A stretch of DNA of 62,278 nt from Nemertoderma westbladi (lineage: Eukaryota; Animalia; Xenacoelomorpha), in NCBI GenBank assembly GCA_032718475.1, contig JAUCBJ010002729.1, positions 1 to 62,278 on the forward strand, written 5' to 3'. This document shows positions 1 through 62,278 of the stretch, piece after piece. The stretch's first letter is position 1; the number at the start of each line of letters is the position of its first letter. A program made the translations under genes and the position numbers. The notes beneath the pieces were generated by a model. The model was not told the DNA's origin and ran no database searches. It saw only the letters and a list, made by a program, of their open reading frames with translations.

Positions 1-483
1 GCGTTACAAAAATGTTTCCCCATATAGATAATGCTCCAATCATCTCCTCCTTATCGATATATAGAGAGTTACAAAATGGAAGAGAGTATGGGTAAGGAAG
101 CATAGGTTCTAGAATAATACACACTTTTCCATTATTTATTTACATACATTTAAACACTTTACACATTTGGAATCCTTACATCAGATCCAGTACTAAGATT
201 AACGGTAACATTGACAAGGCCTCTCTTAACGCATGGCGCAGGTGGTAGGAGTCAAGAAAAAAATCAATGTGTTGAGTTGCTAGTATTGGGTCGTCGACTA
301 ACTAACTAACTAGGTCATACAAATACCGGAAGTATCCAGTTAACAGCATCGCCGGCGTAATTAAATTAGTCCCGCCCGAGAACCTTGTAGGATGATGACA
401 CAGTAGAAACTCATAAATACTGTTTGATTTAGGGTTTGTGCAAGGTAAATACTAAATGTTATTAACTCGAAATGGTTTCAAAC

Positions 484-686
484 CTGACTGTCTAGAAGTC
501 GTTTGCATGTGTTAAATCGCCCAAATTTAGCGGCGAAATGTAGCGGTAGTTTCTTCTCGTTGTCCCGATGACTGAGAGAGGCCCCGAGTTTTATTAACGT
601 GTCGATACACTTTATGTGACCCTCCTGACTGGCGTAATGCAGCGGGGAACAACCCAACATGTCTCTCTCATGAAGTAAATCCAACC
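484..686 (-). CDS. TRPA1: TRPA1-like channel, third coding exon in window (ankyrin repeats); gene continues beyond position 1
   Basis: Translation (G)LDLLHERDMLGCSPLHYASQEGH...LPLHFAAKFGRFNTCKRLLDSQ resembles the TRPA1 ankyrin segment (GCSPLHYAS...PLHFAA.YGR.NT..LLDS). Acceptor tatttccag|GG at 687/686 is phase 1, matching the previous exon. Donor CAG|gtttga at 484/483. Confidence 0.88.
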
Positions 687-1484
687 CTGGAAATATACGA
701 GATGATATTGTGATTGAAGCATGTAGTTATAGATACGGTACACATATGGGTATATAATAAGGCTGCTGATTGGATTGGAGAGGGTTACAAATACACAAAA
801 TAGCACGTCACTGAAAAGTAAAACTAGATAGATCAACTACTTTCAGGAATAACATTAATTGATAGGAATTGATAGGGGGCAGGGGTAAGGATAGGGGGTT
901 GGGGGGGGGGGGGGGGTGGTAGGGATGGTATTTGAAGGACAATGGGCAGGATATTACTGTTACATACATACTCGATTTTTTTTAATTGTAACCTATTTTG
1001 TATGTTAATTTAGATTTGCTTAATAATTAGACTATATTATTTAGTAGATGATTTTTTAAAGTTTTCGATAACGAGGTTTTAGATGCGAGACTAGCGAGAC
1101 TACTTCTAACTTTAAAGGTAAAGTATATAACATAGATGTTATATATACTGTAGCTGCTATAATTTATAACAATTATTTACTTCTGATTGGTTGTCAATGC
1201 TGGAAATGCCAGCTTTCAACTTTCAAGTACGATAGAACATATGACTAGTGCATTTTTAAAGTTGAAAGTTGCATGTTGAAAAATGAAAGTTGACTGTTTA
1301 TGTGTGAACATCACCATAGGCTACAATATGTTCTATCTTTTAATTGAAAGTTGAAAGCTCATGTGTGATCAGGGCCTTACTGACCGAGTTTTATAACTAT
1401 GAACTGAGGAAGTTAAATTAAATAGACTTAAAACGGCTGGGGAAAGATTTGTAGATTTGTGATTCAGTTGATACATGAAATCGC

Positions 1485-3780
1485 CTAACTGATGTTTGTA
1501 AAGCTCTTGTCCTAGAGCTTTAAAGCTCCTAAAGTTTTATCTAACTGATGTTTGTAAAGCTCTTGTCCTAGAACTTTAAAGCTCCTAAAGTTTTATATAA
1601 CTGATGTTTGTAAAGCTCTTGTCCTAGAGCTTTAAAGCTCAAAGTTTTATCTAACTGATGTTTGTAAAGCTCTTGTCCTAGAGCTTTAAAGCTCATAAAG
1701 TTTTATCTACCTGATGTTTGTAAAGCTTTTGTCCTAGAGCTTTAAAGCTCCTAAAGTTTTATCTAACTGATGTTTGTAAAGCTCTTGTCCTAGAGCTTTA
1801 AAGCTCCTAAAGTTTTATCTAACTGATGTTTGTAAAGCTCTTGTCCTAGAGCTTTAAAGCTCTTAAAGTTTTATCTAACTGATGTTTCTAAAGCTCTTGT
1901 CCTAGAGCTTTAAAGCTCCTAAAGTTTTATCTAACTGATGTTTGTAAAGCTCTTGTCCTAGAGCTTTAAAGCTCTTAAAGTTTTATCTAACTGATGTTTC
2001 TAAAGCTCTTGTCCTAGAGCTTTAAAGCTCCTAAAGTTTTATCTAATTGATGTTTGTAAAGCTCTTGTCCAAGAGCTTTAAAGCTCCTCAAGTTTTATCT
2101 AACTGATGTTTGTAAAGCTCTTGTCCTAGAGCTTTAAAGCTCCTAAAGTTTTATCTAACTGATGTTTGTAAAGCTCTTGTCCTAGAGCTTTAAAGCTCCT
2201 AAAGTTTTATCTAACTGATGTTTGTAAAGCTCTTGTCCTAGAGCTTTAAAGCTCCTAAAGTTTTATCTAACTGATGTTTGTAAAGCTCTTGTCCTAGAGC
2301 TTTAAAGCTCCTAAAGTTTTATCTAACTGATGTTTGTAAAGCTCTTGTCCTAGAGCTTTAAATCTCCTAAAGTTTTATCTAACTGATGTTTGTAAAGCTC
2401 TTGTCCTCGAGCTTTAAAGCTCCTAAAGTTTTATCTAACTTATGTTTCTAAAGCTCTTGTCCTAGAGCTTTAAAGCTCCTAAAGTTTTATCTAACTGATG
2501 TTTGTAAAGCTCTTGTCCTAGAGCTTTAAAGCTCCTAAAGTTTTATCTAACTGATGTTTGTAAAGCTCTTGTCCTAGAGCTTTAAAGCTCCTAAAGTTTC
2601 ATCTAACTGATGTTTGTAAAGCTCTTGTCCTAGAGCTTTAAAGCTCCTAAAGTATTATCTAACTGATGTTTGTAAAGCTCTTGTCCTAGAGCTTTAAAGC
2701 TCCTAAAGTTTTATCTAACTGATGTTTGTAGCTCTTGTCCTAGAGCTTTAAAGCTCCTAAAGTTTTATCTAACTGATGTTTCTAAAGCTCTTGTCCTAGA
2801 GCTTTAAAGATCCTAAAGTTTTATGTACCTGATGTTTGTAAAGCTCTTGTCCTAGAGCTTTAAAGCTCGTAAAGTTTTATCTAACTGATGTTTGTAAAGC
2901 TCTTGTCCTAGAGCTTTAAATCTCCTAAAGTTTTATCTAACTGATGTTTGTAAAGCTCTTGTCCTAGAGCTTTAAAGCTCCTAAAGTTTTATCTAACTGA
3001 TGTTTCTAAAGCTCTTGTCCTAGAGCTTTAAAGCTCCTAAAGTTTTATCTAACTGATGTTTGTAAAGCTCTTGTCCTAGAGCTTTAAAGCTCCTAAAGTT
3101 TTATCTAACTGATGTTTCTAAAGCTCTTGTCCTAGAGCTTTAAAGCTCCTAAAGTTTTATCTAACTGATGTTTGTAAAGCTCTTGTCCTAGAGCTTTAAA
3201 GCTCCTAAAGTTTTATCTAACTGATGTTTGTAAAGCTCTTGTCCTAGAGCTTTAAAGCTCATAAAGTTTTATCTAAATGATATTTGTAAAGCTCTTGTCC
3301 TAGAGCTTTAAAGCTCCTAAAGTTTTATCTAACTGATGTTTGTAAAGTTCTTGTCCTAGAGCTTTAAAGCTCCTAAAGTTTCATCTAACTGATGTTTGTA
3401 AAGCTCTTGTCCTAGAGCTTTAAAGCTCCTAAAGTTTTATCTAACTGATGTTTGTAAAGCTCTTGTCCTATAACTTTAAAGCTCCTAAAGTTTTATCTAA
3501 CTGATGTTTGTAAAGCTCTTGTCCTAGAGCTTTAAATCTCCTAAAGTTTTATGTACCTGATGTTTGTAAAGCTCTTGTCCTAGAGCTTTAAAGCTCCTAA
3601 AGTTTTATCTAACTGATGTTTGTAAAGCTCTTGTGCTAGAGCTTTAAAGCTCCTAAAGTTTTATCTAACTGATGTTTGTAAAGCTCTTGCTTGTCCTAGA
3701 ACTTTAAAGCTCCTAAAGTTTTATCTAACTGATGTTTGTAAAGCTCTTGTCCTAGAGCTTTAAAGCTGATAAAGTTTTAT
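1485..3780. repeat. 56-bp minisatellite array, ~41 copies, in TRPA1 intron
   Basis: Unit ctaactgatgtttgtaaagctcttgtcctagagctttaaagctcctaaagttttat; period 56 (1485, 1541...). Contains palindrome GAGCTTTAAAGCTC. Confidence 0.97.
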
Positions 3781-4779
3781 AAATAGGACCAGAAGAGGAA
3801 CGATGATGACTATTTGTGATACGACGAAGGAGTTTATTTACTTTAATTCTTAGTGCCTTGAGATCTTGAGTATGTACCGCCCCATAAGATTATACAGCAA
3901 TGTAGATAAGGGTGAACTAATGAGTAGTCAGTTGGCGGAGAATATTAAGCGGGAAAATATATATAAAAAATACCCACACACCTTGAAATTTAACATATAC
4001 TAAAGTTGATATGACATTTAAAGTTTAAATGTTTGTTTATTAAAACACAGAATTTTACTTCTGTTTGTATAGGAAATTGGTGAATTATTAATAATTATTC
4101 TGGGAAGGTTAATGGTGCAAAGTCGGTTAGAGAAAAAAGATGCTTTTGTTTTTTTAAGATTAAGGGAAAGTGAGTTATCAATTAACCAGTTTGTGATATT
4201 TTTTAATTTTAATTAAATTTAAATATTTTCAGTTTACGGTACCAATTTAGTACAGACTCACTCAGTCTGGTAGTTGAAGTTTTTAAGTAAATTTATAATA
4301 ATATTAATATATGTTATTAATATAAAGGACTCTCTAGTAAATAACCATAGCTTTATAGGTAATCCTATATGTAATGTTAAACATGAAAGCAAAATAAAAT
4401 ATCCCGCTGCTATTCAAGTTTTAGAATACGGTCCAAATGAAATTACATAGCTATTCATTCGTCTGTCGTCTTTTATATCTCAGAGTTTACACCAGCCACC
4501 TCGAAAAAGTGGCACCCATTCAATAAACTGACTGATTAAGAAACTCGTTGGTTATGAACTCGGATCCCCCCTCATCGACAGTTATAAACTCTAACCCCAA
4601 ACCAATACTACTCTGCACAGGAGGCAATAAAGTATATTATATACCACTACAAAGCTAAGCCAATACAAAACAAAGGAAACGCCAATACTCTTATCAGAAT
4701 TACCATACAACAAATCCCGGGGCGGTGGGATTTTGATTATGAGCTGGAATGGTGAGGGGGCAAGTTCAAAACTAGCAAC

Positions 4780-5560
4780 TACCACTGACAATACCTTTAC
4801 CCAACTCTGATAATTTAATGTTAATGGAAACCGAAAACTTTTTGCTTTTACATCAATACTAGCAATTTAAGATGGCCAAAGTAGTATACTTATGTGGTTA
4901 TTTCTCACCAAAATATGATGTTACAGTCATACTCTCTGAACTGGTCTGAGCAATCAATGCAATCCGAGCAAAATCCAACATCCAATACAATAGTCATCAA
5001 CGATGGTTCTGGTCGATGAGACTAGACTAGAGTCTCAGTCCTGCCAACTTTGAATACCAAACATGAATGGATTTTGGTGCAATCTATGTGTGATGGTGGA
5101 ATAACAGTCCGGAGCAGCGAACTGAGACAACTAGAAACATTGATCCCGAGAAACTGGGTGATTACCTGGAGCCAACAAATTTCCAGGAGCTCTTAGCCAC
5201 GGTATTGACAGTGCCTGCCTACGATTATGTAACATCCGCTATAAGAAAATCAGTGCAAACCAAGAAGCCACGAACTTCAAAGCCTTGGTTCGATCAAGAA
5301 TGCTTCAAGGAACAAAAAAGGCAGAAACTTTTGCACAATACATTGGTTAAAAACCAAAAACCAGAGGCGAGGGAGCTACAATTGTCTAATCAAAACTAAG
5401 AAATTGTTATACGAGAAGCAGAAGGAACATAAGATGATAGAAGATTGTGAGTCTGATTTAAAATCATTCTGTGATATTATGCGAAGTAAACCTGTATTCG
5501 ATTTTTCGCGCCTTCATAGGCAACAATACAAAAATACGCTCCCTCAAGATTCTGATTTAG
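4780..5560 (+). mobile_element. Heavily decayed non-LTR retrotransposon ORF2 fragment (region upstream of RT)
   Basis: ORF 5205-5399 contains KPWFDQEC, a W-F-D-x-x-C motif common in LINE ORF2 between endonuclease and RT. Many stops. Probably the 5' part of the element resuming at ~7170. Confidence 0.4.
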
Positions 5561-6480
5561 AAACGCAATAATCTCAACATAATTATTCCCTTCCCCTTCC
5601 ATAACCACAATACCCCATTGTCATCTACATCCAATATCACGGCCTCCCTAATCCGGCCACCTTTCTATTCACCTACAATTGCTATATTACTCATTATTAC
5701 GCATTATTAGGAACCTCCCTGCAAGCTACCACTACTGTCCAATAAGGGCGCTTCATATGCAAATACATATCTTCCCTCTCATTGGAGCTTCCTATACAAA
5801 CCTATCCCTTCCTTTTCATTGTATTAACCCTTACCCAGTCAATAACAGGGACTATTTCTGTATACAATAAACTAATGAGATAACAATGACAGTGAACGTT
5901 TATTGGTTAGTCTGTGACAAATCAATATCAATTATGTTTTACATGTGTTTAACGTAATTATTGTACAAAAAGACAGACAGGTGATAATTAGGGGTCAACT
6001 TCACATTGTCCCCAGATACCGGGTTTAATAGAGCCACATTTGGATGAATTAAACAGTCAGTAACCACAAGCCTTAGTAGATGGCAGCCTCAGCAGCTAAT
6101 CTAGGCTCTGCTTCTCGGCATCAGACCTACACTGCGCCATTACTTTGATCCCCTAAGGGGACCTAGTGTTTGGATGTGTGGGTTAGGCTCCCACTGAGAA
6201 CTGAGCAGCCCTGGAGGAACTTGACCGACCAGCCCAGGAGCACTAGCGGACTCTGCCCACTGGCTACTCCGTTCATCCCAGAATCAATAGTTTAGTCGTG
6301 AGGACAAGGTAGCAGTACTCTTCCTTGGTTTTGACTGTCAAATTATGCCCCTAGACTTAGTGGAGCGACCTCGGTTTTAATCAATCCTCTAAAGTCGTAG
6401 GACAAAGAAGCAGCTAACTAACTGCCTGTTTAGTTAGACCTTTAGACTAGAACATACCTTTTTTACATGTTATTCCTTTA

Positions 6481-6756
6481 TAAAAGTAAAAAGTAAAAGT
6501 AAATTTTCTTCGGCCGATAGGCCAGGGATTACGCACAAAGTCTGACGACTTATTTCCAGGTCGGTCCCACCAGAACTTTACTCCCCAGAGAAAACTCCAG
6601 TACTCATTTAGCTACCACTTAAGGATGCAAGGCAGAGATGCGCCCTGTCTGGTCCCTTTAAAGCATTCGTGCCGAAACGAAAACTGCCCTGGCCCATGTG
6701 AGGATCGAACCCACGACCTACGGGAGATGTGAATTCAATGCATCCACTACACCAAG
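6481..6756 (-). mobile_element. tRNA-derived SINE
   Basis: Minus strand reads ccttggtgtagtggatg...gtgggttcgatcctcacatgggcca (A box TGGTGTAGTGG, B box GGTTCGATCC), then a ~190-bp body ending in a (TTTTAC)n-like tail. Body is similar to 18068-18205. Confidence 0.75.
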
Positions 6757-7829
6757 GTGGAACCTAGAATTCACCTAGAATTTTATACTTTTTCAGATTT
6801 TTTTCAGAGTATTTTATGTACTATTTGTCAGTTACAATTTTTTGGATTGTCTTATTTTTCCAGGTATATTTTGGATCCTAACGGACCCAAGGCACCCCTC
6901 ACTCAGTTTCTCTCTTTCCCTCTTCCCAGAGGTTTTTCTATGGTGTTACATAGTATACACTATTTTTATACCATAAGGAAGCAATATAACATCTGGAGAA
7001 AACTGAAATCACTGTGTTTTAGTACTATCTTAAAAGGGTTGTGGATGTCCATAAATAACAAGTCATTGAAGGAACGTGTATTATTGCGAGCTATTTTCAA
7101 GTCAGACTTGATACCGAGAAACCAAAACAGTAAGGAAAATGAAAGTAACACTTTTTGGATCTTTTAGAGATACAAGCCGCTTTCGGAGCTTATCGTGCCA
7201 GAGGCACGAGAAATCCATTACAAAACCGCAACCACGATTTACAGCTCAACAAGTTCAATAAGATGACTGGTCAAACCACTTCTCTAAACTGCTGACTGCA
7301 GACAAACCACCTCATCTACTGACAATGCAGGATAATCCAGATGATGATCTAGATCAACCGATACAAGCATAAATTGAATAAAGGAGGCTGTTAGCAGTTA
7401 AAAGTCCAGCAAAGCCACAGGTCCAGATGGCATGAATAACGAAGCCCTGGAGATTGGTTTTGGACTCCCCCTACCGTACTTACTGATTCTGTTCAACGTG
7501 TGCTTTACTGCAGCATGCTGTCCCGCTATCTGGCTGACTGCCTACTTCATACCCCTGTACAAAGGAAGGTGAGAGAAATCAGATCCGAACAGTTATAGAG
7601 GTATTGCCCTTTTATCTTGTATAATGAAGACATACACATCAATATTAAGATATCCAGGTTATATGTCTGGGCAGAGGCCAGATCAATAGTACCAGATTCA
7701 CAATATGGTTTCCGAAAAGGAAGGTCCACCATAACAGCGGTGAAACTCATACATTCGAAAATAAGGGCTGCCTTACAACCTGCTGGTGGACATATATACT
7801 GCGTGTTTATAGACCTAACCAAGGCCTTC

Positions 7830-8581
7830 TACCTGCTAAGGCTGCTTCTAGTGTTGGTCTTTTTACTAACTCCAGAAAGACCAACATTTTGACAGTTAAC
7901 TTTGAAAGTCCTCAGCAAGTCTCTGATCGGATGAGCATAAGCTCAAAGGAAGGTATGCTTGAGCATTTGGACGACTTCTGTTACCTGGGATCATGGATCC
8001 GGAAGTCAGGTGAGGATCTTCGAAAGGGAAAGGCATGGACAGCCTTTAATAGGCTTTCCAGGATTTGGAAGTCACCGAGAATTAATCGGAAACTTAAGGT
8101 CCGATTATTTAGAGCAGCAGTTGTTCCAGTACTTCTCTATGGGAGTCCATACTGGGCTCTAACTGCTGAGGACACAAAATCTCTGGATGGAACATTCACA
8201 AGAATGCTACACCGGGTTCATTGGGTCAAGTACAATGCACACATCTCCAACCAGACACTATATAACATTGGAGGTGTCTCATTGGTTCCCCCAAGCTTGA
8301 CACTAGAACAAAATCGCCTCCGCTTTGTAGGACATTGCTTTCGCCGTGAGGACCAGCCAGTTCATAATCTTGTACTTTGGCAGCCTCATGGAGTAAATAA
8401 GCATGGTGGGCAGCCCATGACTTTCTTGAGACGCATCTTAAAGGACACTGGCCTTGAAGATCCGGATGATCTAGCAAATGTAATGGGTGATAGGGAGTTG
8501 TGGAGGTGCAATTTTGTCGACAAGCTGGCACAGCATTCTTAAAAATGCAGCTGCAATGCACCATGCCGATCCTAGTAGTCG
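7830..8581 (+). mobile_element. 5'-truncated RTE-like LINE (family A) nested in host LINE
   Basis: RT C-terminus FCYLGSWI...LLYGS..W..RLRFVGHC; TAG-repeat tail; 14-bp TSD taaccaaggccttc at 7816-7829 and 8582-8595. Closely similar to 24603-25301. Confidence 0.9.
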
Positions 8582-8828
8582 TAACCAAGGCCTTCGATTC
8601 GGCGAACCATGAACTCCTTTGCCAGAAGCTGTCACAGTTTGGCTTTGGAGTCAGCAAATAGTTTATTGCTATATTATGGGCACTATTATTATCAATAAAC
8701 TATGTCTGTATCTGCATTGAAGTCACACAGGAATCACACAGGAACACAGAAACATGGCCCAAACCATTGTTATAGTCCAAGGAGACCAACTCTCGCCTCT
8801 TCTTTTTAGTATTTTTGTATCTGAATTA

Positions 8829-9409
8829 CTACTACTACTACTACTAGGTCGAGCGAACTCGGACAGTGGAAATGAGATCCTTCCAGACTTCCCAATTCTC
8901 CATAATTGTCGCAATTTCGTTTCTCCCAAGTTCAGTATCCCGTTCAAGTTGATCTATATATGTTATGGCCGTTCGTCCATGGCTACGCTTTCCTTGAGTT
9001 GGTTGCCAGAAAAGTAGATCTGGTATGACCTCATCTTTACTTCGCCAGCAATGCCCACTGAATCTTAATGTGCATGCACGGAGGGTGGTTGATACAGGTG
9101 GTATTGTATCATAAAGCTCGGCGTTTGTCATGTGTTGTCTCCAGATGATGTTTAGGGCTGCCCTTAGTAGTCTTGTATAGCAACCATCAATTCATCGTTA
9201 AAGTGATTTAGTCAGTGTCCAGGTCTCACCCCCATATAAAAATACACTTTCCACTGTGGCTCGAAATAACTTAGTCTTCAGGTGCCTGGAGAGATCTGAT
9301 TTCCAGATGGTATCCATTTTTGATAGAGCTACCCAAGCCTTTGCTTTCCTAACTTCTATGTCCTTTTTGCTACTCTCTATCCATGATCCAAGGTACTGGA
9401 AGTCGTCAA
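8829..9409 (-). mobile_element. 5'-truncated RTE-like LINE (family B) nested in host LINE
   Basis: DDFQYLGSWI...FLYGGETWTLT; (TAG)n tail seen as (cta)n at 8829-8846; 12-bp TSD gtatctgaatta at 8817-8828 and 9410-9421. Same family as 15790-17253. Confidence 0.9.
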
Positions 9410-10424
9410 GTATCTGAATTAACGGCAATTATCATCACTGTTTCCGTATCTGTATTCATTGTCATGTACGCTGATGACCTGGCTATAGTTTGAATCTTTG
9501 AATCGGCTGTTAAATTCCATAATAGAGGCCGAGTATCATGACAACCAACAAGTTAAGTTTGTGAACTCCTTTGAATATTTAGGTGTGATCCTCTCAACAA
9601 AGAATGGTAGTAGTGGCCACTTTCAGCACCTTTACAAGAACGGAGTTGTCAGCTGCATCCATATAGCGATTAAAGTGGACCTTTTGGCAAACCTCTTATG
9701 GAAGTCAGTTGTCCTCCCATCCATAACTTATGGATGCAATGTGTTTGTCAATTCCAACGATTTAGAAGGTCTTGATCACATAAAACGCATCCACGCCTTG
9801 TTCTGGAAGTATTTGTGTAGAATAAGTAAATTCACTTCCTCATTTGCCATACTCAACTACATCGATAACTATGTCGAACATGCGGGAACCTCAACGGATC
9901 TGAGCTGACTGTCAGGTTTTAGGCGCTGTTCAGCATCCCAGCTACTTTCAAACGGCAGCCACCATAGATTATGCGAGAACGAAAGTTGCTGGCGCCCGAC
10001 GGAACAATGTATGTTTTGGCTTTGCAGGAAACCAATACAAGTAGCGGAACACTATATTGCGTGCAGCGGTATCCCTCCATACAGTCCAGTCTCCATGCCT
10101 CCCTCTACCTGATGACACTTGAGAGAAACTCAACTATTAAATAGTTGAGTCCCCCCCCCCCCCCCCCCCTTTATTTTACAGTATAATATTATATATTTTA
10201 GTTTAAGTTTTAATTTTCGAAACCCAAATGTTTGGTGATAAAGTTTAATATTCAAATCTCAGAGTTTAGGATTTATTTTTTGTTGTTGGTTGTTTGTTTG
10301 ATGTCTACATTAAGTTTTGTGATAATTTAAATGTTTCTAGATGACAAGTTTATACTCTATCATGACCAATGACGATAAAAATTGACCTGTGTTTTCTCAA
10401 TTTGTATGACCAGAATGCACAGCA

Positions 10425-13400
10425 CATCCCATCCGACCCGCACTAACTAACCTCCCTCGTGCTGCCAACACGTATGCATTGGGTTCATATAGGCGGTGTG
10501 CATCCCATTCAACCCACACTAACTAACCTCCCTCGTGCTGCCAACACGTATGCATTGGGTTCATATAGGCGGTGTGCATCCCATTCAACCCGCACTAACT
10601 AACCTCCCTCGTGTTGCCAACACGTATGCATTGGGTTCATATAGGCGGTGTGCATCCCATTCAACCCGCACTAACTAACCTCCCTCGTGTTGCCAACACG
10701 TATGCATTGGGTTCATATAGGCGGTGTGCATCCCATTCAACCCGCACTAACTAACCTCCCTCGTGCTGCCAACACGTATGCATTGGGTTCATATAGGCGG
10801 TGTGCATCCCATTCAACCCGCACTAACTAACCTCCCTCGTGTTGCCAACACGTATGCATTGGGTTCATATAGGCGGTGTGCATCCCATTCAACCCGCACT
10901 AACTAACCTCCCTCGTGTTGCCAACACGTATGCATTGGGTTCATATAGGCGGTGTGCATCCCATTCAACCCGCACTAACTAACCTCCCTCGTGTTGCCAA
11001 CACGTATGCATTGGGTTCATATAGGCGGTGTGCATCCCATTCAACCCGCACTAACTAACCTCCCTCGTGTTGCCAACACGTATGCATTGGGTTCATATAG
11101 GCGGTGTGCATCCCATTCAACCCGCACTAACTAACCTCCCTCGTGTTGCCAACACGTATGCATTGGGTTCATATAGGCGGTGTGCATCCCATTCAACCCG
11201 CACTAACTAACCTCCCTCGTGCTGCCAACACGTATGCATTGGGTTCATATAGGCAGTGTGCATCCCATTCAACCCGCACTAACTAACCTCCCTCGTGCTG
11301 CCAACACGTATGCATTGGGTTCATATAGGCGGTGTGCATCCCATTCAACCCGCACTAACTAACCTCCCTCGTGCTGCCAACACGTATGCATTGGGTTCAT
11401 ATAGGCAGTGTGCATCCCATTCAACCCGCACTAACTAACCTCCCTCGTGCTGCCAACACGTATGCATTGGGTTCATATAGGCGGTGTGCATCCCATTCAA
11501 CCCGCACTAACTAACCTCCCTCGTGTTGCCAACACGTATGCATTGGGTTCATATAGGCGGTGTGCATCCCATTCAACCCGCACTAACTAACCTCCCTCGT
11601 GCTGCCAACACGTATGCATTGGGTTCATATAGGCAGTGTGCATCCCATTCAACCCGCACTAACTAACCTCCCTCGTGCTGCCAACACGTATGCATTGGGT
11701 TCATATAGGCGGTGTGCATCCCATTCAACCCGCACTAACTAACCTCCCTCGTGCTGCCAACACGTATGCATTGGGTTCATATAGGCAGTGTGCATCCCAT
11801 TCAACCCGCACTAACTAACCTCCCTCGTGCTGCCAACACGTATGCATTGGGTTCATATAGGCGGTGTGCATCCCATTCAACCCGCACTAACTAACCTCCC
11901 TCGTGTTGCCAACACGTATGCATTGGGTTCATATAGGCGGTGTGCATCCCATTCAACCCGCACTAACTAACCTCCCTCGTGTTGCCAACACGTATGCATT
12001 GGGTTCATATAGGCGGTGTGCATCCCATTCAACCCACACTAACTAACCTCCCTCGTGCTGCCAACACGTATGCATTGGGTTCATATAGGCGGTGTGCATC
12101 CCATTCAACCCGCACTAACTAACCTCCCTCGTGTTGCCAACACGTATGCATTGGGTTCATATAGGCGGTGTGCATCCCATCCGACCCGCACTAACTAACC
12201 TCCCTCGTGTTGCCAACACGTATGCATTGGGTTCATATAGGCGGTGTGCATCCCATTCAACCCGCACTAACTAACCTCCCTCGTGTTGCCAACACGTATG
12301 CATTGGGTTCATATAGGCGGTGTGCATCCCATTCAACCCGCACTAACTAACCTCCCTCGTGTTGCCAACACGTATGCATTGGGTTCATATAGGCGGTGTG
12401 CATCCCATTCAACCCGCACTAACTAACCTCCCTCGTGTTGCCAACACGTATGCATTGGGTTCATATAGGCGGTGTGCATCCCATTCAACCCGCACTAACT
12501 AACCTCCCTCGTGTTGCCAACACGTATGCATTGGGTTCATATAGGCGGTGTGCATCCCATTCAACCCGCACTAACTAACCTCCCTCGTGCTGCCAACACG
12601 TATGCATTGGGTTCATATAGGCAGTGTGCATCCCATTCAACCCGCACTAACTAACCTCCCTCGTGCTGCCAACACGTATGCATTGGGTTCATATAGGCGG
12701 TGTGCATCCCATTCAACCCGCACTAACTAACCTCCCTCGTGCTGCCAACACGTATGCATTGGGTTCATATAGGCAGTGTGCATCCCATTCAACCCGCACT
12801 AACTAACCTCCCTCGTGCTGCCAACACGTATGCATTGGGTTCATATAGGCGGTGTGCATCCCATTCAACCCGCACTAACTAACCTCCCTCGTGTTGCCAA
12901 CACGTATGCATTGGGTTCATATAGGCGGTGTGCATCCCATTCAACCCGCACTAACTAACCTCCCTCGTGCTGCCAACACGTATGCATTGGGTTCATATAG
13001 GCAGTGTGCATCCCATTCAACCCGCACTAACTAACCTCCCTCGTGCTGCCAACACGTATGCATTGGGTTCATATAGGCGGTGTGCATCCCATTCAACCCG
13101 CACTAACTAACCTCCCTCGTGCTGCCAACACGTATGCATTGGGTTCATATAGGCAGTGTGCATCCCATTCAACCCGCACTAACTAACCTCCCTCGTGCTG
13201 CCAACACGTATGCATTGGGTTCATATAGGCGGTGTGCATCCCATTCAACCCGCACTAACTAACCTCCCTCGTGCTGCCAACACGTATGCATTGGGTTCAT
13301 ATAGGCAGTGTGCATCCCATTCAACCCGCACTAACTAACCTCCCTCGTGCTGCCAACACGTATGCATTGGGTTCATATAGGCGGTGTGCATCCCATTCAA

Positions 13401-15067
13401 CCCGCACTAACTAACCTCCCTCGTGCTGCCAACACGTATGCATTGGGTTCATATAGGCAGTGTGCATCCCATTCAACCCGCACTAACTAACCTCCCTCGT
13501 GCTGCCAACACGTATGCATTGGGTTCATATAGGCGGTGTGCATCCCATTCAACCCGCACTAACTAACCTCCCTCGTGTTGCCAACACGTATGCATTGGGT
13601 TCATATAGGCGGTGTGCATCCCATTCAACCCGCACTAACTAACCTCCCTCGTGCTGCCAACACGTATGCATTGGGTTCATATAGGCAGTGTGCATCCCAT
13701 TCAACCCGCACTAACTAACCTCCCTCGTGCTGCCAACACGTATGCATTGGGTTCATATAGGCGGTGTGCATCCCATTCAACCCGCACTAACTAACCTCCC
13801 TCGTGCTGCCAACACGTATGCATTGGGTTCATATAGGCAGTGTGCATCCCATTCAACCCGCACTAACTAACCTCCCTCGTGCTGCCAACACGTATGCATT
13901 GGGTTCATATAGGCGGTGTGCATCCCATTCAACCCGCACTAACTAACCTCCCTCGTGTTGCCAACACGTATGCATTGGGTTCATATAGGCGGTGTGCATC
14001 CCATTCAACCCGCACTAACTAACCTCCCTCGTGTTGCCAACACGTATGCATTGGGTTCATATAGGCGGTGTGCATCCCATTCAACCCACACTAACTAACC
14101 TCCCTCGTGCTGCCAACACGTATGCATTGGGTTCATATAGGCGGTGTGCATCCCATTCAACCCGCACTAACTAACCTCCCTCGTGTTGCCAACACGTATG
14201 CATTGGGTTCATATAGGCGGTGTGCATCCCATCCGACCCGCACTAACTAACCTCCCTCGTGTTGCCAACACGTATGCATTGGGTTCATATAGGCGGTGTG
14301 CATCCCATTCAACCCGCACTAACTAACCTCCCTCGTGTTGCCAACACGTATGCATTGGGTTCATATAGGCGGTGTGCATCCCATTCAACCCGCACTAACT
14401 AACCTCCCTCGTGTTGCCAACACGTATGCATTGGGTTCATATAGGCGGTGTGCATCCCATTCAACCCGCACTAACTAACCTCCCTCGTGTTGCCAACACG
14501 TATGCATTGGGTTCATATAGGCGGTGTGCATCCCATCCGACCCGCACTAACTAACCTCCCTCGTGTTGCCAACACGTATGCATTGGGTTCATATAGGCGG
14601 TGTGCATCCCATTCAACCCGCACTAACTAACCTCCCTCGTGTTGCCAACACGTATGCATTGGGTTCATATAGGCGGTGTGCATCCCATTCAACCCGCACT
14701 AACTAACCTCCCTCGTGTTGCCAACACGTATGCATTGGGTTCATATAGGCGGTGTGCATCCCATTCAACCCGCACTAACTAACCTCCCTCGTGTTGCCAA
14801 CACGTATGCATTGGGTTCATATAGGCGGTGTGCATCCCATTCAACCCGCACTAACTAACCTCCCTCGTGTTGCCAACACGTATGCATTGGGTTCATATAG
14901 GCGGTGTGCATCCCATTCAACCCGCACTAACTAACCTCCCTCGTGTTGCCAACACGTATGCATTGGGTTCATATAGGCGGTGTGCATCCCATTCAACCCG
15001 CACTAACTAACCTCCCTCGTGTTGCCAACACGTATGCATTGGGTTCATATAGGCGGTGTGCATCCCA
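10425..15067. repeat. 76-bp minisatellite array, 61 copies, whose unit is the last 56 nt of TRPA1 exon 2 plus the first 20 nt of the intron
   Basis: cactaactaa recurs from 10441 to 15001 (exactly 60x76). Minus-strand unit ...ggatgcacaccgcctatatgaacccaatgcatacgtgttggcaacacgagggag|gttagttagtgcggg. Confidence 0.97.
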
Positions 15068-15399
15068 ATGTCTTCCAGACGACCCCCACACATAACCGCG
15101 AGATGCATTATATTCCGTTCCTGTTGGTCTCTCAGTCGGAAGTTGGCCCCTCTGTACAGTAGGACCCGGGCAGTAGACCAGCATCCCTTACTGACTGCCA
15201 GTAGCAACGGGGTCCTCGATTCGCAGTCCACACCGTCGATATCCGACCCCTGTTCCAAGAGAAACTCCACCAGATCTACGAAGTCGAACATCGCAGCTCG
15301 ATGAATCGGTAACATATCCTGAACGTCGCCGACACTCAACAAATCTTTCAGTTCCATTTCTTTCATTTTGAACATCAATTCCACTATTTCGAATGCGCC
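15012..15399 (-). CDS. TRPA1: TRPA1-like channel, second coding exon (ankyrin repeats)
   Basis: Acceptor ttttccag|GGC at 15400/15399 (phase 0) gives LACSQ|GAFEIVELMF. Contains PIHRAAMFD..DLVEFLLEQG and TPLLLAVSKGCW...RNIMHLAVMCGGRL, as in TRPA1. Donor GAG|gttagt at 15012/15011 is phase 1, compatible with the next exon. Confidence 0.88.
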
Positions 15400-15789
15400 C
15401 TGGAAAACAATATATTACATATAAATAATATTATAACATCATCTATGATATTATGTTAGTTTTAATTAATTAGTTCATAGTAACTCAGGGAATTATAAAT
15501 GGACATCGGAATATGAAAATAATGGGTTTAAAACAATGATTGATAATATATTATGTTATTATTGTGAATATTTTACATAATGTTTTTTGGATTTGCGTTG
15601 CGTATGTTTGGGATTTGTATATAATTATGGTTTGAATGTTGTATAATTTGAATGAGTGATAAATTTGATTGGTATGTTCGGTTGCAGGACTGAATATTTT
15701 CCTTGAAGACTTTTTCTATTCATAAGGGATGATTAATGGTGAGTAAAATGAAATTTGATGAATGTGAGGTGAAATGAAATTCAATTGGT

Positions 15790-17253
15790 TGAGTAGGAAT
15801 TCTGCTAAGCCCATTTGCACTTAAGACCCTAAACAACATCGAATCTATAAATTCCAGGGTTATGATCGCAACATTTGATGGGAATCCCAAGGCAACAGTT
15901 ATATGTTGCTACAGTCCAACCAATGCCTCAGAACCAGAACAAGCAGTCAAGTTTTATGAAGAACTGACTGGACTTATAAAGGACATTCCGAAACACAATG
16001 TTAAAGTCATTGCTGGTGACCTGAATGCCCAAATTGGCCCAGAAGACATCAAGGGTTACACCTATAACACCAGTTCTAAGTATTTCGACCAAGTAGATCA
16101 ACAATAGCTCAGATACTTGCACTACGGAGACTGATTGAAAGAATTAAGTCAAAGAATCTCCCCGCAGTCATGACTTTTGTGGACTTCAAGAAGGCATTCG
16201 ACTCCATCCATAGAGGTAAAATGCTTGAAATCCTAAGAGCTTATGGAATACCAGAAGTAATTGTTGCTGGCATTGGATTGTTATATTGTGACACAGAAGC
16301 GCAGGTACTCTCACCAGATGGTGAAACTGAGTTTTTCTCAATCCTGGCTAGCGTACTGCAAGGTGACACATTAGCACCATTACTATTTGTAATTGTGCTG
16401 GATTACGCAATGAGGACGGCCACAAAGGGTGAAGATCTCGGATTCACACTTCAAGAACGCAGAAGTAGTAGATATCCGGCAACTACAGTCACAGACACCG
16501 ACTTTGCGGATGACATCGCCCTGCTCTTTAATACGCTAGCAGATGCACAGCTTCTACTAAATAAAGTGGCGAGGGCTGCTAAGGAGGTTGGATTGCATAT
16601 AAATGCTACAAAGACCGAATTCATGACCTGTAATGTTGATGGAAATTTGACAACCATTGATAATAATCAACTAAGGAAGGTCGATGACTTCCAGTACCTT
16701 GGATCATGGATATAGAGTAGCAAAAAGGACATAGAAGTTAGGAAAGCAAAGGCTTGGGTAGCTCTATCAAAAATGGATACCATCTGGAAATCAGATCTCT
16801 CCAGGCACCTGAAGACTAAGTTCTTTCAAGCCACAGTGGAAAGTGTATTTTTATACGGGGGTGAGACCTGGACACTGACTAAATCACTTGAACAACGAAT
16901 TGATGGTTGCTACACAAGACTACTAAGGGCAGCCCGAAACATCAGCTGGAGACAACACATGACAAACGCCGAGCTTTATGGTACAATACCACCTGTATCA
17001 ACCACCCTCCGTGAACGCAGATTAAGATTCAGTTGGCACTGCTGGCGAAGTAAAGACGAGGTCATACCAGATCTACTTCTCTGGCAACCAACTCATAGAA
17101 AGCGTAGTCATGGACGACCCGCCATAACATATAGATCAACTTGAAAGGGATACTGAACTTGGGAGAAACGAAATTGCGACAACTATGGAGAATCGGGAAG
17201 CCTGGAAGGATCTCATTTCCACTGTCCGAGTTCGCTCAACCTAGTAGTAATAG
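15790..17253 (+). mobile_element. Internally deleted RTE-like LINE (family B) with endonuclease and RT remnants
   Basis: APE motifs CYSPTN and IAGDLNAQIG; RT motifs FVDFKKAFDS, QGDTLAPLLF and FADD; in-frame stops; TAG-repeat tail. Candidate TSD aaatgaaatt (two possible left copies near 15745 and 15773; right copy at 17256-17265). Confidence 0.9.
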
Positions 17254-17288
17254 TAAAATGAAATTAATAACATAAAAGTTATTCCCAT

Positions 17289-17400
17289 TAATTGTAATGG
17301 TTGCTGTTAATAATCCTAGAACTAAATAATTGTTTGAATTTAATTGTAATGGTTGCTGTTAATAATCCCAGAACTAAATAATTGTTTGAATTTAATTGTA
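17289..17400. repeat. 52-bp tandem duplication (2 copies plus partial)
   Basis: taattgtaatggttgctgttaataatcc(t/c)agaactaaataattgtttgaatt at 17289 and 17341. Confidence 0.9.
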
Positions 17401-18067
17401 AAGCTATCAAGCCAGTTAACATTGCAGTGTACATAAGATGTTTGATAAATATCGATGCATCACATGCCTATAATGCGCCATATGTTATCTCTTATTATCT
17501 AAGATGGCTCATCAATAATATAATTAATGTTCTACAAGGGATGCATTATAGAATATTCAGTTAAGCAGTCAAGCATTATAGAAGTTGATATAATGGCAAT
17601 AATGGCAATATAATGACTCTAAACTGTTCTTGGTTGCAATTTGAACTTTTATATATCGATTTTTGGTTAGCATATGAGAGCCATGGTTTCGGGTTGGAAA
17701 CCTTTTTCCCTACTCCTTCGATTTATTATTGACCTACACATTATACAATACATGGCGCTCTTTCAATTTAAATTGTTGATCATATTGGTCATTTATCATG
17801 TCAGGCAGACCTATTATAATACGTTATTGACCATAATGTCTGTAATATTATATATGGACCATGTCCTTTGTCCTGGAACATTAAGTCGTAATTAATGGCA
17901 CAAGTAGCTGCTGCAAATCCTGACGAAGTGGACTGGACAATTATGCAAATTTTAAATTAATACGCGTAAAATTACATAAAATATTTCGATTCTTGAGAAA
18001 TAGTGTTCGGAACACGCTTGGTAACCGTGATGAATTATTAAGGAAAGGATAAGATAACATTGACAGG

Positions 18068-18205
18068 TACAAAAAAGTAAAGTTTTCGTCTGAAATTTGG
18101 TGAGGGGTTAGGGGTTACACACAAAGTGAGATGACTTATTTCCAGTGTGGTCCCCCAGGACATCAGGTATTAATTTAGCTATCATTAAAGGATGCAAGGC
18201 GAGCC
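18068..18205 (-). mobile_element. Decayed headless remnant of the 6481-6756 SINE family, abutting the 21-bp array
   Basis: Shares acaaagt...gacttatttccag...ggtccc and atttagcta..a.t.aaggatgcaaggc with 6535-6633. Confidence 0.6.
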
Positions 18206-18211
18206 GATTCC

Positions 18212-21200
18212 ATGTCAAAGCTTCCACAACATGGGTCAAAGCTTCCACAACATGGGTCAAAGCTTCCACAACATGGGTCAAAGCTTCCACAACATGGGTC
18301 AAAGCTTCCACAACATGGGTCAAGCTTCCACAACATGGGTCAAGCTTCCACAACATGGGCCAAAGCTTCCACAACATGGGTCAAAGCTTCCATAAAGTGG
18401 GTCAAATCTTCCACAAAGTGGGTCAAAGCTTCCACAACATGAGTCAAAGCTTCCATAATGTGGGTCAAAGCTTCCACAACATGAGTCAAAGCTTCCACAA
18501 CATGAGTCAAAGCTTCCACAACATGAGTCAAAGCTTCAATAAAGTGGGTCAAACCTTCAATAAAGTGGGTCAAAGCTTCCACAACATGGGTCAAAGCTTC
18601 CATAAACTGGGTCAAAGCTTCCACAACATGAGTCAAAGCTTCCACAACATGAGTCAAAGCTTCAATAAAGTGGGTCAAACCTTCAATAAAGTGGGTCAAA
18701 GCTTCCACAACATGGGTCAAAGCTTCCATAAACTGGGTCAAAGCTTCCACAAGATGGGTCAAAGCTTCCACAACATGGGTCAAAGGTTCCACAACATGGG
18801 TCAAAGCTTCCATAAAGTGGGTCAAAGCTTCCACAACATGGGTCAAAGCTTCCATAAACTGGGTCAAAGCTTCCACAAGATGGGTCAAAGCTTCCACAAC
18901 ATGGGTCAAAGGTTCCACAACATGGGTCAAAGCTTCCATAAAGTGGGTCAAGGCTTCCACAACATGAGTCAAAGCTTCCATAATGTGGGTCAAAGCTTCC
19001 ACAACATGAGTCAAAGCTTCCACAACATGGGTCAAAGGTTCCACAACATGGGTCAAAGCTTCCATAAAGTGGGTCAAAGCTTCCACAACATGGGTCAAAG
19101 CTTCCATAAACTGGGTCAAAGCTTCCACAAGATGGGTCAAAGCTTCCACAACATGGGTCAAAGGTTCCACAACATGGGTCAAAGCTTCCATAAAGTGGGT
19201 CAAAGCTTCCACAACATGAGTCAAAGCTTCCATAATGTGGGTCAAAGCTTCCACAACATGAGTCAAAGCTTCCACAACATGAGTCAAAGCTTCAATAAAG
19301 TGGGTCAAACCTTCAATAAAGTGGGTCAAAGCTTTCACAACATGGGTCAAAGCTTCCATAAACTGGGTCAAAGCTTCCACAAGATGGGTCAAAGCTTCCA
19401 CAACATGGGTCAAAGCTTCCACAACATGGGTCAAAGCTTCCATAAACTGGGTCAAAGCTTCCACAAGATGGGTCAAAGCTTCCACAACATGGGTCAAAGC
19501 TTCCATAAACTGGGTCAAAGCTTCCACAAGATGGGTCAAAGCTTCCACAACATGGGTCAAAGCTTCCATAAAGTCGGTCAAAGCTTCCACAAGATGGGTC
19601 AAAGCTTCCACAACATGAGTCAAAGCTTCAATAAAGTGGGTCAAACCTTCAATAAAGTGGGTCAAAGCTTCCACAACATGGGTCAAAGCTTCCATAAACT
19701 GGGTCAAAGCTTCCACAAGATGGGTCAAAGCTTCCACAACATGGGTCAAAGGTTCCACAACATGGGTCAAAGCTTCCATAAAGTGGGTCAAAGCTTCCAC
19801 AACATGGGTCAAAGCTTCCATAAACTGGGTCAAAGCTTCCACAAGATGGGTCAAAGCTTCCACAACATGGGTCAAAGGTTCCACAACATGAGTCAAAGCT
19901 TCAATAAAGTGGGTCAAACCTTCAATAAAGTGGGTCAAAGCTTCCACAACATGGGTCAAAGCTTCCATAAACTGGGTCAAAGCTTCCACAACATGAGTCA
20001 AAGCTTCCACAACATGAGTCAAAGCTTCAATAAAGTGGGTCAAACCTTCAATAAAGTGGGTCAAAGCTTCCACAACATGGGTCAAAGCTTCCATAAACTG
20101 GGTCAAAGCTTCCACAAGATGGGTCAAAGCTTCCACAACATGGGTCAAAGGTTCCACAACATGGGTCAAAGCTTCCATAAAGTGGGTCAAAGCTTCCACA
20201 ACATGGGTCAAAGCTTCCATAAACTGGGTCAAAGCTTCCACAAGATGGGTCAAAGCTTCCACAACATGGGTCAAAGGTTCCACAACATGGGTCAAAGCTT
20301 CCATAAAGTGGGTCAAGGCTTCCACAACATGAGTCAAAGCTTCCATAATGTGGGTCAAAGCTTCCACAACATGAGTCAAAGCTTCCACAACATGGGTCAA
20401 AGGTTCCACAACATGGGTCAAAGCTTCCATAAAGTGGGTCAAAGCTTCCACAACATGGGTCAAAGCTTCCATAAACTGGGTCAAAGCTTCCACAAGATGG
20501 GTCAAAGCTTCCACAACATGGGTCAAAGGTTCCACAACATGGGTCAAAGCTTCCATAAAGTGGGTCAAAGCTTCCACAACATGAGTCAAAGCTTCCATAA
20601 TGTGGGTCAAAGCTTCCACAACATGAGTCAAAGCTTCCACAACATGAGTCAAAGCTTCAATAAAGTGGGTCAAACCTTCAATAAAGTGGGTCAAAGCTTC
20701 CACAACATGGGTCAAAGCTTCCATAAACTGGGTCAAAGCTTCCACAAGATGGGTCAAAGCTTCCACAACATGGGTCAAAGCTTCCACAACATGGGTCAAA
20801 GCTTCCATAAACTGGGTCAAAGCTTCCACAAGATGGGTCAAAGCTTCCACAACATGGGTCAAAGCTTCCATAAACTGGGTCAAAGCTTCCACAAGATGGG
20901 TCAAAGCTTCCACAACATGGGTCAAAGCTTCCATAAAGTCGGTCAAAGCTTCCACAAGATGGGTCAAAGCTTCCACAACATGGGTCAAAGGTTCCACAAC
21001 ATGGGTCAAAGCTTCCATAAAGTGGGTCAAAGCTTCCACAACATGGGTCAAAGCTTCCATAAACTGGGTCAAAGCTTCCACAACATGGGTCAAAGATTCC
21101 ATAAACTGGGTCAAAGCTTCCACAACATGGGTCAAAGCTTCCATAAACTGGGTCAAAGCTTCCACAAGATGGGTCAAAGCTTCCACAACATGGGTCAAAG

Positions 21201-23838
21201 CTTCCATAAAGTCGGTCAAAGCTTCCACAAGATGGGTCAAAGCTTCCACAACATGAGTCAAAGCTTCCATAAAGTGGGTCAAAGCTTCTACAACATGGGT
21301 CAAAGCTTCCACAACATGGGTCAAAGCTTCCACAACATGGGTCAAAGCTTCCACAACATGGGTCAAAGCGTCCATAAACTGGGTCAAAGCTTCCACAACA
21401 TGGGTCAAAGCTTCCATAAAGTGGGTCAAACCTTCCACAAGATGGGTCAAAGCTTCCACAACATGGGTCAAAGCTTCCATAAAGTAGGTCAAAGATCCAC
21501 AACATGAGTCAAAGCTTCCATAAAGTGGGTCAAAGCTTCCACAACATGGGTCAAAGCTTCCATAAAGTGGGTCAAAGCTTCCACAACATTGGTCAAAGAT
21601 TCCATAAACTGGGTCAAAGCTTCCACAACATGGGTCAAAGCTTCCATAAAGTCGGTCAAAGCTTCCACAAGATGGGTCAAAGCTTCCACAACATGGGTCA
21701 AAGCTTCCATAAAGTGGGTCAAAGCTTCCACAACATGGGTCAAAGCTTCCATAAAGTGGATCAAAGCTTCCACAACATGGGTCAAAGCTTCCACAACATG
21801 GGTCAAAGCTTCCATAAAGTGGGTCAAATCGTCCACAAAGTGGGTCAAAGCTTCCATAAAGTCGGTCAAAGCTTCCACAAGATGGGTCAAAGCTTCCACA
21901 ACATGGGTCAAAGCTTCCATAAAGTGGGTCAAAGCTTCCACAACATGGGTCAAAGCTTCCATAAAGTGGATCAAAGCTTCCACAACATGGGTCAAAGCTT
22001 CCATAAAGTGGGTCAAATCTTCCACAAAGTGGGTCAAAGCTTCCGCAACATGGGTCAAAGCTTCCATAAAGTGGGTCAAAGCTTCCACAACATGGGTCAA
22101 AGCTTCCATAAAGTGGGTCAAAGCTTCCACAACATGGGTCAAAGCTTCCACAACATGGGTCAAAGCTTCCATAAAGTGGATCAAAGCTTCCACAACATGG
22201 GTCAAAGCTTCCATAAAGTGGGTCAAAGCTTCCACAACATGGGTCAAAGCTTCCATAAAGTGGGTCAAAGCTTCCACAACATGGGTCAAAGCTTCCATAA
22301 AGTGGATCAAAGCTTCCACAACATGGGTCAAAGCTTCCACAACATGGGTCAAAGCTTCCATAAAGTGGGTCAAATCTTCCACAAAGTGGGTCAAAGCTTC
22401 CGCAACATGGGTCAAAGCTTCCATAAAGTGGGTCAAAGCTTCCACAACATGGGTCAAAGCTTCCATAAAGTGGGTCAAAGCTTCCACAACATGGGTCAAA
22501 GCTTCCACAACATGGGTCAAAGCTTCCATAAAGTGGGTCAAAGCCCCCGCAACATGGGTCAAAGCTTCCACAACATGGGTCAAAGCTTCCATAAAGTGGA
22601 TCAAAGCTTCCACAACATGGGTCAAAGCTTCCATAAAGTGGGTCAAAGCTTCCACAACATGGGTCAAAGCTTCCATAAAGTGGGTCAAAGCTTCCACAAC
22701 ATGGGTCAAAGCTTCCATAAAGTGGATCAAAGCTTCCACAACATGGGTCAAAGCTTCCACAACATGGGTCAAAGCTTCCATAAAGTGGGTCAAATCTTCC
22801 ACAAAGTGGGTCAAAGCTTCCGCAACATGGGTCAAAGCTTCCATAAAGTGGGTCAAAGCTTCCACAACATGGGTCAAAGCTTCCATAAAGTGGGTCAAAG
22901 CTTCCACAACATGGGTCAAAGCTTCCACAACATGGGTCAAAGCTTCCACAAAGTGGGTCAAAGCCCCCACAACATGGGACAAAGCTTGCACATATAGTTC
23001 AAAGCTTCCACAACATGTGTCAAAGCTTCAATAAAGTGGGTCAAAGCTTCCACAACATGGGTCAAAGCTTCAATAAAGTGGGTCAAAGCTTCCACAACAT
23101 GGGTCAAAGCTTGCACATATAGTTCAAAGCTTCCACAACATGAGTCAAAGCTTCAATAAAGTGGGTCAAAGCTTCTTAAAGTGGGTCAAAGCTTCCACAA
23201 CATGGGTCAAAGCTTCAATAAAGTGGGTCAAAGCTTCCACAACATGGGTCAAAGCTTCCATAAAGTGGGTCAAATCTTCCACAAAGTGGGTCAAAGCTTC
23301 CGCAACATGGGTCAAAGCTTCCATAAAGTGGGTCAAAGCTTCCACAACATGGGTCAAAGCTTCCATAAAGTGGGTCAAAGCTTCCACAACATGGGTCAAA
23401 GCTTCCACAACATGGGTCAAAGCTTCCATAAAGTGGGTCAAAGCTTCCACAACATGAGTCAAAGCTTCAATAAAGTGGGTCAAAGCTTCTTAAAGTGGGT
23501 CAAAGCTTCCACAACATGGGTCAAAGCTTCAATAAAGTGGGTCAAAGCTTCCACAACATGGGTCAAAGCTTGCACATATAGTTCAAAGCTTCCACAACAT
23601 GGGTCAAAGCTTCAATAAAGTTGGTCAAAGCTTCCATAAAGTGGGTCAAAGCTTCCACAACATGAGTCAAAGCTTCAATAAAGTGGGTCAAAGCTTCTTA
23701 AAGTGGGTCAAAGCTTCCACAACATGGGTCAAAGCTTCCCTAAAGTGGGTCGAAGCTTCCACAACATGGGTCAAAACTTCCATAAAGTGGGTCTTTATGG
23801 AAATAAAGTTGGTCAAAGCTTCCATAAACTGGGTCAAA
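18212..23838. repeat. 21-bp minisatellite array, ~268 units, with higher-order structure
   Basis: Unit atgggtcaaagcttccacaac with variants (cataaagt, cataaact, caataaagt). A rare variant recurs at 18951 and 20316 (1365 bp = 65 units). Confidence 0.97.
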
Positions 23839-24494
23839 GTTCTACAGTATCTATTTGCTTCAGTTTGCTACGGGCAGGCCGAGATTTCATGATGCATGTA
23901 TTAGGACTATATTGAACTATACGTATTAATATTAAGGGATATATGTGGCCATCTCTCGATTTGATTTGCCGATTTCGATAATTTTACTGAACTTATTCAA
24001 GGCATAAAACACTAAGCAGGTCAAATAAAATTTATCTAACTAACTAAAATGGGGACGTTTACTTTCACAGTTGTATGGCTGGCTATTCCATGGCATTCCA
24101 ATATCAACACACCTATCACATTTCACACATAGATTATAACTATAACCCATATGGATTCCATATATCCACTACAATAAAAATTACACATGGGTGTGATAAA
24201 AATCTACACAATTACGAAATTAGACCCAGTGGAAACTTTCACCATAAGCGAGAAGAGCCTAGGCTAGTTCATTAATGCATTCTTGTCGAAATGAAACTTC
24301 TCCGACCCTGGGCTTGCACCCACGTACACGACCTCCGAAAATATGAGGATTCAATGAAACGAATTTAACCACTGCGATAAGAGATTAAATTTTCTAAATT
24401 TTCTAGATTTTCTAGATTTTCTAACCAAAATAATAAAGTATTACTCAATAATGAAAAACAGGTTAAAACGCATTGACCAAATATTTCAAGATAC

Positions 24495-27400
24495 TAGATT
24501 ACGGGACACGTTTTGGTCTGACACCAGGGATCTGTATCTCATATCAAATAAAATAATAAAATAATAAATAATAAATAAAAAAAAATAATAAAAAAAAAAA
24601 AATTTGACAGTTAACTTTGAAAGTCCTCAGCAAGTCTCTGATCGGATGAGCATAAGCTCAAAAGATGGTATGCTTGAGCATGTGGATGGCTTCTGTTACC
24701 TGGGATCATGGATCCGGAAGTCAGGTGAGGACCTTCGAATATGTAAGGGAAAGGCATGGGCAGCCTTGAATAGGCTTTCCAGGATTTGGAAGTCACCGAG
24801 AATTAATCGGACACTTAAGGTCCGATTATTCAGAGCAGCAGTAGTTACAGTACTCCTCTATGGGAGTCCATGCTGGGCTCTAACTGCTGAGGACACCAAA
24901 TCTCTGGATGGCACATTCACAAGAATGCTACGCCGGGTTCATTGTGTCAAGTACAATGCACACATCTCCAACCAGACACTATATAACATTGGAGGTGTCT
25001 CATTGGATCCCCCAAGCTTGACACTAGAACAAAATCGCCTCCGCTTTGCAGGACATTGCTTTCGCCGTGGGGACCAGCCAGTGCATAATCTTGTACATTG
25101 GCAGCCTCATAGAGTGAATAAGCATGGTGGACAGCCCATGACTTTCTTGAGACGCATCTTAAAGGACACTGGCCTTGAAGATGCGGATGATCTAGCAAAT
25201 TTCATGGGTGATAGGGAGTTGTGGCGGTGCAATTTTGTCGATAAGCCGGCACAGCATTCTTAAAAATGCAGCTGCAATGCAGCATGCCGATCCTAGTAGT
25301 AGTATCTCATATAGATTACGGGACACGTTTTGGTCTGACACCAGGGATCTGTATCTCATATAGATTATGGGACACGTTTTGGTCTGACACCAGTTATCTG
25401 TATCTCATATAGATTACGGGACACGTTTTGGTCTGACACCAGTTATCTGTATCTCATATAGATTACGGGACACGTTTTGGTCTGACACCAGGGATCTGTA
25501 TCTCATATAGATTACGGGACACGTTTTGGTCTGACACCAGGGATCTGTATCTCATATAGATTACGGGACACGTTTTGGTCTGACACCAGGGATCTGTATC
25601 TCATATAGATTACGGGACACGTTTTGGTCTGACACCAGTTATCTGTATCTCATATAGATTAAGGGACACGTTTTGGTCTGACACCAGGGATCTGTATCTC
25701 ATATAGATTACGGGACTCGTTTTGGTCTGACACCAGTTATCTGTATCTCATATAGATTACGGGACACGTTTTGGTCTGACACCAGGGATCTGTATCTCAT
25801 ATAGATTACGGGACACGTTTTGGTCTGACACTAGGGATCTGTAACTCATATAGATTACGGGACACGTTTTGGTCTGACACCAGGGATCTGTATCTCATAT
25901 AGATTACGGGACACGTTTTGGTCTGACACCAGTTATCTGTATCTCATATAGATTACGGGACACGTTTTGGTCTGACACCAGGGATCTGTATCTCATATAG
26001 ATTACGGGACACGTTTTGGTCTGACACCAGGGATCTGTATCTCATATAGATTACGGGACACGTTTTGGTCTGACACCAGGGATCTGTATCTCATATAGAT
26101 TACGGGACACGTTTTGGTCTGACACCAGGGATCTGTATCTCATATAGATTACGGGACATGTTTTGGTCTGACACCAGGGATCTGTATCTCATATAGATTA
26201 CGGGACACGTTTTGGTCTGACACCAGGGATCTGTATCTCATATAGATTACGGGACACGTTTTGGTCTGACACCAGGGATCTGTATCTCATATAGATTACG
26301 GGACATGTTTTGGTCTGACACCAGGGATCTGTATCTCATATAGATTACGGGACACGTTTTGGTCTGACACCAGGGATCTGTATCTCATATAGATTACGGG
26401 ACATGTTTTGGTCTGACACCAGGGATCTGTATCTCATATAGATTACGGGACACGTTTTGGTCTGACACCAGGGATCTGTATCTCATATAGATTACGGGAC
26501 ATGTTTTGGTCTGACACCAGGGATCTGTATCTCATATAGATTACGGGACACGTTTTGGTCTGACACCAGGGATCTGTATCTCATATAGATTACGGGACAC
26601 GTTTTGGTCTGACACCAGGGATCTGTATCTCATATAGATTACGGGACATGTTTTGGTCCGACACCAGGGATCTGTATCTCATATAGATTACGGGACACGT
26701 TTTGGTCTGACACCAGGGATCTGTATCTTATATAGATTACGGGACATGTTTTGGTCTGACACCAGGGATCTGTATCTCATATAGATTACGGGACCCGTTT
26801 TGGTCTGACACCAGGGATCTGTATCTCATATAGATTACGGGACACGTTTTGGTCTGACACCAGGGATCTGTATCTCATATAGATTACGGGACACGTTTTG
26901 GTCTGACACCAGGGATCTGTAACTCATATAGATTACGGGACACGTTTTGGTCTGACACCAGTTATCTGTATCTCGTATAGATTACGGGACATGTTTTGGT
27001 CTGACACCAGGGATCTGTATCTCATATAGATTACGGGACACGTTTTGGTCTGACACCAGGGATCTGTATCTCATATAGATTATGGGACACGTTTTGGTCT
27101 GACACCAGTTATCTGTATCTCATATAGATTACGGGACACGTTTTGGTCTGACACCAGGGATCTGTATCTCATATAGATTACAGGACATGTTTTGGTCTGA
27201 CACCAGGGATCTGTATCTCATATAGATTATGGGACACGTTTTGGTCTGACACCAGTTATCTGTATCTCATATAGATTACGGGACACGTTTTGGTCTGACA
27301 CCAGGGATCTGTAACTCATATAGATTACGGGACACGTTTTGGTCTGACACCAGGGATCTGTATCTCATATAGATTATGGGACATGTTTTGGTCTGACATA

Positions 27401-27516
27401 CCAGTTATCTGTATCTCATATAGATTTCGGGACACGTTTTGGTCTGACACAAGGGATCTGTAACTCATATAGATTACGGGACACGTTTTGGTCTGACACA
27501 AGGGATCTGTATCTCA
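24495..27516. repeat. 49-bp minisatellite array, ~46 copies, interrupted after its first unit by an RTE insertion
   Basis: Unit tagattacgggacacgttttggtctgacaccagggatctgtatctcata at 24495, then from 25312 with period 49. Confidence 0.96.
24545..25301 (+). mobile_element. 5'-truncated RTE-like LINE (family A) with A-rich 5' filler
   Basis: ORF 24604-25263 closely matches 7889-8542; (TAG)3 tail; 11-bp TSD gtatctcatat at 24534-24544 and 25302-25312. Confidence 0.92.
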
Positions 27517-28497
27517 GAATGTAGTTTTGGCCCATTTGGGAAGTTTAGTAAGGATTTATCATTTGCTTGCAAATTTGTATAAAAGATAATTCTCCATCGA
27601 AAATGTTCCCCTAAGAAAACGGAACAGCTGCAGCAATAGAATAACAACTGAATGAACATCCACAAAACTCAATAAGAGCAATATTTTTTATCAAGATTGC
27701 TAAATAGTAGAAATGAGCAATGATATTATTGATTTTCTGAATGTTATAACCAAACAAACAATATGCTTGTGAAGAAAATGTTATTTATTACCTAACCATA
27801 CAAACCTGGCATTAAGTGCGCCTACAGGTTATGATAGTATATTTCGGGGGTTTATATTACAGCTTAACTTATGTATTTAGTTGCAAGTATAAGATGGCAA
27901 TGTTAGCGTAAACATCTAGTAAAATAATTTAAATAATTAATGCGTTGCAGCTTATAACCACCTGCTGAAACAAAAACTGCTTCTATGTGCGGGAGAGAAT
28001 TGAATTGAATTTACATATATACATTATATTAATTATTAACATATTTTGTTGGTGGATAGATATTGGAGTGGGGGGGATGGGGAGGGGGGTCAGTGGCGAT
28101 GTAATGTGAACGTCAAAACTAGAAGATCTCCTTTCCGCGAATAGATGATCAATCTGCACCTGTCACGCACTGTCATCGCTGCAGCATCTGTGGATATGGT
28201 CGATGACCCTGCGTGGATCCGACACTAGACACTAGCGGGTTATTTCCTAATTAATCGGGAGTGGGGATAGTTGACCGAGAGAGACGTGACCAGGGTGAAC
28301 GCAATCACGAATTTGGCAGCAGAATCTCTATCATCTACGAAAACGTCACAACTTAAATTGTAAGAAAATAAGTGGAGGTTCAAAAGGGCGAAGTTATTCT
28401 ACCTCAGAATACTTATATAATGAAACATCTAACATCGATAAAGTTAGTGAGAGTTAACATGAGATGCGGTTAATTTAATATTTAATTTCTCACTTAC

Positions 28498-29604
28498 TTG
28501 AGAACAGGCTAGATGTAGCGCCGTGGATTTGTCGCTTTGTTGGGCACGGACGTTAGCACCATTGATGAGACACAACCTCACAACATCTGGATCCCCACCA
28601 GACACAGCAGTGTGCAGCGGAGAATTATTCTGATTGTCTATAACTTCTAACAGATCGTTTCTAGTGAAACCCTTAGATTCAGCGAGTTCTAGCAGAGCAG
28701 TCAATGCTTTTGCAGCCCCTGTACCGGCTGCGGAGTGCATCACTGTATTCCCTTGGTGGTCTTTAGCGGATAAGTCAGCACCATGCTGCAATAAGAGTTG
28801 AGTAAGTTCCAAGTTGTCTTTTGCCGCGGCAATGTGTAATGCTGTGGTGCCATCAGACCCAGCAATGTTCACATTTACGGGGACCAAAGAGTCGAGTATT
28901 GCCTTCATTGTGTCCACATCACCATCTTCTGCAGCTCCATGGATTGGGGCACTGCCTTCTTTATTGAAGGTCGTTGTTGAAGCACCTGCATTTACTAGGA
29001 ACTCAACTCCTGCCACGGCATTGTGTTTAACCGCCCAATGTAGCGGAGTGTTAGAATCATCATCAATAGCATTGATATCGGCATTGCAATCGATCATAAA
29101 GTCCATCACATTGAGGTTGGAATGAGCTGCTGCGTGATGCAATGGTGTTGCTCCTTTGTGATCTCTCAGAAGGATGCACCGGGGATCCTTGTTGTATCTT
29201 TGGGTAAACTCACTTACTGTACCGCTCTCTGCCAGTTTCATTAGGTCAACTATCTTCTTGTTCAACTTCTTCCCATGTCGCGATTCGTCATCTTCATCGT
29301 CACGTTTCTTTGCTTCATTTGCTTCATCCTCATAGACGTATCGCATCTTCCATAAATTAAAATGACGTTTCCTCCTATCTGGAACTTTGTCTGGGGAACT
29401 TCCCACAAACACTGCAGTTTTCCTGGCTCGTCTGAGACCCCCGTTCGCGTTGATGATGTTTTCATCATTTCCATCATAGATGTGGGTGGCCCCATTGCTA
29501 AAGGAGACAAAGTATGGATTGCCTTCGTGTATATCCGTTGTTGTGGCTATCGTTGAGGTTGACAAAGATACTGAACCCCTGCGCTTATCTCGACCAAATA
29601 CCAT
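28498..29604 (-). CDS. TRPA1: TRPA1-like channel, first coding exon (N-terminal extension plus ~7 ankyrin repeats)
   Basis: ATG at 29604 in ACCATGG context; repeated TPLH/TALH/SPLH ankyrin motifs; ends STALHLACSQ at canonical donor CAA|gtaagt (28498/28497). Transmembrane region is not in the window, so the assignment rests on ankyrin-region similarity. Confidence 0.85.
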
Positions 29605-30733
29605 GGTCACGAGTTCTCAGTAACAGACTTTTCTGGTTATAAATATTTCCTTTAACTTATTTTGCCTTGGGCAACATTATTTCTTAATTTCTTCATAACA
29701 ACAGATAGTTATAATAAAATCTCGCATGTATTGTTATTAATATTAATAATATTCACTCCAATAAATAACCCCTCTGCTGTTTAAACAATAATTTACAATG
29801 TCAGATATTTTGCATATGGCATCTCAAAGTTATTGCTATGGTAAGTGAAGCTTAGGGTTCCGCAAAATGCATAACTATTACTTGATTAGCTGGCTACATT
29901 TTATTATAGGCGTTGTGTCTAATATTAGTTGTACAAAGCACAATGAGTGGTAGAGCAAGCAGCCAATGGAACGTTTAAAAGCAGAAAGCATCCCAAGAGT
30001 GGTGGTCAATATTAGTTAAGTGCACACAAATTGAGAGAGAGAGTTGCGCTCTAACTCTCCAGGAATAAACTCGTTTTTGACAGGAACATTTCTGAACTAT
30101 TGATTGACGTTTCCTCTCCTCTGATATCTAACTAATATTACTTACTCTGTGTGTGACAAGGCGCCATGAACTACACTATTTGTTATTGATTCTTTGCAAC
30201 AGGAACAATCATTTACTATCGATGATTTTGAAATGACATATGACTTGTAGGTGATGATACGGTTGGGGTAACGGCCTGTGAAAATTTAGTGCTAACTTTT
30301 CAATTAATCTACTGTATGTTAATCTGAAAGTATTTATTTTGATGGAACAAAGAATAAATAATTGCAGAAAGCAGGCCTATGTGAAAGATTAATAAAAAAA
30401 TAAATAAAATACATAGTGGTAAGTGGTAAGTAAACTAGAAGGTAGAAGCATCTTAGTTTAAAGTAAATCGCTGATAAGATAAGCAGAATTACACAAATTT
30501 ATTTTTTATACCGATACAATAAGTGTTTCTTTCATAAGACTAAATCGAAAAAAAAACTATTGAGATCAGCAATAGAATACCACCTTGATATGATCCACAA
30601 ATGAGTTACAATTGAATTACAAATACCGGTAGCTCAATATTAACTAATACTCTTCATATTGTATTACTGTAAACCTCGATCTAATGTCAGACAATATTTC
30701 CAATTCAGGAAATATAAATAATCGCATCATACT

Positions 30734-31101
30734 AATCAGGAGCCGAAGTCTCGAATCGCTCGGGATTTCGAGTTTCGCTAGGAAACTCGGGATCTCGGGC
30801 GCCCAAGGATTTGGAGAGGGTCTCGAAACTCGGTACTCAGGCCTTCGACTGGGGCGCCCGAACGGTCTCGGGAGGGCCCGAGGCTTGGGTGCATCCTAGG
30901 GTCTCGACTTTCCCGAGCCCGAGAACACAAGACCGAACTACCGAGAACCCGAGCCTGGAGAGATTGGGAGGTCCGGATCAACCAACCACGCTACAATTAG
31001 TTTAACTTTAACTTTGTAGGTTGCGAACTACATGCATTAAGTACCCGCAATGGGTCTCTTGGATAATAATATCGGGAGCTTCGAGACCACGGCTCCTGAT
31101 T
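30734..31101. mobile_element. MITE-like element with 22-bp terminal inverted repeats, ~1.1 kb upstream of the TRPA1 ATG
   Basis: aatcaggagccgaagtctcgaa at 30734 vs ttcgagaccacggctcctgatt ending 31101 (2 mismatches). Interior rich in ctcgg/ccgag motifs. No clear TSD. Confidence 0.75.
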
Positions 31102-31769
31102 GCATTTACTGCGAAATAGTGACAATATTTTTTTATTTAATTCCCATTTCTATGACAATTGGGTGGTTTGAATATAAATTAACAAAAGCTATTACTTAAG
31201 ATTTTGTAAGCAACTGCTGAAGTTCACTTGAATAAAGTTTAGCAAAATAAATGCTTGTAGATCTACTGTACCAATTGCTACATAGTTTTAGCAGTTGCTA
31301 AAATCAATTTAGCAAATGCTAAATCAGCATTTGTTTGTGCTAATGTGTGTTGAATAAAAAATTATACAATGCGAGAATATCAGTAATTGCTGTAGATTTT
31401 TCAGTATACTTAATATAAGGCTAATTTGTTGGATAAGCTCACTACTTTGATACAAGCAGATATTTTCTATTTCTTTAAGAATTGGACGAGTTACTTAATA
31501 ATGGTAATTAAGCAGGTAAAATTGTCCTCCTATAATGTAAAAGAATAATACGTTCTGGGACTTTCTTCAACAAACTAAAAATGACAGTTGGGTTCCAGAA
31601 TTATGCTATTTCAGTAGAAAATAACTTGTTTTCTTAACTCTCTTTTGAACATGTAGTTAATCCATTAATATTTTTATTAAAAATCATAATAGTCGTGAGT
31701 TCATTGTCAAATAGAACATTTTTTATACTCAATCTCGAATCTCGAGTGAGTTCAAATCAAATCGAATTC

Positions 31770-34340
31770 GTTCTGCTGGGGACACCAAATCTCTCATGGC
31801 AAATACGCAAGAATGCTACGTCGGGTTCATAGTACTGATCAAGTACAATGAACACATATCCAACCAGAATCAGATACTAAACCTGTACGTACACAGTGAT
31901 AGAGGTGTCTCATTACTGCGACCTGTACGTACACAGTACTGGAGGTGTCTCTTTAGTGCGACCTGTACGTACACAGTACTGGAGGTGTCTCTTTAGTGCG
32001 ACCTGTACGTACACAGTACTGGAGGTGTCTCTTTAGTGCGACCTGTACGTACACAGTACTGGAGGTGTCTCTTTAGTACGACCTGTACGTACACAGTACT
32101 GGAGGTGTTTCATTAGTGCGACCTGTACGTACACAGTGCTAGAGGTGTCTCATTAGTGCGACATGTACGTACACAGTACTGGAGGTGTCTCTTTAGTACG
32201 ACCTGTACGTACACAGTACTGGAGGTGTTTCATTAGTGCGACCTGTACGTACACAGTGCTAGAGGTGTCTCATTAGTGCGACCTGTACGTAAACAGTACT
32301 GGAGGTGTCTCATTAGTGCGACCTGTACGTACACAGTACTGGAGGTGTCTCTTTAGTGCGACCTGTACGTACACAGTACTGGAGGTGTCTCATTACTGCG
32401 ACCTGTACGTACACAGTACTGGAGGTGTCTCTTTAGTGCGACCTGTACGTACACAGTACTGGAGGTGTCTCTTTAGTGCGACCTGTACGTACACAGTACT
32501 GGAGGTGTCTCTTTAGTGCGACCTGTACGTACACAGTACTGGAGGTGTCTCTTTAGTACGACCTGTACGTACACAGTACTGGAGGTGTTTCATTAGTGCG
32601 ACCTGTACGTACACAGTGCTAGAGGTGTCTCATTAGTGCGACATGTACGTACACAGTACTGGAGGTGTCTCTTTAGTACGACCTGTACGTACACAGTACT
32701 GGAGGTGTTTCATTAGTGCGACCTGTACGTACACAGTGCTAGAGGTGTCTCATTAGTGCGACATGTACGTACACAGTACTGGAGGTGTCTCTTTAGTGTG
32801 ACCTGTACGTACACAGTACTGGAGGTGTCTCTTTAGTACGACCTGTACGTACACAGTACTGGAGGTGTTTCATTAGTGCGACCTGTACGTAAACAGTACT
32901 GGAGGTGTCTCATTAGTGCGACCTGTACGTACACAGCACTGGAGGTGTCTCTTTAGTGCGACCTGTACGTACACAGCACTGGAGGTGTCTCATTAGTGCG
33001 ACCTGTACGTACACAGTACTGGAGGTGTCTCTTTAGTACGACCTGTACGTACACAGTACTGGTGGAGGTGTTTCATTAGTGCGACCTGTACGTACACAGT
33101 ACTGGAGGTGTCTCTTTAGTACGACCTGTACGTACACAGTACTGGTGGAGGTGTTTCATTAGTGCGACCTGTACGTAAACAGTACTGGAGGTGTCTCATT
33201 TGTGCGACCTGTACGTACACAGCACTGGAGCTGTCTCTTTAGTGCGACCTGTACGTACATAGCACTGGAGGTGTCTCATTAGTGCGACCTGTACGTAAAC
33301 AGTACTGGAGGTGTCTCATTTGTGCGACCTGTACGTACACAGCACTGGAGCTGTCTCTTTAGTGCGACCTGTACGTACATAGCACTGGAGGTGTCTCATT
33401 AGTGCGACCTGTACGTACACAGCACTGGAGGTGTCTCATTACTGCGACCTGTACGTAAACAGTACTGGAGGTGTCTCATTAGTGCGACCTGTACGTACAT
33501 AGCACTGGAGGTGTCTCATTAGTGCGACCTGTACGTACATAGCACTGGAGGTGTCTCTTTAGTGCGACCTGTACGTACACAGTACTGGAGGTGTCTCTTT
33601 AGTACGACCTGTACGTACACAGTACTGGTGGAGGTGTTTCATTAGTGCGACCTGTACGTAAACAGTACTGGAGGTGTCTCATTTGTGCGACCTGTACGTA
33701 CACAGCACTGGAGCTGTCTCTTTAGTGCGACCTGTACGTACATAGCACTGGAGGTGTCTCATTAGTGCGACCTGTACGTACACAGCACTGGAGCTGTCTC
33801 TTTAGTGCGACCTGTACGTACATAGCACTGGAGGTGTCTCATTAGTGCGACCTGTACGTACACAGTACTGGAGGTGTCTCTTTAGTGCGACCTGTACGTA
33901 CACAGTACTGGAGGTGTCTCTTTAGTACGACCTGTACGTACACAGTACTGGAGGTGTTTAATTAGTGCGACCTGTACGTAAACAGTACTGGAGGTGTCTC
34001 ATTAGTGCGGTACATGTACGTACACAGTGATAGAGGTGTCTCATTACTGCGACCTGTACGTACACAGCACTGGAGGTGTCTCTTTAGTGCGACCTGTACG
34101 TACACAGCACTGGAGGTGTCTCTTTAGTGCGACCTGTACGTACACAGCACTGGAGGTGTTTCATTAGTGCGACCTGTACGTACACAGTACTGGAGGTGTC
34201 TCTTTAGTGCGACCTGTACGTACACAGGTACAGCACTGGATGTGTCTCATTAGTGCGACCAAACTTGACACTTGATCAGCGCAGCTCCGCCGCTTTGAAG
34301 GACATTATAGCTTTTCCGTGAGGACCAGCCAGTGCATGCC
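31770..34340 (+). mobile_element. Old RTE family A fragment split by the 40-bp array
   Basis: 31773-31868 (ctgctggggacaccaaatctct...caagtacaatgaacacatatccaaccaga) and 34262-34338 (cttgacact...ccgctttgaaggacatt...gaggaccagccagtgcat) align colinearly with 24884-25087. Confidence 0.85.
31881..34260. repeat. 40-bp minisatellite array, ~59 copies
   Basis: Unit acctgtacgtacacagtactggaggtgtctc(a/t)ttagtgcg; internal palindromes TGTACGTACA and CAGTACTG. Confidence 0.97.
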
Positions 34341-35191
34341 CTCGTGCTACGGTAAGACTGCAGGTATCCTACCCCCCGTCTGCAGCCAGTGCATGCCCTC
34401 GTGCTACGGTAAGACGGGGGTATACCCCCCCCCATGAACCTTTTTTTAAAATGGCTGTCAATTAGTGTTAAATGATAATATTGCTATTTTGTCATGGTCA
34501 ACCACTGTATGGAAGGCCAAATAGCCTTTATAGTAAAATTTGAAAATTTATAGCCTCCCCTAGCGGCTGGCGGAGGAATTAAAGATTTCACTAAAATTGC
34601 TACTAGTCCCTCAATTTTGGTCCAAATTTCTTGAAACCAACTTTTTTGAACTCAGCGTGATCGACTCTACAAAAGTTATCTTATAGCCATTTTTATTTTA
34701 AATAATTAAATTAATTAATTAATTATCATATTTTTAATTAAAATTGGCAAATTAGAAAAATTGGTACTATTTATCAAAATTCCATAAGATAACTTTTAAA
34801 GAGCTTCCAAAGCTCGTTCGAATGAGCCATACACGAAGATAATTGGTTAAAAAATGACGGAGGAGTAGTAATTTGAAAGTGAAAAATGCCATTCCGAGAA
34901 AATGCCTCTCAAAGTTTAAACCGTCCCGCCAAAATTGGCTGTCTGTATTCTGGTTGGTTAATTATTTTCGGCACAAAGGATGCACACCAACGAGCTAAAA
35001 TATTTATTACTGGGGTTTTCGGGGTCCCTGATTTCATTTCCGATGTCAGTTTTAATTTTTGGTGGAATCTAGTCTATCTGTCGGTCTTCTGTCTTTCTTA
35101 CATTATATAACCTTACAACCATAACCCATAACCTTAAGTCTCAACTCATAACCTTACATCATTCATTTCATACATTATATAACATATAGTT

Positions 35192-35277
35192 ATAAACTAA
35201 TAACTTACTGTAGGACTATTGTACCGTGTGCAATGTAAAAATAGGTACAATAGTCCTACAGTAAGTTATTAGTTTAT
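35192..35277. repeat. Perfect 34-bp inverted repeat with 18-nt spacer
   Basis: ataaactaataacttactgtaggactattgtacc (35192-35225) and its exact reverse complement (35244-35277). Confidence 0.9.
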
Positions 35278-38200
35278 TAATTATTTACTATTTATACTGT
35301 AATTACGTTTTATATTAAATTGTTCTGTACATTACATCTTTATCGTTGAGTCGGACATTGTCACGCTCTCGGTAAAGTTGTACATGTACAAAGTGTAATT
35401 ACGTTTTATATTGGTTTTAGGTTAGCGTAGTGTAATATTGTATTTGTAACCAAGTAACATAAAGGACCCCCTTGGAAATAAGCTGCAAAGCTTTAGGGGT
35501 AATCCTATATGTTATGTTGGACAATGCCGGTACATTGTTTGGTGTATTTGTTATTGTTTTTACATAATTTATAAATAAATCTATCTTCTATCTTACAATT
35601 TGACGGACAGACCGTCATACGGAAAAACAGTGATAACTCGAGAACTGAAAGAGGTCTCACTAAGCGGTTTTCAGATTTGTAATCCTCATAAAATTCTGCA
35701 CTAGATGAAATAAAGAAACAACAATTTGAAAATTTTACCTGAGGGGGGTATACCCCCCCCCCCCCCCCTCAGGTATAAGTATCAGCAATTGTTTAGTTTT
35801 TAATTAATTGTTAGCAAAAGCTTTTACTAATAAGGAAATGTTATTAAAGTCAGTTTTAGCAAATGCTTATTAGCATAGCAAAAGGTATTAGCAAAATTGC
35901 TTAATTTTTATTCAAACCACCCAGTAATTGATGTTGTGTTTATAGTAACAAGATTGTAGTCCTTGTTCCCATGGGTCTCATCATCACTATGGAATTTCTG
36001 ACAACCCGAGGATGGTTTAATTTATAAGATAATAATAAAATTCACAAAATATCCGTTAAATCCATCGATCATCCATAAATAATTCAGTAGTAGGCCTACT
36101 GTAGTAGTACAGTAGTAGTACAGTAGGCTACTGCGAGACGTCAGTTGAATGGAATAAACTTAGTCATCCAAGACGTTAATGGTAACCGAAGAACTTCTTG
36201 TGTCAACGGCGTGTTGGTTGGATGTTATTGGTCTCTAGTGATTGAACAGCAATATCGTAAGAAATAAAGTTTTAAGGGATTAATTACTTAAAGTGAAAAT
36301 CAATATCATCGCAAAACCATTTCGGATACTAAAATTAAAAATTTTCAATATTATTCATTCAAGCAGATTCTGCCTGCCCCCCCCCCCCCCCCCCCCCCTC
36401 CCCCCCATAAGGACCAAATCTGCTAGCGGATTTGGTCCATAGGCCCTACAATGTAATCCGTATTACAGTATTGTTAATTATACAGTAGACAGTAGGTAGG
36501 CCTATTGTTTTGGTTAGAAAAACCCGACTGTGCAACCTGCTTCTTTCACTCAATTGGTTATTATAGAGAAGCATTTATTGTTTTGGTTAGAAAAACCTGA
36601 AATTGTTAAAAAAAACACTTTCCCTCAACTGGGTAATCGTTTATTGTTTTGGTTATAAAATCTTGCCTGTGTAACTCACTACTTTGACTCAATTGGTAAT
36701 GTTATAGCCTATGTTTATTGTGTTTATTTATTATTATTGGTAAAATTAATTAGTTGACTTACACCGGTAACTGTAGGTTACTGGTACACACTACTGTACA
36801 CAGTTAGAGCCTGACTGTGTTTTGTAAATCTCTCGAAAGCGATAATATATTTACGGGGGACATTGTCTGCAAGATAACTTCCTCCCTTAATCTACAAGGG
36901 GACAATATCCGGCTGAGGGGACAGCTTCCGCCGTTAAGCCTACACCGGGTGACACAGTTAATAGGAGTTAATTACAACTACATCAACCTAAACGGATGAA
37001 GAGATGAAATGAAATGGAAACTAGTAGCGGGGAGCCACGAGGTTGGCGGATCCTTAGCGAACTGACACTATTACGGGACTGCGTCAATTATGACAAATAG
37101 TCGTTGTTACCATTTTGATATGCTAATGACTTTGTCGGATTTACAGCCGTCCAGTTAAAATTTTGTAGGCATCAACAAGACCAAAATTGGAGATTTTTTA
37201 GATACTTTCAGACACCATCAGTACAACAGTTTACCTCTAGAAGTTCCCGCTACATGTATAAACGCCCATGAGCCACCCATTTATTTGTTTTTAATCAGTC
37301 CAAGCTGAAACTTGGAAGATTTGTACTAGACCATTAGCTGTTTCATTCAAAGGAGGCTAATCCGTATGCAGTTCTCTATTACGTCTATTATTATCTGTTT
37401 AAGCTGAAACCTGTCAGGTGCACTATGTGCTAGAACACATCCTGTGACTTTGTGGGGTCGGTAATCGGTCTGCAGCTCTCCAGTCTGCCGCTAGAGGGCG
37501 GAATGTATGAAAGTGATAACCTTCCCGATTTCCTTGATCATGATCTGTTTGAGTTGAATCTTGGAATATATGTACTTTACCACATTTTGCCTCTTCGTGA
37601 AATCCCTGAAAGTAAAAACCTTCCACGGCTTCCTTGATTTTATTCCGTTTAAGCTGAAACTCGCCATATTTGTACTAGAAAACTGGCTGCTTCTTTGTGA
37701 GACGGCGCTCCATCTCAATTCTACAGATTGTCGCTAAGGGTCGAAATATCTGGTCGATCTTCTCTCATTTCCTTATTTGTTATCCATTCAAGCTGAAACT
37801 CTCCGGTATACCTCCGGTACGGCTAGACGGCAGACCATTCATAGGCTGCGTCTTTGTTGGGACGGTGATGCCTCGACAGTTCTCCAGTCTACCGCTAGTG
37901 GGCTGAAATGAAAACCCTCAGCCATTTCGTATTATTGTGTATAATACTATCTTGCTCATTGACACCTTGGACATATATATTCTACTTTGTCAGGGCCTCT
38001 ATCGACTGCAGTTACCCAGTCTGTCACTAGGTGCTAAAGTGATTACGGGGCATCTGCATAATTCTTGCTTATAATTTCTTCGAGTTGACACTTAACTTAA
38101 GTTAATGTCACGTGATGCGCGAAGGCCACTTCGTGTAGAATATATGCAGCTTAAATGCAGCAGGCCGATTACAGTAGTGGCAGTGGTAGTACTAATATAT

Positions 38201-38825
38201 GGAGACGTTCACACAGGCCTACAGTTATCCTATGCACTACTGTTAACAGTCCTATGATCTATCTATCTTACGTGGACGTTTAAAGCTGTTATATCTAGCA
38301 TTGACGCGCAAACAGAAATAACTAATATATATGGTTATTTTTGTCAGTTGTTTACATAAGAAATAACTCAATTACTTTACTTTATCAGGTATTAAGTAGT
38401 CCTACAAAGTACGAGTATCAAAAAATAATAACATTGTTATAATGGAACCAGCTCTATTATTGTGAAGCACGTGAAGCGTCTGATTGGCTGGAGATCACAG
38501 ATATGCAGCCAACCGGATCCCGGGAATTCAGCACTACATCAACAGTACCTGGGATATGGGATTCCGGCCTGTTAAGTTTTCCAATGAGAAATGGTACAGT
38601 GTAATAATATATGTTAGATATTACATTATTATTATTATTTCTTATTAGAAATAAGTTATTGGTTATTGCAATGGAAAGCAGACGACGCCAAAATAGCAAA
38701 CAATAAAATTTCAGAATAATATTAAAAAACCTTAATCGGTTCGCCTATCTGTTTCAATGTTTGAACAATATCTCAGTTACGGCTCTGTTAAAATGTTGGT
38801 ATGTGGACCTTCTTGACCTACTATA

Positions 38826-40887
38826 CTGTAGATACGAACCGCCTAGCTGCTGTAAAGCCCCTAAATTTAGTGGGCCAGTTATTTCTCTTAGATAGAATCC
38901 CTGAAATAATATGTCTAGCAAGTCGAAAGAACTTGGCCGTAACTAAAATTATGTCCTCTTCCAGATGAAACAAATGAAAATGTAATACCCCAGTTGTTTT
39001 CGAGGTATGAGGAGTTTTTGGCACCCATCTCATATCAACACCTTTCGGAATTGATAAAATTACTCAAAATACATCACCCTCAGAAGAAAGCGAAATTAGA
39101 ATAAAATCTTCATTGTTTGTTTTAATAAACAATCTAAACTAAATTACTAAATAACTAAGAAACTAAACTAATTACAAGTAGCTCGAAATTTTCAAATAGC
39201 CAAAAGTGGTCATTTGGCTGTATAGCTTGGCTACTGAGGTTTTAAAATGTGCTGATTTCATCGGCAAGGTTTATAAAATTGTGCTAATTTCAAAAGTGGC
39301 CAATTTGTCAGTCGAAAATTCTAAGTGCCAGCCTGTGCACTTCTATTTCAGTACTGCAGTACCCAGAGTACTGCAGTAGTGAACTGGTCCGGTAATGTAG
39401 TGTATTATTCTGTATGTGGTATGTGCATTGCACTGCTGCACTCGCACTGTACATACCGCGTCACTTGAACGTTAGGCATTCCATTACTGCTGACTGCATT
39501 ATGTTTACAGCATAATACAGTATCTTACCTGTATTAATTTGACTATTTATTATCACCTCTCTCTACACGGGCTGACAGCCACGGGGGCCTAATCTTGGTC
39601 TGGACATAGTATCTAAATCTGTATGCAGGTCGTAGCAGTTATAGTTGGAAAGTGCTGTGTGTATGGATGCCGCTCGCGCGCTCGTTCTACAGTGGCACTT
39701 ACTTAGTTCGACTCATCAGGGGTCTTCTACAGAACTGATGACACCAGGGCCTTCCACTAATATGGTTGTTCTACGGCGGCCATCTTTATCAAAAGATGTT
39801 GTTCATGTTCAACGATTCACCCGGGATCTGTTCCGACTTCAGTGTGCAGATTGCCTCAAACTCCTCGAAAACCGCCATTGAAATGAATAATACCAAATTC
39901 ATCAAGGAGAGTAAAATTTTTTTTATCTGATGTAGAGATGAAGCTACTGCTGGACTTGGGGTTGGGGGGGGGGCCGGTTATTCTTTAAGAACCATGACGC
40001 TACGTTTATTCTCCTGCCTAAACCAGCGGCACTCCTATCTGAATCCCCCGAGGACATATCGGCCCTTTCTCAAGTAAGACAATTGACCACCTTAACAATG
40101 TTCGCTTCTTAGATTTAATTATTTAGGGGAATTTTTATTAACTGCAATAATTATTGATATGTAATGGAGTATGGTTACTACCTAACTACACCATTTCCTA
40201 GAAAATAGTGTCGTTTAAAATGATGGAGAAACTGATCTGATACTTTATATTGCTCTACTCTAACTCTACTATGTGTTTGATGCGGAATTAAGAGATTCAT
40301 ATTAAGTTACTAGTTACTACCGTAATCCTGAGTTACCGAACCCTATCTGGCCCGGGTTATTTTACTACAGTACTTATTTGGCCCAGCGCCGGGGGGGGGG
40401 GGGGGGGGTGGGGTGGGGGGTGATGATTTGATGATGATGATGATTTTGATGGAATAAGGGTTTATCATTAAATTTATTAATTACATTAAATTTGTGTTAC
40501 TTGTATTTTTCGTGCCGCACATTGGCACGTATCCAAAAAAGCCGTAATCAACAAGGTAGGATATTTTTCAGTGTCATATTCGTGATCAGCATCTCAAAAA
40601 ACCTATGTAGTGCAGTACAGTAATCACTGAGCCAAATGGTATACCGTCAGGCTCACATACAGACGGGCAGGGCCTAAACAGGCTGGCGTCTATTAAAAAC
40701 AAGTAAAATCGAAAACTACTGGAGCTATTCAATTTTGTTTTGTTTCATCTGAAAAAGGACCTAATTTTAGTTAGGGACAAGAACTTTCGACGCGCTAGAC
40801 ATATTGTTTCAGGGATTCTATCTAAGAGAAATAACTGGCCCACTAAATTTAGGGGCTTTGCAGCAGCTTGGCGGGTCGTATCTACAG
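38826..40887. mobile_element. Non-autonomous DNA-transposon-like element with ~180-bp terminal inverted repeats
   Basis: 38826-39003 and 40709-40887 are diverged reverse complements (e.g. cccctaaatttagtgggccagttatttctcttagatagaatccctgaaa). No transposase ORF inside; no TSD recognised. Confidence 0.75.
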
Positions 40888-40937
40888 GAGGTCATGTGTG
40901 GTCTGATATGGGGAGAAAGTAGGCCTACTGAGTCCCC

Positions 40938-41086
40938 CTGTAAACACTATACTGTACTGTAAACACTAACACTACTGTACTGTAGACACTATACTGAACT
41001 GTAGACACTATACTGTACTGTAAACACTATACTGTACTGTAGACACTATACTGTACTGTAGACACTATACTGCACTGTAAACACTA
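40938..41086. repeat. 19-bp minisatellite, ~8 copies
   Basis: Unit ctgta(g/a)acactatactgta. Confidence 0.85.
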
Positions 41087-42479
41087 GGCCTATACTGTAC
41101 AGTAGGTTGTAAATTATTAATAATATAAAATGGGCCGGTTCGTTATGAATGAGCTAATAGGAAACCAATAAGGCTGTAAGTACATAGGGTGTACTATGAT
41201 TGACATATGTGGTCACCATGTGTTAACATTAGTAATGAAGCAATGCTACCATTGGTTATATGCAGGCTACTGCTATTCTACTGTAGTGTATAATTGTATA
41301 TGCCTGCAGTACAGTATGTAGCCATCAGAGATTAAATGTTCGTGTTAGAATCTACACGTTCGTGGGGCTAACGCGCAGGACGAGGCTTAGTTATCAGATA
41401 CAGATTAAAATTGAGCAATTCTATCCCAAAATCGGTACTTAAGAAATTTAAATAAATAAATAAGAAATTTAACCAAACCGCCTATAAGAATAAATCAAAG
41501 AAGATAGGAAAGTCCCCCCCCCCCCTTGCTTCAACCGCCCTCTTAATCTGCACCACCCCAACAACCGCTAAGGACCACAGAGGATTAATGAAAGGCAGAG
41601 GTATTAACAGTAAATTAGTGTTTTAAAAGAAATATATTTTTAGGTGTGGATGCAACCCAATTTGTAAAAATTATTAAAACTTACCTTATGCCGATAGCAA
41701 TGATACTAAAATATTAATTCATCATGTCAACACCTCAAATAAATTATTTAACTAATTATTCTAAAGAATCAGGATGAAATACTCAGGCAATCATTTTGCG
41801 AGATAATAATAAGCAAGCTGGCTTTGGTATGGCACCTTACACTAGTAGTGCCTGCTTTGCCTATAGTCTGCTTCAGGGGTCTAACACATATCCTTGACGA
41901 GCCACTCGTTGGACCGACAGCAGGTTCCCTGAGCGAAACCAGAAGGCACGTAGGAATGGAGGTAAGCATTTCTACTAGAGAGCGCCTGTGGAATCGTATA
42001 AGGATCTTCCGAGCATCTCACCCACTCGTCGAAAGATATCCCTCTGGTGTCCTTTGCCAGAGGAGTTCCCTTACAATTTCATCGATATTTGGCTGAGTTA
42101 TGAACGTTTAAAATTGAACACGACAGAACGACAGATACACCTATTGGTACTGTTAGTGGTACCTGTATGCTAAGCTCGCTTACTTTCATCGCTCGCCCCA
42201 CACAGAAACGCAACTGTATTGTGATGTGAGGGCAGTGATAATACAAAAAGGGCTGTGAAAATAATAAGCATACTCCTGTAGTCATATTTATTTTATATTT
42301 ATTTTTTTTTTTTTTTTTTATATTATTAATAGCTAGGAACGATATTAGGCATGCATATAAATCTATATTAGCCATTAAAAAGCAAAAAGCGTACAACGTA
42401 GGCCTACTATTAATAATTATTGAGATCCAATTGACCAATGGTTAAAAGAGATACTGTAGTTTATTGCTATCGTATTGGC

Positions 42480-44145
42480 TACGAATTAAAGTCATCCCAA
42501 AATTGATGAAAATTTCACCAAAAAAGATTATTTTACACCAAATTAAATTATGTGACCCCAAAAAAATTATTCAATACGAAATAAAATAAAGTCACCCCAA
42601 ATAAAATTATTCAATCACCAAAACAAATTTTTCAACACCAAAAACAATTATTCAACACCAAAAAAATAATTCAATACCAAAATAAATAAATGCTCCCCAA
42701 AACCAATTATTAGCACCAAAATAAATGACAAAACCCCCAAAATAATTACAAATTTTCCCAAAACAATTACATATTCGCCCAAAATAAATGCATTTTCCCC
42801 CAAAACAAATACATTTTCCCCCAAACCAAATACATTTTCCCCCAAAACAAATACATTTTTCCCTAAAACAAATACATTTTCGCCCAAAAAAAATACATTT
42901 TCGCCCAAAATAAATACATTTTCCCCCAAAACAAATACATTATCCCCCAAAAATTTTTGAGAATAATCAGCTGTTATTTGCGTCGAATTTCCACTGGAGG
43001 GGGATGAATTTTTATTGCGTCAAGTTTCGCCCCCCCCCCCCCCCCCTCCCCACCCCTATCTGAAAACTTCTGTACTGCCGTAATACTGAAACCTAATAAC
43101 AGAATAAGTAATAGCCATAGGTAATAATAGATAGGCAATAGGCGTATCGGTACGAATACTGAAACTGAAGTAGGCCTAATACTGTAGGTATATCGGTACG
43201 AATACAGAAACTGAAGTAGGCCTATTACTGTAGGTATATCGGTACGAATACTGAAACTGAAGTAGGCCTATTACTGTAGGTATATCGGTACGAATACTGA
43301 AACTGAAGTAGGCCTATTACTGTAGGTATATCGGTACGAATACTGAAACTGAAGTAGGCCTATTACTGTAGGTATATCGGTACGAATACTGAAACTGAAG
43401 TAGGCCTAATACTGTAGGTATATCGGTACGAATACAGAAACTGAAGTAGGCCTAATACTGTAGGTATATCGGTACGAATACTGAAACTGAAGTAGGCCTA
43501 ATACTGTAGGCCTATCGGTACGAATACTGAAACTGAAGTAGGCCTATTACTGTAGGTATATCGGTACGAATACTGAAACTGAAGTAGGGCTATTACTGTA
43601 GGTATATCGGTACGAATACTGAAACTGAAGTAGGGCTATTACTGTAGGTATATCGGTACGAATACTGAAACTGAAGTAGGCCTATTACTGTAGGTATATC
43701 GGTACGAAACCTACAGTAATAACAGAATACGTTGTTCTGAAGGCAATAGGCCTATCGGTACGAATACTGTAACTGAAGCTTGACAACTGGCCAAAGCGTA
43801 GTTAATATAAAATATTTTGTGCTGGAATAATTTATTTTGGTTGACAAGTAATTATTTTTGGGGGATGAATAATTGGTTTTGGGGTTAGAATAATTGTTTT
43901 TGGTGGTAGAATAATTGTTTTTGGGGGATGAATAATTGTTTTTGGGGGATTAATAACTGTTTTTGGGGAATCAATAATTTTTTTGGGGGGATGAATAATT
44001 GTTTTTGGGGGATGAATAATTGTATTTGGTGAGAAGGATATTCAAAATTGGGGGATGCGAATTGGTGCTACAAAAAAATATTTTTGGTGCAAAATAATTT
44101 ATTTTGGTGTTAAATCATCTAATTTGGGGTGGCATTCAATTAGTG
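42480..44145. mobile_element. Foldback-like element: inverted arms built of ~21-bp subrepeats around a central 46-bp array
   Basis: Left arm has (ccccaaaacaaatacatttt)-like repeats to ~42955; right arm has (gggggatgaataattgtttt)-like repeats from ~43820. Outer ends are diverged reverse complements. Confidence 0.6.
43145..43707. repeat. 46-bp minisatellite array, ~12 copies
   Basis: Unit tatcggtacgaatactgaaactgaagtaggccta(a/t)tactgtaggta, period 46 (43145, 43191...). Confidence 0.95.
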
Positions 44146-44713
44146 GCGTATTGTATATTTTATTGTATGCATGAATTATTCAATTAATATCCCCCCCCTC
44201 CCCATAAATGAATGCATTTTTATAATTATTACTATAATAGGAGCTCGATTCCGTGAGAGTTGGATTTATTTCTGGTATTTATGATACATTTTTTACATTT
44301 AAGGCGTATTATTAAGGTCATACATAAATCATGTTTGTCATGTTTTATAGTTTATTAATATGACGTAATCGTTCAGTATCACTGAGCTATTACAGTATTA
44401 ATTCTTACTGTATTAATGAACTACAGTACAAACACACAAATGACAAATAATTCAGTGAATTATCACCCTAAAACTACACCATATACATTATCTATTGCTT
44501 TACTTTTGCAAACTGCATTGGCTTTCACTGTTGTAACTACTGTACATATTTATAAGTTAGTTGTAAATCAAGTTTAAGTTTAGGACCATCTATTATGGCT
44601 ATATACTGTACATTATTTTGCTCTCATTTTATACACAGCTAGCTAGACTTCTGTTTACCGGGGCGGTATTGCCTTTACAATTTTCCAACTATTTTTTTAC
44701 TAATACAGATATA

Positions 44714-45398
44714 CACAGACAGAGACCAGACAGAGGATCAGACAGGCAGAGGTCAGACAGACATGCAAAGGTCAGGCAAACATACATGTTAGACGTGTCG
44801 TGGATATAGACCTACAGGCAAAGGACAGACAGGCAGAGGTCAGGCAGCTCGCAGACATAGGTTAGACAGACAAAGGGCAGGCAGACTAAGATAAGGCAGA
44901 CAGACAAATGTTAGACATGCAGAGGATAGACAAGACAGGAAAAGGACAGACAGGCAGGCGTCAGACAGAGAGGGGATTGGTAGATAAACAGATAGCTAGA
45001 CAGTGGTAAAGACATGCAGCGGACATACGTGCAGAAGATAGGCAGGCAGATCACATGCAGTCATAGACTGATACATCCCAGGTCGGACAGAAAGGGGACA
45101 GACAGGAAAATCATAGAGAGGCTATTAAGGAAAAGGATAGAGAGGATAGACTGAGAGAAAATGGATAGGCAGGCAGAAGGCGGACAGTAAGACATACAGA
45201 AGACAGGAAGACAAAATCTCATACATACAGGCAGAAGACAGACAAGCAGAACTCAAACAGAAAGAGGACAGACAGGCGAAAGTCAGACAGAGATAGGATG
45301 GACAAAAATGAGGTCAGGCAGAGGAAGGACATACAGACTAAGGTCAGGCAAACAGGTCAGACAAACAGATGATAAACAGGCAGAGGTCAGACAGACAA
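44714..45398. repeat. Degenerate purine-rich (CAGA/CAGG)n low-complexity tract
   Basis: Recurrent gacagacaggcagaggtca motifs. Confidence 0.8.
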
Positions 45399-46934
45399 AG
45401 TGTGATCTTAATACACCTCAGGCCTAGGGATTTTTCGTATACATTAACAATTAAGTTAAAAAATTAAACTTCGTTCTAATTGTTTAATAACAAAGTATAA
45501 ATCATGATATTATCATATTTTGTACGGATTTATAACAGAAGGGGGCGCTACATAATGGTGAATTATATACAATATCCAATCAACATCATCCACAATATAT
45601 CCAAAATCCATTGACAATCAATATATATAATGTTAATAAGAAAAATTCAGTTCAGGGCTAGCTATTTTCAGCTGTATTACATTTGTTGCTTTGTATCTTT
45701 AATTTGTTTAGGGTGACTTTGGTAGGTAATGTTGTTGTCATTAATAAATGATAAATGATAGGCATCAACGAATTCTAACAGGATTATTAAGATTATATTT
45801 AAAACCTATACGAATTTATACCGGTCCGGTACATTTGGGAAGATAGAGATTGGCCTAGAACACATTTACAGTACGCTCATTTTCTGTATTTGTTTATTAT
45901 TTTATTAATTAATCAATAAATGTCTGTGTTATTAATAAGAAGGGTTATATAAAACGCTTCATGGCTGTAAGGGGAATTCAGAAATACTAATAGCCTACTT
46001 TTTTTCGACTGTTTTTCGAAAAGTGAAAACGTGGTTTTTTCCCATGGGAGATCTTTCATTTGATTGAAATGAAAATTGTGTATTTATTTATTTATTTCTT
46101 TATTTACCGCAGGCAACATATGGAAAATATAATATTATATTATAATCGCACAATCAGCCCATATCGTCTACCTACGCTACAGCACAATAATTAAGTATGT
46201 AATTGATTATGTATGTATGTACTTAGTAATACTAATAATTCGCTAAATCTGTCTATCAGACTGACATGACATACATTACATGAGGGGGACTCTTGCGCAT
46301 TCGCATTATGACTAATTAAATTCTGAGAGATATAATACTGTATTTTTCTGATAGAGGCGTGAATAAATATCTGATAAATGGGATCATTTAAATAATGTGT
46401 CATTTATTTCTGATAATAAAAGTTAAAAGATACTGTACAATCTACCAGTTTATTCTATTACCATCGCCTATTAATATCGTGTTACCCGTATCTTATAGTT
46501 CACTTTTATTCAGGGTTTTATTTTCGTAGGCATACAATCATTCTATCTAAAATCTCTCAATATTGTTTGTTTCTGTATAATTATTTATTCTAAAATAATA
46601 TATTTAGATACAATAAATAAATAAAAAATTATGATATACATTTATATTTGTTATTGAAGGCGTCCTTAGGGACTATTACAGCCTTATCAGGGCGCCTGCA
46701 TTATTTTTTTCCCCAGCAAAGCCATAAGGTTCCCATTATACCGCTGGGTTGGCGTAGGCGTAAGCACTAATGTCTAAAGTGTCTTGCCTAGGGAAACAAC
46801 GAATGGTGCGAAATTTCCACTAAATATACGGTTCAGACATTTCTATTATATCTATTAAACTCTAACGTGTTCTATTGATTCTAGTTTATTGCTTTGGTTA
46901 TAATAACCTGCATGATGATTATTCAGTTTTCTAG

Positions 46935-47740
46935 TATAGATGACACCAACTTCTTGCAAGCAGACTTAAACCGGCTTGTTGAAGGGGCAAACAAATGGCA
47001 TTTATAGTTGAATTTTTCGAAGTGTAAAGTACTTCACCTTGGTCGTAGAAATCCATAAACGCCATACTACATGTCTAACACAGTTCTGGATGCAGTATGC
47101 GAAGAGAAAGACCTCGGTGTTACTTTTAGTTCCAATATGTGTTCATTGTTCTAATATTGCTGCTCATGCGACACGTATTCTTAACTTAGTAAAACACACA
47201 TTCACGTTTATGGAACCGATAATGTTTACTAAGTTATATAAGTCCATAAGTCTCGTCCGCTACTCGAATATGGTACAGTTGTATGGTCAGGGTCACCGTA
47301 TCTTCAAAAGGATATCGAGCACATAGAACGAGTGCAACACCGCGCAACCCGTATGGGACCTTCACTACAGCATCTATCATATGAGGAGCATCTTCGTTCA
47401 CTTAAAATACCGACACTGATTTACAGACGAGCTAGAGCGGATATGATATCAACATACAAGTTTGTTCACAAACTTGCTAACGTAGACTATAGTAACTTTT
47501 TTGAACTCTGAAGCCAGCGTCACTCATATTCGACAAGAGGTTCATCACTGACATTGTACAAACGAAACACCGCGGGTCAACATTTGTTCCACACTAACAG
47601 TTTTGCGTCTCGTGTGATAAACTTTGGAATGTGTTGGATGAGAATGTTGTTAATGCTCGAGATTTTCATGGTAATCCTAGTGTAAACTTATTTAAAAATC
47701 GTCTTGATTGTGCCATGAAGTCCAAAATGAATATTTATAG
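46935..47740 (+). mobile_element. Decayed CR1/L2-type LINE 3' fragment
   Basis: Frameshifted motifs LQADLNRL..W, KCKVLHLGRRN, EKDLGV, IERVQHRATRM and RRARADMI.TYK, typical of the CR1-clade RT C-terminus. Confidence 0.8.
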
Positions 47741-48667
47741 TGATATACAGTACCAGTTAGACAAGTTGCCACTGCCCAGTTTACATTCCATCGGTACTTA
47801 TATTAAATTTTACTTTTTTATCATTGTAATTACAATTTTTACCTAATTACATATCAGGTTCTTTGTTTTTAACATTTTCATATGAAGTGCGCAGTATTTT
47901 TTTCTTATTTTTCTTATTTTTTATTTGTTTTTTAATATTATTGCACACATCGAAGTTTTTACCGTATCGTTTTTAATAGAAAAATTTTAATCATAACGTG
48001 CCAACTAAATTTTTTAATGTTTATTTTTTATTGCAATATGTAAAATTATCAACATTGTGGTTTTTACTTACAATCTACGTCGTATAATTTTGAACCCCAC
48101 TATCTGATTATTGTTTATTTATGTTTGTAATACTGTATGTTATATGTTTGTACCTATAATGTATGTAACTTACCTACAGTACTTAATAAAAGAAATATAC
48201 GCATATGCGTAGAATCCTTATAGATTTGCCAGTTCATTGTGTTATATAAGAATTTATGTGCTGTATGTATTAATTTTTATTTGCATTTGGCGTATTAAAC
48301 TAAACTAAACTGATACAATATAGTTTCTATCTCGCTATGTACTGTATAATATGTCGATTACTATCAGTATCACAATAGGCCTAAATCCTTAATAATAATA
48401 ATAATATAATACTGTAATATAATAACCACTAGTAATATATCACCTACATACAATACATACCTGTAATAAAGGAGTTGTAATCACCTACAGCAATAGGCAG
48501 ATATGCACTGGTCAGCTGGTTAAATACAGGGGACCCCCCTTAATGCTGATTTCAGAATCATAACTCTTTCAGTCTTTAGTTGTTGTTAACGTAGCGCTGT
48601 TGCGTGACATTTCATGCATTACAGCACAGCAGCATTACTGCATTACATAGGAGATACCAGATACTGA

Positions 48668-48820
48668 TTATTGATAGTAACAATGTGTTAGCAAGCTGTA
48701 TTTTTCGAGGTGTTTTGTTATTATACATTTATTATAGGAAGGGATCTAGGGGTCTTTACCTCGAATGATAAGTTTTTTTTACCGAAAGACCCCTAGATCC
48801 CTTCCTATAATAAATGTATA
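48668..48820 (-). mobile_element. Short fold-back fragment of the tRNA-hammerhead element family, ~200 bp upstream of the ACLY ATG
   Basis: 48668-48784 matches the reverse complement of 55208-55331; 48785-48823 is an inverted copy of part of it. Flanked by 14-bp direct repeat ataccagatactga (48654-48667, 48821-48834). Confidence 0.88.
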
Positions 48821-49024
48821 ATACCAGATACTGACAGACTGATGTAGCTGTGTAGGGCGTAGCGTAGGCAGTAGGCGGTAGGCCTACCTAATTCGTAATT
48901 TTAGGCAATTCTGCAATTGTCAGATTGTTTTATATTTCAGTAGGCCTATTTCAGTATTTATTACTACCCCGTAACAGGCAGAGAGGTGACAGGGTAAGTT
49001 TCTACCGGTAATAAACTGTAAACA

Positions 49025-50476
49025 ATGTCAGCCAAGGCGATCTACGAAAGCGACGGTAAAGTGATCCTATCGAAACATTTATCTTCGGTTTCTACAATCG
49101 GAACAGTTGTTTCGATACACCCCGAAACGAATCTCGATGTACTTCCGTTCGAACAGACCTGGTTGACCTCCACCAAGTTGGTAGTGAAAGTCGATCAGTT
49201 GATTAAACGCCGCGGTAAACTGGGCCTGCTGGCGGCGGATGTGAACTGGGAGACGGCGAAGTCGTGGATCCGTGAACGCATGCATCAACGGTTGACGGTT
49301 GGTAACACGACGGGAGTGCTGAAACACTTTATAGTAGAACCGTTTGTGGAACACCAACCGGAGGACGAGTTCTATCTGTGCGTGTACTCGAGTCGGAACA
49401 ATGACACCGTGTTGTTCCATCACGAAGGCGGCATCGATGTGGGGGATGTTGAGAGCAAAGCGAAGCACATAGACGTGATGGTGGACGAACCGTTGACTAA
49501 GAACCTTTTAGAATCCAGTTCGTTATTCAGTAAACTCCGACCAGCGATTCGTCCCGTTTTGGTCGCTTTTGTTGAGACTTTGTACCGCGTTTACGTCGAC
49601 CTTCACTTCACCTACCTGGAGATCAACCCGCTGGTTGTCCGTGGGGATCGCGTTTACGTGCTGGACTTGGCTGCTAAGTTGGATCAGACAGCGGAGTATC
49701 TGTGTCGTGGGGCGGCCTGGGGTGTCGGACCGGTCTGCTTCCCGCCCCCGTTCGGACGCGAGGCCTACCCCGAGGAGGCCTACATCGCCGAGATGGACAG
49801 TAAAACCGGCGCGTCGCTCAAACTGACGTTGTTGAACCCGCGCGGGAAGATCTGGACGATGGTGGCCGGGGGCGGGGCCTCTGTGATCTACAGCGACACT
49901 ATATGCGACCTCGGGGGGGCCGGCGAGCTGGCAAACTACGGCGAATATAGCGGCGCCCCCAGCGAGAGTCAAACCTACGAGTACGCGAAAACCATACTGA
50001 AACTAATGACTCGCGAGAAACGAGACGACGGCAAGGTCCTTATCATCGGGGGCGGCATCGCCAACTTCACGAACGTGGCGGCGACCTTTAAGGGGATCGT
50101 CCGCGCACTCAAGGAGTTTGAGTCGCAGCTCCGGGAGCACCGCGCTTCTGTGTTTGTGCGTCGCGGGGGTCCCAACTTCCAGGAAGGACTCCGCGTTATG
50201 CGCGAGTTGGGCGCCACTCTCGGAGTTCCCATGCACGTGTTCGGCACCGAGACCCACATGACTGCCGTGGTTGCCATGGCGTTGGGATCCCGGGAGATCC
50301 CCATGCTCCCGCCCCCCGCGCAGCCGGTGACCGCCAACTTCCTCCTCTCTAGTCCCGGAGCCTCGGGGCTGTCCAAGTCTCGCGCCAACTCCGCGGTAGA
50401 GCCGAGCCGTAAAGCGATACAAACGGAGGTGTTTAACGCGGGAACTAAGGCGTTTATATGGGGGATGCAGCCAAAG
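49025..50476 (+). CDS. ACLY: ATP-citrate lyase, coding exon 1 (ATP-grasp and citrate-binding domains, 484 codons)
   Basis: MSAKAIYE start; [42 protein letters not shown] and RRGGPN motifs; donor AAG|gtaagg at 50476/50477 after IWGMQPK. Confidence 0.96.
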
Positions 50477-52118
50477 GTAAGGGATTGGGGGATACAGATT
50501 AATGGTAAGGGATTGGGGATGCAGCCTTATGGTAAGGGATGGGGGATGCAGCCTAATGGTAAGGGGTGGGGGATGCAGCCTAATGGTAAGGTATGGGGGA
50601 TGCAGCCTAATGGTAAGGGGTGGGGGATGCAGCCTAATGGTAAGGGATTGGGGGATACAGATTAATGGTAAGGGATGGGGGATGCAGCCTAATGGTAAGG
50701 GATGGAGGATGCAGCCAAATGGTAAGGGATGGGGGATGCAGCCAAATGGTAAGGGATGGGGGATGCAGCCCAATGGTAAGGGATGGGGGGTGCAGCCCAA
50801 TGGTAAGGGATGGGGGATGCAGCCTAATGGTAAGGGATGGGGGATGCAGCCAAATGGTAAGGGGTGGGGGATGCAGCCTAATGGTAAGGGATGGGGAATG
50901 CAGCCAAAGGTAGGGGATGGGGGTGCAGCCTAATGGTAAGGGATGGGGAATGCAGCCAAAGGTAGGGGATGGGGGTGCAGCCTAATGGTAAGGGATGGGG
51001 GATGCAGCCCAATGGTAAGGGATGGGGGATGCAGCCTAATGGTAAGGGATGGGGGATGCAGCCAAATGGTAAGGGGTGGGGGATGCAGCCTAATGGTAAG
51101 GGATGGGGGATGCAGCCAAATGGTAAGGGGTGGGGGATGCAGCCTAATGGTAAGGGATGGGGGATGCAGCCAAATGGTAAGGGATGGGGGATGCAGCCCA
51201 ATGGTAAGGGATGGGGGATGCAGCCAAATGGTAAGGGGTGGGGGATGCAGCCAAATGGTAAGGGGTGGGGGATGCAGCCTAATGGTAAGGGATGGAGGAT
51301 GCAGCCAAATGGTAAGGGATGGGGGATGCAGCCCAATGGTAAGGGATGGGGGATGCAGCCCAATGGTAAGGCGGTAATGGGTGGGGGATGCAGCCCAATG
51401 GTAAGAGATGGGGGATGCAGCCCAATGGTAAGAGATGGGGGATGCAGCCCAATGGTAAGAGATGGGGGATGCAGCCTAATGGTAAGGGATGGGGGGTGCA
51501 GCCCAATGGTAAGGGATGGGGGATGCAGCCCAATGGTAAGGGGTGGGGGATGCAGCCTAATGGTAAGGGATGGGGGATGCAGCCTAATGGTAAGGGATGG
51601 GGGATGCAGCCCAATGGTAAGGGGTGGGGGATGCAGCCTAATGGTAAGGGATGGGGGATGCAGCCAAATGGTAAGGGATGGGGGATGCAGCCAAATGGTA
51701 AGGGATGGGGGATGCAGCCCAATGGTAAGGGGTGGGGGATGCAGCCTAATGGTAAGGGATGGGGGATGCAGCCCAATGGTAAGGCAGTAAGGGGTGGGGG
51801 ATGCAGCCTAATGGTAAGGGATGGGGGATGCAGCCCAATGGTAAGGCAGTAATGGATGGGGGATGCAGCCCAATGGTAAGGGATGGGGGATGCAGCCTAA
51901 TGGTAAGGCAGTAAGGGGTGGGGATGCAGCCTAATGGTAAGGGATTGGGGATGCAGCCTAATGGTAAGGGATTGGGGATGCAGCCTAATGGTAAGGGATT
52001 GGGGATGCAGCCTAATGGTAAGGGGTGGGGGATGCAGCCCAATGGTAAGGGATGGGGGATGCAGCCTAATGGTAAGGGATGGGGGATGCAGCCTAATGGT
52101 AAGGGATTGGGGATGCAG
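50459..52118 (+). repeat. 27-bp G-rich minisatellite array, ~60 copies, derived from the ACLY exon 1 end plus splice donor
   Basis: Unit tgggggatgcagcc(t/c/a)aatg|gtaaggga vs exon junction tgggggatgcagccaaag|gtaaggga. Confidence 0.96.
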
Positions 52119-52615
52119 GACTTTTTAACCTTAATTAAAACTTTTTATCAGCATCTCATTATATAACACGCATTTGATCTCTAACTTAAATATCTACATT
52201 TTAATTACTATTTATAGATTAATAATTAATATTTTAATATTCAACTTTAACTTTGAATAGCTTTTAATTTAATTAATTAATTTAATAAATTAGTCTGACA
52301 TTGCCTTAGAGTATATTAGAGAGCGCTTTCATACCAGAAATAATTATATTTCGTGTGATTTGATTTGCATTTTGACTTACTTGGTACTGTGAATGCCGCC
52401 TAAAACAGTTCGTTCCGATTAATAAAATAAAAAAATATTTATTTTTTATTTTATTTATTTTTATAGTTTATTTATAAATATTATTTTTTAGGGTAACATT
52501 ATTTAAGGTAAAGTGATACTAATTGATTAAATTATTAAAACTCTACCTGGTTGACGGAGGTCTGCATTGTCTATTACAGTCAGTTATCTATATTTCTGTA
52601 AATCTCTGGTTTCAG

Positions 52616-54406
52616 GCGGTTCAAGGAATGTTGGACTTCGACTACGTTTGTTCCCGTAAGTCGGCGAGCGTTGCAGGAATGATCTACCCATTTACCGGCG
52701 ACCACAAACAGAAGTTCTACTGGGGCCATAAGGAGATTCTCATACCTGTCTACAAGGAGATGGCCGCCGCGATGTCCCAACACCCGTTGGTAGACACGAT
52801 CGTGAGTTTCGCTTCGTTACGGAGCGCGTACGAGTCGACCGTGGAAGCGATGTCCTACCCCCAGATACAGAGCATCGCAATAATAGCGGAGGGAATCCCG
52901 GAGAACCTCACGAGGAGGTTGATAAAACTCGCCAACTCTAAGGGAGTCAGTCTCATAGGCCCCGCTACAGTCGGCGGGATAAAACCCGGATGTTTCAAGA
53001 TCGGGAACACCGGCGGCATGTTGGATAACATCCTCGCGTCCAAGTTGTACCGGCCCGGGTCCGTAGCCTACGTGTCGCGATCGGGGGGGATGAGCAACGA
53101 GTTGAATAATATAATAGCGCGGACGACCAACGGGGTTTACGAGGGAGTAGCGATCGGAGGCGACCGATACCCGGGGTCCACCTTCCTCGATCACATACTG
53201 CGGTACGAGGCGGACCCCGCGGTTAAACTCATCGTGTTCCTGGGGGAGGTTGGCGGCGTCGAGGAGTACTCGATAGTGGAGGCGGTCCGAACCGGACGGG
53301 TCGGTAAACCGGTGGTCGGCTGGTGCATCGGGACCTGCGCGACCATGTTCGGCTCGGACGTCCAGTTCGGGCACGCGGGCGCCTCGGTAGGGGGCGCTGC
53401 TGAGACCGCGACCGCCAAGAACGAGGCGTTGCGCTCCGTCGGGGTTATCGTTCCGAGTAGTTTCGACGCGTTGGGCGAGGCCGTTCAGTCGGTGTACAAC
53501 GGTCTGGTCGCTAGAGGCGTGGTGGTGCCCCAGGAGGAGGCGCCCCCGCCCACGGTGCCCATGGACTACTCGTGGGCGCGGGAGTTGGGCATCATCCGGA
53601 AACCCGCCTCGTTTATGACGACCATCTGCGACGAGCGCGGCGAGGAGTTGGTCTACGCCGGGATGCCGATAACCCAGGTGATCAAGGAGGACCTCGGCAT
53701 CGGCGGGGTCCTCAGTCTGCTCTGGTTCCAACGGCGTCTCCCCGGGTACGCCTGTAAGTTCATGGAGATTTGTTTGATGGTGACCGCGGACCACGGGCCG
53801 GCTGTATCCGGGGCGCACAACACCATCGTCTGCGCGCGCGCCGCCAAGGATTTGGTGTCTTCCTTGACTTCCGGGTTGTTGACCATCGGGGAGCGATTCG
53901 GAGGCGCGTTGGACGCCGCCGCTAAGCAGTTCTCGCAGGCCTACGACGCCGGTACCAGTCCCAACGAGTTCGTTAACCAAATGCGGAAGGATCGCAAACT
54001 CATTATGGGCATCGGACATCGGGTTAAGTCGCTCAACAACCCGGATAAACGTACCGAAATACTTAAAGAGTTCGCTAAATCCCAGTTCCCGTCCACGCCG
54101 CTCATCGATTACGCATTGGAAGTCGAGAAAATAACGACGAGTAAAAAGTCGAACCTAATCCTCAACGTGGACGGCCTTATCGGGGTCGCGTTCGTGGATC
54201 TCCTGCGGACCTCGGGGTGTTTCACCGCCGAGGAATCCAACGAATACATCAACATCGGCGCTCTCAACGGGATATTCGTTCTGGGTCGCAGTCTGGGCTT
54301 TATCGGACATTATCTCGACCAGAAGAGATTAAAGCAAGGATTGTACCGGCACCCCTGGGACGATATCAGTTACGTACTGCCGGAAAACATCAACGAGACT
54401 GAGTGA
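52616..54406 (+). CDS. ACLY: ATP-citrate lyase, coding exon 2 (CoA-binding, phosphohistidine and citrate-synthase-homology domains)
   Basis: Acceptor ggtttcag|GCG, phase 0, gives WGMQPK|[10 protein letters not shown]. Contains catalytic [28 protein letters not shown] and LYRHPWDDI; TGA at 54404-54406. Spliced protein is ~1080 aa. Confidence 0.96.
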
Positions 54407-54437
54407 GAGACCAACGAGACTGAGTGAGAGACCAACG
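54391..54437 (+). repeat. 21-bp tandem duplication spanning the ACLY stop codon
   Basis: caacgagactgagtgagagac x2 plus caacg. Confidence 0.9.
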
Positions 54438-54771
54438 TACGCGTCGCGCCAAACATTCAATAACATCCTTTATGTTTCTCACCAAAATTGGCCAAAACGG
54501 GTGTAAATTTTTCCAAAAAAATTGTTCTCCAGAATATAGTAAACCCATATATTTTCTGAAAGCTCTTGATGTCAGGAATTTCATTTATTATAGGAAGGGA
54601 TCTAGGGGTCTTAACCTCGAATGATAAGTTTATTTTACCGAAAATAACTTATCTTTTATTGACGCAATTGTAGGACTAATCCCATCACATGCGTACTTTT
54701 TTAACCGGGTAGTGTACAAATTTAGGAATCGCGTAATTTTTTCTTGAAATTAATATCTCATATCTCTCCAA

Positions 54772-54814
54772 ACCACGTACGCGTTTCGACCTTACTGGGT
54801 CTCATCAGCGTGGT
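54772..54814 (-). ncRNA. Minimal type I hammerhead ribozyme (inverted copy)
   Basis: Exact reverse complement of 55032-55074. Its tRNA-like head keeps the B box (54818-54828) but is truncated before the A box. Confidence 0.85.
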
Positions 54815-54973
54815 GTCGGATTCGAACCTGGGACCTCGAGGTGGAAGCCGAGACTACAACCTTGCCAGATCTTCAAGACTTGCCAACACATTGTTACTAT
54901 CAATAATCAAAAAAATCAGGGGCTAATAAAATGGCAGCTGGCTTTGAAATTAATACTCCATATCTCAAGAACC

Positions 54974-55035
54974 TGTGGCCTAGTGGTTGTAGTCTCGGCT
55001 TCTACCTCGAGGTCCCAGGTTCGAATCCGACACCA
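54974..55035 (+). promoter_or_regulatory. tRNA-derived internal Pol III promoter (A and B boxes)
   Basis: A box TGGCCTAGTGG at 54976-54986; B box GGTTCGAATCC at 55018-55028; anticodon-arm-like CTCGG-CTTCTAC-CTCGAG between them. No intact acceptor stem, so not a tRNA gene. Confidence 0.8.
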
Positions 55036-55074
55036 CGCTGATGAGACCCAGTAAGGTCGAAACGCGTACGTGGT
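55032..55074 (+). ncRNA. Minimal type I hammerhead ribozyme
   Basis: Stem I ACCACG/CGTGGT; core CTGATGA (55038-44); stem II GACC-cagtaa-GGTC; GAAA (55059-62); palindromic stem III ACGCGT; predicted cleavage after GUA at 55068. Confidence 0.87.
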
Positions 55075-57176
55075 TTGGAGAGATATGAGATATTAATTTC
55101 AAGAAAAAATTGCGGCGCGATTCCTAAATTTGTACACTACCCGGTTAAAAAGTACGCATGTGATGGGATTAGTCCTACAATTGCGCCAATAAAAGATAAG
55201 TTATTTTCGGTAAAATAAACTTATCATTCGAGGTTAAGAGTTAAGACCCCTAGATCCCTTCCTATAATAAATGTATAATAACAAACACCTCGATAAATAC
55301 AGCTTGCCAACACATTGTTACTATCAATAATAAAAAATCAGGAATTTCATGGGCACCATAGTCAAACACTTTTGCGCCGTTGAAAAAATTTATTTGGCAT
55401 TTAAAACGAGTCCGCCCAGTAATGATTTATCCGCCCTGTAATGATTTATCCGGCCTGTAATGCGTAACATTTCTTGGAAAATATATAATAATCCACGCCT
55501 ATAATTATATTTTGAATAGTGAAAGATATACTTTATTATATTAAACATATATATTACATAGTGAACGTGATCCCAGAGCCTCCCAGAGCCATACATTACC
55601 AGGGGCGGACACCATTACAGGGCCGGACACAGTGATTGATTATTGTTTATAAATAATTTGCAGTGTGGCTAACCTACATATTTCATACACCCCCTGAAAG
55701 CGCTGAGAAATACGAATCTGGCAGTATTTTTACTAACTCTTATCAGTAATTCTATCACTTTTAAATAGGCAATATCTCACCATTACAGGGGCCGGACAAA
55801 GTGATTGTCACATATACCTTGGTCTACTTAGAAGACGACTACTTGTACGGAAATTAATCAAATGCGATGAAATTTTAACGTGGTCATCCTGAGAAAATTT
55901 GCTTTCAAATTACATTTACTTTTAGGATTGCTCTTAAAAAGTTAAGATGAAATGAGCACCATTACAGGGTCGGACATAAAAATTAGAAAAGTGTCGGACA
56001 CGATGTTAAATGCAGCTGTACGACACCAACTACATTGTACGTATACAAATACTGCTGAAAACGAATCTCTATTTATCCAGCTTTCTAACGATATGTTGGT
56101 TTACTGGATATGACCTTGGGGTTGGAATTTTCTAACAGTTTGTTCTACTAGTACTTTGGAACTGGGACATGTGAAAATGTCATTTTGACCATATTTTTGG
56201 CCATATTATGTTCTGCTACGGTAAGACATGATGTATGTTAGAGCTGAAATTAACTGTTAACATTAACTTTGAAGCCATCAACCACTTTCTAGAACCGCCA
56301 TAAACATAAGTTATGGCTTCAGGACACCCGTTTGGCCAATTTTGGTGAGAATGACCCTATGGTTTAATTTCGCTATTATTGTAATTCGATTCCCCAATTT
56401 TAAACTAATTATTTTTCGATTTATAATTATCGAGGGTTTCATTCTCAATTCGATATTTAACTTTGTAACCTTTCGAGTTTTAGGGCTTCGTTTGTAGTCG
56501 AATAGGGATTGATGTGGGATTTATCATTGATATTAGATTTGTTCTTTATTTATTGTTGGTTTTGCTTTCAGTGCAGATATCGATGAATTTGTGTACTCAG
56601 GGCATCATATCATGTTTGCGGTTTATCGGTATTGAGTTGAGAGCGATTAATATCAGCAGTTGAATCGGGATTACATTATCATCCCGAGTAGCAACCCGAG
56701 TATCGATATCAGCAATAATCTCTAATCAGCTGCAGTAAGAGGAGTTGTTTCGCATTTCCGCGTCGTAGAATATTATATTTCTGTTATCGGGTATAACTAA
56801 TGCTTTTATGTAAGTTGTATTGGTAATAAATTAATTGTTAATTACTATTTATATAATAGGCCATGTTATAATATCGTCCATTCTAATATTATTGTTCATA
56901 TTTTATTAGAATTAGTTGGGTTAACTTAGTAATGAACTATTAATAGTTTTATTCCTACAAATGTTTCCTAAATAAATATGACGATTTGTCACGAATATCT
57001 CGATTGCCGTTTATTTTGATTTGTTTGAGACTCCCTTCCCTCTTCAACGGTAAATTTTTGTTAGAAATATTTTAATATTTTCGACCGAATTTTTGGAATC
57101 GAATGTTATGAATAATTGATAGAGCATCCAATTATAAAATTTTCGGAAGTCATCTTAAAAATTGATCAACAATCAT

Positions 57177-60100
57177 CCCCACAGTCTCGTAGCCTACACC
57201 TACATACAGTGACTGGTCCCCCCCCCCCACAGTCTCGTAGCCTACACCTACATACAGTGACTGGTTCCCCCTCACAGTCTCGTAGCCTACACCTACATAC
57301 AGTGACTGGTTCCCCCCCCCCACAGTCTCGTAGCCTACACCTACATACAGTGACTGGTTCCCCTTCACAGTCTCGTAGCCTACACCTACATACAGTGACT
57401 GGTTCCCCCCCACAGTCTCGTAGCCTACACCTACATACAGTGACTGGTTCCCCCTCACAGTCTCGTAGCCTACACCTACATACAGTGACTGGTTCCCCTT
57501 CACAGTCTCGTAGCCTACACCTACATACAGTGACTGGTTCCCCCCCCCCCCACAGTCTCGTAGCCTACACCTACATACAGTGACTGGTTCCCCTTCACAG
57601 TCTCGTAGCCTACACCTACATACAGTGACTGGTTCCCCCCCCCCACAGTCTCGTAGCCTACACCTACATACAGTGACTGGTTCCCCTTCACAGTCTCGTA
57701 GCCTACACCTACATACAGTGACTGGTTCCCCCCCCCCCCACAGTCTCGTAGCCTACACCTACATACAGTGACTGGTTCCCCCTCACAGTCTCGTAGCCTA
57801 CACCTACATACAGTGACTGGTTCCCCTTCACAGTCTCGTAGCCTACACCTACATACAGTGACTGGTTCCCCCTCACAGTCTCGTAGCCTACACCTACATA
57901 CAGTGACTGGTTCCCCCTCACAGTCTCGTAGCCTACACCTACATACAGTGACTGGTTCCCCTTCACAGTCTCGTAGCCTACACCTACATACAGTGACTGG
58001 TTCCCCCTCCACAGTCTCGTAGCCTACACCTACATACAGTGACTGGTTCCCCTTCACAGTCTCGTAGCCTACACCTACATACAGTGACTGGTTCCCCCTC
58101 ACAGTCTCGTAGCCTACACCTACATACAGTGACTGGTTCCCCTTCACAGTCTCGTAGCCTACACCTACATACAGTGACTGGTTCCCCCTCACAGTCTCGT
58201 AGCCTACACCTACATACAGTGACTGGTTCCCCTTCACAGTCTCGTAGCCTACACCTACATACAGTGACTGGTTCCCCTTCACAGTCTCGTAGCCTACACC
58301 TACATACAGTGACTGGTTCCCCCTCACAGTCTCGTAGCCTACACCTACATACAGTGACTGGTTCCCCCTCACAGTCTCGTAGCCTACACCTACATACAGT
58401 GACTGGTTCCCCCTCACAGTCTCGTAGCCTACACCTACATACAGTGACTGGTTCCCCTTCACAGTCTCGTAGCCTACACCTACATACAGTGACTGGTTCC
58501 CCCTCACAGTCTCGTAGCCTACACCTACATACAGTGACTGGTTCCCCCTCACAGTCTCGTAGCCTACACCTACATACAGTGACTGGTTCCCCCTCACAGT
58601 CTCGTAGCCTACACCTACATACAGTGACTGGTTCCCCTTCACAGTCTCGTAGCCTACACCTACATACAGTGACTGGTTCCCCTTCACAGTCTCGTAGCCT
58701 ACACCTACATACAGTGACTGGTTCCCCTTCACAGTCTCGTAGCCTACACCTACATACAGTGACTGGTTCCCCTTCACAGTCTCGTAGCCTACACCTACAT
58801 ACAGTGACTGGTTCCCCCTCACAGTCTCGTAGCCTACACCTACATACAGTGACTGGTTCCCCCTCACAGTCTCGTAGCCTACACCTACATACAGTGACTG
58901 GTTCCCCTTCACAGTCTCGTAGCCTACACCTACATACAGTGACTGGTTCCCCCTCACAGTCTCGTAGCCTACACCTACATACAGTGACTGGTTCCCCCTC
59001 ACAGTCTCGTAGCCTACACCTACATACAGTGACTGGTTCCCCTTCACAGTCTCGTAGCCTACACCTACATACAGTGACTGGTTCCCCTTCACAGTCTCGT
59101 AGCCTACACCTACATACAGTGACTGGTTCCCCCTCACAGTCTCGTAGCCTACACCTACATACAGTGACTGGTTCCCCTTCACAGTCTCGTAGCCTACACC
59201 TACATACAGTGACTGGTTCCCCCTCACAGTCTCGTAGCCTACACCTACATACAGTGACTGGTTCCCCCTCACAGTCTCGTAGCCTACACCTACATACAGT
59301 GACTGGTTCCCCCTCACAGTCTCGTAGCCTACACCTACATACAGTGACTGGTTCCCCCTCACAGTCTCGTAGCCTACACCTACATACAGTGACTGGTTCC
59401 CCTTCACAGTCTCGTAGCCTACACCTACATACAGTGACTGGTTCCCCTTCACAGTCTCGTAGCCTACACCTACATACAGTGACTGGTTCCCCTTCACAGT
59501 CTCGTAGCCTACACCTACATACAGTGACTGGTTCCCCCTCACAGTCTCGTAGCCTACACCTACATACAGTGACTGGTTCCCCTTCACAGTCTCGTAGCCT
59601 ACACCTACATACAGTGACTGGTTCCCCTTCACAGTCTCGTAGCCTACACCTACATACAGTGACTGGTTCCCCCTCACAGTCTCGTATCCTACACCTACAT
59701 ACAGTGACTGGTTCCCCCTCACAGTCTCGTAGCCTACACCTACATACAGTGACTGGTTCCCCCTCACAGTCTCGTAGCCTACACCTACATACAGTGACTG
59801 GTTCCCCTTCACAGTCTCGTAGCCTACACCTACATACAGTGACTGGTTCCCCCTCACAGTCTCGTAGCCTACACCTACATACAGTGACTGGTTCCCCCCC
59901 ACAGTCTCGTAGCCTACACCTACATACAGTGACTGGTTCCCCCTCACAGTCTCGTAGCCTACACCTACATACAGTGACTGGTTCCCCTTCACAGTCTCGT
60001 AGCCTACACCTACATACAGTGACTGGTTCCCCCTCACAGTCTCGTAGCCTACACCTACATACAGTGACTGGTTCCCCTTCACAGTCTCGTAGCCTACACC

Positions 60101-62278
60101 TACATACAGTGACTGGTTCCCCTTCACAGTCTCGTAGCCTACACCTACATACAGTGACTGGTTCCCCCTCACAGTCTCGTAGCCTACACCTACATACAGT
60201 GACTGGTTCCCCCTCACAGTCTCGTAGCCTACACCTACATACAGTGACTGGTTCCCCCTCACAGTCTCGTAGCCTACACCTACATACAGTGACTGGTTCC
60301 CCCTCACAGTCTCGTAGCCTACACCTACATACAGTGACTGGTTCCCCCCCCCCTCACAGTCTCGTAGCCTACACCTACATACAGTGACTGGTTCCCCCTC
60401 ACAGTCTCGTATCCTACACCTACATACAGTGACTGGTTCCCCTTCACAGTCTCGTAGCCTACACCTACATACAGTGACTGGTTCCCCCTCACAGTCTCGT
60501 AGCCTACACCTACATACAGTGACTGGTTCCCCCCCACAGTCTCGTAGCCTACACCTACATACAGTGACTGGTTCCCCCTCACAGTCTCGTAGCCTACACC
60601 TACATACAGTGACTGGTTCCCCCTCACAGTCTCGTAGCCTACACCTACATACAGTGACTGGTTCCCCCTCACAGTCTCGTATCCTACACCTACATACAGT
60701 GACTGGTTCCCCTTCACAGTCTCGTAGCCTACACCTACATACAGTGACTGGTTCCCCCTCACAGTCTCGTAGCCTACACCTACATACAGTGACTGGTTCC
60801 CCCTCACAGTCTCGTAGCCTACACCTACATACAGTGACTGGTTCCCCCTCACAGTCTCGTAGCCTACACCTACATACAGTGACTGGTTCCCCCCCACAGT
60901 CTCGTAGCCTACACCTACATACAGTGACTGGTTCCCCCTCACAGTCTCGTAGCCTACACCTACATACAGTGACTGGTTCCCCCTCACAGTCTCGTAGCCT
61001 ACACCTACATACAGTGACTGGTTCCCCCTCACAGTCTCGTAGCCTACACCTACATACAGTGACTGGTTCCCCCTCACAGTCTCGTAGCCTACACCTACAT
61101 ACAGTGACTGGTTCCCCCTCACAGTCTCGTAGCCTACACCTACATACAGTGACTGGTTCCCCCTCACAGTCTCGTAGCCTACACCTACATACAGTGACTG
61201 GTTCCCCCTCACAGTCTCGTAGCCTACACCTACATACAGTGACTGGTTCCCCCTCACAGTCTCGTAGCCTACACCTACATACAGTGACTGGTTCCCCCCT
61301 CACAGTCTCGTAGCCTACACCTACATACAGTGACTGGTTCCCCCTCACAGTCTCGTAGCCTACACCTACATACAGTGACTGGTTCCCCCTCCACAGTCTC
61401 GTATCCTACACCTACATACAGTGACTGGTTCCCCCTCACAGTCTCGTATCCTACACCTACATACAGTGACTGGTTCCCCCTCACAGTCTCGTAGCCTACA
61501 CCTACATACAGTGACTGGTTCCCCCCCACAGTCTCGTAGCCTACACCTACATACAGTGACTGGTTCCCCCTCACAGTCTCGTAGCCTACACCTACATACA
61601 GTGACTGGTTCCCCCTCACAGTCTCGTAGCCTACACCTACATACAGTGACTGGTTCCCCCTCACAGTCTCGTAGCCTACACCTACATACAGTGACTGGTT
61701 CCCCCTCACAGTCTCGTAGCCTACACCTACATACAGTGACTGGTTCCCCCTCACAGTCTCGTAGCCTACACCTACATACAGTGACTGGTTCCCCCTCACA
61801 GTCTCGTAGCCTACACCTACATACAGTGACTGGTTCCCCCTCACAGTCTCGTAGCCTACACCTACATACAGTGACTGGTTCCCCCTCACAGTCTCGTATC
61901 CTACACCTACATACAGTGACTGGTTCCCCCTCACAGTCTCGTAGCCTACACCTACATACAGTGACTGGTTCCCCCTCACAGTCTCGTAGCCTACACCTAC
62001 ATACAGTGACTGGTTCCCCCTCACAGTCTCGTAGCCTACACCTACATACAGTGACTGGTTCCCCCCCACAGTCTCGTAGCCTACACCTACATACAGTGAC
62101 TGGTTCCCCCTCACAGTCTCGTAGCCTACACCTACATACAGTGACTGGTTCCCCCCCACAGTCTCGTATCCTACACCTACATACAGTGACTGGTTCCCCC
62201 TCACAGTCTCGTAGCCTACACCTACATACAGTGACTGGTTCCCCTTCACAGTCTCGTAGCCTACACCTACATACAGTG
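57177..62278. repeat. 45-bp minisatellite array, >=113 copies, running off the window end
   Basis: Unit cacagtctcgtagcctacacctacatacagtgactggttcccc(c/t)t with a variable C tract. Confidence 0.97.

Follow-up and report, generated by a model that had tools for sequence, protein, structure and literature searches.

A tRNA-headed hammerhead retroelement of Nemertoderma westbladi with insertions resembling those of Penelope-like elements

Introduction

In the Schistosoma repeats Sm-alpha and Sj-alpha, a promoter is followed by a hammerhead ribozyme, and the tandem units are described as being transcribed by Pol III and cut from multimers (PMC6765202). Their promoter was reported to be tRNA-derived (PMC2770079). 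Non-LTR retrozymes are likewise described as tandem units with type I hammerheads that give rise to circular RNAs, and Penelope-like elements (PLEs) were proposed as their partners (PMC7229834). According to the available text of PMC7761336, they seem to lack promoters and carry no motif that points to a partner. In a 2026 preprint, co-occurrence and pseudo-LTR (pLTR) homology are used to argue for an origin of retrozymes from PLEs (bioRxiv 10.64898/2026.07.22.740005). As far as the available texts go, the enzyme that moves animal hammerhead repeats, their transcription and the use of the circle as template are left open in all three sources.

For PLE insertions, an adjacent inverted and 5'-truncated pLTR, target-site duplications (TSDs) of 8-10 bp and an optional 31-bp tail were reported, and pLTR sequence was found to suffice for mobilisation in trans (PMC3846280). 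Elsewhere, the tail measures 30-40 bp and is often confined to one end (PMC8557442). With purified PLE protein, both DNA strands are nicked and extended at AT-rich sites, and synthesis begins at either of two internal positions of the RNA, by which the tail is defined; hammerhead cleavage was unneeded (PMC11167929).

The window analysed here was the whole stretch of 62,278 nucleotides of contig JAUCBJ010002729.1 (assembly GCA_032718475.1, forward strand). It carries a repeat family whose DNA offers candidate answers to these questions, namely an internal tRNA-type promoter and ends that match the two-site start shown for PLE protein in vitro. A literature search, mostly of open-access texts, returned no report in which a hammerhead element with a tRNA head is connected with insertions of the PLE footprint.

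Results

Anatomy of the unit

The plus-strand copy of the unit contains the following features.

54879-54920, plus strand: terminal redundancy, 5' copy, formed by the end of the preceding unit and matching 55303-55342
54921-54968, plus strand: pre-head segment belonging to the unit, with read depth equal to that of the hammerhead
54973-55035, plus strand: tRNA-derived head with A and B boxes, by its sequence a likely internal Pol III promoter
54976-54986, plus strand: A box within the head, by motif match
55018-55028, plus strand: B box within the head, by motif match
55026-55079, plus strand: type I hammerhead of canonical type; distal stem I and the B-box end overlap
55032-37/55069-74, plus strand: hammerhead stem I, 6 bp
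55038-44, plus strand: hammerhead core CUGAUGA, by descriptor match
55045-48/55055-58, plus strand: hammerhead stem II, 4 bp
55059-62, plus strand: hammerhead GAAA
55062-67, plus strand: hammerhead stem III, palindromic
55068/55069, plus strand: predicted cut at the GUA site
55080-55273, plus strand: non-coding, AT-rich body as far as the 'short' 3' zone (~55267-55280)
55274-55342, plus strand: optional 'tail' of ~50-65 nt, reaching the 'long' 3' zone (55330-55342)

An earlier, sequence-only reading of this locus had placed the two boxes, the hammerhead core, its stems and the GUA site at these positions, and all were recovered by descriptor and sequence. The A-B box pair occurred a single time on the two strands of the window and in none of 200 first-order Markov resamples (62 kb). 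For the hammerhead descriptor, two window matches were obtained (the plus copy and an inverted twin), with none in 200 Markov resamples. The terminal redundancy proposed between 54879 and 55303 was also verified: 54879-54920 and 55303-55342 were identical at 40 of 40 aligned bases with one 2-nt indel, at a period of 424 nt in the window copy. The same reading had seen no credible ORF. Inside the 766-bp insertion described below, no ATG ORF exceeded 36 aa, the single 105-aa stop-to-stop frame was without Pfam match, and the frame opened by an ATG within the hammerhead core closed after 15 codons.

The head was compared with a tRNA HMM built from 59 unique prokaryotic and phage tRNAs. The top match in the window was 54973-55035 (E 6e-5, 19.2 bits), a score reached by 0 of 300 shuffles. 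The head was not called as a tRNA by ARAGORN or the Rfam tRNA model; the HMM match, taken with the ARAGORN failure, points to a tRNA-derived head that no longer keeps the cloverleaf. At 55003, the anticodon position, the window copy is unlike the majority of read contigs.

In the Rfam scan of the window, no match was found at gathering score, and Hammerhead_1, which had been suggested as a check, was not reached. Hammerhead_HH9 scored 26.6 bits (E 3.5e-4) on both strands, below that model's cut-off of 52. With 6 bp in helix I and 4 bp in helix II, the ribozyme is of the 'canonical' metazoan type I as described in PMC4209133 and not of the PLE 'min-HHR' type, which corrects the earlier reference to minimal PLE-type hammerheads.

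Two insertions and two 3' zones

Features of the two insertions and of the surrounding DNA were as follows.

54476-56351, unstranded: host element of the main insertion, outside the unit, with 29-bp inverted ends at 54476-54504 and 56324-56351
54572-54584, unstranded: left TSD, 13 bp, last 3 nt also matching the element
54582-54861, minus strand: inverted 5'-truncated arm (= plus 54985-55273), extending from within the A box to the 'short' 3' zone
54772-54814, minus strand: second hammerhead, identical to the plus one
54862-54878, unstranded: linker of 17 nt where the inversion is joined; the sequence of 54861-67 recurs at 54879-85
55338-55350, unstranded: right TSD, 13 bp, first 5 nt also matching the element
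48654-48834, unstranded: second insertion, 167 bp, of inverted head-to-head build, with 14-bp duplications at 48654-67 and 48821-34
48668-48787, minus strand: minus arm of the second insertion (= 55205-55331), with tail
48786-48820, plus strand: plus arm of the second insertion (= 55243-55277), without tail

The main insertion of 766 bp thus consists of the plus copy and an inverted, 5'-truncated minus copy, placed head-to-head and flanked by 13-bp target duplications. The extent first given, 54879..55337, covers the plus copy; the inverted copy, the 13-bp duplication and the second insertion had been missed. Between the inverted arm and the plus copy, 276 of 279 aligned bases were identical, with 11 gap positions (3 base changes and 3 indels), and several private changes are carried by the plus arm. 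The duplicated 13-mer occurs exactly twice in the window, and a 13-mer was shared by random 30-nt window pairs in 3 of 200,000 trials. Two of the four public runs (X2, depth 14.8, 1 contig; X3, depth 123.7, 2 contigs) contained the joint of the empty site, 54571>55338, in which 13 letters are shared. Since this joint carries the 13 letters once, the 766 bp represent a single insertion. No read contig crossed the whole insertion in any run examined.

Read depth was raised on both flanks of the insertion, which belong to the host element, and 54476-56351 is a multi-copy element, likely a non-autonomous DNA transposon. X2 or X3, which carry the empty site, may be the source of the window itself.

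The long arm of the 766-bp insertion starts at 55337-42, crosses the full unit and an intact hammerhead cut site, and stops at the equivalent of 55303, after 1.1 units. From this stop, 30 nt are left to the unit position where the short arm begins. The short arm itself breaks off within the A box, with 15-20 nt missing to the expected Pol III start.

Inverted arms with a tail at one end only were found in both window insertions, which are the only two resolved in full. In both insertions, the outer ends are 3' ends with respect to the hammerhead strand, and they fall in two zones ~55 nt apart (55270-55280 and 55331-55342). At all four junctions, 3-5 nt are common to element and target. The arms of the 167-bp insertion overlap in 55243-55277, so that two RNAs or a multimer would be required, and not separate parts of one monomer. 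Tail (50-65 nt) and duplications (13-14 bp) both exceed the PLE values cited above. The insertions contain no LTR pair, and PBS and PPT were absent by eye.

Loose ends of the family in read contigs were filtered for at least 2 contigs and a median length of at least 100. Among the 18 rows listed of 582, all 7 that passed sit in the two 3' zones (54583, 54588, 55269 and 55280 in one; 55330, 55331 and 55332 in the other), with mixed flanks (agreement 0.43-0.62). The same 18 of 582 rows showed no multi-contig loose end at the head, and none of the 7 lay at the hammerhead cut.

Neither TSD-bounded insertion contains an ORF with RT plus GIY-YIG. For a partner PLE in the window, 55 of the 67 non-satellite frames of at least 75 aa were scanned, and no GIY-YIG or PLE-specific domain was found in these; the other 12 are alternative frames inside the exons of an ATP-citrate lyase (ACLY) gene. 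The domains detected were ankyrin, ACLY and LINE-type RT (RVT_1, DUF6451). The flanking ACLY gene was itself 77-79% identical to vertebrate proteins, which were the best among the 120 listed of 1797 matches, with scoring of the 7988 candidates that shared most words; this points to an invertebrate animal as host.

Copy number, tandem structure and alleles

Read contigs matching the region numbered 1596 in X1, 4094 in X2, 103 in X3 and 1 in X6. Summed depth in X1 and X2 was ~5e4-7e5 over the insertion versus at most 2.6e3 in the flanks; it is not itself a copy number, and from it the family is put roughly at thousands of copies. Depth over 54918-54991 was as great as over the hammerhead, so this pre-head stretch belongs to the unit.

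A head-to-tail joint, 55331>54911, was present in the DNA run X2, whose contigs also continue from 55342 back into 54921 sequence. The unit is therefore arranged head-to-tail in DNA, and its neighbours on both sides, in the window and in the contigs, are the unit itself; no array with two complete hammerheads in a row was observed. The read contigs contain numerous copies of the unit, with head-to-tail joints among them. One closed contig in X6 measures 441 nt, of which 411 nt make up the unit and 30 nt are overlap. A tandem DNA repeat yields an identical contig, so this one is no evidence for a circle or for transcription. Unit size was 424 nt in the window copy, 411 nt in the X6 contig and ~415 overall; the ~424 nt given before holds for the window copy and not for the family. 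In X3, two deep contigs, one of 1914 nt (depth 1031.5) and one of 600 nt (depth 511.7), match the unit over only 70-130 nt, differ from it at several points and then continue into other sequence; they are candidates for a partner PLE.

The 2-nt-short form of the redundancy is a family allele, the two letters at 54908 being absent at a depth of 11,142 of 74,088 in X1. The two redundancy copies of the 766-bp insertion thus bear distinct alleles of the family, and a multimer is favoured over a single circle as its template; the argument consists of one indel beside an A-run, where slippage or later mutation is possible.

Predicted RNA folds

Two hammerhead copies were predicted to cofold as a double hammerhead at -44.3 versus 2 x -18.0 kcal/mol, the dimer being the cofold minimum. 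In the monomer, the pair probability of stem III was 0, a value of little meaning because the folding program disallows its 2-nt loop. A predicted stem, 54943-54966/55078-55103, encloses head and hammerhead with a duplex energy of -24 kcal/mol, and the fold of 54935-55110 had a z of -5.6, with 0 of 200 shuffles as stable. As this stem pairs sequence before the A box with sequence after the cut, it would form solely in read-through RNA, the cut unit or a circle. The circular unit was predicted to fold at -106.6 kcal/mol (z = -4.2, 0 of 40 shuffles), a z due in part to the same stem.

Related sequences in metagenomes

A metagenome scan for a B box with a hammerhead core gave 36 loci. In two of these, L047 (a ~1012-bp tandem) and L043 (a closed contig of 1341 nt), both boxes, A and B, occur together with a full type I hammerhead whose stem III is palindromic. 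Their heads matched the tRNA HMM at E 5.6e-4 and E 0.026, respectively, each above 300 of 300 shuffles. In a BLAST of all 36 loci against the element, L047 was the sole match (31 nt, hammerhead only), and no similarity of L047 or L043 to the window was detectable outside head and ribozyme. The remaining 34 loci were set aside as phage tRNA-hammerheads, headless hammerheads or chance. A scan of viral contigs returned 14 loci, none of them related to the element.

Five hammerheads (window, L047, L043, L020 and L037) were aligned. Of the cells, 88% are paired, and both sides change in 8 of 12 pairs; as the five were picked by motif and stem I is partly misaligned in two rows, these values describe the fold and are not an unbiased test. 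Avoidance of Pol III terminators was also considered and rejected: T runs of at least 4 on the sense strand numbered 1, 0 and 0 in the window unit, L047 and L043, with P of 0.54, 0.59 and 0.46 by dinucleotide shuffles.

Discussion

Proposed mobilisation

The element is best read as non-autonomous and of the Sm-alpha or non-LTR retrozyme kind. On balance, we consider it probable that this is a high-copy, non-coding, tRNA-headed hammerhead retroelement that is transcribed by Pol III and inserted by a borrowed PLE endonuclease and RT. Transcription of the unit by Pol III is likely, given its internal boxes. From the PLE-like footprint of both insertions, which the earlier reading had missed and which is the strongest pointer to the mechanism, we infer mobilisation by a PLE protein, likely from uncut multimeric RNA. 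The sequence-only reading, which took the locus for a non-autonomous tRNA-headed hammerhead element copied from RNA longer than one unit, and which named Sm-alpha as precedent (PMC6765202), is borne out in both respects. Where it left the choice between circular and multimeric RNA, the differing redundancy alleles favour the multimer and the circle loses ground. The design of promoter plus hammerhead is already known from Schistosoma (PMC6765202), and the PLE footprint is added to it here.

The following course would account for the DNA. Pol III may initiate at the head of one tandem unit and read through to the next. Paired hammerheads could, as predicted, excise units as a dimer, and an excised unit, its ends folded together, could be ligated to a circle; this branch would be dispensable for insertion. 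PLE protein would nick both strands of AT-rich DNA 13-14 bp apart, as the footprint suggests. The nicked 3' ends, aided by 3-5 nt of microhomology, may then prime reverse transcription inside the RNA, in two zones ~55 nt apart and 200-270 nt downstream of the hammerhead. The expected product is two head-to-head arms within target duplications, one tailed and the other tail-less, which is the build seen in the DNA. An uncut Pol III transcript of roughly two units that is primed twice fits the large insertion.

Alternative explanations

The same element and PLE partner could have used a ligated circular monomer as template, with reverse transcription more than once round, which is the model proposed in PMC7229834. 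A long arm of 1.1 units in which the cut site is crossed intact would be expected of it, the stability of the predicted circular fold exceeded that of all 40 shuffles, and the stem between pre-promoter and post-cut sequence is modelled to keep the cut ends together. The redundancy copies with their different family alleles speak against one circle, and the short arm ends close to where transcription is expected to start, as it would on linear RNA. Moreover, the head-to-tail joint exists in X2 DNA, so a circle is unnecessary. A circular template is possible and is less favoured than the uncut multimer; as an account of the insertions we judge it unlikely.

A solo or truncated pLTR of an autonomous PLE with its own tRNA-like promoter would leave a footprint that matches PLE insertions, as found here, and the two deep X3 contigs, in which the unit gives way to other sequence, agree with this. 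It is an improbable source nonetheless: the unit is flanked by itself in window and contigs, the ATG in the hammerhead core leads to a stop after 15 codons, and the helix sizes are canonical and not those of the PLE min-HHR (PMC4209133).

More improbable still is the reading as an ordinary SINE of tRNA origin that a LINE has moved, with twin priming in the L1 style. The tRNA head and the 13-14-bp duplications would suit it, and fragments of LINE-type RT (RVT_1, DUF6451) lie in the window. However, the element is without poly(A) or simple-repeat tail and has two 3' zones, the sequence before the head is part of the unit, and the unit has no BLAST match to the LINE fragments of the window, which may lack their own 3' ends. 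Among the 18 rows listed of 582, multi-contig loose ends gave neither the fixed 5' start at the head nor the one tailed 3' end of a classic LINE-dependent SINE.

That the inverted pair arose at the DNA level (fold-back, MITE-like) or is an artefact of assembly, for which the lack of any contig across the whole insertion might speak, is very improbable in view of the empty site with a single duplication in two runs, the 3 bases and 3 indels by which the arms differ, and the independent second insertion of the same build with other breakpoints.

Significance

The known design is extended here by the PLE footprint and by two unrelated repeats from metagenomes that carry the same head; the latter suggest that the design is not limited to schistosomes. 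Redundancy alleles can tell circle from multimer, and for PLE enzymes, an RNA of 411 nt and high copy number would offer a test substrate of small size. A bolder reading, somewhat less likely than not, is a class of Penelope-dependent SINEs, widespread, hitherto unrecognised and repeatedly arisen in animals, of which Sm-alpha would be the first found. Its members may have their own Pol III promoter and be inserted by twin priming from uncut multimers at the two PLE start sites, with hammerhead and circle serving RNA accumulation and not insertion.

Comparison with known systems

With Sm-alpha and Sj-alpha, the element shares a promoter of tRNA origin that leads straight into a type I hammerhead, as well as tandem arrangement and very high copy number (PMC6765202, PMC2770079, PMC8490949). 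In both, the promoter lies at the 3' end of the cut unit and Pol III transcription is proposed. The sequence is different from theirs, judged from Rfam Hammerhead_1 not being reached, and the PLE-type footprint of the window element is unmentioned for Sm-alpha in the available texts.

Like the metazoan non-LTR retrozymes as described (PMC7229834, PMC7761336, bioRxiv 10.64898/2026.07.22.740005), the unit is tandem, non-coding and within 150-450 bp (411-424 nt, in head-to-tail copies), with a canonical type I hammerhead and GC below 50%. Further likenesses are TSDs above 4 bp (13 and 14 bp here), a strongly self-paired predicted circle and PLEs as proposed partners. The A and B boxes and the PLE footprint set it apart from them; the absence of promoters is presented in the available text of PMC7761336 as a trend and not a strict criterion. 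Because of its A and B boxes and the tRNA HMM match, the element was classed as a variant of non-LTR retrozymes.

An inverted 5'-truncated arm, a tail at one end, short TSDs and an AT-rich target are shared with EN+ PLEs (PMC3846280, PMC8557442, PMC11167929), as are two internal start zones downstream of the hammerhead. Unlike EN+ PLEs as described, the element has no RT-EN ORF, a tRNA-type head in place of a TATA/Inr pLTR promoter, a canonical and not a minimal hammerhead (PMC4209133) and a longer tail. The short junction matches seen here are unreported in the available text of the study with purified PLE protein (PMC11167929).

The Helenus and Ajax TRIMs are alike in that sequence derived from a small-RNA gene is found in a non-autonomous element other than a classic SINE; unlike the present element, those are LTR elements, for which the available text mentions no Penelope or hammerhead (PMC10886601). 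By the tests applied, the element is neither an autonomous PLE nor a classic SINE. It appears to work as Sm-alpha-type retrozymes do and to insert in the manner of a PLE.

Gene and repeat content of the window

An ATP-citrate lyase (ACLY) gene was adjoined by the multi-copy element that carries the main insertion of the unit, with 70 bp between the ACLY stop codon and the start of the element:

49022-54406: ATP-citrate lyase gene, two long ORFs
54476-56351: multi-copy element, with inverted ends of 29 bp and repeats of 18-19 bp in its interior

The stretch parting the two ACLY ORFs, likely a single intron, contained 1.66 kb of a 27-bp satellite (50458-52118). The multi-copy element is likely a non-autonomous DNA transposon. 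Elsewhere in the window, the following were located:

481-726, minus strand: ankyrin-repeat ORF
15010-15414, minus strand: ankyrin-repeat ORF
28447-29616, minus strand: ankyrin-repeat ORF
7599-9428, 16080-17141 and 24592-25260: LINE-type RT fragments (RVT_1, DUF6451), several and all of them broken

More than one third of the window was occupied by long satellite arrays, at least eight in number and of differing periods (21, 27, 40, 45, 46, 49, 56 and 76 bp). Satellite arrays also intervened between the ankyrin-repeat ORFs, which are possibly exons or paralogues.

Contigs sharing part of the unit

Among contigs of the public sequencing run X3, two deep ones (1914 nt, depth 1031.5; 600 nt, depth 511.7) each had 70-130 nt in common with the unit, with several differences, and then continued into other sequence. 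Both are candidates for a sister family of the unit or for its autonomous partner, the Penelope-like element (PLE) that would move it.

Hammerheads in viral and metagenomic loci

Hammerhead-like cores often lay approximately 2-20 nt downstream of tRNA genes of phages or bacteria:

L001-L014: viral contigs, tRNA then hammerhead core
L018, L021, L024, L025, L040, L044, L050: metagenomes, tRNA then hammerhead core

The loci were retrieved with a pattern that itself selected a T-loop with a hammerhead core after it. For the viral loci, tRNAs were called in 13 of 14 using ARAGORN and a type I hammerhead fold was obtained in 5 of 14 using a custom script. We take this arrangement to resemble the way in which HDV-like theta ribozymes process the 3' trailers of tRNAs.

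At three loci (L020, L026, L037), paired hammerheads spaced by approximately 200 bp were flanked by a Walker A-motif ORF, Rep/helicase-like as judged by eye, and an Asn-rich ORF. These may be rotifer Terminon-type elements.

Two unrelated repeats, tandem or closed, combined a tRNA head with a hammerhead as in the window unit:

L047, 886-1012: tRNA head and hammerhead, repeat of approximately 1.0 kb
L043, 785-930, minus strand: tRNA head and hammerhead, repeat of approximately 1.3 kb

Both contain motifs resembling CTCF sites. L043 additionally carried three telomere-like CCCTAA hexamers on the hammerhead strand, a feature reported for EN-minus PLEs (PMC8557442).
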